DNA from: a virus
Lineage: Duplodnaviria; Caudoviricetes
Virus record (IMG/VR): IMGVR_UViG_3300033067_001389
Coordinates: 1-54,687 of that record
Length of the DNA: 54,687 nucleotides
Reading direction: 5' to 3' (one strand)
Positions 1 to 54,687 of the stretch are shown here, one piece after another (position 1 is the stretch's first letter; each line of letters starts with the position of its first letter). Made by a program: the position numbers and the translations under genes. Under the pieces are notes generated by a model. It made no database searches. It was not told where the DNA came from and saw nothing but the letters and a program-made list of their open reading frames with translations.

Positions 1-57
1 GAATTCCCCGGTCACGCTGTTGGTTCCGGCGACAGTCTTGGTGGCGATGACTTTCAT
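1..57 (-). CDS. 5' end of an early-type hypothetical protein (MKVIATKTVAGTNSVTGEF..., runs off the window)
   Basis: ATG at 57 on - strand with AAAGGGAACCAA leader, the same leader style as genes at 53878 and 54188, downstream of the promoter at 103-131. Confidence 0.6.
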   Translation of the reverse strand, partial: MKVIATKTVAGTNSVTGEF

Positions 58-102
58 TTGGTTCCCTTTGCGTTGTTCGGTGTTCCCGTCTGCGATGGTT
101 TA

Positions 103-131
103 TTTATCGGTTATTGGTAATCGAAAGTCAA
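103..131 (-). promoter_or_regulatory. sigma70-type early promoter TTGACT-N17-GATAAA with TACCAATAAC box in spacer
   Basis: Same architecture as four promoters at 51.0-54.3 kb. Confidence 0.75.
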
Positions 132-179
132 CAGCGTTTACCAAAAATTCGAAAACATTTTTCAAATTGTGGGCAAGCG

Positions 180-476
180 ATGGCAGGTAACCCCGAAGTA
201 TCCCCGGTCCCGCGGGACGAGTTCCGAACGTGGTTGGAGGCCGCTTTCCCGCAATTCAAAGACGTGTTTTGCTTCGAACGCGGGTACACCGGGAGGGGGC
301 GGGAGGTGTGGGTCGCCGTTGATGAGGACGGCGGGACCGCGGCGTCCGGACTCACGGCGACGGGAAAAGAAATCCGCCAGATGATGAAGATGGGGGCACG
401 GCGGATTCCCGAAGACCCAGACGACGATATTGAGGATGTCGCGCCTTTGGTGTCGCTGGACTGGTCGGATTTTTGA
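180..476 (+). CDS. hypothetical protein with acidic C-terminus
   Basis: ORF 114..476; ATG at 180 is more plausible because the upstream part is the AT-rich promoter region. Confidence 0.5.
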   Translation: MAGNPEVSPVPRDEFRTWLEAAFPQFKDVFCFERGYTGRGREVWVAVDEDGGTAASGLTATGKEIRQMMKMGARRIPEDPDDDIEDVAPLVSLDWSDF

Positions 477-783
477 CTTCCCCCGGACCGATTCGCCGAT
501 ATCATTTCAGACGAGACGTTTTCACAAAGGTTTCAATGTTCGCATTATTCGCTATATTCGGGATGATGTGCTGTTGGGTGGGCGATTGCCTGACCCTCTA
601 CGCGTCGCGGATTGGCCCCCGTCCAACGCCAAGCCGACGGGGTTCCAGATACTCCACCCCATCCCCTTCGCCCCCGCGCCGTAATTGCGCGAAAACTTCG
701 AAAGACGCTTCTATGTGGGGCGCGGGTTGCCAATCACCTGCGCCCCGTTTCTTTGCGCTATGCGATAATTCCAAATCGGTGGT

Positions 784-1017
784 ATGATGCCGCAACATCG
801 CAAACCGTCCCGCATCGCCACAAACACTCACAACGTTTGCCCGGCGTGTGGAAAAGACATCCCGCCCGGTGTGATGGGGCGGTCGTTTGGGGACACGTCG
901 TTTCGGGCGGCGAGAAAAGCGACGACCGAGATACGTTGCCCGCATTGCGATGCGGTGCTTGCGGTGCGATTGGATTATTGGTTTACCCTAACATACGACC
1001 CCGCGCGCGAGACCTGA
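784..1017 (+). CDS. small zinc-ribbon protein
   Basis: CPAC...CPHC pairs; ends 1 nt before the portal ATG. Confidence 0.6.
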   Translation: MMPQHRKPSRIATNTHNVCPACGKDIPPGVMGRSFGDTSFRAARKATTEIRCPHCDAVLAVRLDYWFTLTYDPARET

Positions 1018-1018
1018 A

Positions 1019-2626
1019 ATGCTGTCGCCTCTTGCAACAAATCGACAGGTCGAAGCCGCTAATTGGCTGTCCGACAATTTCCCATTGATGTATCGGGCGG
1101 CGAGCGCTCCCACCACCAATTACGCGATTCGCTCCGCCCTCTACGGAATGATTGCATCGCGGCTGCTGGACTCCGGAAGCCGTGACATCGACACGGAGGC
1201 CGGGTATCTGCCGATTATTTCGGTGGCGGCGTATGGGCAAATGTACGACCGGGAAGGGCTCGGGCAACGCGTTGTCCACTTGTGGTCGGATGAATGCTGG
1301 TTGGCGACCCCCACGTTCCGCGAGACGGAGCGGGACAAAGAGACAACGTGGGAAACAAACTGGAAGGCGTGGGACCGCAAAACGCGATTTGTGCGGTCGC
1401 TTTACACATTGGATCAGATTTCCGGGGTGGGGCATTTCGGGGCGATGTTTCTCGGGCTGTCGGACAAACTTTCCCCGGACCAACCTGTGAAGGGGTGGGA
1501 AAGGGGCGAACCGGAATCACCCGGCCGCGAGTTGCAATTACTGTTCACGCGATGTTTTGACGAACGGTCGGTGACGATTGACAAGTTCGACACGGACCCC
1601 ATGTCGCCGCGCTTTGGGATGCCGTCCTACTACCGGTTCAATCTCAACACCACAAACCCGCTCGCGGACGCGGTAGAGCCGAACAAACCGAACCACGTCA
1701 CGGTCCATTGGTCCCGCGTTATTCACTATGCGGACAATTGCCGTTCGTCGCCCATCTATGGGGTCCCGCGGCAGCGCCCCGTGTTTAACTATCTGTTGAA
1801 CGTCCGGAAAATCGCCGCGGGCTCGCCTGAAATGATGTGGAAGGGCGGTTGTCCGGGGTTGTCGTTCGAACTGATGCCGGAACTGCTGACGTCCGGGCAA
1901 TCGGTGCAGATCGATAAAGAGGCGCTGCGGGAGGAGATGCAACGGTTTTCGGACGGGTTGCAACGGTATGTAGCGGTTGAAGGCGTCACGACCAAAACCC
2001 TCCCGGTCCAAGTCGCCGATCCCGGCCCCCATATCGACCAACAACTTCGTTTAATTTCCATCACGATGGACGTTCCGAAACGTCTGCTGGAGGGTTCGGA
2101 ACGGGGGGAACTGTCGTCGGAACAGGACGGCGACAACTGGAAGATGCGGGTCCAGAGACAGCGCGAGATGTACCGCGTCCCCGATCTCGTCGAACCGGCC
2201 ATTGAACGTTTGATGTTGTTGGGCGTTGTCCCGCAACTGGAAGACCTGATTATTGGATGGGGTACGGAAAAATCCCTCACACCTGAAAAGCGGGCGGACA
2301 TCGCCGAAAAACTTACCCGCGCGATGGGGGCGTATGTCGCGCAGGATGTCAGTCTGTTGGTTCCTCCCGAAATCTGGTTGCGCGAAGTGTGCGGAATCGA
2401 GGAGGAGGTGGTCGATGCCATCAGCGACGAACAGGACAATTGGTTGATGCTGGAGGAGGCGCACGATGCCGCAGCGAACACGCCCGAGGGGACCGCGAGT
2501 GATGGGGGCGGCGCTCCGCCAGCGTCGGGACCGCAAGGCGGCGATGGTGGCGATAACAGCGACCCACAAGATGGGAACGCCGACCGCAAACGCCCGCCCG
2601 CCAGAACCGCGGCGGCGACGTCTTAA
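1019..2626 (+). CDS. portal protein, DUF1073-like
   Basis: 535 aa, first gene of head module; DPMSPRFGMP and VHWSRVIH motifs typical of DUF1073 portals; low-complexity acidic tail. Confidence 0.8.
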   Translation: MLSPLATNRQVEAANWLSDNFPLMYRAASAPTTNYAIRSALYGMIASRLLDSGSRDIDTEAGYLPIISVAAYGQMYDREGLGQRVVHLWSDECWLATPTFRETERDKETTWETNWKAWDRKTRFVRSLYTLDQISGVGHFGAMFLGLSDKLSPDQPVKGWERGEPESPGRELQLLFTRCFDERSVTIDKFDTDPMSPRFGMPSYYRFNLNTTNPLADAVEPNKPNHVTVHWSRVIHYADNCRSSPIYGVPRQRPVFNYLLNVRKIAAGSPEMMWKGGCPGLSFELMPELLTSGQSVQIDKEALREEMQRFSDGLQRYVAVEGVTTKTLPVQVADPGPHIDQQLRLISITMDVPKRLLEGSERGELSSEQDGDNWKMRVQRQREMYRVPDLVEPAIERLMLLGVVPQLEDLIIGWGTEKSLTPEKRADIAEKLTRAMGAYVAQDVSLLVPPEIWLREVCGIEEEVVDAISDEQDNWLMLEEAHDAAANTPEGTASDGGGAPPASGPQGGDGGDNSDPQDGNADRKRPPARTAAATS

Positions 2627-5600
2627 CCCTATCGACGTCGATCCGTCCCGGACGTTCGCACTCCGCAAAAAAGCGGTAGCGGATACGGACAGGCGGTTCC
2701 GCGCGCTGGAAAAGGCTATCGTCGATCTGGTTGGGAAAGAGGACGTTTTCGGGTTGGGGGGTGGGACGTCCCCAACGGGGAACAGTCGGTGGGCGTTCAC
2801 GACCACGCCCGAGAAATTGGGGCTTTTCCAGACGTGGTTATCCGGGCAGGTGTCCGCGGGGATTCTGGAAGCGAAAACTGGCCCGGACGGACCGGAGCCG
2901 TGGCAAGCGCCCTACGTCAAATCCGCCCATCAAAAGGGCGTCGCGCGGGCGTATGCGGACGCGAACAAGGCGAGTTTGAACGCTAACCCCATCGCCTATA
3001 AAGGGGGATATTCTCAATTCGTTCAAGACGCGTTTTCGTCCCCGGTGATGACGTCCAAAGTCGCGATGATTGTCCAACGGGACTACACGCAATTGAAGGG
3101 CATGACGGATGCCATGTCCCAGCAATTGGGACTGACGATGGGGGAAGCGATTTCGCGGGGTTGGGGTTCGGAAAAGACCGCGCGGGAGTTGGTCAAAAAG
3201 GTATCGATCTCGAAACAACGCGCCCGCACCATCGCCCGAACAGAAATCATCCACGCCCACGCGGAAGGGCAGTTAGATTCTTTCGAGTTGTTGGGTATCG
3301 ACGATATTGCCGTTATGGCGGAGTGGACCACGGCGGGGGACGGCGGGGTGTGTCCCCTGTGTCAACCGCTGAACGGGGCGGTCATGAAAGTTTCGGAGGC
3401 GCGGGGGCTCATCCCCCGGCATCCGAATTGCCGTTGTGCGTGGCAACCGGCGAACATCGGCGAGTCACCCGCCAAACAAATCTGGGGGAAGGATCGGAAA
3501 AAGGCGTTTGCGGATTCCGTGGCGGCAGAGGGTGCGAAGGGGGCCGACCCGGTGGAAGTGCGCGCGAAGTCTCGGTGGAAAGGCGCTGATTCTCGTCTAT
3601 CTGATAATCCCGAGGGGTCACAATATGCTGCGGTCAAATTGGGACAAGCTCAGTCGGACGCCAAGCGACTGGCGATGGCAGAAAAGGCTCTTGCAGAGCA
3701 GCAAGCCGCGGAAGCGGCGGCAGCAAAAGCCGCGGCGGATTTGCTCGAAAAGAAAACACAGACCGCTATCAATCTGGGGCTTGGGTTGGATGCTGGCGAT
3801 ATTGCGGATGATGGGATTTCTCCGAATGTGAGTGGTTACAAAAAGTGGTTTGCGGGTGTTGGATTGACGGAACAACAAATCGCGGACGCGATGCCCACCA
3901 TTCAAACATGGATCGACGCGCCCACGGGCGACATGTCGAAAACCGTGACACAGATGGTGAATTACGTCAACGCCACGAAAGCGCAGGTAAAGGCCGCGGC
4001 AGAGAAAAAAGCGTTGTTGGATAAATACGATCTGGTTGAGGCTGATCTATTTGAAGTTTCGGACGGGACCCAATCGTTCACGACGGGCAAACTGAAAAAA
4101 CTGGCGGCCGATTTTGCCTACGATGTGGAAAATGGGTCTCCGCAATATCAAAAGATGTGGGGACGTCTTTTGAATGCGGAGGACTGGAAAGCACAATTGC
4201 AGGTAATCGAATCCTCACAAGCCGCAGCGTGGGCGGCGAAACAGTCGATTGCCGAAGCGGCGAAACAGGCCAGTATTGCCACGGCGAAAAAATACGGCGT
4301 GTCTGTAGATGATTTGTTGTACGTGCCCAACGAAAAAGCATACGTGGTCAGTTCAACGATGTTGCAAGATATGGCGACGTCCCAAGGGGTGGCGCTGGAT
4401 TCCGATTTGTTTAACGCGCTTGTTTTGGAGCCCATCGACGTGGTCGATGCTGGGTTGACGGCGGCGAAGGCGAAAATCATCGCGGTACAAAAAGCGACCG
4501 CGGAAGCCGCACAACAGGTGGCGGAGGCCGCTACGAAATCGGTTTCGACCAAGGTGGCGGACGAGTTCACGGCGGCGAAATTGAAGTTCTACAAATACAA
4601 AGGCGCGGGCATCACGTCGAAAGGGACGTTGAACAAACCCGCCCTGACGGCGGTGGTGAAAGGCCAGAATTTGGGGACGGATTTTGAGGAATCGGAAGCG
4701 CTGAAAAAAGCACTCAAAACAGCCACCAACGCAACCGAACAGGTGATGGCGGTGGAAAAGGCGGCGATTGATTGGGCGTCGACGCAAGGCGTCACCAACC
4801 CGGTTCCCGCGGCGGTTGTGGTTGAGGCGGTTCGTCCCGCGGGCGCGCCCGATCCCACCAAGTTGACTTTCGTCCGCTCGCTCCCCGGTTCGACGCGTCC
4901 CAATTTGATGCGCGACGAGTCGACCGGGAAGTTGTGGGTCGTCAAGTCGGGATTGAATCCCGAACATCTGAAATCGGAGGCGCTGGCGGACGACCTCTAT
5001 CGAATCATGGGGGCGAAAGTTCCGGCGTCCGGGATCATCGAGACGCGAGACGGTCCATTAAAATACGCGGAATTCATTCCGGATGGACAGACATTGGACA
5101 AGGTGACGAAAGCCGAATTCAACGCGGTCCGGGAAGAGTTGAAAAAACACTTCGTCGCGGATGCGTTGTTGAGCAATTACGACGTGGCCGGGTTGAGTCT
5201 CGACAATATCTACGTGGCGGGCGGTGTGGGATACCGCATCGATAATGGCGGTGCGATGTTGTTCCGCGCGCAGGGCGGGGCGAAGGCGTTCGGGGTGGAA
5301 GTGACCGAACTGAAAACGTTGCTGGACCCCAAAATCAACGCATCAACAGCAAAGGTGTTCGCGGGAATTTCTGATGATGAAATTCGAACACAAGTCGATG
5401 CTATTGTGTTGAAGCGGGAGCGAATTTTGTCCGCCATCCCGGATACCGATCTGCGGGACAAGATGGCGAAGCGTATCGACTGGTTGCAGGACACGTACGG
5501 GACCAAAGTCGTGGAGGCCCCGCGCCCGGCGCTGGGGAAGCGCGCCGCGGCGTACACGGTGGACGAGAAGACGGTCGAACGGATTCGCGACGCGCGGGCG

Positions 5601-7187
5601 AACGGACTCACCATTGCCGGGGACCGGGGTTCTATCGAGGACGTCGGGGTGCTCGTGTGGGAGGAGACCGATGCGAACGGAAACGCGGTTACCAAATTCT
5701 GGTTAAAGGCGACGCAAAAAGGTTCTGACGACATCATTCAAACGTTGGGCATCAAGGCCGCGGTAGGTTCATCGTCCGCCCCGAATGACGGGTATGCGTC
5801 CACGTGGGTGGAGATGGCGAAAACCCTGAACACGCATCAGGCGGATAAGGCGTTTAATCAATCCAAAGTCACGGCGTTTCTGAACAACTTCAACAACTTG
5901 AAAAACTACCAACCGGATGACCCGGTGGAAGTCGCCAAAAAGGCTCACTATCTGGCGTTGGGGGAACAGTTGAAAGCGGCACATACCGCGCTGCTGGACT
6001 CGCAACCGGCGACCATCCCTTTCGCGACGGCGTTTGACCCGTCGACGGTGGCCGTCAAACAGGCGGCGAAACCGACCGTCAAGACGGTGACGAAACCTCT
6101 GACGTTCCAGCAAGCAACCGCTACCGATGGGCGATTGACGCGAAACACGTCGGTCACGGCGATTTCCGGGACGTCCGCCCATCACGCTGATTTCGACGGG
6201 GCGGCGGTCAAATTTGTTCCCGTGATGGATGGACGGAACAGCCGGTCGGGGCTCGCGTTCGAAGGGTTGGTGGAAATCACAGTCGACGGTCCGGCGTCCG
6301 TCGACACGGTTTCCCGCGGGCTCGCGACACTTCGGGAAATCGGCATCGATACCCGGCCGCCGACTCCCGCCTATGAGGAGGCGCTTTATCTCCATCGGGG
6401 CGTCTATTTGCGGGGTGAGGCGGATTCCCAATCGTATAAGCAGATATGGGAAAACCAGACACTCGCGGATGATGCAAAAGTCGTCGCGATGAAAAGCTGG
6501 ATTAAAGAGAATATGGGCATCGACGTTGAAAAAATCGGTGACGCCTACAACCCGACGGGGGTTACAAAGACGAGTTTCGGTCACGGCCAGCGATATTGGA
6601 CGCGATGGGATTTGCCTCCAGAAAAGGCGGCATCCGAGTTGAAAGACTTGCGGTTGGTTCACACATCCGGCGGGTTGTATTCGGGCAATATCGACGCGCT
6701 TAAGGCATCGTTGGAAGGCGTGTTGCAAACGGGCGGGGAGTTCACGTCGACACTGGACCGTGTTCGCAAGGGGGTTTCGTTGTCTGCTGGGGCATCGTCT
6801 CAAACGGACATCACGACAGGCGGGGCGAGTTATTTTTTCACGCGCATCAGAAAAGCCGATAAGACGTCTGGAGCCGGGGTGGCGTGGGTCTTCAAACCCG
6901 AACTACTTTCAAGACAGGATGCGGTGTCGTATTCCGGCGACTCTTTCGGGCGCATTTCCGGTTTTGGTAGTCGGGCGAGCACTGTTGATGAGTATCGGTC
7001 CTACGCTAGCAGTTCGTCCAATGAAACCATTTTCAAAGGCGGAATTTCTGTGTTGGATGATTTGGAATACATCCAAGTGGAAAACGAGACACAGAAAAAA
7101 GCGGTGGTAGCCATCTTCAAGAAAAACAAACTCGCCAAGCTCCCCGATGGGCGGAAGGCGGAAGACGTTGTAAAGGTGATTAAATGA
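2571..7187 (+). CDS. MuF/SPP1 gp7-like head morphogenesis protein with long extension containing a kinase-like (HipA/PI3-4K-like) domain and a C-terminal ADP-ribosyltransferase-like domain
   Basis: MuF motif RARTIARTE...VCPLC...IPRHPNCRC; kinase-like VVK...E..A..LY...DALLSNYD...DN...RIDNGG; C-terminal LVHT...TGGASYFFTR...NETIFK; start taken at ATG 2571 (ORF open from 2466). Confidence 0.8.
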   Translation: MGTPTANARPPEPRRRRLNPIDVDPSRTFALRKKAVADTDRRFRALEKAIVDLVGKEDVFGLGGGTSPTGNSRWAFTTTPEKLGLFQTWLSGQVSAGILEAKTGPDGPEPWQAPYVKSAHQKGVARAYADANKASLNANPIAYKGGYSQFVQDAFSSPVMTSKVAMIVQRDYTQLKGMTDAMSQQLGLTMGEAISRGWGSEKTARELVKKVSISKQRARTIARTEIIHAHAEGQLDSFELLGIDDIAVMAEWTTAGDGGVCPLCQPLNGAVMKVSEARGLIPRHPNCRCAWQPANIGESPAKQIWGKDRKKAFADSVAAEGAKGADPVEVRAKSRWKGADSRLSDNPEGSQYAAVKLGQAQSDAKRLAMAEKALAEQQAAEAAAAKAAADLLEKKTQTAINLGLGLDAGDIADDGISPNVSGYKKWFAGVGLTEQQIADAMPTIQTWIDAPTGDMSKTVTQMVNYVNATKAQVKAAAEKKALLDKYDLVEADLFEVSDGTQSFTTGKLKKLAADFAYDVENGSPQYQKMWGRLLNAEDWKAQLQVIESSQAAAWAAKQSIAEAAKQASIATAKKYGVSVDDLLYVPNEKAYVVSSTMLQDMATSQGVALDSDLFNALVLEPIDVVDAGLTAAKAKIIAVQKATAEAAQQVAEAATKSVSTKVADEFTAAKLKFYKYKGAGITSKGTLNKPALTAVVKGQNLGTDFEESEALKKALKTATNATEQVMAVEKAAIDWASTQGVTNPVPAAVVVEAVRPAGAPDPTKLTFVRSLPGSTRPNLMRDESTGKLWVVKSGLNPEHLKSEALADDLYRIMGAKVPASGIIETRDGPLKYAEFIPDGQTLDKVTKAEFNAVREELKKHFVADALLSNYDVAGLSLDNIYVAGGVGYRIDNGGAMLFRAQGGAKAFGVEVTELKTLLDPKINASTAKVFAGISDDEIRTQVDAIVLKRERILSAIPDTDLRDKMAKRIDWLQDTYGTKVVEAPRPALGKRAAAYTVDEKTVERIRDARANGLTIAGDRGSIEDVGVLVWEETDANGNAVTKFWLKATQKGSDDIIQTLGIKAAVGSSSAPNDGYASTWVEMAKTLNTHQADKAFNQSKVTAFLNNFNNLKNYQPDDPVEVAKKAHYLALGEQLKAAHTALLDSQPATIPFATAFDPSTVAVKQAAKPTVKTVTKPLTFQQATATDGRLTRNTSVTAISGTSAHHADFDGAAVKFVPVMDGRNSRSGLAFEGLVEITVDGPASVDTVSRGLATLREIGIDTRPPTPAYEEALYLHRGVYLRGEADSQSYKQIWENQTLADDAKVVAMKSWIKENMGIDVEKIGDAYNPTGVTKTSFGHGQRYWTRWDLPPEKAASELKDLRLVHTSGGLYSGNIDALKASLEGVLQTGGEFTSTLDRVRKGVSLSAGASSQTDITTGGASYFFTRIRKADKTSGAGVAWVFKPELLSRQDAVSYSGDSFGRISGFGSRASTVDEYRSYASSSSNETIFKGGISVLDDLEYIQVENETQKKAVVAIFKKNKLAKLPDGRKAEDVVKVIK

Positions 7188-7621
7188 TCGCAGGCGTCAC
7201 GGATCGGATGCGGTTGAGCACACTGGAAGCCGGGGGATGCGTGGTGATGGTGTCGCTTGATGCCGTACCTATCACGTCGTTCCCTGTGGCGCGCATCTGG
7301 TTCAACGAATCCGGCGACACGCTCCACGTCATCCAATTGGGTGCCGAGTCTCAACAGCATGCGCACGTGTGCTACCAACGGCGTATCACACATTGGCACA
7401 GTCGGGATATTGAATTGGATGCTGGGGATGGGTGGTCGTGGTACGTCTGTCCGATTGAGGAGGGACCATCGGACAGGGCGGAGGCGTGGCGGGGCGACTT
7501 CGCGCGATGGAAGGCGGTGCGGGAAAAGCCGGAAGTTCGCCGTATCATAAACGAATTTTCGGAAAGTGTTTTTGGGGTGATGCCCACGACGAAAGAGGGG
7601 AGGCCGGACACGGTCGCTTGA
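7184..7621 (+). CDS. hypothetical protein, candidate immunity protein for the MuF effector
   Basis: ATGA overlap with the MuF stop codon; small size; position typical of MuF toxin-immunity pairs. Confidence 0.45.
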   Translation: MIAGVTDRMRLSTLEAGGCVVMVSLDAVPITSFPVARIWFNESGDTLHVIQLGAESQQHAHVCYQRRITHWHSRDIELDAGDGWSWYVCPIEEGPSDRAEAWRGDFARWKAVREKPEVRRIINEFSESVFGVMPTTKEGRPDTVA

Positions 7622-7654
7622 GTCGGGGCGCTTCTATTCAAAGGGGGTTGCAGG

Positions 7655-7996
7655 ATGCTTGTTTTGACCGTCAGGGAAGACGATGAGGTGTTCTTGAACA
7701 ACACCAGAACAGGGGAACAGATGGCGGTCCTGATGCTGTCTGTTTCGCCGACTCGGTGCCGTGTCGGTTTTGAGTTCCCGCCACACTATTCAATTTTGCG
7801 CGGGGGGCTGAAAGACGATAACGCGGCTGATATGCCGAAGATGGCCGCCCGCCAACGTCTCCGCGATTATGTGATGGACCACATTTTGAAAATGGATGTT
7901 GAGGATGTGGCGAACCGTCTCGGGCTTCCCGAGACGGGCGGAAGCGAAGGGCGGGTGGTGCGGGATGCTCTGCACGAATTGCGACATCTTCAATAA
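7655..7996 (+). CDS. csrA: carbon storage regulator CsrA-like RNA-binding protein with C-terminal extension
   Basis: MLVLTVREDDEVFL...MLSVSPTRCRVGFEFPPHYSILRGGL aligns by eye with CsrA MLILTRRVGETLMI...[26 protein letters not shown]. Confidence 0.8.
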   Translation: MLVLTVREDDEVFLNNTRTGEQMAVLMLSVSPTRCRVGFEFPPHYSILRGGLKDDNAADMPKMAARQRLRDYVMDHILKMDVEDVANRLGLPETGGSEGRVVRDALHELRHLQ

Positions 7997-8026
7997 ATAA
8001 CCACGAATTCACGGCGTGTTGCAATG

Positions 8027-8065
8027 CAGGCGGGGTAGTCCTACTATCCCGCCTGTTGTCGTTTT
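8027..8065 (+). terminator. GC-rich hairpin with imperfect U-tract after csrA
   Basis: CAGGCGGGGTAG-TCCTA-CTATCCCGCCTG followed by TTGTCGTTTT. Confidence 0.55.
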
Positions 8066-8071
8066 CCAGCC

Positions 8072-8096
8072 ATACAAGGATGTTCTTTCATGGATG
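8072..8096 (+). promoter_or_regulatory. CsrA-binding sites over the RBS and start codon of the holin-like gene
   Basis: ATACAAGGATGT (8072-8083) matches the CsrA SELEX consensus RUACARGGAUGU at 12/12; second CATGGATG at 8089-8096. Confidence 0.65.
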
Positions 8097-8437
8097 CCGT
8101 CATCTCGACCGGGTTGCGAGTGCTCGAAGCGCAAGGCGCGGGCGCGTTGTTCATGGTGGCGATGCTGTTCATGGGGTGGCGTGTGATTGTGTGGGCCGCG
8201 CCGCGGGCGGAAAGGGCGCTTAACGCACACATGGAACACATGCAAAAGGTGGACAACCTTTTGACGCGGTTTGCCGAACGACAAGACACCATCGACAAGC
8301 GCACCGAGGACATGCATCAGACGCTCGGGCGGACAGTCGAAACGTTGGAAGACGCGGTCCGAAGTGTGGGTCAGGCTTGCCGCAGCGTGCGATGTACCAA
8401 GATCGACTGTCCGTTTATTCCGCCCGAGGGGCGGTAG
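8090..8437 (+). CDS. small membrane protein, holin-like (N-terminal TM helix plus coiled coil)
   Basis: Hydrophobic GAGALFMVAMLFMGWRVIVW segment followed by an amphipathic helix, a BhlA/UviB-like layout. Confidence 0.5.
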   Translation: MDAVISTGLRVLEAQGAGALFMVAMLFMGWRVIVWAAPRAERALNAHMEHMQKVDNLLTRFAERQDTIDKRTEDMHQTLGRTVETLEDAVRSVGQACRSVRCTKIDCPFIPPEGR

Positions 8438-8556
8438 GTTTTTTATGGTTACCACAACCACGCATTCCGGGTGTACGCTTTGCAGCGTGTTCCATCGATT
8501 GGCGTCGCGGCAAGTCGGGGCAATAATTGATACCGCCCTGACAACGAATAAGGCAA

Positions 8557-8610
8557 ATACCAATAACACGGAATATCATCCACAATCGCGGGATACCAAT
8601 AACACGGAAT
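8557..8610 (+). repeat. 18-bp direct repeat ATACCAATAACACGGAAT x2 (36-bp period) upstream of the capsid operon
   Basis: Exact copies at 8557-8574 and 8593-8610 in an AT-rich intergenic region. Confidence 0.85.
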
Positions 8611-8652
8611 GTAATCTGTTGGCGCAGAATCGCGAAAAGACGTGAAATGCGT

Positions 8653-8681
8653 TTGATACTTGCGGCGGTATAGAATAGATT
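8653..8681 (+). promoter_or_regulatory. candidate late promoter TTGATA-N17-TAGATT
   Basis: Near-consensus hexamers with 17-bp spacing about 50 nt before the protease ATG. Confidence 0.45.
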
Positions 8682-8732
8682 CCGACTCGTGACACATCGC
8701 AAGACGTTATTCACACCATCGCGAAGGCGACC

Positions 8733-10172
8733 ATGTTTCAGGCAATCACCAATAGCGTTTCCGGGGGTTCCGTTCGCACGGAATCATTCGACGGGCGCGA
8801 CCACTTGGTGGTCCCGATGGTGATGATGCGTCCGGGGGTTCTCGCGGGAAGCAACGGCCCGTTGCTTTACAACGCGGACGAAATCAGCAAAACCCCGCAG
8901 GTGTGGGACCACAAACCGGTGGTCGTATATCACCCCACCATCAACGGACAGGGCGTTTCGGCGTGCTCTCCGCAGATTTTGACGTCCCGAAAAATCGGTG
9001 TCATCCTTAACACGCGGTGGGACTCCGAAAGTCAGGCGTTGAAAGCCGAAGCGTTTATCGACCCCGAAAAAGTGAAAATCGTCGATAATCGCGTGTGGGA
9101 TGCCATTCAAAATAAGCGCGTGATGGAACTGTCGACCGGGCTGTTCGTTGACACGCGCAGCGAAAACGGCGAGTGGAACGGCCGCAAATACACCGACGTC
9201 ACCGCGAACTATCGCCCCGATCATCTGGCGGTGTTGCCGGACCAAGTTGGGGCGTGCTCCATCGCGGACGGTGCCGGGTTCTGTCGAAACTCTGACGGGA
9301 CAGACCGCAGGATTACCACAAACGCGGCGATGTCCCATTCCGATTTGTCTTCGCGCCTCTATGAGCTTATCGCCGAGAAGTACGGCAACGCGGGAGCAAT
9401 CAACACGCCCTCCGACACGTGGATTCAGGAGGTGTACGACACCTATACGGTGTTCAACCGGGGGACGCGGCTTTACAAGGTTGATTACACGGTTGATGGA
9501 AATGTGGTTAAGTTGTCCGGCGACGTGATGGAAGTGCGGCGGACGGTGTCATACGAACCGGTCACAGCGACCACCAACAGCGAGAACAAGGGGGAACGAA
9601 CCGTGCGAAATGACGTTATCAACAACCTGATTAAGGGCGGCTACTACGGCGAGACGGACCGCGACCGCCTGACGGCGATGGACGACGCGACGTTTAACCG
9701 CGTCTCGAAAATCCTCAACAACTCCGACACGCCCGCCCCCGCCCCCGCGGAATCGACGACCACGATTCCGCCCGGCGACGCTGCATTCGCCCCCGCCCCC
9801 GCGGTGAATGCGGCGGCCCCGCGGACAACGGAAGAGTATTTGGCGACGCTGCCCGCGACGGTGCGGAATATGGTGGAAATTGGTCTCAACCAATATGCCA
9901 GCAACCGGCAGCGCCTGATCTCCGAAATCGTCGGCCTGCCGGACTCGGGGTGGACGGCGGAGGCGTTGACGTCGCTGGACGACCCGACGCTGAACAGAAT
10001 TCACGGGATGGCGACCAAGCTGGCGGCGGCCCCCGCGGTGAATCCGGCGGTCCAGAACTACTTGGGGGCTGTTGGGGCGGCCCCGTTCGCGGTGAACGCC
10101 GCGGGCATGCTGCCCACCAACGTGACGGTCCCTGCGCCGTTGCCCTCTACCCCGTTCGTCCCCGCGAAGTAA
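8733..10172 (+). CDS. prohead protease/scaffold, DUF2213 family
   Basis: HKPVVVYHP, ELSTG and PDHLAVLPDQVGACSIADG motifs; Ala/Pro-rich scaffold-like C-terminus. Confidence 0.8.
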   Translation: MFQAITNSVSGGSVRTESFDGRDHLVVPMVMMRPGVLAGSNGPLLYNADEISKTPQVWDHKPVVVYHPTINGQGVSACSPQILTSRKIGVILNTRWDSESQALKAEAFIDPEKVKIVDNRVWDAIQNKRVMELSTGLFVDTRSENGEWNGRKYTDVTANYRPDHLAVLPDQVGACSIADGAGFCRNSDGTDRRITTNAAMSHSDLSSRLYELIAEKYGNAGAINTPSDTWIQEVYDTYTVFNRGTRLYKVDYTVDGNVVKLSGDVMEVRRTVSYEPVTATTNSENKGERTVRNDVINNLIKGGYYGETDRDRLTAMDDATFNRVSKILNNSDTPAPAPAESTTTIPPGDAAFAPAPAVNAAAPRTTEEYLATLPATVRNMVEIGLNQYASNRQRLISEIVGLPDSGWTAEALTSLDDPTLNRIHGMATKLAAAPAVNPAVQNYLGAVGAAPFAVNAAGMLPTNVTVPAPLPSTPFVPAK

Positions 10173-10236
10173 ACATTGGTCGGGGTGGTTTGTTTTCCCG
10201 TCCACACATCCAAAAACATAGAAAAGGGTGCTAATC

Positions 10237-11190
10237 ATGGCGGCTACAATGGATGCGAATCGGCTCACCCGTTCGCCGAACCGAATTGACCTCGACTTGC
10301 GGGGCGGGAAGCGTATTTGGGAAGGACGCGCCACGGGCGCAATCCGTCCCGGTATGCTCGTGGAAACCGTCACCCCGACCACGTGTCGCGCGTCGACGCA
10401 AAAAGGCGGACAGGTGGAACGCCTGATCTGCGACATCAATCCTCATCTCGGTATGGGGTACGTTGACGATTGGGACGCCGCTTTCGCGTCCGGCGATTTC
10501 TTGCAGGCTATCAACGCGCTGCCCGGCGACCGTCTCCGTCTCCGTCTGGCGGATGGCGTCGTCGTCGCCGCGAACGATGTCCTGATTCCGGACGGTGCCG
10601 GTTCGTTCCGCCCCGCGTCGACGTTGATCACGAACGGCCCTTTGGCGGTGCTGACGGCGGCATCCACCAACCTGACGAACACGACCACGCGAACGGTGTT
10701 CGACCGGAATTACAGCATCCCGGCGAACGCGTTGCAGGTGGGCGACGTGTTGCGTGTTCGCGGACAGGTGCGAGCGCCGACCACGAACAGCACGGATACG
10801 CTTCTGCTGGACGTGTCTGTGGGCGGAACGGCGCTGGTTGCCGGTCTGGCCGTGGACGTGGCTGATAACGACGTCGGCATCGTCGATGTTGAAATCGCGG
10901 TCCGTTCCATCGGGGCGTCTGGTTCGCTGTTCGCGTCGGGCATGATTGGGCTCGGTCCCGTGGCTTCCGCCACGATGCGTCCCGTTGCCAACAGCGGGAC
11001 GCGGGACACGACCGGCGCGCTGGTTGTGGGCATTGCCGGGACGTGGTCGGTTGCTTCCGCTTCCGACATCTGCGCTCTCCAAATGCTGACCGTCGAATTG
11101 CTCCGCCCCCTTTTCCCGTTCGCGCGGGCGGAAGAAGCGGTCGACAACAGCCTGAACGCAAACTACTACTGCACGGCGCGCGTCGCCTAG
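10237..11190 (+). CDS. capsid decoration/cement protein with inserted beta-rich domain
   Basis: Lies between protease and major capsid genes; A.GAI.PG.LV and D.L..DG.G motifs of decoration proteins. Confidence 0.6.
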   Translation: MAATMDANRLTRSPNRIDLDLRGGKRIWEGRATGAIRPGMLVETVTPTTCRASTQKGGQVERLICDINPHLGMGYVDDWDAAFASGDFLQAINALPGDRLRLRLADGVVVAANDVLIPDGAGSFRPASTLITNGPLAVLTAASTNLTNTTTRTVFDRNYSIPANALQVGDVLRVRGQVRAPTTNSTDTLLLDVSVGGTALVAGLAVDVADNDVGIVDVEIAVRSIGASGSLFASGMIGLGPVASATMRPVANSGTRDTTGALVVGIAGTWSVASASDICALQMLTVELLRPLFPFARAEEAVDNSLNANYYCTARVA

Positions 11191-11254
11191 TTGTTGGCGA
11201 AGTGAGTCGTTTTTGGGTTTTCCGGATAGCGAACATTCATAAGGGAGAAATAGG

Positions 11255-12328
11255 ATGCTTGACTTCATTCTGAACGGTTCGCCGTCCGGGAGTGTTGCGA
11301 CCGCGTTGCTCGCGACGGGCGGCGATGTGGGAATCATGCGGCCGTTTGTTGAGAACGGCCGCGCGTGGTACAACCGCTTTGACCCCGACAAGGGGAAAGA
11401 GGTGGTGTTGCCGTACACCGTCACCAACGGCGCGGCGGTGCTGACGCGCGACGACTGGATTCATTTTGACCGCGAAGTGATGGAGGCCGCCCGCCCGAAA
11501 ATGCGGTTCGTCGCCGACCTCCAAGCGGCGGGACTCAATTACAACGTCCCGAATGGGATGTCGAAAACGGTTCTGCAATACTACCGGATGTCGGAAACGA
11601 CCCCGGCAACGACCAGCATGAGCGGGTTGAAGCGGGGCACGAATGACGCGCCGGTGGCGGATTTCGTCAATTTGCCGCTGCCCATCATCCACAAAGACTT
11701 CCGCGTGGATAGTCGGATGTTGTTGGTGTCCAAAAACGGCGGGATGCCGCTGGACACGACCAACCTCCGTTTGGCGGCGGCCCGCGTCGGAGAAGAAATC
11801 GAACGTCTCCACTTGGGGACCGCGGCGTCGTTTTCGTTCGGTGGTGGGACGGTGTACGGGGCGCGGAATTTTCCGGGCCGCATCACCGGAAGCATCACGA
11901 TTCCGACCACCGGCGGTTGGGTTCCGCGAACGGCGGTCACCCAAATTCTGGCGGCGATTCAGTCGGCGAGGAACGAGTTCCACGGGGGTCCTTACCTCGT
12001 TTATTTCTCGCCCGCGTGGGAACAGTATCTGGAAGATGACTACGTTCCGGGCACGTCGAATTCCACCGACACGCTCCGGGATCGGTTGTCGCGACATGGT
12101 GCGGTTTCCAGCATTTCGATTGCGGACTTCCTTCCGGCGTGGGATGTCCTGATCATCGAAAAGACCCCCGAGACAATGCGGGTTGTCACGGGGATGGAAA
12201 TCCAGACGCTCCAGTGGAGCGAACAGGGCGGGATGGACCTTTACTGGAAAGTGATGGCCATTAAGGTTCCGCAGGTTCGCGAAGACATCTACGGGGCGAC
12301 CGGGGTCATCCACTTGACCGGGACGTAA
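11255..12328 (+). CDS. major capsid protein (HK97 fold, encapsulin/linocin-like subfamily)
   Basis: 357 aa; L..DDW...D..V...AR and LPLPIIHKDF...R...PLDT motifs; position; followed by a terminator. Confidence 0.85.
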   Translation: MLDFILNGSPSGSVATALLATGGDVGIMRPFVENGRAWYNRFDPDKGKEVVLPYTVTNGAAVLTRDDWIHFDREVMEAARPKMRFVADLQAAGLNYNVPNGMSKTVLQYYRMSETTPATTSMSGLKRGTNDAPVADFVNLPLPIIHKDFRVDSRMLLVSKNGGMPLDTTNLRLAAARVGEEIERLHLGTAASFSFGGGTVYGARNFPGRITGSITIPTTGGWVPRTAVTQILAAIQSARNEFHGGPYLVYFSPAWEQYLEDDYVPGTSNSTDTLRDRLSRHGAVSSISIADFLPAWDVLIIEKTPETMRVVTGMEIQTLQWSEQGGMDLYWKVMAIKVPQVREDIYGATGVIHLTGT

Positions 12329-12358
12329 CGCGCACTGGTGGGTGCCGAGTCGGGCGCG

Positions 12359-12393
12359 AACGGCACCGCATTCCGCGGTGCCGTTTGTTTTTT
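12359..12393 (+). terminator. intrinsic terminator after the major capsid gene
   Basis: 11-bp stem AACGGCACCGC/GCGGTGCCGTT followed by TGTTTTTT. Confidence 0.8.
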
Positions 12394-12416
12394 ACTTTAT
12401 GGGGGTTTGCGAAATC

Positions 12417-12764
12417 ATGGCGGGGACTTTGAAAACGTTCGTTTTGCAGGCGGGGAAACACATCGGCCCCGATGGGCGGGTGTACAAAAAGGGCGAGCGA
12501 ATCGCGTCCGATGAGGACTTGGCGGAACTGTTCGGGCCGGAACGGTTCGTTGAAGTGGGGGCGGCGACGCTGCCCGCGGCTGTCGGTCCGACGCTGATCG
12601 ATTTGACTGCCCACTATCAAGGGGCGGCGGAGGCCGGTTGGCGAATCGAAGCGATGTCGAACAATGTCGGGACGCTCACGGTTCTCGACGCGGCGACGGG
12701 GGATGTCATCATCGACGGGCGGACCCCGGAACAGGTGCGGAAGCGTCTCGCCGCGGTGGAGTAA
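12417..12764 (+). CDS. hypothetical head-associated protein
   Basis: ATG with GGGGGT RBS; H..PDGRVYKKGE motif common in small genes after capsid genes. Confidence 0.6.
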   Translation: MAGTLKTFVLQAGKHIGPDGRVYKKGERIASDEDLAELFGPERFVEVGAATLPAAVGPTLIDLTAHYQGAAEAGWRIEAMSNNVGTLTVLDAATGDVIIDGRTPEQVRKRLAAVE

Positions 12765-12782
12765 TCGAAATCGGGGGTTGAT

Positions 12783-13202
12783 ATGGCCGTTCGCACCGAC
12801 GCCGCAAAAGTCGCGGGCATCATTGAAGTTGATGCATCTATCGATCTCGCCCCGTTTATTCTAACGGCGTCGGCGATGGTCACCGCGCATTGTACCGGTG
12901 CGAACGGCCCCACAACCGCCTACGATTCGGACACGCTGGAACTGATTGAGCGGTGGTTGTCTGCCCACGTTTACGCGACGCGGGACCCCCGCTACACGCA
13001 AGAACGCGCGGATGTGGTGGGCGCGTCCTATCAATCGTCGGTAGCACTCGGGTTGAATAACTCCCATTATGGGCAACAAGCAATGATGCTTGATTGGAAT
13101 GGGGGTCTCGCCCGCCTGTCGAATCAGATGGTCACGGGCAAGACTCCGATCCGTCCCCGAATTTTCAGCGCGGGCAATCAACCGCCTGTAGAGATTTGGT
13201 AG
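12783..13202 (+). CDS. head-tail adaptor (DUF4054-like)
   Basis: IERWLSAH and S.YGQQAM.LD motifs; position. Confidence 0.7.
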   Translation: MAVRTDAAKVAGIIEVDASIDLAPFILTASAMVTAHCTGANGPTTAYDSDTLELIERWLSAHVYATRDPRYTQERADVVGASYQSSVALGLNNSHYGQQAMMLDWNGGLARLSNQMVTGKTPIRPRIFSAGNQPPVEIW

Positions 13203-13212
13203 GGGGTGACGC

Positions 13213-13551
13213 ATGAGCATCATTTCCACGATGCGGCGGCAGGTTGCGACACTGTGGGAGATTGTGGGGCGGGATGATTACGGGCAACCGTTGCTTTCCG
13301 CGCCGGTACAAATCAAATGCAGATGGCAGGGCGGCGGCGGGGAATATGTCACGGGAGACGGGACCCCGTTCGTGGCGGCGGCGCTGGTGTTCCCGGACCG
13401 TGTGGTGTCAGTCGGGGCGTATCTGTGGTTGGGAGCAATTGGGACAGCGCCCGCGGACCCGTTGACGACCGACGGGGTGGTTAAGGTTCGGGTGTTTCAG
13501 GCTATCCCAAACCTAAAAAACAAGGAAACGCTTTATAAGGCGGTGGTGTGA
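13213..13551 (+). CDS. head closure/head-tail connector protein
   Basis: DDYGQP...PVQIKCRW motif; size and position. Confidence 0.65.
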   Translation: MSIISTMRRQVATLWEIVGRDDYGQPLLSAPVQIKCRWQGGGGEYVTGDGTPFVAAALVFPDRVVSVGAYLWLGAIGTAPADPLTTDGVVKVRVFQAIPNLKNKETLYKAVV

Positions 13552-14003
13552 TGGCATCTTCGAAAACCGTCAAGGGGCTCGGGGCGCTGATCAAAAAAAT
13601 CAAGGGGATGGGTCCCCACATCGCCAAGCGATATTCCAACAACGTCAAGCGCGCCGGGTTGTTGTTGTTGCGACATTCCAACGAACTGGTCCCCATCGAT
13701 ACGGGAGTTTTGCGAGCGTCCGGGTATACTCGGGCAGAGGGAACCGGATTCGATACCGTGGTTTATGTGGGGTATACCACAAATTACGCGCTATGGGTCC
13801 ATGAGGATTTGGAAGCTGCCCACGGGGCAGCTTTCAACGCCAAATACGCGGATGCGATTGAAAAGGGGAACAAGCAACCGTGGAACGGGAAACCGTTCCA
13901 TAAACGCGGTGAAGGGCAGCAAGCGAGATTTTTGGCGACCCCCTTCATCAACAACCGCGACCAGTATTTTGAGATACTGACAAGCAACCTTTTTCCGAAG
14001 TGA
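13551..14003 (+). CDS. neck/tail completion protein (HK97 gp10-like)
   Basis: VPIDTGVLRASG, YALWVHE and QARFL motifs. Confidence 0.75.
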   Translation: MASSKTVKGLGALIKKIKGMGPHIAKRYSNNVKRAGLLLLRHSNELVPIDTGVLRASGYTRAEGTGFDTVVYVGYTTNYALWVHEDLEAAHGAAFNAKYADAIEKGNKQPWNGKPFHKRGEGQQARFLATPFINNRDQYFEILTSNLFPK

Positions 14004-14114
14004 TGACGGAAACCAAATCAAGGGCGAAGGATGAGAGACGTTGTTGCATGATGCAACCGCCGGGTGGGGGAACGGGCAAACTCCCACCCGGCGAATCTCT
14101 TTCGGGGGTGTGCG

Positions 14115-14753
14115 GTGTCGCAAATTTACGTTGTATCACACACTTTTCGTTCTGGTGGAACCGCGGTCGCCGCGGTGCTCCACAATTGCGGCGTTCCGTT
14201 TTTCCCAAGCATTCAAAAAGCTATCAACGGAAACGCCCCCGACGAATGGAATCCCGGCGGTCACTATGCCGATGCTGATTTTCACGCCCTGATGGTGCGT
14301 CTCCAGATTTATGGGATGCGGCGTCCCTCCGAAACGTGGGTTCCGGACGCGTCGGTCCGGGCCGAAATCGCCGCGCTGGTGCAGGAGCGGTCGGTCGCCC
14401 CGAAGTGGGGAATCAAAGGCGCGCATTCGTGGGTCGCGGCGCGCGTTCTGTTTGGGTTGGGCTATAACGTCCGCGTGATTGGGACGTCCCGCCCCCTGTC
14501 CCAATCGCAAGCGTCCTACACGGACCGCATCGGGGAGGCCTACAAAGAGGAGGCCGCGGCGTTTGTGGCCGACTCGAAAGCGATGACCGACGCGTTTTAC
14601 GCGAGTTTCGCGGGTCCGAAAATGCTTGTCGATTTTGATTCGCTTTTTGACGCCACCCGCGAAACAGTGGAATCCATCGCAGCGTTTGCAGGCGTCGACG
14701 TCACGCCCGCGGCCATCGCGTCGGTAAACCCCAATTACCGGAGATACGCATAA
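14115..14753 (+). CDS. sulfotransferase-family (P-loop) protein
   Basis: RSGGT (cf. RSGTS 5'-PSB loop)...L...G...NPGGHY.D...WGIK...R; GTG start after GGGGGT (ORF open from 14064). Confidence 0.6.
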   Translation: MSQIYVVSHTFRSGGTAVAAVLHNCGVPFFPSIQKAINGNAPDEWNPGGHYADADFHALMVRLQIYGMRRPSETWVPDASVRAEIAALVQERSVAPKWGIKGAHSWVAARVLFGLGYNVRVIGTSRPLSQSQASYTDRIGEAYKEEAAAFVADSKAMTDAFYASFAGPKMLVDFDSLFDATRETVESIAAFAGVDVTPAAIASVNPNYRRYA

Positions 14754-15376
14754 TGGCACAAACACCGTGGAAGTTTGCGCAGACCGCAACCGGTTGGACC
14801 AATGGTGGCAATATCGCCGCTGATGACGGTGCGCTGGTACAGCCCGGTTTGCTCGGGGCTGGTGTGTTTTCGGCCATCCTGAACGCGTACAATTTTGGTT
14901 TTACAACATCCGACATACCAACCGGGTCAACAATTCAAGGCGTTGAATTTCGGGTTAAGTGGCGACGGACGGCCAATGGCAGTCCTGTCGGCGTTCAGTA
15001 CGCGATGTTACGACTTAGTTGGGGGGGCAATGATGGCAACAACAAAGCGGCCAGCGTTCCCGCAATTACCAACCTCCCTACATCGTTCACGCTCGGTGGC
15101 GCGGCGGACACGTGGGGCGCAACCGTTTTGACACTGATTCCTGACGGGGAAAACGAAGTCAGGTCAACAAATTTCGGGTTTACGTTTAGGGTGTTTAATG
15201 CTGATGCAAAATACTCAGTTGAATTGGGTATTGATTGCATCGAAATGCGCGTGACGTTCACGCCTCCAGCAACCACCACCACAACCAGCACGACCACCAC
15301 GTCAACCACCACAACACCAAATCCAACACCGTCCGCCCCACAAGGGCGCTTGCGGACTCTCTTGGGGGTAGGCTAA
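14753..15376 (+). CDS. putative virion protein, beta-rich, with C-terminal Thr tract
   Basis: IPTGSTIQGVEF and TLGGAADTWG segments; tail TTTTTSTTTTSTTTTPNPTP; TAATG coupling to upstream gene. Confidence 0.6.
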   Translation: MAQTPWKFAQTATGWTNGGNIAADDGALVQPGLLGAGVFSAILNAYNFGFTTSDIPTGSTIQGVEFRVKWRRTANGSPVGVQYAMLRLSWGGNDGNNKAASVPAITNLPTSFTLGGAADTWGATVLTLIPDGENEVRSTNFGFTFRVFNADAKYSVELGIDCIEMRVTFTPPATTTTTSTTTTSTTTTPNPTPSAPQGRLRTLLGVG

Positions 15377-15691
15377 ATGATTTCGCATGTGAAATACCAA
15401 AAAATCGAAGCGTCGGTGAGTGGGGATAACACTCTAATCACCGGTGTTGCCGGTGAACGTCAAATCGTCGTCGGAATTGTGCTGGTGGCGGCGGGCACCG
15501 TCGCCGCAAAGTTGAAATCAGCCGCAACCGAAATCTATGGGCCGATGCAATTGCTGTCGGGTTCCGGGTTCGCGTTGCCGTCGTCAAACGTTCCTTGGTT
15601 GATTGGCGGCGTGGGCGAGTCGATCATCCTGAATTTGGGTGGGGCGGTCGCCGTGGGCGGATGCATCATTTACCAATCAAAGACCGATTAA
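15377..15691 (+). CDS. small hypothetical virion protein
   Basis: Abuts neighbours, GGGGGT RBS, Gly/Val-rich. Confidence 0.6.
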   Translation: MISHVKYQKIEASVSGDNTLITGVAGERQIVVGIVLVAAGTVAAKLKSAATEIYGPMQLLSGSGFALPSSNVPWLIGGVGESIILNLGGAVAVGGCIIYQSKTD

Positions 15692-15692
15692 C

Positions 15693-16142
15693 ATGGCGTC
15701 TCCGGCGGCGGTAATTGCGCAATTGTTGGTAAATGCGGGAGTAGGCGCACGCCCTCCCGCATCCGGGAGCGTTGTGAACACTGTTTGGCGCGTCTACATC
15801 GACAACATGCCCGACGGGACTACCGCGCCCGACAATGCCATCGTTTGCAGTAACTCCGGCGGGATGCGGGACGGGCGGTCACACACAACCGGAAAAACGC
15901 TTATTCATCCCGGTGTGCAGGTTCGCATTCGTGGGGGCGTCGGTGCGGACTTGTGGGAAAAGGTGGCGGCGATTTCCGCGTTATTGGATAATGCGGTCGG
16001 TGAAACGGTCGTCGTTAATGCGGAAACGTGGTTAATATCTAGCATCAGACAGGAGCCCCCTGTTAATATGGGAGCCGAACCGGGTAACCGCCCGCGGCGG
16101 CATTACGCGATAAACACGATGGTCTCTTTGCGGGAGGTTTAG
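15693..16142 (+). CDS. tail terminator (minor capsid 3-like)
   Basis: MPD..PDNAI and HPGVQVRIRG motifs; directly before the tail tube gene. Confidence 0.7.
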   Translation: MASPAAVIAQLLVNAGVGARPPASGSVVNTVWRVYIDNMPDGTTAPDNAIVCSNSGGMRDGRSHTTGKTLIHPGVQVRIRGGVGADLWEKVAAISALLDNAVGETVVVNAETWLISSIRQEPPVNMGAEPGNRPRRHYAINTMVSLREV

Positions 16143-16145
16143 AAA

Positions 16146-16613
16146 ATGGGTTTGGACATTCTGGAAGATGGTTTCAAGTGCTCCATCGCGTTTGCCCTCG
16201 TTCCGTCGGGCAAGTTCGAGATTAAGGGCATCAAGCCGCCCGGTGTGGACTCGGGGGGAAAGATCGACACGACCACGCACTCGAACACCCGGTTTAGGAC
16301 CGGGGCGGGCAAGGAACTGGTCGACATCACCGACTGTACGATGCGGATTGCGTTCGCGACGATGCTCGCGCCGCAAATGCTGGCGGCGGCGGGAAAGAAT
16401 CAGTTGATTACGTTCACGGACCCCGTCGGTGCGACGTGCGCCTTTTACGGCGTGGTGGACAAATTCGAACCGGGGGACTACGTGGAAGGCGAACAGCCGG
16501 AAGCGGACGTCACCATCTTCGCCACGAATCGCAACGGGGCTGGAGTGGAGACGGGTCCCGTCTGGACGGCGGGCACGGCGGGTACGTCGACGACGACCAC
16601 GCCCGCCCCGTAA
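16146..16613 (+). CDS. major tail tube protein
   Basis: PPG.D.G.KIDTTT motif; position; C-terminal GTSTTTTPAP; followed by a terminator. Confidence 0.75.
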   Translation: MGLDILEDGFKCSIAFALVPSGKFEIKGIKPPGVDSGGKIDTTTHSNTRFRTGAGKELVDITDCTMRIAFATMLAPQMLAAAGKNQLITFTDPVGATCAFYGVVDKFEPGDYVEGEQPEADVTIFATNRNGAGVETGPVWTAGTAGTSTTTTPAP

Positions 16614-16627
16614 TTTCGTGATGGGTA

Positions 16628-16670
16628 ACACCGGGGCGAAGCGGTTTCGCCCCCGGTGTGTTCGTTTTTC
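16628..16670 (+). terminator. intrinsic terminator after the tail tube gene
   Basis: ACACCGGGGCGAA/TTCGCCCCCGGTGT stem followed by GTTCGTTTTT. Confidence 0.7.
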
Positions 16671-16684
16671 TGGGGGTCAAAATT

Positions 16685-17128
16685 ATGGCAATGGTGCTCG
16701 GGTTCAAAGAGTCGGACGTTATCGAATTGCCGGTGGACGTCAATTTCGCGGGTGACGGAGGGGTGATTTACACGGCGGTCAAGGTCCGGGAGATGTCGGG
16801 CGAAGACCACGAAAACTATATCACTGTGTTGCAGAAAATGAGCCCGGAGACGAACAGTCTCGCCGCGGTTCGTCGGGCGTTGTTGGGGTTCACGTTGTGG
16901 TTCCGTCGGGACGTCGCCGGTGGCGGGACGGCGTGGGATCGGGTCCCGGAAAAGTTCTGGTTGGGGGCGTTGCCGTCCCGCGCTCTGACCGATTTGATGG
17001 TCGTCGCAAACGAGATGCACGGGTTCGGCAAGAAACCTGACGCGGCCCCCGCCGACGCGCCCGAGGACCCCGCCCCAAACCCGCCCGAGGACCCCGCCCC
17101 AAACCCGCCCGCGACGACCCCGACGTAA
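16685..17128 (+). CDS. tail assembly chaperone (G-like)
   Basis: Between tube and tape measure genes; VREMSGE motif. Confidence 0.7.
   Translation: MAMVLGFKESDVIELPVDVNFAGDGGVIYTAVKVREMSGEDHENYITVLQKMSPETNSLAAVRRALLGFTLWFRRDVAGGGTAWDRVPEKFWLGALPSRALTDLMVVANEMHGFGKKPDAAPADAPEDPAPNPPEDPAPNPPATTPT
17058..17105 (+). repeat. 24-bp tandem duplication, each copy with an in-frame C-CCA-AAC slippery heptamer (-1 frameshift site)
   Basis: CGCCCGAGGACCCCGCCCCAAACC x2; heptamers at 17074-17080 and 17098-17104; the -1 frame is open into ORF 17128..17466. Confidence 0.75.
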
Positions 17129-17466
17129 TGTGGATGATCGTCGCGTCCCATTTGCGCCTCACGCTCGGGCAATGCAAGGCGGCGATGCCCTTGCGGGAGG
17201 CGGTGCGGTGGTTGTCATTTATTGATAAAGAGAGAAGAGCGCGGGAAAAGTGGGAGTACTACGCCGCGCATATCATCGCGGAATTGGAGTGTGGCAGAAC
17301 CAGAAAACCGATGAGGCTGGATCGACACCTCAAGACATTTTCCAACGCCCCGCGGAAAAAACGGACCCCCGAGGATGAACGCAAGTTTCAAATGGAACTG
17401 GCAAAAAGTGTGATGGCATCCATTGCCGGGCTGACCGGTGGGGACCTCCCTGATTGGGCGGTGTGA
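17128..17466 (+). CDS. tail assembly chaperone extension (T-like, probably expressed as a G-T fusion)
   Basis: In the -1 frame relative to the upstream ORF, directly before the tape measure gene. Confidence 0.7.
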   Translation: MWMIVASHLRLTLGQCKAAMPLREAVRWLSFIDKERRAREKWEYYAAHIIAELECGRTRKPMRLDRHLKTFSNAPRKKRTPEDERKFQMELAKSVMASIAGLTGGDLPDWAV

Positions 17467-17468
17467 GC

Positions 17469-20400
17469 ATGGAAGAGAATCGCCTTGTCGTTTCGTTCGG
17501 GGCTGACGGCGCGGAGTTACAAACCGCGCTGGACAGTCTCGCGGGTGCCACGAAACAACAGATGGAGGAAATGCAGCGGGAGGCGACAAACGCCACCAAA
17601 GCATTGACCCACGAATTTACGCGCCAAGCGCAAACGTTCGGCATGACGTCCCGCGAAGCCGCGATTATGCGCTTGGCGCTGGATGGTGTCGCCGAATCGG
17701 AACTAGCGGCGGCCCGCGCGGCATCGCAACAATTGGACGCGCTGGAGCAGCAGCAGCAGCAAGCCGCGGAGACGGCGGCCGCGCTTAAACAGGCGGAGCA
17801 GCAGCAAGCCGCGGAGACGGCGGCGGCCCGCAAGTATGCGGAGCAGATGACGCGCGAATTGAAGACCCAAGCGGCCACGCTGGGGATGTCCGCGGACGCT
17901 GCGGATTTGTACCGCGCGGAACTGGTGGGACTGACGGAGGCGGAGCGCCAACAAATCGCAGCGCTCCAAAAAGAGATCACCGCAGCGCGCCAAAATAACG
18001 AAATGATGGAGCGCGGGAAGGCGGTTGCGAAAGAGTTCGCCACGTCGGAAGAGAAGTTGGCGGAGCGCGTAAAAGAGTTGAGCCGCCTATTGGACCGGGG
18101 GGCTATCGACGCAGCAACCTACGGGCGCGCGATGGCGTCCGCCCAAGCGATGGCGGGCAACGGGTGGGACCGGATTGCCGACCAACTCGACGCGCCCGCG
18201 AAGGGTTTCGCCCGGATGGGACAGGCGGCGCTCGGGGTGGGCACGCAATTATCATTTGGGGTCACCCTCCCCTTGACGGTGATGGGTGCCACGGCGGTCA
18301 ATGAATTTGCGAAATTTGATAACGCGATGACGCAAGCGGTCGCGAAGATGTCCAACATGACTCCGCAACTTCGCGCGGAGTTGGAAGGCGTCGCGACCGC
18401 ACAATCGCAGATTTCCCGGTTCTCGCCCGACCAACTCGCGCAGGGACTGGAAGGGCTCGCCGCATCCGGCATGAACGCCCAACAGTCGATGGCGTCCCTG
18501 TCCGTCGTGGACGCGTTCGCCACGGCGGGGGCGTTCGATTTGGGCAAGGCGACCCAGTTGCTTTTGGACAGCCAAGCCGCGCTGGGGATGGTTGAAAAAG
18601 ACGCGGTGAAGAACAAGCAAGCGCTGTTGCAGGTGTCGGACGCGCTTATCAAAGCCGCCGACCAGTCGACGGCGGACGCGCAGCAATTCGCGGAGGCGCT
18701 GGCGAACGGCGGCGCGGACGCGAAGTTGTTCAACATGTCTTTGACTGAAACAATGGCGGTTTTAGACGCCTACGCGACGAAGGGGAACAAGGGCGCAGCC
18801 GCGGGGAGCGACTTGGCGCGGGCGACCCGCCTGATTTCCAAAGCGAATCGCGATAATGCGGAATCGTTCCAGAAGTACGGCATCGACGTTGTTGATGAAG
18901 TGACCGGAAAATATCGGTCGTTGATTGATATTGTCGCGGACATGGAAGTTGCCTTCAAAGACATGCAGGGACCCCAAGTCGGGGCGGCGTTGGAGGAGTT
19001 GGGTTTTGAAGCGCTCGCGCAAAGCGCGATTTTGCCGTTGATTGGAATGTCCGATGCGATGCGGCAATGGAAAAAAGAACAGGAGGACGCGACCAACTAT
19101 ACGGCGAACATCGCCGAACAACAGATGATGAGTTTTTCCAACCAGATGTTAGCGTTTGCCAATAACGCAAAAGTCGCCGCAATTGAAATCGGGGCGACGC
19201 TGGCCCCCGCTATCAAGGCGGTCAACGTCGCCATGAAGTACGGCATCGACACGTGGCGGGAGTTGCCGGGGTGGATGAAGGCTGGCGCGATTGGGGCGGG
19301 TGCCGTGGCGGCGGCGGTTGGGCCGATGCTGGTGGCGTTTGGAACGACGGTCATTGTTGGTAATCAAGCTATCGCGATGCTCGGGGCGTTTGGCGTCACG
19401 GTGTCCGCGGCAGCCATCAAGACCGCGGCGTTGTCGGCGGCGCAACTCGGGTTGAACGCGTCGTTATTGGCGGCGGGTCCATTGGTGGGCGTTGTTGCCG
19501 GGTACTATCTCGCGCAACTTCACCCCGCGATGGTGGCGTATAACGCGGCGGCGGCCGAATCCATTCGGTTGGAAGATGAGTTGGGTAAGGCGCAAGCCGC
19601 CCGCGCATCGAAGGGCGTCAAAACGGCGTTGGCGGAGGAGGACCCGGCCGCGCGGCGGAAGGCATTGCAGGATGGCCTAGCGGCGGCACAAAAGAACGTT
19701 TCCGGATATGTCGCCCACGTCGCGTCCGCGAAAAAAGCGCATGAGGCGTTTGCGAATACGTGGCGCGGGTGGGCCGGATGGAAAATGGTGGAGGTCGCCG
19801 CGCAAGAAGTTGACGAAATGACCAAGGGGTTGGAGCGCTCCCGCGCAGAGGCGGCGGCGTACCAAGCCGAACTGGACAAGATGGGTGAGGAGACCGCGAA
19901 GAGCGCGGGGGAGGCGGGGGAGGCCGCCAAAAAGGAATCGGACGAAGTCAAATCACTGATTGAACAACTTCGTTTAGAGGCCGCAACGTTTGGGATGTCG
20001 ACAGCGCAGGAGCGCCGGTATCGACTCGAAAAAGAGGGAGCGACGGCGGCGACGCTGGCGGAGGCCGACGCGTTGGCGGCCTCCATCGACGCGAAGGAAA
20101 AGGCGAAGGCGGCGGAAGACAACAACAAAAAATACGACGATCAGGTCAAGGCGATGCAGGCGGAGGCCGCAACGTTTGGACTGTCGTCGCGCGCCGCGGC
20201 GATTTACCGGATGGAAAAAGAGGGGGCGACGGCGGCGACGCTGGAGGCCGCCCGCGCAGCCGATGCCCAACTGACGGCGCTGGAACGGGAAAAGACCGTC
20301 AAAGAGAAACTGGCGTCGTTTCAAGACAACGTAATCGCGATGCAGGCGGAAGCCGCGGCGTATGGGCAAGGTTCCCGCGCCGTGGAAATCTACAAACTCT

Positions 20401-21281
20401 CTCTGATGGGGGCGTCGGAGGAGCAATTGAACGCCGCCCGCGCAGCCGATGCCCAATTGACGGCATTGGAAAAAGAGAAGAAGTTGAAAGACCGCGCTGC
20501 GGAAATCACCAAGAAACACCGCCCGGCCGCCCAGCAGCAACGGGAAGATCAGGACGAGTATAAACGGATGCTGGACGCTGGTTTGATTTCTCTGGACGTC
20601 TACACGGAAGCGATGCGAGACCTCCAAAAAGAAACCAAACAGGACTTTACGGTATCCCTTGGGGTGAAGGGCGTCGAATCGGTAGAGGCCGGTTCCGCAG
20701 ACGCTCTCGCGCGCCTGAACGAATACGCCGCGGTCGCGTCCGCCGTGTCGGCCAGTCCGATGCAGTTGCCGATCCCGCGACAATCCAAAAACGAAATCGC
20801 ATCCCAAAACAAAAAACAAACAGCGAAAGAAAAACAACAGGCGGGGATGGATTCTCTCTCCACGGCGTTGGACACGTTGGGGGTCACATCTGCCGTGACG
20901 TCGATGCTTGGGGGACTCGGTGAGTCTCTGGGGATCGGCGGTGGTGGGGCGACGCCGTCCAGTTTTTACGGTTCGTTGGATGCGATGACAGGGGACCCGT
21001 CGCAATTGGCAATGTATGACACATCAAAATATGGCGGGCTTGGAATGGGAGGTGGTTTCCCGTCCGTCGCAACCGTGGGTCCCGATTTGCTGGCGAGCCT
21101 GTTAAGTTCGACTCCGTTGGGACCCGTCGGCCCCGTGATGGGGGATGTCTCGACATCGGGGGGTTCAATTGGTAATTCGGACGGTGGCAGCGCGGAATAT
21201 CTGCGCATCATCGCCAGAAACACCACCCCGCCCACCGACGGCGTCCGCCTGATTGCCGCCACGTTGAAAGGTTCACCATGA
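17469..21281 (+). CDS. tail tape measure protein (TP901 family)
   Basis: About 1270 aa, Ala-rich helical; FS..QLAQGLEGLAASG and KGAAAGSDL core; internal AEAATFG repeats. Confidence 0.9.
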   Translation: MEENRLVVSFGADGAELQTALDSLAGATKQQMEEMQREATNATKALTHEFTRQAQTFGMTSREAAIMRLALDGVAESELAAARAASQQLDALEQQQQQAAETAAALKQAEQQQAAETAAARKYAEQMTRELKTQAATLGMSADAADLYRAELVGLTEAERQQIAALQKEITAARQNNEMMERGKAVAKEFATSEEKLAERVKELSRLLDRGAIDAATYGRAMASAQAMAGNGWDRIADQLDAPAKGFARMGQAALGVGTQLSFGVTLPLTVMGATAVNEFAKFDNAMTQAVAKMSNMTPQLRAELEGVATAQSQISRFSPDQLAQGLEGLAASGMNAQQSMASLSVVDAFATAGAFDLGKATQLLLDSQAALGMVEKDAVKNKQALLQVSDALIKAADQSTADAQQFAEALANGGADAKLFNMSLTETMAVLDAYATKGNKGAAAGSDLARATRLISKANRDNAESFQKYGIDVVDEVTGKYRSLIDIVADMEVAFKDMQGPQVGAALEELGFEALAQSAILPLIGMSDAMRQWKKEQEDATNYTANIAEQQMMSFSNQMLAFANNAKVAAIEIGATLAPAIKAVNVAMKYGIDTWRELPGWMKAGAIGAGAVAAAVGPMLVAFGTTVIVGNQAIAMLGAFGVTVSAAAIKTAALSAAQLGLNASLLAAGPLVGVVAGYYLAQLHPAMVAYNAAAAESIRLEDELGKAQAARASKGVKTALAEEDPAARRKALQDGLAAAQKNVSGYVAHVASAKKAHEAFANTWRGWAGWKMVEVAAQEVDEMTKGLERSRAEAAAYQAELDKMGEETAKSAGEAGEAAKKESDEVKSLIEQLRLEAATFGMSTAQERRYRLEKEGATAATLAEADALAASIDAKEKAKAAEDNNKKYDDQVKAMQAEAATFGLSSRAAAIYRMEKEGATAATLEAARAADAQLTALEREKTVKEKLASFQDNVIAMQAEAAAYGQGSRAVEIYKLSLMGASEEQLNAARAADAQLTALEKEKKLKDRAAEITKKHRPAAQQQREDQDEYKRMLDAGLISLDVYTEAMRDLQKETKQDFTVSLGVKGVESVEAGSADALARLNEYAAVASAVSASPMQLPIPRQSKNEIASQNKKQTAKEKQQAGMDSLSTALDTLGVTSAVTSMLGGLGESLGIGGGGATPSSFYGSLDAMTGDPSQLAMYDTSKYGGLGMGGGFPSVATVGPDLLASLLSSTPLGPVGPVMGDVSTSGGSIGNSDGGSAEYLRIIARNTTPPTDGVRLIAATLKGSP

Positions 21282-22165
21282 CCGCGACTGTGTTGGGGTT
21301 GATGGACCGGACTGGTGGCATCGACGAACAGGGGCACCGCACGTACGACGTCAAGTGGTTGGTAGAGACCGATGACACCGACGACGGTCCGTCTGTCGCG
21401 TTTACCGCTACCGGTTTGCCCGCAGTCGGCAGCTATTACTCATTGGGAAACGATGAGGACCTGTGGGCGTTTTGCTGGCCGAATTGGAAATGCGAACCGC
21501 TGGTGGAGCGCGAGCGCCATCTTTATTGGGCGGTCCACCAGACGTTTACGACGAAACCCCTTTCCCGGTGTCAAGATTCCTCTATTGGGAATCCCCTGTT
21601 GGAGCCCCCGAAGTTGTCGGGGTCGTTTGTCACGTACTCGAAAGAGGCGACACGGGACCGCGCAGGGAATTACATCCGAAATAGTGCGTACGAACAAATC
21701 CGCGGCGCTATCGTCGAACGTGATTTCGCGAATCACACCGTTGACGTGGTGTTAAACAAAACGACTCTCGACCTCAATTCGTATTGCGGCGCTATTCACA
21801 CCGTGAACGATGCGACTTTGTGGGGACTCCCAAAACGGCGCGTGAAACTGTCTGGTCTTTCGTGGGAACGGAATTTGTATGGTACATGCACGTTTTACTA
21901 TGCGGTCAAATTCACGTTCGACATTAAATTCGAAGGGTTCGACCGTGTTGCGCTGGATGAGGGGACCCGCGTGCTCGCCCGCGGGGGGACTCCCGGAAAC
22001 CCGCAACATTACATCGCCTATCGGGATTTGAACGGGGAGCCCGCGCGTGTGATTCTGGACGGAACGGGGCGCGCTTGGAACGGTTCCACGTATCCGGGAT
22101 TCCGCACGATTGAGTTTTACAATGAGTCGAATTTCTTGTTGCTCGGGATTCCAAGTTCCCTTTGA
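21278..22165 (+). CDS. tail tip/distal tail-like protein
   Basis: ATGA overlap with the tape measure gene; aromatic beta-rich composition. Confidence 0.55.
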   Translation: MTATVLGLMDRTGGIDEQGHRTYDVKWLVETDDTDDGPSVAFTATGLPAVGSYYSLGNDEDLWAFCWPNWKCEPLVERERHLYWAVHQTFTTKPLSRCQDSSIGNPLLEPPKLSGSFVTYSKEATRDRAGNYIRNSAYEQIRGAIVERDFANHTVDVVLNKTTLDLNSYCGAIHTVNDATLWGLPKRRVKLSGLSWERNLYGTCTFYYAVKFTFDIKFEGFDRVALDEGTRVLARGGTPGNPQHYIAYRDLNGEPARVILDGTGRAWNGSTYPGFRTIEFYNESNFLLLGIPSSL

Positions 22166-22178
22166 TACGGTTGATGAT

Positions 22179-22628
22179 ATGTCGGATATCAGCGAGTTGG
22201 TGCCGCACCAAAAAATCGTTCCGGGGGAACAACAGCAACTTTCCCGGACAACGGTCGTTCTCACCGTCAATCATGCGCCCGCGGGCGAACAACCAAAAGA
22301 GATGGCGGTCCGTCGCGACATGGTTTCCACGGGGAGCCACGAAGCAATTACGCGGCAGGTGATTTGTTCTGAGGGTATTCCAGTCCCGTTGCCGTTGTTT
22401 TGGATTGAGTCGCCGGGACTGGTGGTCGTGGATTATCCCACGGTGGGGACCGTCAATCGCGACGTGCCGAATCCCCCAACGGTTGATATCATCGCGGGCG
22501 ATGGCGCTGTCCTCTTTTCGATTCCGCGTGGGATGTTCGCGATGTGGCCGCCAAAAGACGCGGCGTCGATGCGTCTGGTTGCGCGGAACGGGGATTGTGT
22601 TTGTCGCGTTGGTGTATTTCCGGAGTGA
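22179..22628 (+). CDS. hypothetical tail-module protein
   Basis: Fills the gap between tail genes; ORF open from 22110. Confidence 0.55.
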   Translation: MSDISELVPHQKIVPGEQQQLSRTTVVLTVNHAPAGEQPKEMAVRRDMVSTGSHEAITRQVICSEGIPVPLPLFWIESPGLVVVDYPTVGTVNRDVPNPPTVDIIAGDGAVLFSIPRGMFAMWPPKDAASMRLVARNGDCVCRVGVFPE

Positions 22629-22634
22629 TGGCGT

Positions 22635-24746
22635 TTGGACCTGTATTTCCTATCCGCCGATGACCGCGCCGCCCTGAAACGGGCGTTGGAGGTGGTGCAA
22701 CGCACTTCGCCCCCGTCGGGAATTCAGTCGGACGAAGTCCAGCCCCATGATGCCAATGAACACTATTTGGCGATGGTGCCGTGTTCGTCGTCTCATCGCC
22801 TGTTGGGGATGCGGGAAGGGCGTCCCGGTTCGGCCGAGTGCTGTCTGTTCAAACTGGAAGCGGAAAATCAGGTCACCGGATATTCCAATCAAAACGTTTT
22901 CCCCGTTAAATCCCCCGACGGGGAAAACGTCCGGGTGATGGTGTTCAACATTTACGATGATGAACAACCAACAAACACGTATTTCCGCATCCACCAAAGT
23001 AAGACCGGTCCGTGGTTGTGCGAAAAACCGTGGGTGACGAAGTTTCCCATCACCGGGACAACGGCCACGACTTCCAACCCGTCGAACGAAACATCGTCGA
23101 CAACCTCAACCACATACGACCCGAACACGGGTTCGTGTTTTGGGCGCTGCCGGTGGGTGTGGTCTTCCGCGGCGAGATCGTGGTCCCTTGCGGATGATTT
23201 CTGTTCGTCGACTCCGCCATCAACCACCAGCACAAGCGAAACATCGTCGACGTCCCCGGACCCCGCAACCACGACCACGCCGTGCGCCTGTCCGCCTCCG
23301 AAGGCGACTACCACAACCACCCCAAATCCGGCAACGTCTTCAACCACGACGTCAACCACGGGCGACCCGTCTTCAACCAGCAGCAGCACAACCAGCAGCA
23401 CAACCACAACAACCGGGGACCCCACGTCGACGACCACGACACGGGACCCAAGTTGTGTTTGCTCCCATCCCACGCATTGCGGCGGGACTGACGGGGAGTG
23501 TGTGTGGACGGTTTGCAGTCCGGGCATGACCACGCCCCCATCGTGTGAATTGGGTTGCGAATGCACGTCGACATCATCGACGTCGACCACAACTCCCGAA
23601 CCGTGCAATAATCATTGTACGTTTATCGGGACAGGGTTTTCGTGGGTGAAAATCAGCGACCCATGCCCATCGGATTGCCCTTGTGCGATGCCCGATTATC
23701 CTCCAGTGCAACCATGTGAAAAACCGACCACACCATGTAAAAAACGCCCCACTCTCCCGCCCCCGCCCCCGTGTTTTTGTACGGGAGAATGCACCTATAT
23801 TTGGATTGCTCCCGATCTGGAACACCCTGATCGTGGTTTTTGGGTATTGAAAGACTCCAATTGTAGGCAATTATGTGGGTCGGGTGTTCTCGATGCGTCT
23901 GAATCGTGCCTATGTCCGCCTATGTCGGTTGCGGGCAATACATGCGGCGCGGTCAGCGTGGTCGGGTGTGTCTCGCCGCTAAAAACAACCACGACGTTGA
24001 CACCGTGCGACATGGCGTGCCTTTCGTCGACAACCACACCGACCCCGTGTTCGTTCTGCAAATACAAATGGAATCCCACCACCGGTGTGTGGCAGATGGA
24101 AGCGAATTTGTGCGGCCCTAATTGTACTTGTGGGCTTCCGCAATTAGCCGACGCTACCGAAGATTGCGAGGTTCAGTGGGTCACATGCAACACGACCACG
24201 ACTTCCACCAGCACCACAACCACGACAGAGACCACGACCAGTAGCACCACATCCACTTCTAGCACCACCAGCACAACGCCTATCCCGTGTAACGGATGTG
24301 AATGGGCGTATGGTATTGGTGGTAATCCAATGTGGTCGCAACTTACAAACAACTGCGGCGAAGGGTGTGACCCCTGTTATCCCCCAACTTACACGCCCGC
24401 CGGTCCTTGCAATTTAATTATCGGATGTTCGGGACATAGCGATTGCGGGGCACCGTCGACCACGACCACCACGACCACGACTACCACCACAACGTCGACC
24501 ACGACCACCACAACGTCGACCACGACCACCACAACGTCGACGACCAGCACAACACCACTCGCTTGTGGGACTTGTAATTGGGTTTGTTTCTGTATGGAAG
24601 GATTTGGGTGCGCGTGGATTGAGGATGGTAGTTTCTGCACGGGTGATTGCAGTTGTCGATATCCCGCGCCCGGCTATTCGTGCGGTAGCGTTGGCTTCCC
24701 CGCTGGTAGTACACTGTCCACAAATTGCAAACCGCCCGGTGAGTAG
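22635..24746 (+). CDS. Cys-rich, Thr/Ser-tract (mucin-like) putative tail fibre or receptor-binding protein
   Basis: About six C..C.W...W....C...C.C..P modules separated by poly-Thr/Ser linkers; last gene of the tail module; TTG start uncertain. Confidence 0.65.
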   Translation: MDLYFLSADDRAALKRALEVVQRTSPPSGIQSDEVQPHDANEHYLAMVPCSSSHRLLGMREGRPGSAECCLFKLEAENQVTGYSNQNVFPVKSPDGENVRVMVFNIYDDEQPTNTYFRIHQSKTGPWLCEKPWVTKFPITGTTATTSNPSNETSSTTSTTYDPNTGSCFGRCRWVWSSAARSWSLADDFCSSTPPSTTSTSETSSTSPDPATTTTPCACPPPKATTTTTPNPATSSTTTSTTGDPSSTSSSTTSSTTTTTGDPTSTTTTRDPSCVCSHPTHCGGTDGECVWTVCSPGMTTPPSCELGCECTSTSSTSTTTPEPCNNHCTFIGTGFSWVKISDPCPSDCPCAMPDYPPVQPCEKPTTPCKKRPTLPPPPPCFCTGECTYIWIAPDLEHPDRGFWVLKDSNCRQLCGSGVLDASESCLCPPMSVAGNTCGAVSVVGCVSPLKTTTTLTPCDMACLSSTTTPTPCSFCKYKWNPTTGVWQMEANLCGPNCTCGLPQLADATEDCEVQWVTCNTTTTSTSTTTTTETTTSSTTSTSSTTSTTPIPCNGCEWAYGIGGNPMWSQLTNNCGEGCDPCYPPTYTPAGPCNLIIGCSGHSDCGAPSTTTTTTTTTTTTSTTTTTTSTTTTTTSTTSTTPLACGTCNWVCFCMEGFGCAWIEDGSFCTGDCSCRYPAPGYSCGSVGFPAGSTLSTNCKPPGE
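24483..24541 (+). repeat. 21-bp tandem repeat encoding TTTTSTT units
   Basis: ACCACCACAACGTCGACCACG x2 plus a near-complete third copy. Confidence 0.8.
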
Positions 24747-24756
24747 TTTTTGATTT

Positions 24757-25479
24757 TTGGGGGGTCATGTCGTGTCTTTGTTTCCTTTTCCTTTTCCGTT
24801 TTACATCAACGTCTTTAATCGCCTGTCACCGGTGAAGCAGATCATCAAGGATTTGCAGAGGTTCGGCGCGCAGTTGGAAGGGGGAATCCGTATCACCATC
24901 GTCGATAATGCGTCGACGTATCCGCCTCTGTTGGCGTGGTATGACACGAAACCGGAAGGCGTCCGCATCATCCGCCGCGCAACCAACGGCGGACCCCGCG
25001 GTTGGTGGGACGTGATGGACCACTTCACACCATTTTATGGTGTTTGTGACCCCGATATTGATTTGTCGGGCATCCCGTCGGATTTTTTGGAGCGCCTTGT
25101 CGCGGGACTGATTCAATTCCCCGATATCGAAAAGGTGGGACCGTCGATCCGAATTGACGATGTCCCGGAGGCGTTCCCGTTCCATTCGAATTTGATGCAG
25201 GACGAAGCGCAATATCGGAAGTATCGGCGGGGGTGGTGGTGGGTAGGGGATTTGGACACGATGTTTATCGTGTGTCGAACCGGCCGCCCCTTCGCCTATG
25301 GACCAGCGCTGCGGTCGCCTCCGCCTTACAGCGTGCGACACCTCACCAATTACATGATTCCCGGTCATCTGTCGGACGAAGACCAGTACTATATTCAGAA
25401 CTTACCACAAACACACAAGCCGGGTTTGTTCTGGAGTACCATGATGCAGGATAGTGGTTTTTATGATCGACCCGCATGA
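24757..25479 (+). CDS. glycosyltransferase, GT-A fold (GT2-like)
   Basis: INVFNR, IVDNASTYPPLL and DPD (DxD) motifs; the true start may be GTG 24772. Confidence 0.75.
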   Translation: MGGHVVSLFPFPFPFYINVFNRLSPVKQIIKDLQRFGAQLEGGIRITIVDNASTYPPLLAWYDTKPEGVRIIRRATNGGPRGWWDVMDHFTPFYGVCDPDIDLSGIPSDFLERLVAGLIQFPDIEKVGPSIRIDDVPEAFPFHSNLMQDEAQYRKYRRGWWWVGDLDTMFIVCRTGRPFAYGPALRSPPPYSVRHLTNYMIPGHLSDEDQYYIQNLPQTHKPGLFWSTMMQDSGFYDRPA

Positions 25480-26137
25480 TTCCGCCGCTGTTATCGTCGC
25501 CGCTCGTCACATCGAAGGATGGATGGAGCCCGACGAATTGCAATGGTTGTACCAAACAGCCGCGACCCTTCCCCACCCGGAGCCGGGGTGGGTTGAGGTG
25601 GGGTCGTGGCATGGGCGGTCCGCTTTTGTGGTGGGTTGCGGGTTGCCCGCAAATGCAATTTTTTACAGCGTGGATAACTTCGACGTCTCCACGACCGGGA
25701 TGAATCCCGATGAGGTTTGCCCGTGTCACGGATGGGTGCGGGACCGACTCATGGCGACGCTGAACGGGATGCGACGCATTCGGTTTGACGTCAATTTCAC
25801 GTTGATGGAAGGCGATTCCACTACGGTGGTTGATGTGCTGATGGCTGATCATCAGAAACAGCTATCAGCCGTGTTTATCGACGCCGCGCACGATGAAGAG
25901 TCGGTCCGTTCGGACTTGGCCGTGTGGTTGCCTTGCATTCGTCGCGATGGTGGTATCATTGCAGGTCACGACTATTCCGCGGAACACTGGCCGGGGGTTG
26001 TCCGGGCCGTTCGGGGCGTGTTCGGGGATTTGGGATTGTTGGAAGAATTCGACAGGCAAAACCCGATGACACCGCGAAAACTTCCGGGGTCGTTGTGGGT
26101 GTTTCGGTTTGGGGGTCAGAATGAAACCGTTGCTTAG
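25463..26137 (+). CDS. class I SAM-dependent methyltransferase (Methyltransf_24-like)
   Basis: VEVGSWHGRS, VFIDAAHDEESVRSD and GGIIAGHDY motifs. Confidence 0.85.
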   Translation: MIDPHDSAAVIVAARHIEGWMEPDELQWLYQTAATLPHPEPGWVEVGSWHGRSAFVVGCGLPANAIFYSVDNFDVSTTGMNPDEVCPCHGWVRDRLMATLNGMRRIRFDVNFTLMEGDSTTVVDVLMADHQKQLSAVFIDAAHDEESVRSDLAVWLPCIRRDGGIIAGHDYSAEHWPGVVRAVRGVFGDLGLLEEFDRQNPMTPRKLPGSLWVFRFGGQNETVA

Positions 26138-28061
26138 TGTCGTGATGGCGACGTACGACGATTTCGATGGTGTGTATTTCACCATCGGGGCTATCCGGGA
26201 ATTGTTTCCGGATTTGTTGCCCACAATGCAGTTTGTGGTCGTGGACAATAACCCCGGAACGCAACATTCAACGCTGGTCCGCGGGTACATGGCAAATGTC
26301 GCCGCATCTTGTTTGTCGGCGAAGTACGTCGAGATGCCGAGCCCGAAGGGGACCACGCCGTCCCGCGCTCGTGCGATGGCAGAGGCTGACGGTGTTTACG
26401 TGTTGGTGTGCGATTGTCACATCCTGTTGAAAAAAGATTCTCTGTACAAACTGGTCGAGTTTTTCCACGAACGCCCGCAGTTTGACGGGATTGTTCACGG
26501 TCCGTTGATGTACGACAACCGCGCCGGGTACGCCACGCATTTTGACGACCGGTGGCGGGAGGAGATGCGGGGGACGTGGGGGTCGGCGTGGTTGTGTCCG
26601 TGCGAAACGACAGGGGCGGTCCCCGTCAGCGTGAACGATGGTCCCGACGGACAATGTCGATACCGTCTTTTGAAAATCGGGGAACACTTCGTTGACCGCT
26701 GTCCGGGGTGCGGGCAGGAGTTCCCGAAAATAGGACATGGCGGGCATGAACGCGAGTTGATCAAACGCGGGTATATCCAGCCGCACTTGGTGCCCGACGC
26801 GGAGCCGTTCGACATCCCCGGACAGGGGTTGGGACTGTTCGCCTACGTCAACGGAACTTGCATGGGGTTCGTCGAGCACGCGTCGGGGTTTGGCGCGGAG
26901 GAACTGTGTTTCCATGACCAGTATCACAACGCGGGGCGTCCGGTGGTGTGCCTCCCGTCGCTGTGCTGGTCGCATCGTTTCGCTCGCGCGGGCGGGACCC
27001 CCTACAGTGTTCCGCTTTGGGACAAGATGCGGAATTATGTTTTGTGGTACAAACGGAACGGGATGGACCCCGAACCGATCCACCAGCACTTTGTCACCGA
27101 ACGAAAACGCATCACGGAGGCCGCTTGGCGTCAACTGGTGGCGGACCCCGTGGCCACGACGGTCCCACCGTGTGAGGGGTGCCAAACAACTTCCGTCGGT
27201 CCGTTTGCCACCGTTGCGGAACTTCTCCAACGCTATGCGTCCATCCCCCGCGACTTGAACGAACATTTGGCGGACCTTGCGTATCTGGCAACGTCTTCCG
27301 AAGTTGTGGTGGAAATCACGCACCGAAAAGAATCGTCCGTCGCTTTTATGGCGGGCGGATGCCGGAAGTTGGTCAGTTTTTCGTCAGAAGTCACGCCCGA
27401 CATTTCCACCGCGTCCAACCTGTTCATTCAGACGGAAGGGAACGAGTACACGCACACCACGTTCCGCCGCCCCTTCGCAAATGACATCCCGCCTTGCGAT
27501 CTGTTGTTCATCAACGGGACTTCGCAAGGCGACGAGTTGTTGAACTGGCTGGAACGCGCCGCCGACGTGGTTCGCGGGCGCATCGCCATTCACGACACGG
27601 TCGCGTTCGGTATCAACGGGACCGACGGAAAACCGGGATTGTCCCAAGCACTTCATACATTCCTCAACGCGCGCCGGGACTGGTTCGTGTGGGTCCACAC
27701 AGACCGACAGGCGGGGATGACGATTTTGTCGCGATTGGATTCCGACAAAATCCCGCTCCCTCCCATGACCGAACAGGCGAAGAACTTTTTCAACGCTGCT
27801 TTGACCACCATCACCGGTGTGCTCTCGGGGGCGGAGGTTGCCGCGGAGCACGCCTTGACGGTGAAGCGTCTGGAAGTGTGCTCCGTCTGTCCCAATCGGA
27901 ACGGGGAGCGATGCGCGGGGTGTGGTTGTTTCATCCGCGCCAAAGCGTCGGTGGCGAATCAGGCGTGTCCCCTTGGGCTGTGGCCGGGACAGGACCGCGA
28001 GTCGCCCAATGGGATGGTCGTCCGGGAGATGCCGCGAAACCTCATCCCGTGGAGGGCGTGA
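26121..28061 (+). CDS. multidomain GT2 glycosyltransferase with methyltransferase-like domain and Cys-rich C-terminal domain
   Basis: LSVVMATYDD...VVDNNP...DCH; CDLLFIN...IAIHDT; RLEVCSVC...CAGCGCF...CPLGLW. Confidence 0.75.
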   Translation: MKPLLSVVMATYDDFDGVYFTIGAIRELFPDLLPTMQFVVVDNNPGTQHSTLVRGYMANVAASCLSAKYVEMPSPKGTTPSRARAMAEADGVYVLVCDCHILLKKDSLYKLVEFFHERPQFDGIVHGPLMYDNRAGYATHFDDRWREEMRGTWGSAWLCPCETTGAVPVSVNDGPDGQCRYRLLKIGEHFVDRCPGCGQEFPKIGHGGHERELIKRGYIQPHLVPDAEPFDIPGQGLGLFAYVNGTCMGFVEHASGFGAEELCFHDQYHNAGRPVVCLPSLCWSHRFARAGGTPYSVPLWDKMRNYVLWYKRNGMDPEPIHQHFVTERKRITEAAWRQLVADPVATTVPPCEGCQTTSVGPFATVAELLQRYASIPRDLNEHLADLAYLATSSEVVVEITHRKESSVAFMAGGCRKLVSFSSEVTPDISTASNLFIQTEGNEYTHTTFRRPFANDIPPCDLLFINGTSQGDELLNWLERAADVVRGRIAIHDTVAFGINGTDGKPGLSQALHTFLNARRDWFVWVHTDRQAGMTILSRLDSDKIPLPPMTEQAKNFFNAALTTITGVLSGAEVAAEHALTVKRLEVCSVCPNRNGERCAGCGCFIRAKASVANQACPLGLWPGQDRESPNGMVVREMPRNLIPWRA

Positions 28062-28062
28062 C

Positions 28063-28815
28063 ATGCTCCGCGTCGCCTGTCTGTGTCCCACGTACAAGCG
28101 TCCCCACATGCTGGCGAATGCGCTGGCGTGTTTTCGCTCGCAGCGCCACGCCGTCAAAAAGTTGTTCGTTTACGATGATGCCGGGCAACATGCGGGGATG
28201 GTTTCGTGTGATTTGGACGTCATCCGGGAAACGGTGTGGAGGCCCATTGTCGAAAAATATGCGGAGATGGTGCGACAGGCGTTGGAATGGGGCGCGGATG
28301 TTCTTGTTCCGTTCGAAGATGACGACGGTTACCACCCCGATCATCTGTCCGTTATCGCCGATGCCGTCGGAAAGGGTGTCCACTTTTTCCAACCGTCTCA
28401 CGTCTTTTCAAATTACGATTTACCAAAAGACGGTTCGTTGCAAATCGAGGAGACAGGCGGCCGGTTTCATGCATCGTGGGCGTTTACGGCGGATGCGTGG
28501 CATCGACTCGCCCAAGAGCGCCGGGGGCGGGCGTGTTTGTACGGGGACCCCGGTGACCTGATGTTCGACCAAAAACTCGGGGCGGACTTGCGGCGTCTCA
28601 TGGGCGGGGAGCCGTGGCCAGTCGACCCGCCCACCTACGTCTATCGGTGGGGTTCCGGGGGCGGGTATCACGGGAGCCAAGCCGGACAGTCCGGCTTTGA
28701 TTTCCTGTCCAAACAACTCCAGACGTGGCCCGCGCCCTACGTGGGCGACTTGGTGCCGCGGTTCGATGCGGAAACGGTGGCCATCTACAGTCGCTGGGGG
28801 TTCAAGGTGGGGTAG
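28063..28815 (+). CDS. glycosyltransferase, GT-A fold (GT2-like)
   Basis: CLCPTYKRP...F.SQ...YDDAGQ and EDDDGYHPDHL motifs. Confidence 0.75.
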   Translation: MLRVACLCPTYKRPHMLANALACFRSQRHAVKKLFVYDDAGQHAGMVSCDLDVIRETVWRPIVEKYAEMVRQALEWGADVLVPFEDDDGYHPDHLSVIADAVGKGVHFFQPSHVFSNYDLPKDGSLQIEETGGRFHASWAFTADAWHRLAQERRGRACLYGDPGDLMFDQKLGADLRRLMGGEPWPVDPPTYVYRWGSGGGYHGSQAGQSGFDFLSKQLQTWPAPYVGDLVPRFDAETVAIYSRWGFKVG

Positions 28816-28858
28816 GGTTGTGACGGTTACGCGGCTGACCCCCACGCGACCCCACGCC

Positions 28859-29428
28859 CTACCCCACCTCCACCACATTCCCGATCATCAGTTCCGGGTG
28901 ATGCGTGACAATCACAAATTGCATCCCGGTCCGTTCGGCGAGCACTTCAATCATGCGAGCGACCGCGGGGCGGTAGTCGCGGGACACAAACCGAAATGGT
29001 TCGTCCGCAATGATGATTTGTCGGGGGCGAGGACGCGCCAGAGACAGCGCAGCCACGCGCAGGGCGAACGCCACGATATCGATCACACCGCCCCCGCATT
29101 GCGTCAGGGGGTCGAACGAAACGCCGTCCCGCTCCAACAGGCACCGCGCTTCCATGCGTCCCGATTTTTCTTCAATGATAATCCGAAATTCGTAGGGGTC
29201 CGGAAACACCGCGGCAAGACAGTGATTTACCACATCGCAAATCGCCGCGGTTGCCGCCTGTTGGGACGCGCCCACCACGGAAACGATGACATCGAAAGCC
29301 GCAACGGCGGTTTCTGTTTCCGCCTTCCGCGTCGTCAACAGGGATTCCGCCGCGGCGACGCGTTCCAGTTCCGTCGCGTGTTCGACGGATTTTCGAGTGA
29401 CCGCGGTTTGGATGGCGTCAAAGGACAT
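28859..29428 (-). CDS. Rad50/SbcC-like ABC-ATPase C-terminal half
   Basis: Signature-like GGGVIDIVAFALR, Walker B IIIADEPF and VTH motifs. Confidence 0.8.
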   Translation of the reverse strand: MSFDAIQTAVTRKSVEHATELERVAAAESLLTTRKAETETAVAAFDVIVSVVGASQQAATAAICDVVNHCLAAVFPDPYEFRIIIEEKSGRMEARCLLERDGVSFDPLTQCGGGVIDIVAFALRVAALSLARPRPRQIIIADEPFRFVSRDYRPAVARMIEVLAERTGMQFVIVTHHPELMIGNVVEVG

Positions 29429-29666
29429 CGGGGAAATCCCTCACAAAAGCGTCAAGGGCCTGTTGGTACGTGGCCGAACACTCCCGCGCTTTTGCTTCAC
29501 GGGCTTCCAGTTCGCGCCGCGCCGCTTCAAACGTATCCGCCCCGACCAGTTCCTTCAGGCGTTGCATTGCCGCCTGATACCGCCCGCGGGCGGTATCCCG
29601 CTCCGACGTCAGTTGTTTGATACTCGCTTCGATTTCTTGCAGGGTAGGCGTTTTACTCGGTGGCAT
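29418..29666 (-). CDS. small coiled-coil protein of the split Rad50 locus
   Basis: Heptad-rich, overlaps both neighbours. Confidence 0.6.
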   Translation of the reverse strand: MPPSKTPTLQEIEASIKQLTSERDTARGRYQAAMQRLKELVGADTFEAARRELEAREAKARECSATYQQALDAFVRDFPDVL

Positions 29667-30588
29667 TGTCGATCACTTTCAAAATATGTTGACGGATTTT
29701 CGGGAGTTGTTTTTCCGCTTCCGCTACCAACATCGTCATAAAATCCGAGACGGTCCCCGCCGCTCCGAGCGCTTCAATCATGCTATCAATATCGGCGGCG
29801 ACGGTGCGGGGTGTTGTGTTTTCGACGCGCGAAAAACGGTCTTTGGAAATGTCCAAATAATGGGGCTTGACCGCTCCGTCTTCGCGCAGCAACCACACCC
29901 GCGGGCGGTGGTTTTCTTGGTCTGATGCCGTGCGTTGCATCGCCCCACAGTTGATAACCCGGCAGGTTCCCGAGGGCGTTTCCACCTTTGTGGAAAACGG
30001 TATGTGATTGTCCCCGAAAAAGGCATGAGTGAATCCGTCCAGCACCGTCGCCAACGTCTCCACCTGTTGTTCCGGCCGTGCCGCGACGTGGGCGGTGTCT
30101 TTTCCCGCCCAGATGTAGGCGTGTCCGATCAGGACTTTCGGGAATCCGTTCAGGTGCGACGGTGTGAATTCCTTTGGGCGTTTGTCGAGAAATCCCCACG
30201 GAACGCCTACCACGTCGACATCCGCGGAAAGTAACCGGCAGGGGTTCCACGGGGACAGATCGGTCACGCGTCCCGCAGCCAAAAACGTTCCGTATGCCGT
30301 TGTTGCCGCCTGCGCGTATTCGTGACAGGGGAGGTCGTGCTGTCCGGGGACAGCGTAAAAATCTCGTGGCGTGAAGCGCAACGCGGCGTTCACCAAACCG
30401 ACCGGGGAGTTCCACTTGTGGAACATGTCGCCCGCCAAAATAAACGGCGCTCCAAAATTTTCGCAAACGTCGTAAACCTGATCAAGCACTCGCATCTGCG
30501 CTTCGTACCAATCGGGTTCCGCGTCGCGGGCCGCGGGCGTGCGGTGGGAGAGATGCAGGTCGGACCCGATAACGGCGATGATTTTCAT
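29653..30588 (-). CDS. Mre11/SbcD-like metallophosphoesterase nuclease
   Basis: SDLH, AGD, PGQHD and GDNH motifs. Confidence 0.85.
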   Translation of the reverse strand: MKIIAVIGSDLHLSHRTPAARDAEPDWYEAQMRVLDQVYDVCENFGAPFILAGDMFHKWNSPVGLVNAALRFTPRDFYAVPGQHDLPCHEYAQAATTAYGTFLAAGRVTDLSPWNPCRLLSADVDVVGVPWGFLDKRPKEFTPSHLNGFPKVLIGHAYIWAGKDTAHVAARPEQQVETLATVLDGFTHAFFGDNHIPFSTKVETPSGTCRVINCGAMQRTASDQENHRPRVWLLREDGAVKPHYLDISKDRFSRVENTTPRTVAADIDSMIEALGAAGTVSDFMTMLVAEAEKQLPKIRQHILKVIDNATE

Positions 30589-31622
30589 AGGGGTTTACCA
30601 CAAGTTGGGCAAGTGGGGGCCGCGCGTTTCGCTTCGTTGGCTTCGTCGGTTTTCCGTTGAATCGCTTCGTCGTATTTCCGGATGCGTTCCGCTTCCCGCT
30701 CCGCGTGGTCGATAATATTTCGGATGGTGGCAATACTCGCCGCGGCTTCCCGGCGCGCAGCGTCCGCGGTTTTCAGGTGTTCGATGTCCGGGATCGTCGC
30801 CCGCGCTTTCGCCCGCGCAGCGTCCGCCGCGGCGATTGTTCGGGAGATTTCGGCGGTCTCGCGTTGCAATGCTGTGAGCGCCGCGAGTTTGTCCCTCACC
30901 ACCTCCAGCGCTCGCAGCGTGTCGCCGTGCTGTCTTCCCGTCTCGCGTCTGGCGTCCGCCTCCCGGACCCATTTGCTGATGGCGGCGACGCTGTCCACCG
31001 TCGCGTTTCGGGCGTCGTGGGCGGCCCGGACGGCGTCCCATCGTGCCACCATGTCCGGGACGTGTTGCAAGGACTCCAGACGGGCTTTATGGTTTGCCAG
31101 AATCCCGGCCGCCGTGTTCTCTTGTTGCTTCGCCGATGCCACCGACGACCGCGCCGCCGCAACCACGCGCCCGGCCGCCCGCAAGTCGACCACCGCCTGA
31201 ATTTCCCCCGCCAATGCGCCCGGGGTGAGAGACAACCAGAACGGTCCATCCATCTGTCTTTGGATGTTGTTTGGTCCGATGTTGAGCATCGCCCGGACAG
31301 CGTCCGGGACTTCGGCCCCCATCGCCACGAATTCCCGTTCGCCCGCGGACTCGCCCACCACATGATAGGCGTTGACGGTCTTTCCCCGCGTCCGGGTGAC
31401 GGTCGCACCATTTACCGTCACCCGGACGCTCGCCGTGTCCGCTCCATGCCGAATGAAAGACGTCCCGCGGGGGGTGTTCGTGACGCACCACAACAGCGCA
31501 GTCACCAGCGCAGATTTTCCGCTATCCGACGGTCCTGTGATAACCGTGATCGGACCGAGTTCGATTTTTGCTTTGTGATGCGTCGAAAAATCGGATACAG
31601 ACAGTTCCGAGATTGTTCCCAT
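30585..31622 (-). CDS. Rad50/SbcC-like N-terminal half ending in a zinc hook
   Basis: Walker A GPSDSGKS, Q-loop QRQMD, coiled coil, terminal CPTCGK. Confidence 0.8.
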   Translation of the reverse strand: MGTISELSVSDFSTHHKAKIELGPITVITGPSDSGKSALVTALLWCVTNTPRGTSFIRHGADTASVRVTVNGATVTRTRGKTVNAYHVVGESAGEREFVAMGAEVPDAVRAMLNIGPNNIQRQMDGPFWLSLTPGALAGEIQAVVDLRAAGRVVAAARSSVASAKQQENTAAGILANHKARLESLQHVPDMVARWDAVRAAHDARNATVDSVAAISKWVREADARRETGRQHGDTLRALEVVRDKLAALTALQRETAEISRTIAAADAARAKARATIPDIEHLKTADAARREAAASIATIRNIIDHAEREAERIRKYDEAIQRKTDEANEAKRAAPTCPTCGKPL

Positions 31623-33394
31623 TATTCGTAGACGTCCAAACAGACGGTCCCCGTGGTTTGCGAAGGCTTGAACCGTGACAGGTGGAACACCGTATCAGCA
31701 TCAATAACGGTTTTTCCCGCGGCGTCTTTTTGACAATGCGGAATTGCGAGTTTGATTAACATCTTGATATCCCTCCCGGACAAGTCGCCGATGCGGGTTT
31801 GGATTTCCTGAATCGCCGCATCCGGAACGACCGCGTTGTTCGCGCCCGCGATGGCCACCCAAATGCGCGCTTGCTGTTCCTTCGGCGGGACCATGAATTC
31901 CAGTTTTGCCGTACATCGCGACAAGATAGCATCGTCGATGATATCGCCGCGGTTCGTGGTCATGAAAATGGTTGTTGTGACATATTCCAACAACCGCAGG
32001 AACACGCCCACGATGGCGTTTTGAGTTAAGTCGCGTTGCCTTTCGGCGATGTAGACATCCGCTTCATCCATCAGGACCACAGCGTTCCAGCGGTTGGCGC
32101 GTTCGCACACAATCGCCAGATTTTTTTCAACCGCTTCCGGGTCAAGACCCAATTGCGAACACTGGACGCGGTACAACGGACGTTCCGACATTTCGGAAAA
32201 CGTCTCTGCGGAGAGTGTCTTTCCGAGCCCCGCGGGACCGTGGCAGACGATGACGGTTCCGCCCGCCTTGTTCCGCACGAAATCAGTAAATCCCGGCTTG
32301 GACTCCACCAGAATTTTGACCAATCGCTTGTGGTCGCGGGGCAGCACCAATTGATTGATAATGTCCGTATTGTATTTGTAAAGCGTCAGGTTCGCGACGT
32401 GGACATTATATCTTGTGTGAAAATCCAAGTCGAAACAGGGGACGTACGGATGCCACGGGACATAGTTGCCGTCACCGTTGCATCCCGTGTCTTCCCGCTC
32501 CATCTCTTCGATGTAGTGTTCCCAAAAATGGGTCGGAGCCTGTTTGACAAACACCTCATTCAAGCGACTCTCCCGCCCGGTGGTTTTCGCCTCTTTGGGA
32601 ATGTCAATCACGACGTGGGTCGACCCTGCGCGCCTGTCCAAATCGACGTCACCGCCCCGCCACCAGCGCCGCCCATCGTCGTTCGTTGCGGCATTGTCGA
32701 GGTGGTCATATCCCACACCGCGCGCAACGTATTGCGTTCCCACCCGAGGATAGACGTCAACAAATTTTTTCATGTCGGCGTCGTAAAACGCCTTGAATCC
32801 GCGGACTTCGGGGTACAGCCCCACCGATGCGAGAATGTCGGCGGCCGTTCTCCCGATCACGTCAGCGTGTTCGAGTTTGTGCACGCGGGTGCACGTCTTC
32901 CCATTAATTACGTATCGCATTGAAATAAACGTCGCTTCGCGCGGTTCGTCGCGCTCGCCAATGTCGGTCACCCCGATGTGGTCGACGTAGTACCCGAGAT
33001 ACGCATCTGCATCGTGCGCCTCTTGTTGGTACACGCGGTGTCCGGGGGTTTTGTACACCAGCACCGTCACCAACGCCGCGGCGTGGTGGACGTCGCGGGC
33101 TTTTTGCTTGTCGACAGTCGTCAGGGGGTTGTCGATGAGTTCAAGACAGTTTTTGATATGACGCGCGGCGTGTGCGTACGGCGCTCCGTACCCTTCGACG
33201 ATTTTCAGCAGTCCCGCCCGCTCGTCCCGCGACATCAAAGAGGTGTGTACGACCGCGCCGCTGCTGTTTCGTCCACGCTCCCCGGTGCTCGAAAGGTAGG
33301 GGTGTTGTCGGTGCCATCCGTCTTTCGGTTCTCTGCCACGGGGCAGATCGGTCATAAGCAATTGACACAGTTTTTCGCTAATACGGATATTCAC
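31622..33394 (-). CDS. AAA+ ATPase with large N-terminal domain
   Basis: HGPAGLGKT, LMDEADVY and FLRLLEY...TTNR...IDDAILSR motifs. Confidence 0.85.
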   Translation of the reverse strand: MNIRISEKLCQLLMTDLPRGREPKDGWHRQHPYLSSTGERGRNSSGAVVHTSLMSRDERAGLLKIVEGYGAPYAHAARHIKNCLELIDNPLTTVDKQKARDVHHAAALVTVLVYKTPGHRVYQQEAHDADAYLGYYVDHIGVTDIGERDEPREATFISMRYVINGKTCTRVHKLEHADVIGRTAADILASVGLYPEVRGFKAFYDADMKKFVDVYPRVGTQYVARGVGYDHLDNAATNDDGRRWWRGGDVDLDRRAGSTHVVIDIPKEAKTTGRESRLNEVFVKQAPTHFWEHYIEEMEREDTGCNGDGNYVPWHPYVPCFDLDFHTRYNVHVANLTLYKYNTDIINQLVLPRDHKRLVKILVESKPGFTDFVRNKAGGTVIVCHGPAGLGKTLSAETFSEMSERPLYRVQCSQLGLDPEAVEKNLAIVCERANRWNAVVLMDEADVYIAERQRDLTQNAIVGVFLRLLEYVTTTIFMTTNRGDIIDDAILSRCTAKLEFMVPPKEQQARIWVAIAGANNAVVPDAAIQEIQTRIGDLSGRDIKMLIKLAIPHCQKDAAGKTVIDADTVFHLSRFKPSQTTGTVCLDVYE

Positions 33395-33406
33395 GATATT
33401 CCCTGT

Positions 33407-34177
33407 TTATGACGCTGGTGGTGTTTGGAAGATTATCGGCGCGCCGGTTCTCGCCACCGTGATTTTTGCGGTGTTTGTCCCGAAAAGAAATTGACGCCAT
33501 TGGTCCCGAATGATGGTGATTTCCCCAACCACGATGTCTCCGACAAATAGCTTTCCAAGTATGTATTTTGAATTGCTGTCTGCGGAGGGATGGAATTCCA
33601 CCCGCATCTGTCCGGGATGTTCGGGGGAGACGTCCCCGACGTAGGGCAGGGGGATATTCGGACCGAGACTTGGCAACGCCCGCCGGACCGGTTCCCGCGG
33701 CGTCGCGGGCAGCGTCAAGGGTTTGAGCCCCGCGCGGTTTAACACCTTGTTCAGCGTCGAATGGGACAAACCGCAATCAAGGCGTTTGGAAAGAATACGG
33801 TTTGCCAGTTCGACAAATTCGCATTGCCCGAGAAGACAGAGCATTTCCAACCACATCGCGGGCGTGATGTGGTCCGTGTCTCTCGCGTGGTTCGATGCCG
33901 CCCGGAGCGCCCGCAGGACCGTAAATCGCGTGTCGACGCGGGAGAGATACCCCAAATACGTACATTGCATCGCGTCTGTTGGTGTGAAGCGATACCGGAT
34001 TGATTCGCAATACGCCGCGCGAAAATACGGGACCAGATAGGGGCGATGCGTAAACCAGTCCAGCAAAAAAGGACCCTGTTGGTCGGCGCTCCGCATTGTC
34101 AACAGCGTATTAACAACGGCCCATAACGTCGTTAGTTCTTGCCGTTCAATCTGATACTTGTCGGATGTTTCGGACAT
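33407..34177 (-). CDS. hypothetical protein
   Basis: Long ORF co-oriented in the operon (open from 34210). Confidence 0.55.
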   Translation of the reverse strand: MSETSDKYQIERQELTTLWAVVNTLLTMRSADQQGPFLLDWFTHRPYLVPYFRAAYCESIRYRFTPTDAMQCTYLGYLSRVDTRFTVLRALRAASNHARDTDHITPAMWLEMLCLLGQCEFVELANRILSKRLDCGLSHSTLNKVLNRAGLKPLTLPATPREPVRRALPSLGPNIPLPYVGDVSPEHPGQMRVEFHPSADSNSKYILGKLFVGDIVVGEITIIRDQWRQFLFGTNTAKITVARTGAPIIFQTPPAS

Positions 34178-34709
34178 GATGCGGGCGAACCGTTTCGAGG
34201 AATGTTTCAAATGGGATGACAGCCAACCGCCCGCGGTGAGAGTTGAACGTCATCCAACCCGGTAAGTTTCTCCAGACTTTGGGCGGAATCGGCAGGCGTT
34301 CCAGCGCGGAAATCGGGATGTAAACCAACCATCCCCGCCGCGGTCTCCGGTGAATCACCGCCCACCCGATGGCGTTATCGGCGATTGCCGCCGTTGCCGC
34401 TTGTGCGAAAAAATCTTTTAGGGTACACGCCCCGCGAGATAGGGGCGAATCGACCAGACGGTCAAGCGACGCGATGGAGTACCCATCCTTGCATTCGATA
34501 GACAACCACCGCATGAGGGGAGCCCCTACCGGGTCCGTTGCGGCGATGTCTCCCGCCTGTCCCTGTGTGGTTTTCCCCCGCTTGCGGCGCGCCGTTGCCC
34601 TTCCCCCGGAATTGGACGAGCGCCAAAAAATGTCGTCGCGTTCGTATGACGACCACCACATCGAAAGGGCTTTTGCGACCTCCCGCTCGAATCCCGATCC
34701 CTTCGCCAT
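34146..34709 (-). CDS. Holliday junction resolvase (Hjc-like PD-(D/E)xK)
   Basis: KGSGFEREVAK...SGG...GDI...SIECK. Confidence 0.8.
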   Translation of the reverse strand: MAKGSGFEREVAKALSMWWSSYERDDIFWRSSNSGGRATARRKRGKTTQGQAGDIAATDPVGAPLMRWLSIECKDGYSIASLDRLVDSPLSRGACTLKDFFAQAATAAIADNAIGWAVIHRRPRRGWLVYIPISALERLPIPPKVWRNLPGWMTFNSHRGRLAVIPFETFLETVRPHHVRNIRQVSD

Positions 34710-34715
34710 GATGCC

Positions 34716-35576
34716 TCAATCCTGAAAGCCGGTTTCCCCGTTCGCCACCATCAGGGAACGAAACCGGAATTCTCGGCAAACTTCGTTCCATGCATCGCGT
34801 TTCGGGAATATCGGGAGCGCGTTAGGGGCTTCCGTATCGGGAAACTCGTGATGCGGTAGCCGGGTCAGGGACAAATTCCGCCCCACCACCGCCGCGCCCG
34901 CGTCGCTGCGGATAGCCACGGCGAGCGCTTCCCGAATCGCCTCACCCCGGACGTATCGCGCCGCGGTTTTTTCCCCAACACCCCTAATTCCGGGAATGTT
35001 ATCAGATGAACAACCGGCAAGCGCTTTAACCAGAGGCCACGATTCCGGGTCGATACCCCATTCCCCGCGAAACCACGCAAGGGTCCGGACTTCGTTTTTT
35101 CGGGCGGCGCTGGGGATGATGCGAACGCGGGGACCGAGTAGTTGGTACATGTCCGCATCGGACGAGACAATCAACACCCGGTGGTCGTGCGCGGCGTATC
35201 GCTTCGCCAGACACGCGATGACATCGTCAGCCTCCCACCCGGTCACCTTGACGTGGTTTTTCAGTCCGGCGCGATGCAGGACTTCCGGCAGGGCGTCCAG
35301 TTGCTGGAGAAACGCGACGCGGTCGAATTGCTCTTGTTCGGTGCGTTGTTTGTCCCGGCGCGTTGCCTTGTATCCGGGAAACGCCTTTTGTCGCGCTGCG
35401 TATCCCGCATCGTAACACATCACAATTACGAATGTGGGATACATCTGAATCAGTTGTTTGGTCTCTGCAAAGACCCCGAACGTTGTCCCGATAGGTTGCC
35501 CGCGAAGTGTCAGGCCCCCAGTTGAATGGAATGCGCGGTGAGCGATTCCCGAGACGTCGACGAGCATCAAATCCAT
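34716..35576 (-). CDS. 5'-3' exonuclease (PolI N-terminal/FEN family)
   Basis: LVDVSGIAHRAF, YKATR, EADDVIA, SSDADMYQL and SDNIPGIRGVGEKTA motifs. Confidence 0.9.
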   Translation of the reverse strand: MDLMLVDVSGIAHRAFHSTGGLTLRGQPIGTTFGVFAETKQLIQMYPTFVIVMCYDAGYAARQKAFPGYKATRRDKQRTEQEQFDRVAFLQQLDALPEVLHRAGLKNHVKVTGWEADDVIACLAKRYAAHDHRVLIVSSDADMYQLLGPRVRIIPSAARKNEVRTLAWFRGEWGIDPESWPLVKALAGCSSDNIPGIRGVGEKTAARYVRGEAIREALAVAIRSDAGAAVVGRNLSLTRLPHHEFPDTEAPNALPIFPKRDAWNEVCREFRFRSLMVANGETGFQD

Positions 35577-36640
35577 TATTCGTACCTTGGAACTCGTGTG
35601 ACTGTGACCGCCGCTTCCATCTTTTGCCACGCCTCCCAAACCAATTCGCGCAGTTCCGGAAGGCGTCGCGACGCCTCCAGTTCCGCGATTATCTTCTCTT
35701 TCGTTCCCGATATTCCTAGAACTTCCGCGCGGCCCTTGTCGCCCACCCGGATGCGACCGACCTCAACCAAAAAGTTCAACATCGATTCGGTTTCGTCCAG
35801 CCCCGCCGTGAAATACATCGGGATATCGACCGACCAGTCTTTCCCCGTCAGTCGATTTTTCTTGATACTCACGCGCACAATGTGCCCGATGTTCAGGCGT
35901 TTTTCGTGGTGCGTCTTGTGCAGTTTTTTGACAATCTTGGTCCACATCTCCGCCGCGGCGTAGAACTTCAAAGCGTTCCCACCCGCCCGCGTTTGCGTCT
36001 CGAATGAAAACGGATCGATGTTGTCGCGGGTCTGGCAAATGATGATAAGGATGGAATCATCGGCGGCCAGTCGGTCGATCACTTGCCGCAATTGTTGGGA
36101 GTTCGCTTTTGCTTTCCCGTCCATCATTTCGCCCGCGAGTTTCCCCACCTCACCGGTCTTTTTTGTGGCGCTGATACGCTGTTGGAGTTTCTTTTGCGAC
36201 GCCTCCGACGTCAGGCTATCCATACTGTCGAGAACGTAGACGCACGGTCCCCGGTCCATCACTTTGTGGATGTTCGTGTAAAAACTTTCGATGGTGGTGG
36301 AGTTCCGTCCATCCTCACAAGGCGACGTAATCCGCGCGGCGAGTTTGTTCCCGAAGTATCGGGAAATGTCCATCAACGCCCCGTTTTCGACGTTGTCAAA
36401 AATCAATTGGTGTTTTGCAAACGCGTCGTTTCGGGCGGCTTCCGCCAGAATTTGGAGCGTGACCCACGTCTTTCCAGACGACGAATCCCCGACGAACATG
36501 TAATACTTCCCGGCCGACAGTCCGCCGCCCCTTCGGTTCGCCAGCGCGAGGTTCAACAGTGTGTTGCCCGTCGACAACCAGACCGGTTTTTTCGTCGTTT
36601 CGTTTGCCATAATCAGATTTTCAATAGCGGAAATATCCAC
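35576..36640 (-). CDS. recA: RecA/UvsX-like recombinase
   Basis: LSTG...LN.AL, GDSSSGKT, VLDS and GGNALKFYA motifs; start GTG 36640 or ATG 36610 (ORF open from 36697). Confidence 0.85.
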   Translation of the reverse strand: MDISAIENLIMANETTKKPVWLSTGNTLLNLALANRRGGGLSAGKYYMFVGDSSSGKTWVTLQILAEAARNDAFAKHQLIFDNVENGALMDISRYFGNKLAARITSPCEDGRNSTTIESFYTNIHKVMDRGPCVYVLDSMDSLTSEASQKKLQQRISATKKTGEVGKLAGEMMDGKAKANSQQLRQVIDRLAADDSILIIICQTRDNIDPFSFETQTRAGGNALKFYAAAEMWTKIVKKLHKTHHEKRLNIGHIVRVSIKKNRLTGKDWSVDIPMYFTAGLDETESMLNFLVEVGRIRVGDKGRAEVLGISGTKEKIIAELEASRRLPELRELVWEAWQKMEAAVTVTRVPRYE

Positions 36641-36700
36641 GGGGGCCACCCCTTGCGGGGCCGCCCCCGTGAAATCACCAGACAGACGGACCGTCAAACA

Positions 36701-37759
36701 CTAATCCCAATCGTCGGCGGGCGGTTGGGATGCCTTCGTGGCAGCCGGAGCCGGTGCCGGGTCGTCCCAATCGTCGGCGGGCGGTTGCGCCGCCGCAGCC
36801 GGGGCTTGTCCCCGCGCAGGAGCAGCCGGTGCCGGGTCGTCCCAATCGTCGGCGGGCGGTTGGGATGCCTTCGTGGCAGCCGGAGCCGGTTCGGTTGCCG
36901 GGGGCGTCTCCGCCTTCGGTTTCCGTGTCCGGGGCTTCGTTGCGGGTTCCGCCGGGGGAGCCTTCGCCCCCGAGGGCTCATCCCATTCGTCGGTCGTGGG
37001 CGCTGGGGACGAATCCGCATCGGTCCACCCCGAATCGTCACCCGCCGAACCGGCCGCGCCCATGAACTTGTTTTTCAACGTGGCGTAGTCGTGGACGATC
37101 AACAGGTCTTCCAGCGGGCGCAGCGCCGCCACCTGATCCTTGCTTACCTTGGGCGTTGCGTCCGTCTTGCGGAAACCGACGTGGGAGGCTTCGTAGTACT
37201 TCTGTTGTTGCATCTGTTCTTCCGTGAACGAGATGCGCACGAGCGCGGCGTGCTTGGGCGACGGGTGCCAAAACAAGTCAAACCCGTCCGCCTCATCCGT
37301 GTTGTCGAGCGCCGCATCCAGTTGTTTCCCGAGCAAATGGAACGACGTATCGAGAAGTTGGATACCCGCGGCGACGTTGTCGACGTCGATCACGTAAAAC
37401 AGTTGCCGCTCTTTCGGCAACAACAGTTTCGCATCGTCCCGCGACATGCGAGACATCGCCTCACAAATCGGGCAGGGCCTGCCGAACGTCTTGTTCGGAC
37501 AGACCACCTGTTCGCCGTTCGGGCCGATGTTCCTGTGGAGGTAGTAGGTTTCCTCCGGCCACAGCATTTTCTCGGGACCCGCGGGCCGCATCTTGTTCCG
37601 CGTCGTCGCGAAAAACCCGACGAAACGGAACGTCCGTTTCCCGGCCGATTCAATCTTGATGCGCGTCATGCCTTGCGGCAGCTTGATCACGGGCGAGGAC
37701 GTCACCTCCTCCCGGCGTTGACTCTTGCGACGGTAGGAAACCGCCTCATCACTGGACAT
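36701..37759 (-). CDS. single-stranded DNA-binding protein (T4 gp32-like) with repeated acidic tail
   Basis: H..IGP...VVCP.KTFG.PCPICE metal-binding motif; acidic C-terminus ending ADDWD. Confidence 0.75.
   Translation of the reverse strand: MSSDEAVSYRRKSQRREEVTSSPVIKLPQGMTRIKIESAGKRTFRFVGFFATTRNKMRPAGPEKMLWPEETYYLHRNIGPNGEQVVCPNKTFGRPCPICEAMSRMSRDDAKLLLPKERQLFYVIDVDNVAAGIQLLDTSFHLLGKQLDAALDNTDEADGFDLFWHPSPKHAALVRISFTEEQMQQQKYYEASHVGFRKTDATPKVSKDQVAALRPLEDLLIVHDYATLKNKFMGAAGSAGDDSGWTDADSSPAPTTDEWDEPSGAKAPPAEPATKPRTRKPKAETPPATEPAPAATKASQPPADDWDDPAPAAPARGQAPAAAAQPPADDWDDPAPAPAATKASQPPADDWD
36704..36890 (-). repeat. three copies of a QPPADDWD(D)-encoding unit
   Basis: TCCCAATCGTCGGCGGGCGGTTG three times; first and third copies identical over about 50 bp. 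Confidence 0.85.
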
Positions 37760-37901
37760 CGTTTTTTCCCTTTGCCAAAAAAGTTCCGCGGTGCCACCCC
37801 ATCGCCGCATGTTTCGATACCACAAACGAAACAATCGCCAGCGCTGCGAGCACGCCCGCACTCCACACCAACCAACCGCACACTTCAAAAAATGTGGTCA
37901 T
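37749..37901 (-). CDS. 50-aa single-TM membrane protein (not in the ORF track)
   Basis: MTTFFEVCGWLVWSAGVLAALAIVSFVVSKHAAMGWHRGTFLAKGKNDVQ; starts 3 nt after the upstream stop and overlaps the SSB start. Confidence 0.55.
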   Translation of the reverse strand: MTTFFEVCGWLVWSAGVLAALAIVSFVVSKHAAMGWHRGTFLAKGKNDVQ

Positions 37902-37904
37902 GTG

Positions 37905-38411
37905 CTATTCCTCCGCCGCGGGCAGGACGCCACGACCCCTCACCCGTTGTTTATTGATATCGGCGATTTGCTCGCGTCTTTCATCGGGGATTTTTACGTT
38001 GCCCAATTGCCCGGAAAAAAACATCGCGCAAAGTTGTTCCAACGAACGGCGACGGTCCACCATCGCCGTTTGCGCCGCCTCCAGCACACCAACCGCGTAT
38101 TCCGCATCGGCGAACGCCTTCCGCGCCTCAATCCACTCGGGCATCGTCAACATCACGGCTTCCACCGAATCGACGGTAACCCGCCCGATTTCGTATTCTG
38201 CGGGAGATGCCGTGATAGCGCGCTTCAATCTCGCTTCTGTGATTTTTTGCTTAGCGTCCATCTGCCGGAGTTTTCGGCGCGCCGTCGCCAGTTCCGCGCC
38301 GACGGTGTAAGCCATCGACGGTTGTCGCAACACCTCCACATCAAGCCGGTTGATGTCGATGCGGGGGTCAAAATCTTCGGTAAAATCCAGATTGACGACA
38401 GCCACAATCAC
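37905..38411 (-). CDS. UvsY-like recombination mediator
   Basis: ID...LD.E..RQP N-terminus, all-helical, near SSB and RecA genes; start uncertain. Confidence 0.55.
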   Translation of the reverse strand: MIVAVVNLDFTEDFDPRIDINRLDVEVLRQPSMAYTVGAELATARRKLRQMDAKQKITEARLKRAITASPAEYEIGRVTVDSVEAVMLTMPEWIEARKAFADAEYAVGVLEAAQTAMVDRRRSLEQLCAMFFSGQLGNVKIPDERREQIADINKQRVRGRGVLPAAEE

Positions 38412-39340
38412 CCTTTCCCGTGGGCGGCGTTGAACGCGAACAGCGTCACCAGAGGCCATCCGCCGTCATACGTGGGGCGAGCAAATGCGGACAGGACCCC
38501 CGCGACCCGCGCGTTGTCGGCCCCGTTCAGCAGAATCGCAGAGGCGTACCCAATCACCACGCGCCGCACCGCCTCCGGGTCGTGTCCCGCCGCTTTGCTC
38601 GCCTTGAGTGTTTTCGCAATTGTCGCCCACCCCGCGCCTGACGTGAGTTGTTTTGCGACGTTGATAATCTCCTCCGGTTCGGACGATTGGTTGATGCCCG
38701 CGATTTGTTCCTTGTCGGTGGCGTGCCGCCGAATCGTGTCCCAAATCACCACGGCTTGCCGGTAGGACCCGTTGGCGGCGTCGCTGATGGCGTCCAGAAC
38801 CGTCGGGGACGGTTTCGGGATTCCCGCGGCGTCGCAGACTTTTGCCAGCGCCCCCGCGATTCCCGCTTCCGTCGCGGGCTTCGTTTCCACCGTAGCACAA
38901 CGGGTCCGAATCGTGGGGAGCAACTTTGCGGGGTCCGTCGTACAGAGGATGAAGTACGCGGTCCGGGGTGTGTCCTCCAGAATCTTCAGCGCTGCCGACT
39001 GCGCGTCTTTTGTCAGTTGGTGCGCTTCGTCGATCACGAACACGCGACACCTCCCGGTGATGGGGGCGAGCGTCATCTGTGTGGCGACTTCGCGAATGTC
39101 GTCGATTCCGCGCGCGTTTGCGGCGTTGATTTCCCGATAGTCGCGGTCCCCGCATCCCAATTGTGTTTTCAGAATCCGCGCGATTGTGGTCTTGCCCGTT
39201 CCCGAGGGACCACACAACAAGATGGTGTGTGGGACGGATTTCGCATCCACCCATTTCCGCAGCGTCCCCACGGCCGCCGGTTGTCCGCACACATCTTCCC
39301 ACACCGCGGGGCGGTAGCGTTTGTAAAGTTCGCCGCTCAT
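38408..39340 (-). CDS. dnaX: clamp loader, DNA Pol III gamma/tau-like
   Basis: LYKRYRP...GQ, GPSGTGKTT, IDEAHQLT.DAQ and TIRTRC motifs. Confidence 0.9.
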   Translation of the reverse strand: MSGELYKRYRPAVWEDVCGQPAAVGTLRKWVDAKSVPHTILLCGPSGTGKTTIARILKTQLGCGDRDYREINAANARGIDDIREVATQMTLAPITGRCRVFVIDEAHQLTKDAQSAALKILEDTPRTAYFILCTTDPAKLLPTIRTRCATVETKPATEAGIAGALAKVCDAAGIPKPSPTVLDAISDAANGSYRQAVVIWDTIRRHATDKEQIAGINQSSEPEEIINVAKQLTSGAGWATIAKTLKASKAAGHDPEAVRRVVIGYASAILLNGADNARVAGVLSAFARPTYDGGWPLVTLFAFNAAHGKG

Positions 39341-40755
39341 ACTGCCATCCCTGTTTTCAAAGGCGCTTTTTGATGCCAGTTCCCATCGACAGGGGTGGCG
39401 TCAATTTCAATGTTTATGTTTGTGATAATCCAATCCCACGCTTCCGGGAGACGACACGACAGGACGTCTTTCACAATTCCCGCGTATACCTCTGTTTCAT
39501 TATCGGGGACATCGCCGAGTAGGCTGTCGTGAATCTGCCCGATAAGCAGCGTTTTCATTTTGCGTTGTCGAATCTCTTTGGCGATTTCGATAATCGCCCA
39601 CAGCAAACAATGGAACGATGACCCCTGAACCGGTGCGTTGATTACGAAATTGCGGTCGAACACCCCTGACAGGTAGAAACCCGTCAGCGTCATAAACCCG
39701 CCTTGTTTGACATAGGCGCGCCACCAGTCGTCGCGCCATTGGTCGTAAACGGGAAACCGCTCGCCCCAGAACCGATTTTCCACTTCCCGGATGTGGTGCT
39801 CGAATGTCCCCGGTTGGACGTTTTTCGAGTCACGGTCCCCGAGACGTGTGATGCCTAAACGCGCGAGGTGTTTCGCGATATCTCTCCCTTTGTGGTCCAC
39901 CAACCCTTCGATAGCGATGGCGTCCCACATCGCCTTAGCGCAAGACATCCACCAGTCGCCGTAGAATTGGGCAAATACAAATTTGCCTTTCGCTACCCCG
40001 CGCATCTTTTTGAGATGCTTTTTGGCCTCCGGTGTGTCATACATTTTCGGATCGATTTTGAAACACTCCGCCGCCATGTCACGATGCATATCGTGGCCGG
40101 TTCGCAGGTATTCCAACATCGTGGGGTCTTTGTGGTAGCACGCTGCTACGCACACCTCCGCGCCCGATAGGTCAGATTCAATCAAGCGACGACCGGGCCG
40201 CGCGATAAACGCGGGACGAATAATCGCCGCTTGCATCGGGTCCCGAATGGGGATGTTTTGGAAGTTGATACTATCCGATGATGACCGATGGGTTCGCGTG
40301 ACGTGCAGATTGAAAAACGGGTGTAGATACTCGCCCTCCACCTCCGCCAGCAGCCCCATTAAAAACGTCGACCGCAACTTCGTCAGTTTTTGGATTTCGG
40401 AAAATCCGGTCACGAACGGGTGGTCGATGTGCTGCAACGCGCTTTCGTCCGTTGCCGCCTTGCCCGTCGCCGTCATTTTTTCGGGCTCATACCCCAGATG
40501 AGTATAAAGCAACCATCCGAGTTGGTCGCGGGACCCCATGTTGGCCATCGGCCCATATTTCCGCCGCCACGCCCCCCACTCGGGGGTCTCTTGTAATTCC
40601 GTTTCCTTCGCCTTAATGGATGCGCCCACGTCCGCAATCGACCGCCGAACGTGTTCCGTGTCGATGCGGATTCCCGCATGTTCCATGCGGGCAAACTCCA
40701 TCGACCCATCAAGCATGAGTCGATGCGCTTGGTATGTGGACGCCTGCGCAACCAT
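39337..40755 (-). CDS. polA: family A DNA polymerase, polymerase domain only
   Basis: RSSS..INFQNIP, motif A DLSGAE, motif B R..AK..VF..FYG, NAPVQG and motif C QIHDS. Confidence 0.9.
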   Translation of the reverse strand: MVAQASTYQAHRLMLDGSMEFARMEHAGIRIDTEHVRRSIADVGASIKAKETELQETPEWGAWRRKYGPMANMGSRDQLGWLLYTHLGYEPEKMTATGKAATDESALQHIDHPFVTGFSEIQKLTKLRSTFLMGLLAEVEGEYLHPFFNLHVTRTHRSSSDSINFQNIPIRDPMQAAIIRPAFIARPGRRLIESDLSGAEVCVAACYHKDPTMLEYLRTGHDMHRDMAAECFKIDPKMYDTPEAKKHLKKMRGVAKGKFVFAQFYGDWWMSCAKAMWDAIAIEGLVDHKGRDIAKHLARLGITRLGDRDSKNVQPGTFEHHIREVENRFWGERFPVYDQWRDDWWRAYVKQGGFMTLTGFYLSGVFDRNFVINAPVQGSSFHCLLWAIIEIAKEIRQRKMKTLLIGQIHDSLLGDVPDNETEVYAGIVKDVLSCRLPEAWDWIITNINIEIDATPVDGNWHQKAPLKTGMAV

Positions 40756-41345
40756 TAGACAGCGCCGATTTGCTTTTCGTAGGACAGGGCAGCGGATTCC
40801 GACATGTCTTCGTCCGCCACTCCGGGAAACGCGAACAATTCGATGTTCTCGCGATGCGCTCGCATGTGGTCGGGGGGCGTCCACCCGACCGGTTTCTGAT
40901 ACTTGCCGGTCAACGGGTTGGTGACGGCGACGCCTCCGGGGAACTTCGCTTCGTTCGCGCGGACGACTTCCGCCATGTGCGCCCGAATCGGCACGCCCGC
41001 GGCGACCGCGGTCCCCTCCGCCACGTAGATGGTGTCGCAAATCCCGTCGATGACCCCTTCGTGGTCGTATTCGTCGCGCGTCAAGAAATGAACGTGCCCA
41101 ATCGCCAGTGTCCCGCCATCCTGTGTCACCACCACCCCGAGCGCGTTGATAGTCTCCAACGCCTCTTCCAGAATCAGACGGGCGCGGAGTTCACGGGTCG
41201 CCGGGTCCATGATGCCCGCGTAAAACTTGCCCGGCGTGTTGCGGGGGTCGACCTTGCCCGTGATTTTCATGGTGCGGATGTTCGATATCCCCACATCACC
41301 ACAAGCGAACCGCAACGGGGTGGGTTCAAAGTTCTTCGACATCAC
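40755..41345 (-). CDS. MazG-like nucleotide pyrophosphohydrolase (PRA-PH/DR2231-like, possible dUTPase)
   Basis: LILEEALE...DGICDTIYV...EV.RAN..K...GK..KP.GW.PPD. Confidence 0.8.
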   Translation of the reverse strand: MMSKNFEPTPLRFACGDVGISNIRTMKITGKVDPRNTPGKFYAGIMDPATRELRARLILEEALETINALGVVVTQDGGTLAIGHVHFLTRDEYDHEGVIDGICDTIYVAEGTAVAAGVPIRAHMAEVVRANEAKFPGGVAVTNPLTGKYQKPVGWTPPDHMRAHRENIELFAFPGVADEDMSESAALSYEKQIGAV

Positions 41346-42564
41346 ACACCTCCCAAATAGATTTCCCTAGCATCTCGCGGGTTTGAACGTCCGCAAGCCA
41401 AAACTCAATCGTGGCGTCCAGACCTACATATCGGAGAATTTTGTCGGCGGGCGCATTTGTTATGTTATTGACTGCCCGCGTTTCTGAAATTGCGTCGTTT
41501 CTCGACCGCCGCGAAAACCAGTTTGACGTTCCAGCGTCCCACGGAGCAATACCCATGCGCAAATATGCTTGGGTACACAACCCGGTGAGCATGGGCCGCT
41601 GATCGCCGATGTGGGCCGCCAGCATCGTATCCCACGCCCAATTACTCGCCCAAAACCCGGAGTGTTTGCGGGTCCACCGCGTTTCGAATTTCGCATTTGC
41701 GGCAATCTTCGGAATGTCTGTCCGCAGGAGCGCCTTTGTCGCCTCCACCGCATCGCCGATGTACGGATACGCGATAGTTCGTTTGCCGTCCACACACACC
41801 GCGCAATAGTGAATATGGGTTTCGGGGCTATCCGGTTTGACCGCGTTGGTTTCGTAGTCGAACGCAAACGGCCGCCCCGCCGCCACCGCCTTCGCCAACC
41901 AGCGCGCCGCCGCTGTGTGGTCGTATTCCACGCGAATCAATCCCGGCAGGTGGGACCAGTCCGGGAGCGGTTGCCGAACATGTGCCAGCGCAGCCAACAG
42001 GTCCCGCTCGAAAAGTGTTCGCGTCTGTGGTTGCTTCTCCGCCGCCCGCGCGCTGGAAGCGAATACGGCGTCGTCTATTGGAAACACCCAACAACCCAAC
42101 GTCTGGTCCGGAATCTTGTGCCCGGTCCATGATGACGGAATCAGGTTCTCGCCTTCAAATCCCCAGCGCGTAACCGCCGCGGTAGCGGGATACCCGAGAC
42201 AGATGATGGCGCGGGGTTTCAGACGTTGGATTGTGTTTTTCAATATCGGGGAACAGTATCCCACGCGGTCGGTGTTCGCTTCGCCCGCGCAGGCAATCGC
42301 CGACGTTGTCCAACAGTCCCGGTCCAGAGACCACCCCGCCCGGTTGAGAATCGAGCGAACGTAAACCGCAACATCGCCCGCAAGGGGGACCCCCGACTCG
42401 TCCGCGGTGGCCGTGATGGCGGACATCACCACCAACACACCCCGCCGCCCTTCGCCCGCAACGCCCATCTTTGGCGTTTTGCATTTCGCCAACAGACCGC
42501 ACGCCCCGCATTCCGGAATTGTCCTGTCCCGTTTTTTAACGGTCCCGGAATCAAGCAGACCCAT
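41326..42564 (-). CDS. family-4 uracil-DNA glycosylase-like domain fused to the PolA 3'-5' exonuclease domain
   Basis: CGACGL...C, I..LKPRAIICLG..A; ExoI FDYET, ExoII NAKFE, WDTMLAAH, ExoIII Y...D. Confidence 0.8.
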   Translation of the reverse strand: MGLLDSGTVKKRDRTIPECGACGLLAKCKTPKMGVAGEGRRGVLVVMSAITATADESGVPLAGDVAVYVRSILNRAGWSLDRDCWTTSAIACAGEANTDRVGYCSPILKNTIQRLKPRAIICLGYPATAAVTRWGFEGENLIPSSWTGHKIPDQTLGCWVFPIDDAVFASSARAAEKQPQTRTLFERDLLAALAHVRQPLPDWSHLPGLIRVEYDHTAAARWLAKAVAAGRPFAFDYETNAVKPDSPETHIHYCAVCVDGKRTIAYPYIGDAVEATKALLRTDIPKIAANAKFETRWTRKHSGFWASNWAWDTMLAAHIGDQRPMLTGLCTQAYLRMGIAPWDAGTSNWFSRRSRNDAISETRAVNNITNAPADKILRYVGLDATIEFWLADVQTREMLGKSIWEVCDVEEL

Positions 42565-43570
42565 TGGGACGTTCCGCAAGGATGCAAATATAGGCGAAAC
42601 CGTCGCCGTTCAGCCGCAACACGGTGGATGTCACGATACCCGATTGGGACACACCGCAAGCAGCTTCCATGATGTCCGGGTCCATATAGAACGACACGGG
42701 CTCATCGGTATATTTGCAATCAACCACATCCGAAAACGAACCGAGGGGGGACGTTGCCGATACCCGACACTTGTTGTCTTTCAAATCGACCCTGATGTTC
42801 ACATCGTCGGGGTTCGATTGCGCCACCGCCTTCGCCAACCCAATAGCGGCAGACACGCCCGACAGCGTGCACGCCCGCCCCGCCTCCTCAAAAGGCTTGT
42901 CAAGTGATGGGTACTCTTCGTTCTGTTTCACGCACGAGATGACCACCCCGTTCGAATTGCGAAAATGCAACCACGACCGGGTCTCCGCCATCGACATCAT
43001 CCCAAGACCGATAATCGCCCGCAGCGCCGAACGCGGAACCAAACAGGATTCTTTTCGCAGGGGGATGGGCATCGCCCACCGCGCGGCTTGCGTGTTATCA
43101 CAAGCCTCCATATAGGTCTTTGTCAAATGGATGCACGTCGCCGCGTAGTCATCCGATTTGGACGCAGCGCATTTCGACACGGTTTGGACGGCATCCGAGA
43201 ACCGGGGCGGGACCGGTTGCCAATCGGTTTCCGCCGGGGTTTCGACATCTGCGGTTTGGAGAACGATTTCCGCTTCCATCACCACCGACAGTTTTTTGCG
43301 GCCCGCCGTCACAAGGATGGAACCGGGTCCCGTGGTGACGTTGATGTCGGCGTCGGGCATCTTGTCCAGACCGTCAATCAGCAGTTTACCAACAACCGCC
43401 CCGCGAACGTCCGGGACAACATTTTTCGTCCGCGCGAACACCTCTCCATTGAAGGCGTACATCAGGGGTCCGTCGAACACCACGCACGATGATTGAGCGA
43501 TAGTCTCACGGGGGGCCAGTCCCGGCGCGATTTCTTGCAATCTCGTCAAAAGCGCTTGGCGCTGAATCAT
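42551..43570 (-). CDS. dnaN: sliding clamp, DNA Pol III beta-like
   Basis: 339 aa; EACDN and EEYP motifs, alternating alpha/beta pattern; near clamp loader and polymerase. Confidence 0.65.
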   Translation of the reverse strand: MIQRQALLTRLQEIAPGLAPRETIAQSSCVVFDGPLMYAFNGEVFARTKNVVPDVRGAVVGKLLIDGLDKMPDADINVTTGPGSILVTAGRKKLSVVMEAEIVLQTADVETPAETDWQPVPPRFSDAVQTVSKCAASKSDDYAATCIHLTKTYMEACDNTQAARWAMPIPLRKESCLVPRSALRAIIGLGMMSMAETRSWLHFRNSNGVVISCVKQNEEYPSLDKPFEEAGRACTLSGVSAAIGLAKAVAQSNPDDVNIRVDLKDNKCRVSATSPLGSFSDVVDCKYTDEPVSFYMDPDIMEAACGVSQSGIVTSTVLRLNGDGFAYICILAERPNGSA

Positions 43571-43627
43571 GTCACACCGATTACCAGAAAAGAAATCACC
43601 ACACCCGCAGGACGCTACGCGGCCGGT

Positions 43628-44417
43628 TTACGAAGTCAGCCCGCCACGGTATCCGCGAACGGCGTGCGCGGCGTATCTGTAGGCGAACCGGGTTTCGCCG
43701 ATGTTCGACTTGCCGCCCGCGGCGACATACAGCGCATCGATAGCGGCAACGGCGTCCGCCTCCAGTTGGACTATCCCGTGTTTGGCGATGTACTCACCGC
43801 AGAAGTAGGCGCGCGCCTTCGTCGTTTCGCGGATGCCCGCGCGGGCGGGATATTGGATAACGTTCCCGTTTTCGTCGCGAGACGGTTTTTTCTTCCGCCC
43901 CGTCGCGGGTTGCGGGTTGTTCGGGTCGATTACCTTGCGGGGACGTCCCCGCTTGCGCGGCAGTCCGTCTGGACCGAGCACCACGGGTTTCCGTGACTTT
44001 CGCGGCGTTGCCGGGGCGGTTTCGGCCGCGGGGGCGGGGGCGGTTTCAGCCGCCGGAGCCGGTTCGGTTGCCGCCGGAGAGGCCGGGACTTCCGGGGAAG
44101 CCGGAACGGTCGCGGGTTTTGTCGCCCGCGGCTTCGTGGTCTTTTTCTCGGGTTCGACGGGTGCCGGAGTTTCGGGAGCATCCACAACCACCAGTTTTCC
44201 GCCGCCGTCCAGAAACGCCAAAACGTTTTCAATGCGTTTCGCGATTTCGGGCGGTTTGATTTCTTGCGCGGGATCGATCAAATCCCGCAGCATCGGGAGT
44301 TTTTCCCCCAATTTCTCGGTCGTCCAGTTGGAAGCCATCGGAAACCCGATAGCGGCGAAAATCTCCGCGGCTTTTTGCCGCGACATGTTGCGTTGTTCTG
44401 ACACGATGACCCCCATA
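43628..44417 (-). CDS. hypothetical DNA-binding protein with Pro/Ala linker and AT-hook
   Basis: PRKRGRPRK motif after PATEPAPAAET repeats; start uncertain (ORF open from 44467). Confidence 0.55.
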
Positions 44418-44471
44418 CCCGCGAAACTGTTCGTTTCCAATATCGGCGAAACGCGCGGACGTCTCACAGAT

Positions 44472-45860
44472 TTACCAACAGGATTTTATCGCAGGTTGAG
44501 CAATTGCAAGGCATCCCGCAACGTGAACACACCGAAATGCTTGATATTCCTGTTCGCGCAGCACAATCCAGTTAAGGCGTTGGATTCCGAATTGTTTTTC
44601 GTCTTCCGTTTGATTGATGCCAGCAATGGCGGTCGCATGTGCCAATTTTCGTTTGTCTTCCGAGAAATTCGACCGGGCCAATGTCGATGTGGTGTAGCTT
44701 TGCGCGTCCGCCTGTGTCGCGGTGACGACCAAACAGTGTTCCGATTGAGACAGGGACCGCAGTTCTTTCCATGTGGTGTTAATCGAGTCGCGCCCCTCCC
44801 CCGCCCCCGGTTCCGGCGCGAGAATGTCGGCGTAGTCGATCACGATCACGTCAGGCCGCCACCCCGAGCGTCCCCACGTTTCGACAATCCCCCGGATTCC
44901 AGATACGTTTAATGAATTGTTGGGATACGTCACCAGTCGAAACGGTGCGGTGACTCCCCCGAGACGGTCAGTCAGCATCGTTTGACACTTCGCCCATGCC
45001 GCCGCGGCGTCGATGGTTTCCCCGTATTCCCGTTCGTCTGATGTGACCGTCGCCATCGCGTCGGTTTGCGTCCGTTGAATGTCGGTGGGCATCTGAATCT
45101 TTTTCGGTGTCAGGGGCCGCCCCATCAACCGGGTTGCAAACCGTCGCATAAACTGGCGTTGGGATAAGTCGCCCGCCTGAAAAAACGCGACCCGCAATCG
45201 CTGTTTCAACGCCCGCCACGCAAGGTCCAACATCCAGAACGTTTTGCCACGTTTTTCGGGAGCCAGAAACGCAAAAAGCGCGTCCCGTTCCAACGCGTTC
45301 CCGAAAAATTCCCCAAGCGCTCCGGGATACGTCACCAGCGGTTCGGCGGATTCCGAAAACGCGTCGTCAATGACTGACTTATCCCCGAGGGGATCGACCC
45401 CATCCGTTCCCGCCAGTTGAATCGGCGACGCGTCGGCCAACGCCTTTTCCGCGCCCGCCAAATCGTCGGTGTCGATGCATCCCCGGATAACTTCGTTCAG
45501 GCGTTCCAGACGAATACGGTTGACGTGCGCCGTTGCCACGTCCAGAACGTGGTCCGTGACTTGTGGCGGGGCATCCCGGACGCCTTCGATAAACGCTTCC
45601 AACAGCGCCGCGGCGTCCGCGTTCCGTTTCGATTGCCGTTCGCACCACCGCGCGAAATATCCCGACCACGCATCGCCCAGAGGCTCGCCGTATTTCAGGA
45701 AATGGGAAGCGCACCACCCGCCCGCGATGTTCGCGTTTTTGGAGCCGAACAACCCGCCGGTCTTCCATTTCGACGCGAACCGCGCCGCGACCACGGCGTC
45801 CCGTGACATCGCCGCGACGATCAGGGTTTCGACGTGCGCCCCATAGTTGGTTACCTGCAT
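44472..45860 (-). CDS. dnaB: DnaB-like replicative helicase
   Basis: APEKRGKT, PDVIVIDYADIL, TATQ and SEDKRK motifs. Confidence 0.85.
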   Translation of the reverse strand: MQVTNYGAHVETLIVAAMSRDAVVAARFASKWKTGGLFGSKNANIAGGWCASHFLKYGEPLGDAWSGYFARWCERQSKRNADAAALLEAFIEGVRDAPPQVTDHVLDVATAHVNRIRLERLNEVIRGCIDTDDLAGAEKALADASPIQLAGTDGVDPLGDKSVIDDAFSESAEPLVTYPGALGEFFGNALERDALFAFLAPEKRGKTFWMLDLAWRALKQRLRVAFFQAGDLSQRQFMRRFATRLMGRPLTPKKIQMPTDIQRTQTDAMATVTSDEREYGETIDAAAAWAKCQTMLTDRLGGVTAPFRLVTYPNNSLNVSGIRGIVETWGRSGWRPDVIVIDYADILAPEPGAGEGRDSINTTWKELRSLSQSEHCLVVTATQADAQSYTTSTLARSNFSEDKRKLAHATAIAGINQTEDEKQFGIQRLNWIVLREQEYQAFRCVHVAGCLAIAQPAIKSCW

Positions 45861-46570
45861 TGTGTCACCGCCTCAACAACGTCCGCCCATTGAACCACCC
45901 CGGTCCCATACTGCTGGTTCAACGCTGGTTGCATTTCGGAAGACCATAAACGGCAGGTGGGATACCATGCCCAGAAACTCAGGCGGCCCGGCGTCCACCC
46001 GTCCCATGATATCGACACTCGGTGAACAGTCCGAATCCATTCCGCAAGGAACGCCCGCGGAGACGGATGAAACGCCCGCATGTGGACCGCGGCGCGGTGT
46101 GTCGCTTTTTTGGGGTTGGGGACAAACGCCGCAAGGCGCGCGGAAAACTCTTGGTAGGCGTCCAATGATTCTTGCGCGAAAGGGACCACCAGTGGCGTGT
46201 CATCTGGTGACCACCGAAACCCCTGTCGACTTAACGCCTCCCGCACTTCCGGCGAAGCCGGTCCCGCGGTTGCGCCTCTTGCCCGTGTGTAGGCGGCTTC
46301 CAATTGAATGAACTTGTCGCGAAATGATTCAGCGCTAAACACCAATGGTGTATATTTTTCCTTGATGTTGGCAATAAACCATTCCGCCACCTTTTGGATT
46401 TTTTCTGGTGTGTCCACACTTTCCAATTTGGACAGGGTTTTTGTCCATGTGGGGATGTGGGGGCGCTTGGTTGTTCGTCTCGCCTTTATCAACGCTTCGG
46501 CAAGTTGTCGGGCGACCTCCGTCGCCCATTCGGTCGACGTCGTTTGCTCGCGTTTCGTTTCGGGCGACAT
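45851..46570 (-). CDS. replication-associated protein (initiator C-terminal-like)
   Basis: I.KV..WF...Y.P.V.SA.SFR.KF..LE segment resembles C-terminal domains of phage initiators; precedes the helicase gene. Confidence 0.5.
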   Translation of the reverse strand: MSPETKREQTTSTEWATEVARQLAEALIKARRTTKRPHIPTWTKTLSKLESVDTPEKIQKVAEWFIANIKEKYTPLVFSAESFRDKFIQLEAAYTRARGATAGPASPEVREALSRQGFRWSPDDTPLVVPFAQESLDAYQEFSARLAAFVPNPKKATHRAAVHMRAFHPSPRAFLAEWIRTVHRVSISWDGWTPGRLSFWAWYPTCRLWSSEMQPALNQQYGTGVVQWADVVEAVTQCR

Positions 46571-46606
46571 TCGTTAATCCCTCTGATACTCATCTCTATT
46601 ACTATG

Positions 46607-46667
46607 CTTGTCGTTTTCGACGTGGCAGCCTTGTCGTTTTCGACGTGGCAGCCTTGTCGTTTTCGAC
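46607..46667. repeat. iteron-like 23-bp tandem repeats, candidate replication origin
   Basis: CTTGTCGTTTTCGACGTGGCAGC x2 plus a 15-bp third copy, each with a GTCG-N4-CGAC dyad; AT-rich flanks. Confidence 0.75.
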
Positions 46668-46673
46668 AATGCA

Positions 46674-47009
46674 TCAGTTTTTGTTTATGCGAGACCACTT
46701 CGTTTCGATGAACCGCTTGCGACCGTTAAATCCCGTGATTGTCACAAGTTCTAATTCAACCAATCGACTGACAATTCGCGAAGCGCGCTCCGCCGAAATC
46801 CCGCCCAATCGCTTCCCAAGGTAGGCATTGGACGCGTAACACCCCACAAACTGTCCCGAGGGGGTGCGACTCACCAGACTGTCAATCGTCGTCAACAACA
46901 TCATTTCTTGGGCGGACAGTGTCCCATTCCAAAAAAGGTACATGATTTCCGCCGGTATCCACACACCGCGAAAACCCTCAACGTGAATTTCTTCCGTCCC
47001 TTTTTCCAT
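46674..47009 (-). CDS. phage replication initiator N-terminal winged-HTH protein
   Basis: FRGVWIPAEI...IDSL...GCYASNAYL...S..L...I. Confidence 0.75.
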   Translation of the reverse strand: MEKGTEEIHVEGFRGVWIPAEIMYLFWNGTLSAQEMMLLTTIDSLVSRTPSGQFVGCYASNAYLGKRLGGISAERASRIVSRLVELELVTITGFNGRKRFIETKWSRINKN

Positions 47010-47013
47010 GTTG

Positions 47014-47889
47014 TCAGTCCAGATAGTGTTTTCGCACTAAGTCGATTTCATGTTGCGAAGCGTCCGCGGCATCTTTCGCATCTAGCACCAAATTCGTGGT
47101 TGTGCCGGGAAACACCCCGAGTTCATGGCAGAGCGCGACCGCCCGCTTTTGTGCGTCGGTTTCGTTGTCGAAGCACACCACCCGCCGCGGGTATCGCCGA
47201 ATCAACGCCAGTTGCGCCACGTTCCATGATGTTCCCATCGTGGCGACTGCGCCCGGTCCTATTCGCATCGCGTCTAGGGGACCCTCCGTGACGATGACGG
47301 AGCCCCGCGCAAAGTCGAGCCCGTACAGCCAGTTTCGATGCGGAAACGACTCGCGGTCCGGGGGAGCCGACAGGTATCGCAGGGATGACGTTCCGATGCT
47401 TCGCGCGGTCCACGATACCGCGACATCATTTCTAAAGATTGGTAATACAATCCGCCACGGGCAGTCAGAATCGTGACCGGTGCCAGACACGTTCCACACT
47501 CTGGCGGCCGTTGCAGGGTCGATGTTGCGGGAGCGGATATATTCCGCATGTTCTCGCAGGCGTTTTTGATTGGTTGGCGGCCGGTACGTTCCACTCCCCG
47601 GCAACACCACGTCTACGGGTGATGTTCGCGTCGCGCTCCGGGAGAGTTCTATCGCAGTCCGCAGGTCGCATCTAGTCAGTAGCGCAATTGTTCGCGCCGT
47701 GTCAACACGTCCACATAACCAGCAGTTGAAATAGCCGAAAGCTACACGCAAACCCATCCGGAACGCGCCGGAGCCCGGCGAGCAATGCGGGCAATCGTAT
47801 TGGACCCACCCTGCGCGGGCGTGGTGATGCTCGCCAACGCGTCGCCCCGTCGCCCCGTGTTGTTCAAGTAGTTCGGCGAGGTTTGGCAT
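47014..47889 (-). CDS. DNA primase (zinc finger plus TOPRIM)
   Basis: CPHC...FNCWLCG, VTEGPLDA, FDNE and KDAAD motifs. Confidence 0.85.
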   Translation of the reverse strand: MPNLAELLEQHGATGRRVGEHHHARAGWVQYDCPHCSPGSGAFRMGLRVAFGYFNCWLCGRVDTARTIALLTRCDLRTAIELSRSATRTSPVDVVLPGSGTYRPPTNQKRLREHAEYIRSRNIDPATAARVWNVSGTGHDSDCPWRIVLPIFRNDVAVSWTARSIGTSSLRYLSAPPDRESFPHRNWLYGLDFARGSVIVTEGPLDAMRIGPGAVATMGTSWNVAQLALIRRYPRRVVCFDNETDAQKRAVALCHELGVFPGTTTNLVLDAKDAADASQHEIDLVRKHYLD

Positions 47890-48070
47890 CAGATATTCTA
47901 AACCCCAATTCTGTTCGAGTGATTTCGGGCCGTGTTTGAACAAACCACGTCAACAGGGAGTCGACCGCGTCTTGCATCGACATCCCCCGGCGAACACATT
48001 CCGCTTTGAACAGGCGGTGTGTTTCGTCGCTGATGTTCCGAAAATATAGGGTGCTTTTTCGGTGCGTCAT
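47864..48070 (-). CDS. ribbon-helix-helix transcription regulator
   Basis: TLYFRNISDETHRLFKAEC.RRGMSMQD, an Arc/FitA-like pattern. Confidence 0.7.
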   Translation of the reverse strand: MTHRKSTLYFRNISDETHRLFKAECVRRGMSMQDAVDSLLTWFVQTRPEITRTELGFRISDAKPRRTT

Positions 48071-48330
48071 TGCGTCACGATGTAGGTTGTGGGGTTCGGT
48101 GTGGTAGTCGTGGGGGTGAATCGATCCCCACCTGAGTCCTTCATCGGTAAGGCAATCAACGCGCCCGCGTCGTTATTGATCGGACGCGACTTGTCCAAAG
48201 TCAGTTTCATTCCGCATCGCGTGCAGATACACGACAGGACCCGCAGCGTGTGCGTTTCCTCTTGTGTGTTTGTGTCGATGTGAATTTGTACGTTGTTCGT
48301 CACGTGGAACTGATGTTGACACTTAACCAC
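48067..48330 (-). CDS. small hypothetical protein, possible metal binding
   Basis: C.H...CTRC; overlaps both neighbours. Confidence 0.5.
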   Translation of the reverse strand: MVKCQHQFHVTNNVQIHIDTNTQEETHTLRVLSCICTRCGMKLTLDKSRPINNDAGALIALPMKDSGGDRFTPTTTTPNPTTYIVTQ

Positions 48331-49714
48331 GGCTCATCGACTCCAGCAACATAGAATGAATTGTAAAGTCTTGTTCAACATCCGCGCCGTCCAGAATTTT
48401 CCGAACGATGTTTTGTTTCGTTTGCAGTACTTTCAACATTTTCTCTTCGATGGTCCCCACGGCGACGAAATACCACGCCCACGCCACCTCTGTTTGTGAA
48501 ATACGGTGGATACGGTCCTCCGCCTGTGTGTGTAGCGCGGGCCGCCAGTCGTACCCGAGAAAAAAGACATCGGACGCCGCGGTCAACGTGATGCCCACGC
48601 CCGCGGCTTGGATGTTCCCGATAAATACCCGGCATCGGGGGTCTTTTTGGAACCGATTGACCAACAACTTGCGGTCGTCTTGTGGTGTCGCCCCTGAAAT
48701 CGAAACACACTCCCCTGCGTATTTCCGGTTGAGGGCGGCGATACATGGGCGGTGAACGGTGAACAGGACCACTTTTTTATCGGGGTTTTCCGCCCGGAAT
48801 TCCTCCACGCGCTCCACCGTTTGGGGATGTTTTAGTTTCGCCGCTAATCGAAGCATGTAACCCAATTTTGTCACCGCTTCCGCGCGCGATGCTCGCATCG
48901 CCTTCGCGGGACCGCCGACGCGCCGTAACCACGTCAAAAACTCTTTTTCGGCGTAGCGGTATTCCGCCATTGCCTTTGGTGAAAGTTCAATCGGGATAAC
49001 TCGCCGACATTTCCGCGGCAGGTCTTGCAAGACGTCTTTTTTCAAGCGCCTCACCATCCCGTGGTGAAGCAAACTTGCGTGCAGTTCCGGGATGTTGGTC
49101 GCCCCGTTAAAAACCCATCCCCACGGCATGCGTTTCGGTGAGCAATACCGATGCGCGAACGGCGCGAATTCGTCGAACGTGTCAGGCCAAAGAACGTGGA
49201 GAGTTGACCACAGTTCCGCGGGCTTGTTGGTGAGCGGGGTTCCGGAAATTGCGATGATGCGCTTCGCGTTTTCGCAAACGTCCCACGTCGCCCGCGTCCG
49301 GTGGTTGCCGCGGGTCTGGATGTAGTGAACCTCATCCAATATCACCAGTTCGGGTCCGATGTCTTTCAACACTCCGACCCAATCCCGCAGGATGTCGTAA
49401 TTTATGACAATCCATTTATTCGCGGCGAGACGTTCGAACGCGCGGCGCGTCGATGCCGCCTTCCGTCCGGAGATTGCCGCGGCCCGGTCTCCCGTCAAAT
49501 TGAAAATCGTGTCGACCCAATGGGACTTCACCAGCGCAGGACACACCACCAGAATGGGCCGCGGGGACGGGTTCCGTTTCGCGTACCAAATCGCTTGGGG
49601 CGTCTTGCCCAAACCCATTTCATCCGCCAGCAGCGCCCGCCCACCGAATTTTTCGATGAGACGGACCCCGTCTTTTTGATACTGGAACGGTGTGTAGGCT
49701 TTCGGGTCGCTCAT
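48323..49714 (-). CDS. SNF2-family helicase (HARP/SMARCAL1-like)
   Basis: LADEMGLGKT, DEVH, SGTP.TN and QAEDRIHRI motifs. Confidence 0.9.
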   Translation of the reverse strand: MSDPKAYTPFQYQKDGVRLIEKFGGRALLADEMGLGKTPQAIWYAKRNPSPRPILVVCPALVKSHWVDTIFNLTGDRAAAISGRKAASTRRAFERLAANKWIVINYDILRDWVGVLKDIGPELVILDEVHYIQTRGNHRTRATWDVCENAKRIIAISGTPLTNKPAELWSTLHVLWPDTFDEFAPFAHRYCSPKRMPWGWVFNGATNIPELHASLLHHGMVRRLKKDVLQDLPRKCRRVIPIELSPKAMAEYRYAEKEFLTWLRRVGGPAKAMRASRAEAVTKLGYMLRLAAKLKHPQTVERVEEFRAENPDKKVVLFTVHRPCIAALNRKYAGECVSISGATPQDDRKLLVNRFQKDPRCRVFIGNIQAAGVGITLTAASDVFFLGYDWRPALHTQAEDRIHRISQTEVAWAWYFVAVGTIEEKMLKVLQTKQNIVRKILDGADVEQDFTIHSMLLESMSRG

Positions 49715-50232
49715 TCCGCCATCCGCTCCGCAATTTCCCGAAACGCTTCATTAACGCGGGCTGTGTTCCACCCATGATTTCCGAGGTAATATCGGATGGC
49801 AGGGCGAACGTTTTTGACGCTCTTGCCCATCACGTCGACGCGGGCGGTGACCACGTCTGGCGGGTCCAGCATCAGCCGCAGGACTTCCGCCCCGTCCGCC
49901 GACAAATCAAACCGCCACGCCATCGCGTCCGGCCGGGTGCCGGAGGCCGCCATCGTTTCCCCCGGCGACGGGGCCGCGACTTGCTTCAAGACGTGTTTGC
50001 GGCGTTTGCCCGTCATTTGTCGCCACCAGTCCGACAAGTCGAACGACAGGGACGAACAGAGATTCAGCAGTTCGTCGTGCGTGATCGGCGCGTGTTGCCG
50101 ATACAAACGCATCCACAACACCAACCCCTCCGATTCCGCCTCATCCACGGGGCATCCCGTCGCCCCAGCGAATCGGCGTATCACATTCTGGAAATGAGAT
50201 TCCGACGCATTCCAAGCGGCTTCCACCAACAT
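49711..50232 (-). CDS. hypothetical protein, possibly a sigma-factor-like regulator
   Basis: Helical; DEAESEGLVLW loosely resembles sigma region 2; GGGGGT RBS. Confidence 0.4.
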   Translation of the reverse strand: MLVEAAWNASESHFQNVIRRFAGATGCPVDEAESEGLVLWMRLYRQHAPITHDELLNLCSSLSFDLSDWWRQMTGKRRKHVLKQVAAPSPGETMAASGTRPDAMAWRFDLSADGAEVLRLMLDPPDVVTARVDVMGKSVKNVRPAIRYYLGNHGWNTARVNEAFREIAERMAE

Positions 50233-50297
50233 TTTTGACCCCCTGTGTCGGTTGAGTTCGTTCGTCTAACAGACGTTATACGATGGGTTTTTGCGTG

Positions 50298-50513
50298 TCA
50301 ACGAAGTGCGGGCATATCCACCCAATGGTGAATTTTCTCTTTTTCGATAAACCAGCGGGTAAACGAGTAAACCCCGTCCACGTAACGGAATGCGACGCGC
50401 GGGACCCATTTTAGCGCCACTTGTTTTTCGTCGATGACCACCGACATGCGGACCGCCTTGTTCGTTTGTCGGGTCAGCATGATGGACACGGTCGGACGCG
50501 CTGGAAACCACAT
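50298..50513 (-). CDS. small hypothetical early protein
   Basis: Co-oriented ORF filling the gap; start uncertain. Confidence 0.4.
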   Translation of the reverse strand: MWFPARPTVSIMLTRQTNKAVRMSVVIDEKQVALKWVPRVAFRYVDGVYSFTRWFIEKEKIHHWVDMPALR

Positions 50514-50519
50514 GACCAA

Positions 50520-50786
50520 TTACTCCGATGGGATGGTCTTGTAATCGTATCGCAAAATTTTCCGTGACATCAGGCGATACATGTCGGCGACGTTGGCCGC
50601 CATTGCGTCGCTGTGGGGGTTTCTGATGGTGGCGAGCATGTCGGCGATGCGTTCTTTCGCCACGGTTTGCGGGCGTCTCCTCGCTGCATCCGCCGCGGGG
50701 GACGATGGGAACGAATATGTCGCGACCCGGTTGCGGTGGTCCACGGCGATAAACCCGCCGACGTCGTCGAAAGCGTATTCAATCAC
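50520..50786 (-). CDS. small hypothetical early protein
   Basis: AAGGGT RBS before GTG; co-oriented. Confidence 0.55.
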   Translation of the reverse strand: MIEYAFDDVGGFIAVDHRNRVATYSFPSSPAADAARRRPQTVAKERIADMLATIRNPHSDAMAANVADMYRLMSRKILRYDYKTIPSE

Positions 50787-50799
50787 AATCGGGACCCTT

Positions 50800-51018
50800 T
50801 TACTTGATGCAGGTTGTGAACGAGTTATAGGCGTCGCCGTTGCGAATCATCCCTGACACTGTGGTCGGGACAGTGTCGGGTCCGCAACACCCCGAGTCGT
50901 CGACCAACAGAGCCCGCAGCGTCTCGCCTTGTCGGCAATAGTCGATGTGAAACGCCCCCCGTGATACTTCGGTCCATCCCGCTTTCGCGATTCGCTTGGT
51001 TGCGGTTGAGATTCGCAT
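50800..51018 (-). CDS. small hypothetical early protein
   Basis: First gene after promoter 51063-51091; AAAAGG RBS. Confidence 0.6.
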   Translation of the reverse strand: MRISTATKRIAKAGWTEVSRGAFHIDYCRQGETLRALLVDDSGCCGPDTVPTTVSGMIRNGDAYNSFTTCIK

Positions 51019-51062
51019 GTTTGACGCCTTTTGTGTTGTTGGTAATCGTGTCCGGTGAGGTA

Positions 51063-51091
51063 TTTATCGGATATTCAACAACAGGCGTCAA
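51063..51091 (-). promoter_or_regulatory. early promoter TTGACG-N17-GATAAA
   Basis: Member of the five-copy promoter family. Confidence 0.75.
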
Positions 51092-51099
51092 GCGACATT

Positions 51100-51134
51100 A
51101 CCAACAATCCGGAAAATGTTTCCGGATTGTTGGT
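51100..51134. repeat. perfect 16-bp inverted repeat containing two ACCAACAA boxes
   Basis: ACCAACAATCCGGAAA-ATG-TTTCCGGATTGTTGGT. Confidence 0.8.
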
Positions 51135-51144
51135 TGCCGGAAAA

Positions 51145-51507
51145 TTACTTCAACGCGGCTTCCAGCGTCTCCAGACGTCCGGACAGGGACGCGACCGCGG
51201 TCTCCAGTGCCTCAATCCTTTGCAGGAGCATCGGGTATCGCGCCCGCGCGACGCTTTGCGGGGAATGCCCCCCTTTGTATGCCGTGATGCCGGAATCCAG
51301 CAGCGCTTGCCGAAGACGCTTCGGCGTCAGTGCCGGAAACCCGATTTTCTCGGCGTACTCGGCGCGCTTCGCTTCAATCGTGAACTTGCGGGCGGTCCAG
51401 TCCGTTTCGTCCGCGGCAATCAGGCGGATGAGTTGCGCGACTTGGTTGGTCTTCATTTTTTCGTAAGGGCGGACGGCGCGCGGTTGTGGTTGTGGTTTGT
51501 TTGACAT
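51145..51507 (-). CDS. hypothetical protein with C-terminal coiled coil
   Basis: GGGGGT RBS; LLQRIEALETAVASLSGRLETLE zipper. Confidence 0.6.
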   Translation of the reverse strand: MSNKPQPQPRAVRPYEKMKTNQVAQLIRLIAADETDWTARKFTIEAKRAEYAEKIGFPALTPKRLRQALLDSGITAYKGGHSPQSVARARYPMLLQRIEALETAVASLSGRLETLEAALK

Positions 51508-51533
51508 GGTTTGACCCCCTTGTGTCGGTTTTC

Positions 51534-51564
51534 AAAAAAGGGCCGGGAGACAATCCCCCGGCCC
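51534..51564 (-). terminator. intrinsic terminator after the DUF932 gene
   Basis: GGGCCGGG/CCCGGCCC stem followed by T6 on the - strand. Confidence 0.75.
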
Positions 51565-51580
51565 GTTCGTCGCTTCGTTT

Positions 51581-52609
51581 TTACGATGCCAGCATCTTCA
51601 CGGCTCGCATCAGCGCCCGGTGGGTGACGTCCGCCCGCTCTCCGAACAGCGTGGACTCGGTCCGCGACAATCGCGCCGCATCGGAGTTCTTTTCGCGGGT
51701 GGGCTTGTCGTGCTGCGCCCACCCAGTGAACGCGTTGAACGCGTTCCACGCCGTGGTCCCCGCCAATTCCTTTTCCCGCTCGAACCGCATGAACATGGCG
51801 GCCATCGCTGATTGCGCCCGGATGATTTTCCCTTCATCGTGGCCGTTTTTCGCTTCCAGCGGGATATCGCCCACCTCTTCCACGTAACACGATGCCCAGA
51901 ACGCTTTGAGCGCTTCACTGTTGACATCCCGCGCCCCCAGCGTGTCCAGAATCTGCCGGGTTCCCGACAGCGCCTCTTGATAGAGGCCCAACGCCTTCCG
52001 CGCCTGATCGATGCGGTCCGCGGAGTGTTTGGTGTGCCGGATGGCACAACCCGCCGTCCGGACCCGGCCGTTGCCGATACCGTCGGGAATCACCATGTGA
52101 AGGGTATTCGAACAAACCACCCGGACCGACGTCGGGATACAACGCATCGGGGTCCACCCGTCGTGGCCATTGCTGACAAGAATATACGGGGCGACTTCAT
52201 CCTCTTTGCGAACGGAGAACGATTCCCCGCGGAGGAGGAACCACACTTTCGCCCGGTTGCGGATGGTTCCCGCGGTCTCGCATTTGACCACGTCGCCCTC
52301 TTTGGCGAGCGCTTCGCAGAAATCCGCCAATTCGTCGTTCTGGACGGGGACGTATCCCCGCCCGACGATGCCCAGCAGTTCCCGCGGCGCGTCATCGTAA
52401 TAGAGACCCACCTTGTCGCCGATGATGTCGCCCATCGAACCATCATCGTTCACGGGTGCCAGTTCGCGTTTCACGACTTTCGCCCCGCCCCCGATGTATT
52501 CCAACCCCTGTCGCGGGGTGAACGTCTCGGGCAGGACAACCCCGAGACCGTGCCAAGCGCCGGTACGGGAGAGAACAACGTTATCGCGGGCTTCGATTTC
52601 GTGGGCCAT
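51581..52609 (-). CDS. DUF932 family protein (TIGR03299-like)
   Basis: AWHGLG, Y.PVQN, ETAG, NGHDG, RVVCSNTL, IRHT and GTTAWNAFNAFT motifs. Confidence 0.85.
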   Translation of the reverse strand: MAHEIEARDNVVLSRTGAWHGLGVVLPETFTPRQGLEYIGGGAKVVKRELAPVNDDGSMGDIIGDKVGLYYDDAPRELLGIVGRGYVPVQNDELADFCEALAKEGDVVKCETAGTIRNRAKVWFLLRGESFSVRKEDEVAPYILVSNGHDGWTPMRCIPTSVRVVCSNTLHMVIPDGIGNGRVRTAGCAIRHTKHSADRIDQARKALGLYQEALSGTRQILDTLGARDVNSEALKAFWASCYVEEVGDIPLEAKNGHDEGKIIRAQSAMAAMFMRFEREKELAGTTAWNAFNAFTGWAQHDKPTREKNSDAARLSRTESTLFGERADVTHRALMRAVKMLAS

Positions 52610-52659
52610 CTGTCTGTTCCTTGTTTTTGGTGTTGTTGGTAACCGCGTCTGATGGGTGA

Positions 52660-52688
52660 TTTATACGTTGTTGGTAAATCATCGTCAA
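52660..52688 (-). promoter_or_regulatory. early promoter TTGACG-N17-TATAAA with TACCAACAAC boxes
   Basis: Boxes at 52667-52676 (spacer) and 52632-52641 (leader). Confidence 0.8.
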
Positions 52689-52718
52689 GCGACATTACCA
52701 ACATTTTGAAAAATCAGT

Positions 52719-53288
52719 TCACTTCGTCCGAATCGGGACAATCACCGTTCCCGGACAAAACAGGTTGCTCGTGTGCCCTTCGTCTCGACGGCGTCGGAAC
52801 CACTCTGCGCGGGACGTTACCGGGATCATTTGAGCACGCCCCACCAAACCGCGGGCGAACAGGGCGGTCACCGTGTTGACGGAAAACCGCGTGATGCCGA
52901 TGGCGCTATGTGAATCGGCCGGGTTCCCGACTGCGTATTTGCGGTCTTCGGGACGAAAAAAGACGAACGACTCGGGACCCGCCAGTTCCTTGACGATGTC
53001 AGACATCAGGCGAGACAGTTTCGGGGTTTTTTGTTCGACGGTCTCCGCGGCGACGTCGACTCGACCACCGCCGTACGCGATGGTCAGGGCGGTGTCGACT
53101 TGGCGCTTTTCGCCCGCGGTCAAGGGCCGGTCCAGTGTCGACACCATTTCAAGGGCCGACATCATGGCGGGGGCCGCGGCGAACATGTGAGCAATTTCGA
53201 TAGAGGGCATCGCGGAGCGGAAGTCGTCAATCAGAACATGCGCTCCGTAGCGGTCTTTTCCGGCTTCGATGCAGATGATTTCGGGCAT
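52719..53288 (-). CDS. hypothetical early protein downstream of the hammerhead
   Basis: AAAGG RBS; A..FAAAP.M..AL motif common in phage early proteins. Confidence 0.6.
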   Translation of the reverse strand: MPEIICIEAGKDRYGAHVLIDDFRSAMPSIEIAHMFAAAPAMMSALEMVSTLDRPLTAGEKRQVDTALTIAYGGGRVDVAAETVEQKTPKLSRLMSDIVKELAGPESFVFFRPEDRKYAVGNPADSHSAIGITRFSVNTVTALFARGLVGRAQMIPVTSRAEWFRRRRDEGHTSNLFCPGTVIVPIRTK

Positions 53289-53318
53289 TGCAGGACCTTT
53301 CGTGGTTGGTGGTGGATT

Positions 53319-53366
53319 CCCGGACGCCTTGCGGCGTTTCGTCCCTTCCGGGGACTCATCAGCGGG
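53319..53366 (-). ncRNA. type I hammerhead ribozyme
   Basis: - strand reads CCCG CUGAUGA GUCCC-CGGAA-GGGAC GAAA CGCC-GCAA-GGCG UC CGGG: all core nucleotides, three paired stems, GUC cleavage triplet. Confidence 0.93.
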
Positions 53367-53624
53367 TTATTCCTTGACGTAGTCCAGACGGTCCCCGGAA
53401 CCGGCCGGACAGTTGGCGCGGCACTCTTCGCAAATCGCCTTATCACCGTCGAACCGGGTCGGGTCGATAACCGCCGACGTATACGACCCGTCGGGCATCT
53501 TCGTTGAACGACAGTTGCAACGGCCCGAGTTGGAGCGATGCCCGTCGTAACAATCGCACCGCGCCGACCACGCGGGGCCGCGGAAGATGACGATTTTCGG
53601 ATTGGCGGGGATGACGTGAGCCAT
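53367..53624 (-). CDS. small Cys-rich hypothetical early protein
   Basis: CDC...RCNC...CEEC..C; AAAGGA RBS; stop codon abuts the ribozyme. Confidence 0.6.
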   Translation of the reverse strand: MAHVIPANPKIVIFRGPAWSARCDCYDGHRSNSGRCNCRSTKMPDGSYTSAVIDPTRFDGDKAICEECRANCPAGSGDRLDYVKE

Positions 53625-53710
53625 GATTTGAGTTCCTTTGTTTGAAGTTCGAAAACGTTATCGGCAATCCGGGGGCGTCCCCAAAATCGGGGACGCCCAT
53701 ACACCCGAAA

Positions 53711-53878
53711 CTAGACGGCGGCTTCCAACTGGATGGAGACGACCCGCGCCTTTTTGGCGAGGTAGTACTGGACCATCTGACGGCGGGCGTTGTGTTCGTC
53801 CGGAGCCTTGACGCCGCGGCGAGCGGTGCGGGTGTTGCCGTTCAGTTCAGTCGTGACGACGAAAACGAAGTTAGTCAT
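53711..53878 (-). CDS. small hypothetical early protein
   Basis: ATG 53878 after AAAAAGGAACCC, first gene after promoter 53925-53953. Confidence 0.6.
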   Translation of the reverse strand: MTNFVFVVTTELNGNTRTARRGVKAPDEHNARRQMVQYYLAKKARVVSIQLEAAV

Positions 53879-53924
53879 GGTTCGGGTTCCTTTTTGGTGT
53901 TGTTGGTAAACTTGCGACAGGTGA

Positions 53925-53953
53925 TTTATACGTTGTTGGTAAACCGGTGTCAA
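53925..53953 (-). promoter_or_regulatory. early promoter TTGACA-N17-TATAAA with TACCAACAAC boxes
   Basis: Boxes at 53932-53941 and 53899-53908. Confidence 0.8.
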
Positions 53954-53972
53954 GCGAATTCCAAAAGATTTT

Positions 53973-54188
53973 TCAGATTGTGGCAACCGGTTCCATGCTG
54001 ATAACCCGCATGTCGATGTTCGCCGTGGTTTGGGCGGGGTTGATTCCCGTCTTGAGGTGTTTCGCCAGTTTCGCTTTGGCGGCGTCGATGCTCTCCGCGA
54101 TAACCTGATGGGTTCCGCGCTTGGTGATGAACTGGCCAGAGGCGTTTGCGAGTCGGCAGCGGCTGACGATGAAGTAGGCGGTCATCAT
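53973..54188 (-). CDS. small hypothetical early protein
   Basis: AAAAGGGAACCC RBS, after promoter 54238-54266. Confidence 0.6.
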   Translation of the reverse strand: MMTAYFIVSRCRLANASGQFITKRGTHQVIAESIDAAKAKLAKHLKTGINPAQTTANIDMRVISMEPVATI

Positions 54189-54237
54189 GGTTTGGGTTCC
54201 CTTTTCGCTGTTGTTGGTAAACGTGTCTGATGGTGTA

Positions 54238-54266
54238 TTTATCGGTTATTGATAAACCGGCGTCAA
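54238..54266 (-). promoter_or_regulatory. early promoter TTGACG-N17-GATAAA
   Basis: Variant box TATCAATAAC in the spacer and TACCAACAAC at 54210-54219. Confidence 0.75.
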
Positions 54267-54419
54267 GTCCATTCGGGAAAAATCTGAAAACATTTCCAGA
54301 TTATTTTCGACATCCCCCGGACTCCCCCCGTCCCGACCTTGCGTTTCGCGACGTCTCGCGTGTTATATTGCCAACAAATCACGGCATTTTTCGACGAATT
54401 TTCAGGCGGGGCGAAATCG

Positions 54420-54687
54420 ATGCGATGGAATGATGATTTCTGGTATCGAATCCCGGACTTAGTCGCGTCCGGAATGTCGAAAAATGCGGTTGCGGCAGCG
54501 CTGGGGACGACCGCGAAAACCGTCACAAAATGGGTGCAGTCGCGACCAATTTTGGCGAAGCGCGTGAAAGAAATTCGCGCTCAGCGCGCCGAAAAAGGTG
54601 TCGAGACGTTTTTCGAATATGTCCACAAAACACTACCGCCCGAACTGGTCCCGATCTGGAATCAAATCGTCAGCAGCGGTAACGACC
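54420..54687 (+). CDS. N-terminal HTH protein, probable terminase small subunit (truncated by the window end)
   Basis: MRWNDDFWYRIPDLVASGMSKNAVAAALGTTAKTVTKW... HTH; divergent from early genes; extended -10 TGnTATATT at 54361-54369. Confidence 0.55.
   Translation, partial: MRWNDDFWYRIPDLVASGMSKNAVAAALGTTAKTVTKWVQSRPILAKRVKEIRAQRAEKGVETFFEYVHKTLPPELVPIWNQIVSSGND

Follow-up and report, generated by a model that had tools for sequence, protein, structure and literature searches.

Does a CsrA protein carried by a phage act on the messenger RNA of the phage itself? Phage-encoded CsrA homologues are widespread. A functional-genomics paper that covers phage PTXU04 states that their part in the life cycle of the phage is untested (PMC11879866). 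The locus described here raises the question in a compact form: in the record of an uncultured tailed phage (54,687 nt, analysed at full length and called the window below), just 75 nt of DNA separate a candidate regulator from a perfect candidate target, and with such proximity the action of a phage CsrA on a phage mRNA becomes directly testable. The record has an estimated completeness of 74% and no terminase gene was recognised in it. An earlier note had read the pair as a lysis timer, in which an autoregulated CsrA would repress an adjacent holin-like gene and possibly link lysis to the carbon status of the host through Csr sRNAs. We asked how much of this reading stands and which explanation best accounts for the locus.

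Results

A perfect CsrA consensus site on the Shine-Dalgarno of ORF115

The features of the locus are collected in Table 1. The SELEX consensus of CsrA, RUACARGGAUGU, as quoted in passages of PMC4347634 and PMC2896534, is derived from E. coli and may not suit the diverged phage protein (V6, G50 G51, see below). One exact match to it, ATACAAGGATGT, is present in the window, and it covers the ribosome-binding site of the membrane-protein gene ORF115, just as the earlier note had claimed: the AAGGA within it is the ORF115 Shine-Dalgarno, and 9 nt separate its GGA from the AUG. Among the 2178 GGA-anchored 12-mers of both strands, this site is the sole one to agree at all 12 positions; none agrees at 11, four agree at 10 and 24 at 9. 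Base composition predicts 0.016 exact matches in the window, both strands together. The site is also the only match in the window to RTACARGGATGT with up to one mismatch allowed, a search that gave a mean of 0.32 matches in shuffled sequences (at least one match in 27 of 100 shuffles). The match is a clear statistical outlier.

The motif is nevertheless partly generic, several other ribosome-binding sites of the phage being of the ACA(A)GGG/A type. The second-best consensus match (10 of 12) also lies at a ribosome-binding site, that of a clamp-loader gene, and a GGA is expected within any strong Shine-Dalgarno. A second GGA, also pointed out in the earlier note, stands over the ORF115 start (ATG at 8090), 14 nt downstream of the first; apart from the consensus site, it is the only GGA between 8057 and 8110. 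The octamer that contains it, CATGGATG, is not enriched (one found, about 0.8 expected).

The start of the CsrA-like gene does lie within the CAGGATG that had been singled out, the GGA of this heptamer overlapping the start codon (ATG at 7655). CAGGATG occurs five times on the plus strand and four times on the minus strand of the window, for about 3.7 and 3.5 expected, that is, at chance frequency. Autoregulation of the CsrA-like gene had been read from this single heptamer and loses its footing with that count.

Table 1. Features of the locus (positions in the 54,687-nt window)
Feature	Position	Strand	Details
Portal gene	1019-2626		ORF preceding the Mu F gene; phrog_146, E 2.2e-45
Head protein gene, 1573 aa	2466-7187	+	Mu F domain at residues 225-325; Pfam Phage_Mu_F, E 1.6e-12
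ORF145, first gene of the cargo slot	7184-7621	+	shares an ATGA with the end of the Mu F gene
Leader of the CsrA-like gene	7640-7657	+	G-rich Shine-Dalgarno AAAGGGGG at 7640-7647; CAGGATG at 7651-7657
CsrA-like gene, 113 aa	7655-7996	+	five-strand CsrA-like domain, residues 1 to ~52; three-helix extension, ~57-112
Terminator-like hairpin and T-rich tail	8026-8066 (hairpin 8026-8056)	+	14 pairs, 8 of them G-C; 3-nt loop UCC
CsrA consensus match ATACAAGGATGT	8072-8083	+	12/12 to SELEX RUACARGGAUGU
Second GGA, CATGGATG	8089-8096	+	GGA at 8092-8094, over codons 1-2 of ORF115
ORF115, 115-aa bitopic membrane protein	8090-8437	+	one hydrophobic segment, residues ~16-38
Second terminator-like site	8420-8444	+	6 G-C pairs, then TAGG and T6; overlaps the ORF115 stop codon
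Two perfect 18-nt direct repeats ATACCAATAACACGGAAT	8557-8574, 8593-8610	+	within the 295 nt that separate ORF115 from the protease gene; 0.01 expected
Sigma-70-like promoter match	8653-8681	+	TTGATA, 17 nt, TAGATT; upstream of the protease gene
DUF2213 prohead protease/scaffold gene	8733-10172	+	Pfam DUF2213, E 1.8e-5; phrog_760, E 2.2e-32

A terminator-like hairpin in the ORF115 leader

The CsrA-like gene is separated from ORF115 by 93 nt, and in these lies a terminator-like hairpin with its T-rich tail, which ends 5 nt before the CsrA site. It is one of the three longest-stemmed terminator-like sites (13-14 pairs) on the plus strand of positions 1-20000, the other two being located at 12356-12388, just past a capsid-like gene, and at 715-748, and it is fully paired in the folding ensemble. 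No promoter-like site precedes ORF115 or the CsrA-like gene. With the hairpin so close to the gene, a promoter would not fit in between, and ORF115 would be transcribed by read-through only.

The structure that accompanies the SELEX consensus, a GGA presented in a loop closed by ACA and UGU, was not recovered: this hairpin is predicted at +1.0 kcal/mol, and the minimum free energy structure pairs the Shine-Dalgarno with a downstream U-rich sequence. Over its full length, the leader gains no stability over shuffled sequences (z = +1.0; 168 of 200 fold at least as well). Rfam, run on the whole window, gave no family at gathering score, CsrB/RsmY/Z-type RNAs included.

A diverged CsrA-family protein with an orphan extension

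Pfam PF02599 matches the predicted 113-aa protein at 26.2 bits (E 7.9e-6), for a cut-off of 27; in a six-frame search the same profile reaches 27 bits, is flagged as over the cut-off and identifies the gene as the sole CsrA-family gene of the record. Other profiles match more weakly: PHROG 9500 ('CsrA-like regulator') at E 0.037, and the two NCBIfam CsrA equivalogs at E 8.5e-4 and 0.028, with 19.3 and 14.6 bits where the cut-offs are 106 and 70. All these CsrA profiles align residues 1 to about 55 of the protein with model positions 1 to about 50. In a phmmer search of 1.84 billion representatives, the only credible relative was a 72-aa CsrA-like protein, P0002 (E 4.7e-4, 42% identity), which itself matches E. 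coli CsrA (1y00) at E 1.6e-5; a repeat-rich protein of 1738 aa (P0003, E 5.9e-4) was taken as spurious. Elsewhere the protein has little company: neither it nor ORF115 has relatives in viral contigs, a separate homologue search with each protein returned the query alone, tblastn against 50,697 phage records found nothing at E <= 1 for the CsrA-like protein, and phmmer against PDB sequences gave no match at E <= 10. The nearest genomic CsrA relatives found come mostly from Planctomycetota.

In E. coli CsrA, the residues critical for RNA binding are L2, L4, R6 and R7 in strand 1 and V40, V42, R44 and I47 in strand 5. Strand 1 of the phage protein keeps L2, L4, T5 and R7 and has V6 in place of the first arginine of the RR pair. 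Aligned through P0002 and 1y00, strand 5 brings V42 onto I47, R44 onto R49 and I47 onto L52, and E45 E46 onto G50 G51, so that a GG follows the key arginine where the relatives have acidic residues. Nine positions are invariant in an alignment of 14 sequences (M1, L2, V3, L4, R36, G38, E40, P42 and R49). An AlphaFold2 model built from this alignment shows five strands (residues 2-7, 11-16, 22-26, 34-39 and 45-50) at pLDDT 85-92, and C-terminal helices from residue 57 at pLDDT 50-70. The model is driven by the alignment, and it therefore indicates that a CsrA fold is compatible with the sequence and is no proof of it. The single-sequence model had a pLDDT of 57.7, and Foldseek gave nothing meaningful with it. 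With the alignment-based model, Foldseek returned no match at E <= 0.001, the family member RsmN coming at E 0.49 and rank 11; in VIA-align, RsmN (Z 4.0, rmsd 3.0, 44 residues aligned, 32% identity) was tied with unrelated rows, and the wide search had no row at Z 5 and did not usefully cover the C-terminal helices. The predicted complex of two copies of residues 1-60 scored a median of 0.50, one control scoring 0.31, and speaks neither for nor against dimerisation.

Taken together, the Pfam score at threshold, the alignment through P0002 and 1y00, the invariant arginine and the five-strand model bear out the assignment of the upstream gene to the CsrA family, and we conclude from them that, judged by its sequence, the product is a real but very diverged member. 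The C-terminal extension of about 55 aa noted earlier is likewise present, modelled as three helices; as far as the sequence and model searches reach, it is an orphan with no detectable relatives, fold or family.

ORF115 is a membrane protein of no recognised lysis family

The neighbouring gene encodes a membrane protein, as had been claimed: hydropathy shows a single hydrophobic segment (19-mer window peak of 1.92 at residues 19-37), followed by a long charged helical region, with 13 basic and 13 acidic residues, and a CX4CX4C C-terminal tail. Its GC content by codon position is 0.63/0.45/0.74. Searched against 5.8 billion clusters, ORF115 found itself alone. The nearest Atlas clusters, at 0.92, consist of viral hypothetical proteins of 101-110 aa, and the Atlas structure rows are proteins with a transmembrane segment and a long helix, one row belonging to a cluster in which 19% of the members carry Phage_lysis.

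The size of the protein, its transmembrane segment and its charged C-terminal region correspond to the general description of a holin, and it is one of only five small coding-strand ORFs with a strong hydrophobic segment. The 'holin-like' label is not supported by the family searches: no holin family in Pfam or PHROGs matched ORF115 at E <= 1, and among lysis families the top row, at E 0.12, was an Rz-like spanin PHROG. An i-spanin could have this anchor-plus-helix architecture; no partner o-spanin gene was found, the lipobox-like motif [LVI][ASTVI][GAS]C being absent from all plus-strand frames of 8000-8760. In this record, 74% complete, none of the 56 ORFs scanned matched an endolysin, holin or spanin family at E <= 0.001. 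ORF115 has the CsrA-like gene and the prohead protease gene as neighbours and belongs to a head-morphogenesis module, not to a lysis cassette, which argues against the proposed lysis timer.

A three-gene cassette in a variable slot of the head module

ORF145, the CsrA-like gene and ORF115 (7184-8437) lie between the gene of the Mu F head protein on the left and the prohead protease gene on the right. The protease has 622 relatives at E <= 1e-10, the best being about 40% identical; used alone as a query, its gene retrieved no close locus. We compared 80 related phage loci, retrieved with an alignment: the slot between the two border genes ranges from 17 to 2735 nt, its content differs in each relative, and the cassette is absent from all 80. 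The best E-values at these loci were 3.5 for the CsrA-like protein, 1.3 for a P0002-like protein and 0.54 for ORF115, none of which denotes a homologue; ORF145 had a single marginal match (E 0.0013, locus L046). We regard the three genes as a cassette of cargo, carried by the head-morphogenesis operon at a hypervariable slot. A blastn search of 7100-8800 against phage sequences gave no match. Pieces at least 99% alike were found in contigs of three runs (one other study, labelled riverine metagenome), and none of these contigs spans 8072-8096. Within the CsrA-like gene and ORF115, two substitutions were seen in such contigs, 7970 C>T in the former and 8284 A>G in the latter; both are synonymous in the plus-strand frames, a weak indication with n = 2.

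ORF145 resembles the other genes in its GC content by codon position (0.60/0.48/0.68) and has no family in Pfam, PHROGs, NCBIfam or PADLOC, the Atlas giving nothing above chance. Its length is that of a typical FliW, and we considered it as a FliW-like antagonist of the FliW-CsrA partner-switch type (PF02623); this candidate was rejected, with no Pfam or NCBIfam match at E <= 1 and no FliW row in the Atlas. PADLOC assigned none of the three cassette proteins to a defence-system family. No integrase was found among the ORFs scanned, so that expression from a prophage is not indicated.

The gap between ORF115 and the protease gene carries the two 18-nt repeats. In one contig of run X2, the region of the first repeat shows 18 differences, among them the GGA; the idea that the repeats serve as CsrA decoy sites is weakened by this change in the first copy. 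The sigma-70-like sequence upstream of the protease gene amounts to no more than agreement with a consensus, such matches being no more numerous in the window than in shuffles, and the folding of 8438-8735 is unremarkable (z = -1.58).

Discussion

What the analysis shows directly are the sequence features of the leader, the place of the CsrA domain in its family, the membrane segment of ORF115 and the variability of the slot. We tentatively favour an account in which ribosomes are kept from loading on the terminator-attenuated mRNA of the membrane protein by a protein of the CsrA family, encoded by the phage, by the host or by both. ORF115 would be held at a low level through two layers of control. 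In the first, the strong terminator-like hairpin upstream would leave transcription of ORF115 to read-through. In the second, a CsrA-family dimer would sit on the Shine-Dalgarno site and on the GGA of codons 1-2, occlude the ribosome-binding site and repress translation; this dimer might be the co-transcribed phage protein, the host CsrA or both. Binding, repression, read-through and the identity of the acting CsrA are what we infer from the arrangement of the locus. With repressor and target in one transcription unit, the simplest function would be to limit the dose of a membrane protein that may be harmful, or to confine its synthesis to a brief pulse, and not to run a delayed lysis clock.

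It is possible, although somewhat unlikely, that the match is a coincidence, the 12-mer being simply a good A-rich Shine-Dalgarno, the CsrA-like protein acting on host mRNAs or binding no RNA, and ORF115 being unregulated by it. A GGA is part of any strong Shine-Dalgarno, ACA(A)GG(G/A) recurs at other starts of the phage and at the ribosome-binding site of the clamp-loader gene the runner-up is found; moreover, the motif was picked after the sequence had been read, over a quarter of the shuffles match somewhere once a mismatch is allowed, no SELEX-type hairpin is predicted and the protein is very diverged. What chance explains poorly is the rarity of an exact match, the empty class at 11 of 12 positions, and the position of the site on the one Shine-Dalgarno that comes after the record's sole CsrA-family gene. 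A different role for the protein, which we regard as distinctly unlikely, would be host takeover: made late, it would possibly be packaged with the Mu F-type internal head protein and enter the cell along with the DNA, or would act late on host mRNAs and on Csr-controlled defences; the site on ORF115 would then be meant for host CsrA, and ORF115 would be made only when host CsrA is titrated. The position of the gene just past the Mu F-domain giant in the head module, with a similar neighbourhood in Bcep22, would suit such a role, as would the CsrA of JC1, reported in the virion data of PMC9144972 from purified virions on one peptide only, and the csrA homologue of PTXU04, which affects plaque size according to the relevant passage of PMC11879866. 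Packaging is conjectural here, however, the C-terminal extension has no recognisable fold or family, and joint action of the pair is the simplest explanation of a perfect site in cis to a phage gene.

Two further readings give ORF115 a more specific task. The one inherited from the earlier note, in which ORF115 is a holin or another lysis protein (e.g. an i-spanin) under an autoregulated CsrA timer tied to host carbon via Csr sRNAs, appears highly improbable. The protein is small, with one transmembrane segment and a charged C-terminal domain, few other ORFs of its size have such a segment, the window yielded no other recognisable lysis gene, the Atlas structure row with Phage_lysis points the same way, and CsrA represses a lysis gene in ColE7, as the leader experiments of PMC2896534 report. 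Against this, the closest lysis family is the distant Rz-like spanin PHROG, neither an adjoining endolysin nor a lipobox-type partner is found in 8000-8760, and the gene occupies a cargo slot of the head module whose content differs in each relative; a repressor co-transcribed with its target gives by itself no delayed onset, and the real lysis cassette may lie in the part missing from this record, which is 74% complete and in which no terminase was recognised. The remaining elements of the timer fare no better, CAGGATG being at chance frequency and the window holding no Csr-type sRNA; with no CsrB/RsmY/Z-type RNA and CsrA relatives that are mostly from Planctomycetota, the link to host carbon is not sustained. 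We also give little credence to a self-contained phage CsrA switch, in which the three-helix extension would be a new effector or anchoring domain and the protein, co-transcribed with its own perfect target, would gate the membrane protein for a lysis trigger or for the exclusion of competitors, with release as GGA-rich late RNAs of phage or host accumulate and titrate CsrA. If such a switch existed, phage timing would be sensitive to the Csr state of the host in a lineage that possibly infects planctomycetes, a setting in which we know of no Csr circuitry.

Control of ORF115 by terminator and CsrA, our preferred account, would if true define a compact control module for a membrane protein. 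The CsrA involved is very diverged and bears an added domain, and its reading of a canonical site would illuminate what phage CsrAs do. Should the site be unbound, the locus would be that of an ordinary diverged accessory csrA gene in a variable slot of the head module.

Comparison with known systems

The cassette resembles phage morons in occupying a cargo slot of variable length bracketed by terminator-like sites, and differs from them in that no promoter-like site of its own and no integrase were found. Like the phage CsrAs of PHROG 9500, Bcep22, JC1, PTXU04 (gp28) and Vibrio phages, the CsrA-like protein is accessory cargo of a tailed phage, and a head-module location of such genes has been described before. 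In Bcep22, gp54 has the portal gene on one side and the major head gene on the other, as the CsrA-like gene here lies between portal and capsid genes, and the gene numbering given for JC1 (PMC9144972), with CsrA as gp47 between the portal protein gp45 and the major capsid protein gp48, is consistent with this arrangement. The Bcep22 protein, however, has 64 aa and no BLASTP similarity to the 113-aa protein described here, and what sets the present gene apart from the other phage CsrA genes named is its three-helix extension, the terminator downstream and the perfect consensus site.

With the bacterial proteins CsrA, RsmA and RsmE (1y00, 2bti, 2jpp) and RsmN (4kji), the phage protein shares an MLVLT start, five strands in its model, a GxE(A)P turn and the arginine that aligns with R44 of E. 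coli. It departs from bacterial CsrA by V6 in the RR pair, by the GG after the key arginine, by five extra residues separating strands 2 and 3, and by the extension of about 55 aa, which replaces a single short helix.

The nearest parallel for the leader is the cei-cel region of ColE7, where, according to the leader description in Yang et al. (2010, PMC2896534), a terminator (T1) is followed by ACAAGGAGU over the Shine-Dalgarno and CsrA represses translation of the lysis protein. As far as that description goes, both loci have an intercistronic terminator stem-loop and, after it, a CsrA site that covers the Shine-Dalgarno (ACAAGGAGU in ColE7, ACAAGGAUGU here), in both a gene of a mobile element encodes a small membrane-active protein, and both have two GGA sites, which are used in ColE7. 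The details differ: the first GGA of ColE7 lies in the terminator loop, whereas the phage loop is UCC and the second GGA stands on the start codon; Cel is a proven lysis lipoprotein, whereas ORF115 is a membrane protein of no recognised family whose control is predicted from sequence. Finally, the regulator in ColE7 is the CsrA of the host, whereas the phage has a CsrA-family gene of its own immediately upstream.

Gene order and the variable slot

The record (54,687 bp, linear, an entire IMG/VR virus record, for which CheckV estimates 74% completeness) carries structural genes on the + strand up to about 29.6 kb (see table). Terminase, integrase, endolysin, holin and spanin families were all absent at E <= 0.001 among the 56 ORFs scanned, and the window holds neither tRNA genes nor Rfam families. 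The portal gene begins at 1019, with no terminase gene recognised ahead of it or elsewhere in the record. The quarter absent from the record probably holds the terminase, and perhaps also the lysis genes.

Main features of the phage genome
Feature	Position	Strand	Remark
Portal	1019-2626	+	
Mu F-domain protein, 1573 aa	2466-7187	+	Mu F at residues 225-325
Cassette (ORF145, CsrA-like gene, ORF115)	7184-8437		three genes
CsrA-like gene	7655-7996	+	113 aa
Terminator-like hairpin	8026-8066	+	14 pairs and a T-rich tail
Candidate CsrA site	8072-8083	+	
ORF115	8090-8437	+	115 aa
Second terminator-like site	8420-8444	+	overlaps the ORF115 stop codon
18-nt direct repeats	8557-8574, 8593-8610		36 nt apart
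Promoter-like match	8653-8681	+	ahead of the protease gene
DUF2213 prohead protease/scaffold	8733-10172	+	Pfam/PHROG profile searches
Head-decoration-like protein	10228-11190	+	profile searches
Capsid-like virion protein	11255-12328	+	
Neck and tail proteins		+	structural block
Tape measure	17454-21281	+	
Replication/recombination genes	from ~29.6 kb	-	polymerase, clamp loader, sliding clamp, helicases, primase, UvsX-like, RusA-like, exonucleases

The cassette occupies the whole interval from the Mu F gene to the protease gene. For comparison, 80 loci of phages with a protease 32-41% identical were collected; 19 with less than ~3 kb upstream were left out, and 56 of the remaining 61 had a large upstream ORF. 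The corresponding gap in these 56 spans 17 to 2735 nt (median about 790) with variable content, and a CsrA-like or ORF115-like ORF occurs in none of the 80, which argues that the cassette is lineage-specific cargo in a variable slot. No GenBank phage resembles the cassette region at the DNA level. Near-identical pieces are found in contigs of three sequencing runs from another study, none covering 8072-8083; two substitutions fall within the cassette genes, both synonymous in the + frames, which hints very slightly that the proteins are under selection.

Other features of the genome deserve mention. Only the Mu F domain is recognised in the 1573-aa protein, the other 1200 or more residues being without an assigned domain; it resembles "polyvalent" Mu F-fused proteins, as PTXU04 gp25 is described in PMC11879866. 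The DNA polymerase (phrog_17; - strand, 39337-42579) is split into adjacent ORFs, 41326-42579 and 39337-41040, matching consecutive profile parts (554-828 and 834-1233, respectively). A further candidate for a small membrane protein is a 50-aa ORF in the replication module (37749-37901, -), with a single strongly hydrophobic segment and a tail that is basic. The + block has at its far end, beyond the tape-measure gene, a gene for a 650-aa protein (26109-28061) in which a family-2 glycosyltransferase domain is joined to a C-terminal DUF6171.

A very diverged CsrA and a small membrane protein

The earlier note had called the gene upstream of ORF115 csrA, and the call holds: by its sequence, the product is a CsrA-family protein, albeit a very diverged one. 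In matches to profiles from four libraries, CsrA model positions 1 to about 50 correspond to residues 1 to about 55 of the protein (for Pfam, E 7.9e-6 and 26.2 bits for a cut-off of 27, and 27 bits in a six-frame search; PHROG "CsrA-like regulator", E 0.037; two NCBIfam CsrA equivalogs, both far short of their cut-offs at E 8.5e-4 and 0.028). When phmmer was run exhaustively against 1.84 billion representatives, only one credible relative emerged, a 72-aa protein, P0002 (E 4.7e-4, 42% identity), which itself matches E. coli CsrA (1y00, E 1.6e-5). When this pair was aligned with 12 genomic CsrAs (13 loci were found, L093 being left out as a near-duplicate of L086), M1, L2, V3, L4, R36, G38, E40, P42 and R49 were invariant, R49 being the counterpart of E. 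coli R44 in chained alignments. The phage protein has V6 where its relatives have Arg, G50 G51 where they have acidic residues, and five extra residues inserted between strands 2 and 3. An AlphaFold2 model built on this alignment has five strands within residues 1-50 (pLDDT 85-92). In fold searches with the monomer model, the family member RsmN appears only weakly. The C-terminal extension of about 55 residues noted earlier is present and is modelled as three helices (57-77, 82-88 and 97-111; pLDDT 50-70); no family or fold was detected for these last 55 to 60 residues, and HTH-type matches of the protein were weak (E about 0.03) and not significant.

Eight of the 13 genomic loci are named Planctomycetota (Gimesia, Planctomycetaceae, Pirellulales and one "Planctomycetota bacterium"), a ninth (L089, "uncultured bacterium") has a CsrA of the same type, and the others are three Clostridia-type MAGs and one Nitrospiraceae. 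This is only a hint about the host, the search being biased by peptide patterns. A set of eight loci of Planctomycetota type (L085, L087-L092, L089 thus included, and L095), closely related and not independent, all have CAAAGGAATG some 30 nt ahead of the csrA start, and their Shine-Dalgarno is AAAGGAG (AAGGGAA in L089); this suggests a possible two-site autoregulation of these csrA genes.

ORF115 has a GC content by codon position (0.63/0.45/0.74) like that of the phage's genes. One hydrophobic segment (about residues 16-38) is followed by a long, evenly charged, helix-predicted region and a CX4CX4C tail. Because it has a single such segment, neither relatives nor a family match, and no lipobox-type partner embedded in it or after it, we regard ORF115 as a predicted bitopic membrane protein without assigned function. 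Its earlier description as holin-like thus stands for small size and one transmembrane segment and for nothing further; the lysis role proposed with it found no support, the best lysis-category match being an Rz-like spanin PHROG at E 0.12.

The leader of ORF115

The motif ATACAAGGATGT ahead of ORF115 matches the CsrA SELEX consensus RUACARGGAUGU (as given in PMC4347634 and PMC2896534) at 12 of 12 positions, this consensus being E. coli-derived and possibly not that of the diverged phage protein. From base composition, 0.016 exact matches would be expected in the window over the two strands combined. Of the 2178 12-mers anchored on GGA, it alone reaches 12/12, none reaches 11/12 and four reach 10/12. 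Allowing one mismatch adds no further match in the window, but at this tolerance 27 of 100 shuffles have at least one. The AAGGA within it is the Shine-Dalgarno of ORF115 (spacer 9 nt). Since ACA(A)GG(G/A) is common ahead of start codons in this phage, the information that the motif truly adds is confined to the flanking AU and UGU. Upon inspection, the sequence statements of the earlier note were all correct, including CATGGATG over the ORF115 start codon and CAGGATG over that of the CsrA-like gene, both at chance frequency in the window. The loop closed by ACA/UGU that was to present GGA fared less well: such a hairpin is predicted to be unstable (+1.0 kcal/mol). In the predicted local fold the Shine-Dalgarno pairs weakly with UCUU, and CCAU with AUGG (-4.7 kcal/mol), and the leader folds no more stably than shuffles.

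One of the four 10/12 matches, AAACAGGGATGG (39345-39356, -), falls on the clamp-loader gene's ribosome-binding site (gene at 38408-39340), and motifs of the CAGGAT type stand ahead of the RusA-like gene (34146-34709) and of an ORF at 25454-26137 (phrog_2675, "DNA methyltransferase").

Of the terminator-like sites that the + strand has in its first 20 kb, the hairpin between the CsrA-like gene and ORF115 is among the three with the longest stems; a second of these three follows the capsid-like gene. It ends 5 nt before the candidate site, leaving no room for a promoter, so ORF115 looks as if it were reached only via terminator read-through. The 295-nt gap after ORF115 contains the promoter-like match and, about 45-95 nt upstream of it, two perfect copies of ATACCAATAACACGGAAT, found nowhere else in the window (0.01 expected). 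Against 8508-8696, a contig of one metagenome run differs at 18 positions, all in 8549-8588, so that the first copy is not kept and the second is; the repeats may mark DNA to which a protein binds, or may belong to a variable element.

A possible circuit and its known relatives

Two GGA sites spaced like these can be bridged by a CsrA dimer. By analogy with the ColE7 leader described below, ribosomes would be kept from loading on ORF115 if a CsrA-family dimer occupied 8072-8083 and 8092-8094. Binding, repression and read-through at this leader are what we infer from the sequence. As regulator and target share one transcription unit, we favour dose limitation or a pulse rather than a delayed clock.

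CsrA occlusion of a Shine-Dalgarno, CsrA control of a mobile-element lysis gene and phage-encoded CsrA homologues, head-module ones included, were already known. What appears new is an orphan, extended CsrA, a 12/12 candidate site in cis to a CsrA-family gene, and a terminator combined with such a site within a head-module cargo slot. The appeal lies in a compact pair whose regulator and candidate target are directly testable.

In the ColE7 cei-cel leader, according to PMC2896534, CsrA acts through two GGA sites: it binds them and represses lysis-protein translation, mRNA stability being unchanged. The leader of this uncultured phage, known here from sequence alone, has the same arrangement of terminator, CsrA site over the Shine-Dalgarno and small membrane-protein gene, but its hairpin loop is without GGA and its candidate regulator is encoded in cis. 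In phage JC1, csrA was termed a moron and one peptide of CsrA was found in virions (PMC9144972). Phage Bcep22 has a CsrA-like gene in a like neighbourhood (portal gp51, two genes, CsrA-like gp54, major head gp55). Within 31170-31460 of Bcep22, the leader of the major head gene contains GCGCAGGATGTGCG (31412-31425), a short palindrome-like stem presenting GGA; Bcep22 could be a second example of a phage csrA with a putative GGA site after it.

Follow-up and report, generated by a model that had tools for sequence, protein, structure and literature searches.

A type I hammerhead ribozyme motif between two genes of a putative leftward operon in an uncultured Caudoviricetes phage

In the right half of an uncultured phage genome, a 78-nt spacer on the - strand separates two co-oriented open reading frames (ORFs) of 85 aa and 189 aa. 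The question raised by this locus is whether the spacer contains a hammerhead ribozyme, as the first-pass annotation had proposed from the letters alone, and what self-cleavage at this position would mean for the genes on either side. The genome is represented by an IMG/VR virus record that was analysed along its whole length of 54,687 bases (hereafter, the window), and which is linear and estimated to be 74% complete. Structural genes occupy the + strand of its left half and a long leftward block its right half. The portal protein is only ~24% identical to that of any named phage, and no tRNA genes were found in the window.

Anatomy of the motif and its genomic setting

Read on the - strand of the 54,687-nt window, the hammerhead matched the earlier description base for base, and consists of the following parts:

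53369-53367, - strand: TAA stop of the 85-aa ORF, directly 5' of stem I with no spacer
53366-53363, - strand: stem I 5' strand, CCCG (sequence reading and covariance model R1, see below)
53362-53356, - strand: conserved core C3-A9, CUGAUGA (sequence, core scan and model R1)
53355-53351, 53350-53346 and 53345-53341, - strand: stem II, GUCCC, loop CGGAA and GGGAC
53340-53338, - strand: core G12 A13 A14, GAA (sequence reading)
53337-53333, 53332-53329 and 53328-53324, - strand: stem III, ACGCC (A15.1 first), GCAA tetraloop and GGCGU (U16.1 last)
53323, - strand: C17, with the predicted scissile bond at 53323|53322 by the hammerhead numbering quoted from Perreault et al. 2011
53322-53319, - strand: stem I 3' strand, CGGG, which would form the first four nt of the 5'-OH product

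Stems I, II and III measure 4, 5 and 5 bp, respectively (stem III including A15.1-U16.1), and all 14 stem pairs are Watson-Crick. The pairs adjacent to the core are standard (G53363-C53322 in stem I, G53355-C53341 in stem II and A53337-U53324 in stem III). The consensus rule given in the text of Perreault et al. (2011, PLoS Comput Biol 7:e1002031; PMC3088659) comprises C3 U4 G5 A6 N7 G8 A9 G12 A13 A14 A15 U16 H17 and no core-adjacent mispair, and the window hammerhead agrees with it at every core position. The topology is that of type I, with loops CGGAA and GCAA closing stems II and III and both ends leaving through stem I. The minimum free energy (MFE) fold of the isolated 48-nt element is the hammerhead secondary structure (-19.2 kcal/mol). 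By every sequence and structure criterion testable here, the element is a hammerhead, and an ordinary, well-formed member of type I. Cleavage is predicted 3' of C17 and would leave 34 nt (53322-53289) ahead of the ATG at 53288; the same bond and distance had been given in the first-pass annotation, and our own reading of the sequence arrives at both.

A scan for the core, stem II and GAAA on both strands of the window returned a single match, which was the hammerhead site. A permissive descriptor of the complete motif (minimum stem lengths 4/3/4 bp), run on both strands of 300 windows simulated from a first-order Markov model, gave 1 match per 300 simulated windows, compared with 1 in the real window (stems of 4/5/5 bp), and a still looser descriptor gave 4 matches in 300 simulated windows. 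We also built a covariance model (R1) from a seed of six type I hammerheads found on other viral contigs, leaving the window out. R1 scored the window hammerhead at 64.5 bits (rough E 4.2e-19, full model coverage), compared with 66.8-79.1 bits for the seed members, while the next-best match in the window reached at most 12.8 bits and had no core. The second-rank R1 matches at 10955-11007, 51409-51429 and 14283-14325 were rejected because they are without the hammerhead core.

The surroundings of the motif contain the following features:

54238..54266, - strand: promoter-like unit TTGACG, 17 nt, GATAAA, near-identical to the unit at 53925..53953 (a repeat family)
53925..53953, - strand: promoter-like unit TTGACA, 17 nt, TATAAA, read by eye; likely start of the hammerhead transcript
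53698-53673: GC-rich hairpin between small ORFs and the 85-aa ORF
53367..53624, - strand: upstream ORF, 85 aa, Cys-rich, its TAA adjoining stem I
53296..53301, - strand: putative Shine-Dalgarno (SD)-like GAAAGG, 7 nt ahead of the downstream ATG, predicted from sequence
52719..53288, - strand: downstream ORF, 189 aa, of which the N-terminal ~70 aa resemble small proteins of 79-99 aa
51581-52609, - strand: DUF932 gene, downstream in the same putative operon
51540..51564, - strand: strong terminator-like hairpin (11-bp stem, then T6) downstream of the DUF932 gene, where the operon probably ends

These features suggest an operon in the order small ORFs, GC-rich hairpin, 85-aa ORF, hammerhead, 189-aa ORF, DUF932 gene and terminator. 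The designation of the flanking genes as early is plausible, given the promoter-like units upstream and the terminator-like hairpin after the DUF932 gene. Both sigma-70-like promoter units lie 560-900 nt upstream of the hammerhead on the same strand. A consensus promoter and terminator scan listed neither promoter-like unit, and nothing at the hammerhead itself.

Searches of the flanking ORFs against Pfam and PHROG gave no match except DUF932/phrog_1221 and an SNF2 helicase further downstream. A homologue search with the 189-aa protein recovered only the protein itself, and an exhaustive HMMER search recovered 10 weak relatives besides the query. Nine of these are proteins of 79-99 aa that match residues ~6-73, in none of which Pfam found a family above threshold, and one is a 951-aa protein that matches residues 157-183. 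A single hammerhead copy is present within the 54,687 bases; many relatives have several. The phage may still carry further copies, because the record is estimated to be 74% complete and the operon leaves it 1.3 kb upstream.

Relatives in other genomes and the reach of the Rfam models

A search pattern consisting of the window core, stem II and GAAAC, with the loop left free, matched 21 viral contigs, as well as 13 contigs belonging to prokaryotic genomes or MAGs of widely differing phyla. With a cut-off of E <=1, R1 returned 39 matches across the 21 viral loci, 38 of them at E <=3.3e-5 and some with other stem II sequences, and 18 matches in the 13 prokaryotic genome loci. Under a strict parse, 36 of the 38 strong viral matches were complete type I hammerheads; in the two exceptions, stem III is irregular (the copy of phage tf, L007) or the core is a variant (L004:977-1036). 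With the window added, the parsed set numbers 37 copies, among which stem I occurs in 17 sequence versions and stem III in 18; stem I is 3-4 bp long in 14 of 33 distinct copies.

Covariation was examined in an alignment of the 39 model matches from the 21 viral loci (A4; 33 distinct rows, window excluded). In this alignment, 95.7% of cells were paired, compared with 73.7% in shuffles and 29-48% in slid controls in which the partners were moved by 1-3 columns. Changes on both sides were found for 11 of 15 pairs, and compensatory changes occurred in all three stems. The alignment leans towards the structure because it was fitted to the model; the margin is nevertheless large. Two MAFFT alignments (A1 and A2) misaligned the 3' halves of the hammerheads and were left out of the counting. 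The base-for-base reading, the R1 score of 64.5 bits and this covariation all uphold the earlier claim of a complete type I hammerhead, including its stems, core, strand and intergenic position. Anatomy, family membership and conservation at the level of the class are direct observations.

In 7 of the 21 viral loci, 2-4 hammerhead copies are situated between successive small genes. The same module is found in the named Pseudomonas phages tf, UFV-P2, SCYZ1 and BroderSalsa, where it is of type I with the same stem II as in the window and likewise has an early-region position, in these phages ~2.7-3.3 kb from the genome end. The similarity of these phages to the window is confined to the ribozyme (<=57% of the 61-nt query covered, 88-90% identity), and they are otherwise unrelated to it. 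The UFV-P2 hammerhead fills an unannotated gap between gp09 and gp10, within a block of small early-region genes.

Searches for an orthologous locus found none among named phages (blastn of 52600-54687), none in viral contigs with the 189-aa, 85-aa and DUF932 proteins or with a 6-sequence alignment of the 189-aa N-terminal domain, and none in metagenome contigs with the 189-aa protein. A near-identical contig from run X1 differs from the window at 8 positions in 1001 nt, none within the motif, and is uninformative on conservation. Contigs from runs X2-X4 span only parts of the hammerhead stretch.

The position of the motif relative to its neighbours was counted across 34 distinct copies including the window (ORFs of at least 40 aa). 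In 26 of the 34, an upstream ORF ends in the interval from 30 nt ahead of stem I to 3 nt within it, and in 33 an ORF starts 4-54 nt past the cleavage site. Stop codon and stem I are -3 to +2 nt apart in 20 of the 34 copies and directly adjoining (a gap of exactly 0) in 13, although 8 of these 13 come from two related contigs (L016 and L020).

Rfam 15 returned 0 matches over the entire window at gathering thresholds. E-value mode on positions 53200-53500 gave only sub-threshold matches, of which the best, to Hammerhead_3 (RF00008; clan CL00010), scored 29.3 bits against a gathering threshold of 48.5 and was in the wrong (type III) permutation. This alignment, which uses an upstream GUC, was rejected for its mispaired stems. 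A match to RAGATH-1 (RF03152) scored 17.3 bits against a gathering threshold of 56.3, and was aligned in the type I permutation with the 5' hairpin positions deleted. The Rfam families Hammerhead_1/3/II (CL00010) and RAGATH-1 have the catalytic core in common with the window element. In the RAGATH-1 pseudoknot hammerhead, whose solved structure is described in the text of PMC11300833, helix II is replaced by a pseudoknot to a 5' stem-loop, whereas the window element lacks a 5' hairpin and has a regular stem II of 5 bp. An identity with RAGATH-1, or with a pseudoknot-replaced helix II, was rejected on the score (17.3 vs 56.3 bits) and the presence of a regular stem II.

At gathering thresholds, Rfam also detected none of the 29 R1-positive relatives in 14 of the 21 viral loci. 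Because all 29 tested relatives were missed too, the failure reflects the reach of the models and cut-offs rather than the motif. Infernal with the Rfam hammerhead models, which the first-pass annotation had put forward as a check, hence proved a misleading negative, with sub-gathering scores for the window and the 29 relatives likewise missed. With the window copy and 29 relatives all below threshold, pipelines that rely on Rfam thresholds leave such phage ribozymes unannotated, and a small dedicated covariance model detects them cleanly.

Tertiary contact, competing folds and rival readings

Fast hammerhead cleavage at low Mg2+ depends on a tertiary contact that joins the stem I side to the stem II side. 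In the relatives, loop II shows complementarity to the tail that immediately follows stem I on its 3' side, as in the following loop II:tail pairings:

L015: UUGCUA:UAGCAA
L018: GCGGA:UCCGC
L019: CGGUU:AACCG
L011: GUGAU:AUCAC
L014: GGGC:GCCC
L009: UGGC:GCCA

The longest Watson-Crick run between loop II and tail had a mean of 3.12, compared with 2.42 +/- 0.12 for tails of other contigs, and 0 of 5000 permutations reached the observed mean. Runs of at least 4 bp occurred in 11 of 33 copies against 2.8 expected; because some copies are related, the independent pairing events are fewer than 11, with about nine different pairing sequences among them. The text of Perreault et al. 2011 (PMC3088659) puts pseudoknots in ~40% of hammerheads, across all three types.

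For the window, the candidate tail segment is UCC (53314..53316, - strand), 2 nt after stem I, which could pair with either GGA of loop II (53349-53347) or, across an internal loop, GGA upstream of stem I (53373-53371). The earlier suggestion that stem I extends through GGA/UCC is borne out insofar as both segments exist (53373-53371 and 53316-53314), but the loop II GGA:UCC pairing is equally good at 3 bp each, and the extension has no preference over it. A run of 3 bp is reached by 42% of unrelated loop/tail pairs, and loop II of the window attains it with 9 of 32 foreign tails as well, compared with a 5-bp loop II:tail pairing in UFV-P2 (GUGAU:AUCAC). The data favour a loop II:3'-tail pseudoknot as the contact at the level of the class; in the window, it is a 3-bp candidate that is not significant alone.

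Longer RNAs are predicted to fold differently from the isolated element. In 76-nt or 101-nt context, the MFE structure swaps stem I for a predicted helix between CGUCA (53379-53375, - strand), which comprises the last codons of the 85-aa ORF, and core UGAUG (53361-53357, - strand). The context MFE is -30.2 kcal/mol, compared with -27.3 kcal/mol when the hammerhead is enforced (a gap of 2.9 kcal/mol). This competing fold is only a hint that translating the 85-aa ORF may affect folding, because core and tertiary energies lie outside the energy model. The MFE structure of the 101-nt RNA also pairs GGACU (53385-53381) with GGUCC (53297-53293), overlapping the SD-like site.

How far do these results leave room for other explanations? 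It is scarcely credible that the motif is a chance resemblance, or a type III hammerhead that cuts after the upstream GUC at 53378-53376. The best Rfam match is indeed to Hammerhead_3 (RF00008; 29.3 bits, E 1.7e-4 on the 301-nt stretch), but in that alignment stems I and III contain many non-standard pairs, and its score stays below the gathering threshold of 48.5, whereas the type I reading pairs every stem, scores 64.5 bits with R1, and is shared by 36 of 36 parsable relatives. Chance is ruled out by the R1 score and the descriptor counts in simulated windows. We also consider it very unlikely that the element is a decaying or parked hammerhead descendant, inactive or too slow in cells and with no effect on expression. 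Its stem I is minimal at 4 bp, the candidate tertiary contact is at best 3 bp and not significant, and the longer RNA is predicted to prefer a different fold, all of which would fit such a descendant. Nonetheless, a fully consensus core and 14/14 Watson-Crick stem pairs are unexpected for a decaying copy, a short stem I (3-4 bp) is common among the relatives (14 of 33 distinct copies), and the R1 score puts the window copy on par with the seed members (64.5 vs 66.8-79.1 bits).

A further explanation, which we regard as unlikely, is that the ribozyme is active but serves chiefly as a translation-gated switch and not to alter the chemistry of the RNA ends, with termination on the upstream ORF or the competing helix deciding whether the core folds. 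Because the stop codon adjoins stem I, termination would place the ribosome over stem I and the core. The gap of 0 in the window, with -3 to +2 in 20 of 34 distinct copies, is consistent with such gating, as are three L017 copies whose stop codon and stem I share 1 to 3 nt, although short spacers are the rule in phage genomes, so that the abutment may just be compaction, and two related contigs contribute 8 of the 13 zero-gap cases. The competing CGUCA/UGAUG helix draws on coding sequence, and the GGACU/GGUCC helix of the 101-nt MFE structure overlaps the downstream SD-like site, but these long-range helices are predicted from a single sequence. In L016 and L020 (and L023 by sequence identity), the stem I 3' strand is GGGAG, which is SD-like and lies 9-12 nt before an ATG; in the window, by contrast, the SD-like site is outside stem I. 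Literature searches on this theme in open-access text brought up no paper that describes translation coupling, stop-codon abutment or an SD-like stem I for natural phage hammerheads. If gating were to apply, scission and release of the leader or SD region would report the translational status of the upstream gene, and a ribozyme class of elusive role would have a concrete, testable function.

Proposed processing of the operon and comparison with known systems

The window element is, in our assessment, probably a genuine and selection-maintained type I hammerhead, most likely active, that carries out protein-free processing between genes of the leftward operon. We infer cleavage of the window copy, its transcript and an effect on expression from the sequence, and envisage the following course. 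The leftward operon would be transcribed, presumably from the sigma-70-like promoters at ~53.95 and 54.26 kb, and the transcript would fold as three stems about the consensus core and cut itself 3' of C17 (53323|53322). Almost all of the ribozyme would stay on the upstream product, where it would form a structured 3' terminus that bears a 2',3'-cyclic phosphate. The downstream product, which spans the 189-aa gene, the DUF932 gene and the terminator, would have its 5'-OH end 34 nt ahead of the ATG, and its 34-nt leader would open with four nt of the former stem I and carry the SD-like GAAAGG. Such processing would probably serve to make mRNA stability and translation of the upstream genes independent of those of the downstream genes.

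In Bacillus, RNase J1 degrades the 5'-OH glmS product, while in E. coli, 5'-OH ends escape the 5'-monophosphate-stimulated RNase E pathway. Stabilisation of the downstream mRNA by its 5'-OH end, which the first-pass annotation had proposed, is a weaker suggestion than was made there, and depends on the RNases of the host. In the text of a review (PMC6765202), glmS is the sole well-understood bacterial precedent, and there destabilisation follows ribozyme cleavage. The same review describes the roles of bacterial and phage ribozymes as "largely elusive". Processing of phage transcripts is the standing, unproven hypothesis in the texts of both Perreault et al. 2011 (PMC3088659) and the review (PMC6765202).

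The closest known systems are the hammerheads of prophages and phages reported by Perreault et al. 2011 (PMC3088659), which, according to the text of that article, lie between genes, often in several copies, and flank single genes or short blocks "on many occasions". Three tandem arrangements are reported there to cleave in vitro and one (the A. tumefaciens triple) in vivo, and the proposed role is the cutting of long phage transcripts into single-gene or operon-length mRNAs. The window element resembles the set described in that text in having a consensus core and in being DNA-encoded on the coding strand between co-oriented phage genes. It differs in belonging to an uncultured phage without a close relative in the searched collections, with one copy in the sequenced part, and in having flanking genes of unassigned function rather than ardA. 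Type I hammerheads are the usual ones in bacterial and phage DNA genomes, as stated in the text of PMC13725137. Hammerheads of eukaryotic RNA viruses, as described in the published text, are also of type I, with a long helix III, and are located just before ORFs; a resemblance to bacterial and phage type I hammerheads was noted by their authors, who proposed a role in translation initiation and reported no conserved loop-loop contacts. The window hammerhead, in contrast, belongs to a DNA phage and lies between bacterial-type cistrons.

Hence, the window element is a further member of a group of phage ribozymes known from publications since 2011, for which the biological role is as yet hypothetical. 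The present results go slightly beyond the literature text, in that Rfam thresholds miss a subclass with an open stem I of 4-6 bp, in which stop-codon abutment recurs and, in some relatives, stem I is SD-like; such elements may, however, already be depicted in Figures 2-3 and S4-S6 of Perreault et al. 2011. In the recurrent design, the element begins at the stop codon with a short, open stem I, of which one strand is in some cases SD-like; loop II can often form a pseudoknot with the 3' tail, and cleavage falls 10-50 nt ahead of the following start codon. This design bears on how ribozyme cleavage and translation interact in the early operons of phages.

Promoter-like units and hairpins of the inferred operon

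Upstream of the 85-aa ORF and the hammerhead lie two almost identical promoter-like units. A similar leader and then a small ORF follow each one, and a divergent ORF adjoins the units. Each unit carries two copies of a 13-nt word, GTTTACCAACAAC (- strand), one within the -35/-10 spacer and the other directly downstream; the spacer copy of the second unit (54238-54266) has two positions changed. These copies are putative operators to which a phage repressor would bind. The features of this region are as follows:

53925-53953, - strand, sigma-70-like promoter unit (TTGACA, 17 nt, TATAAA)
54238-54266, - strand, sigma-70-like promoter unit (TTGACG, 17 nt, GATAAA)
53899-53911, 53932-53944, 54210-54222 and 54245-54257, - strand, copies of the 13-nt word
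54339-54686, + strand, divergent ORF, open at its end
53673-53698, - strand, GC-rich hairpin of 10 bp (GGGCGUCCCC / GAUUUU / GGGGACGCCC)
51581-52609, - strand, gene whose protein matches DUF932 (E 1e-40) and phrog_1221 (E 2e-47)
51564-51540, - strand, strong terminator-like hairpin after the DUF932 gene

The GC-rich hairpin sits between the 85-aa ORF and a small ORF with its end at 53711. No U tract follows it on the - strand, which rules out a canonical intrinsic terminator; the hairpin may serve to stabilise RNA or as a site of processing. We infer that the DUF932 / phrog_1221 gene is the final gene of the hammerhead-containing operon.

Related contigs with four hammerheads each

Each of three related contigs has four type I hammerheads, which lie between consecutive small genes; a Blastocatellia MAG is the bin of one of these contigs. 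The stretches are:

L016, 9597-11458
L020, 6606-8246
L023, 323-1963

In all three, the 3' strand of stem I reads GGGAG and lies 9-12 nt upstream of each ATG, which would place a Shine-Dalgarno-like sequence inside stem I until the predicted cleavage.

The module in other genomes

Three further contigs from sequencing run X3 were at least 80% alike to positions 53311-53362 of the window at the hammerhead only, with differing flanks, indicating that further genomes in this sample set carry the same ribozyme module. At gathering thresholds, Rfam 15 reported none of the 29 hammerheads found with R1 (the covariance model built from six other viral type I hammerheads) in 14 of the 21 viral loci (L002-L020); its sole match in those 14 loci was a tRNA in L017. 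The module was also located in two named phages:

Pseudomonas phage UFV-P2 (L036), record 3276-3367, unannotated gap between gp09 and gp10
Phage tf, record 2692-2728, under a 'hypothetical protein' annotation

The UFV-P2 stretch examined around the module has no annotated ribozyme feature, and 'hypothetical protein' is the sole annotation under the phage tf match.
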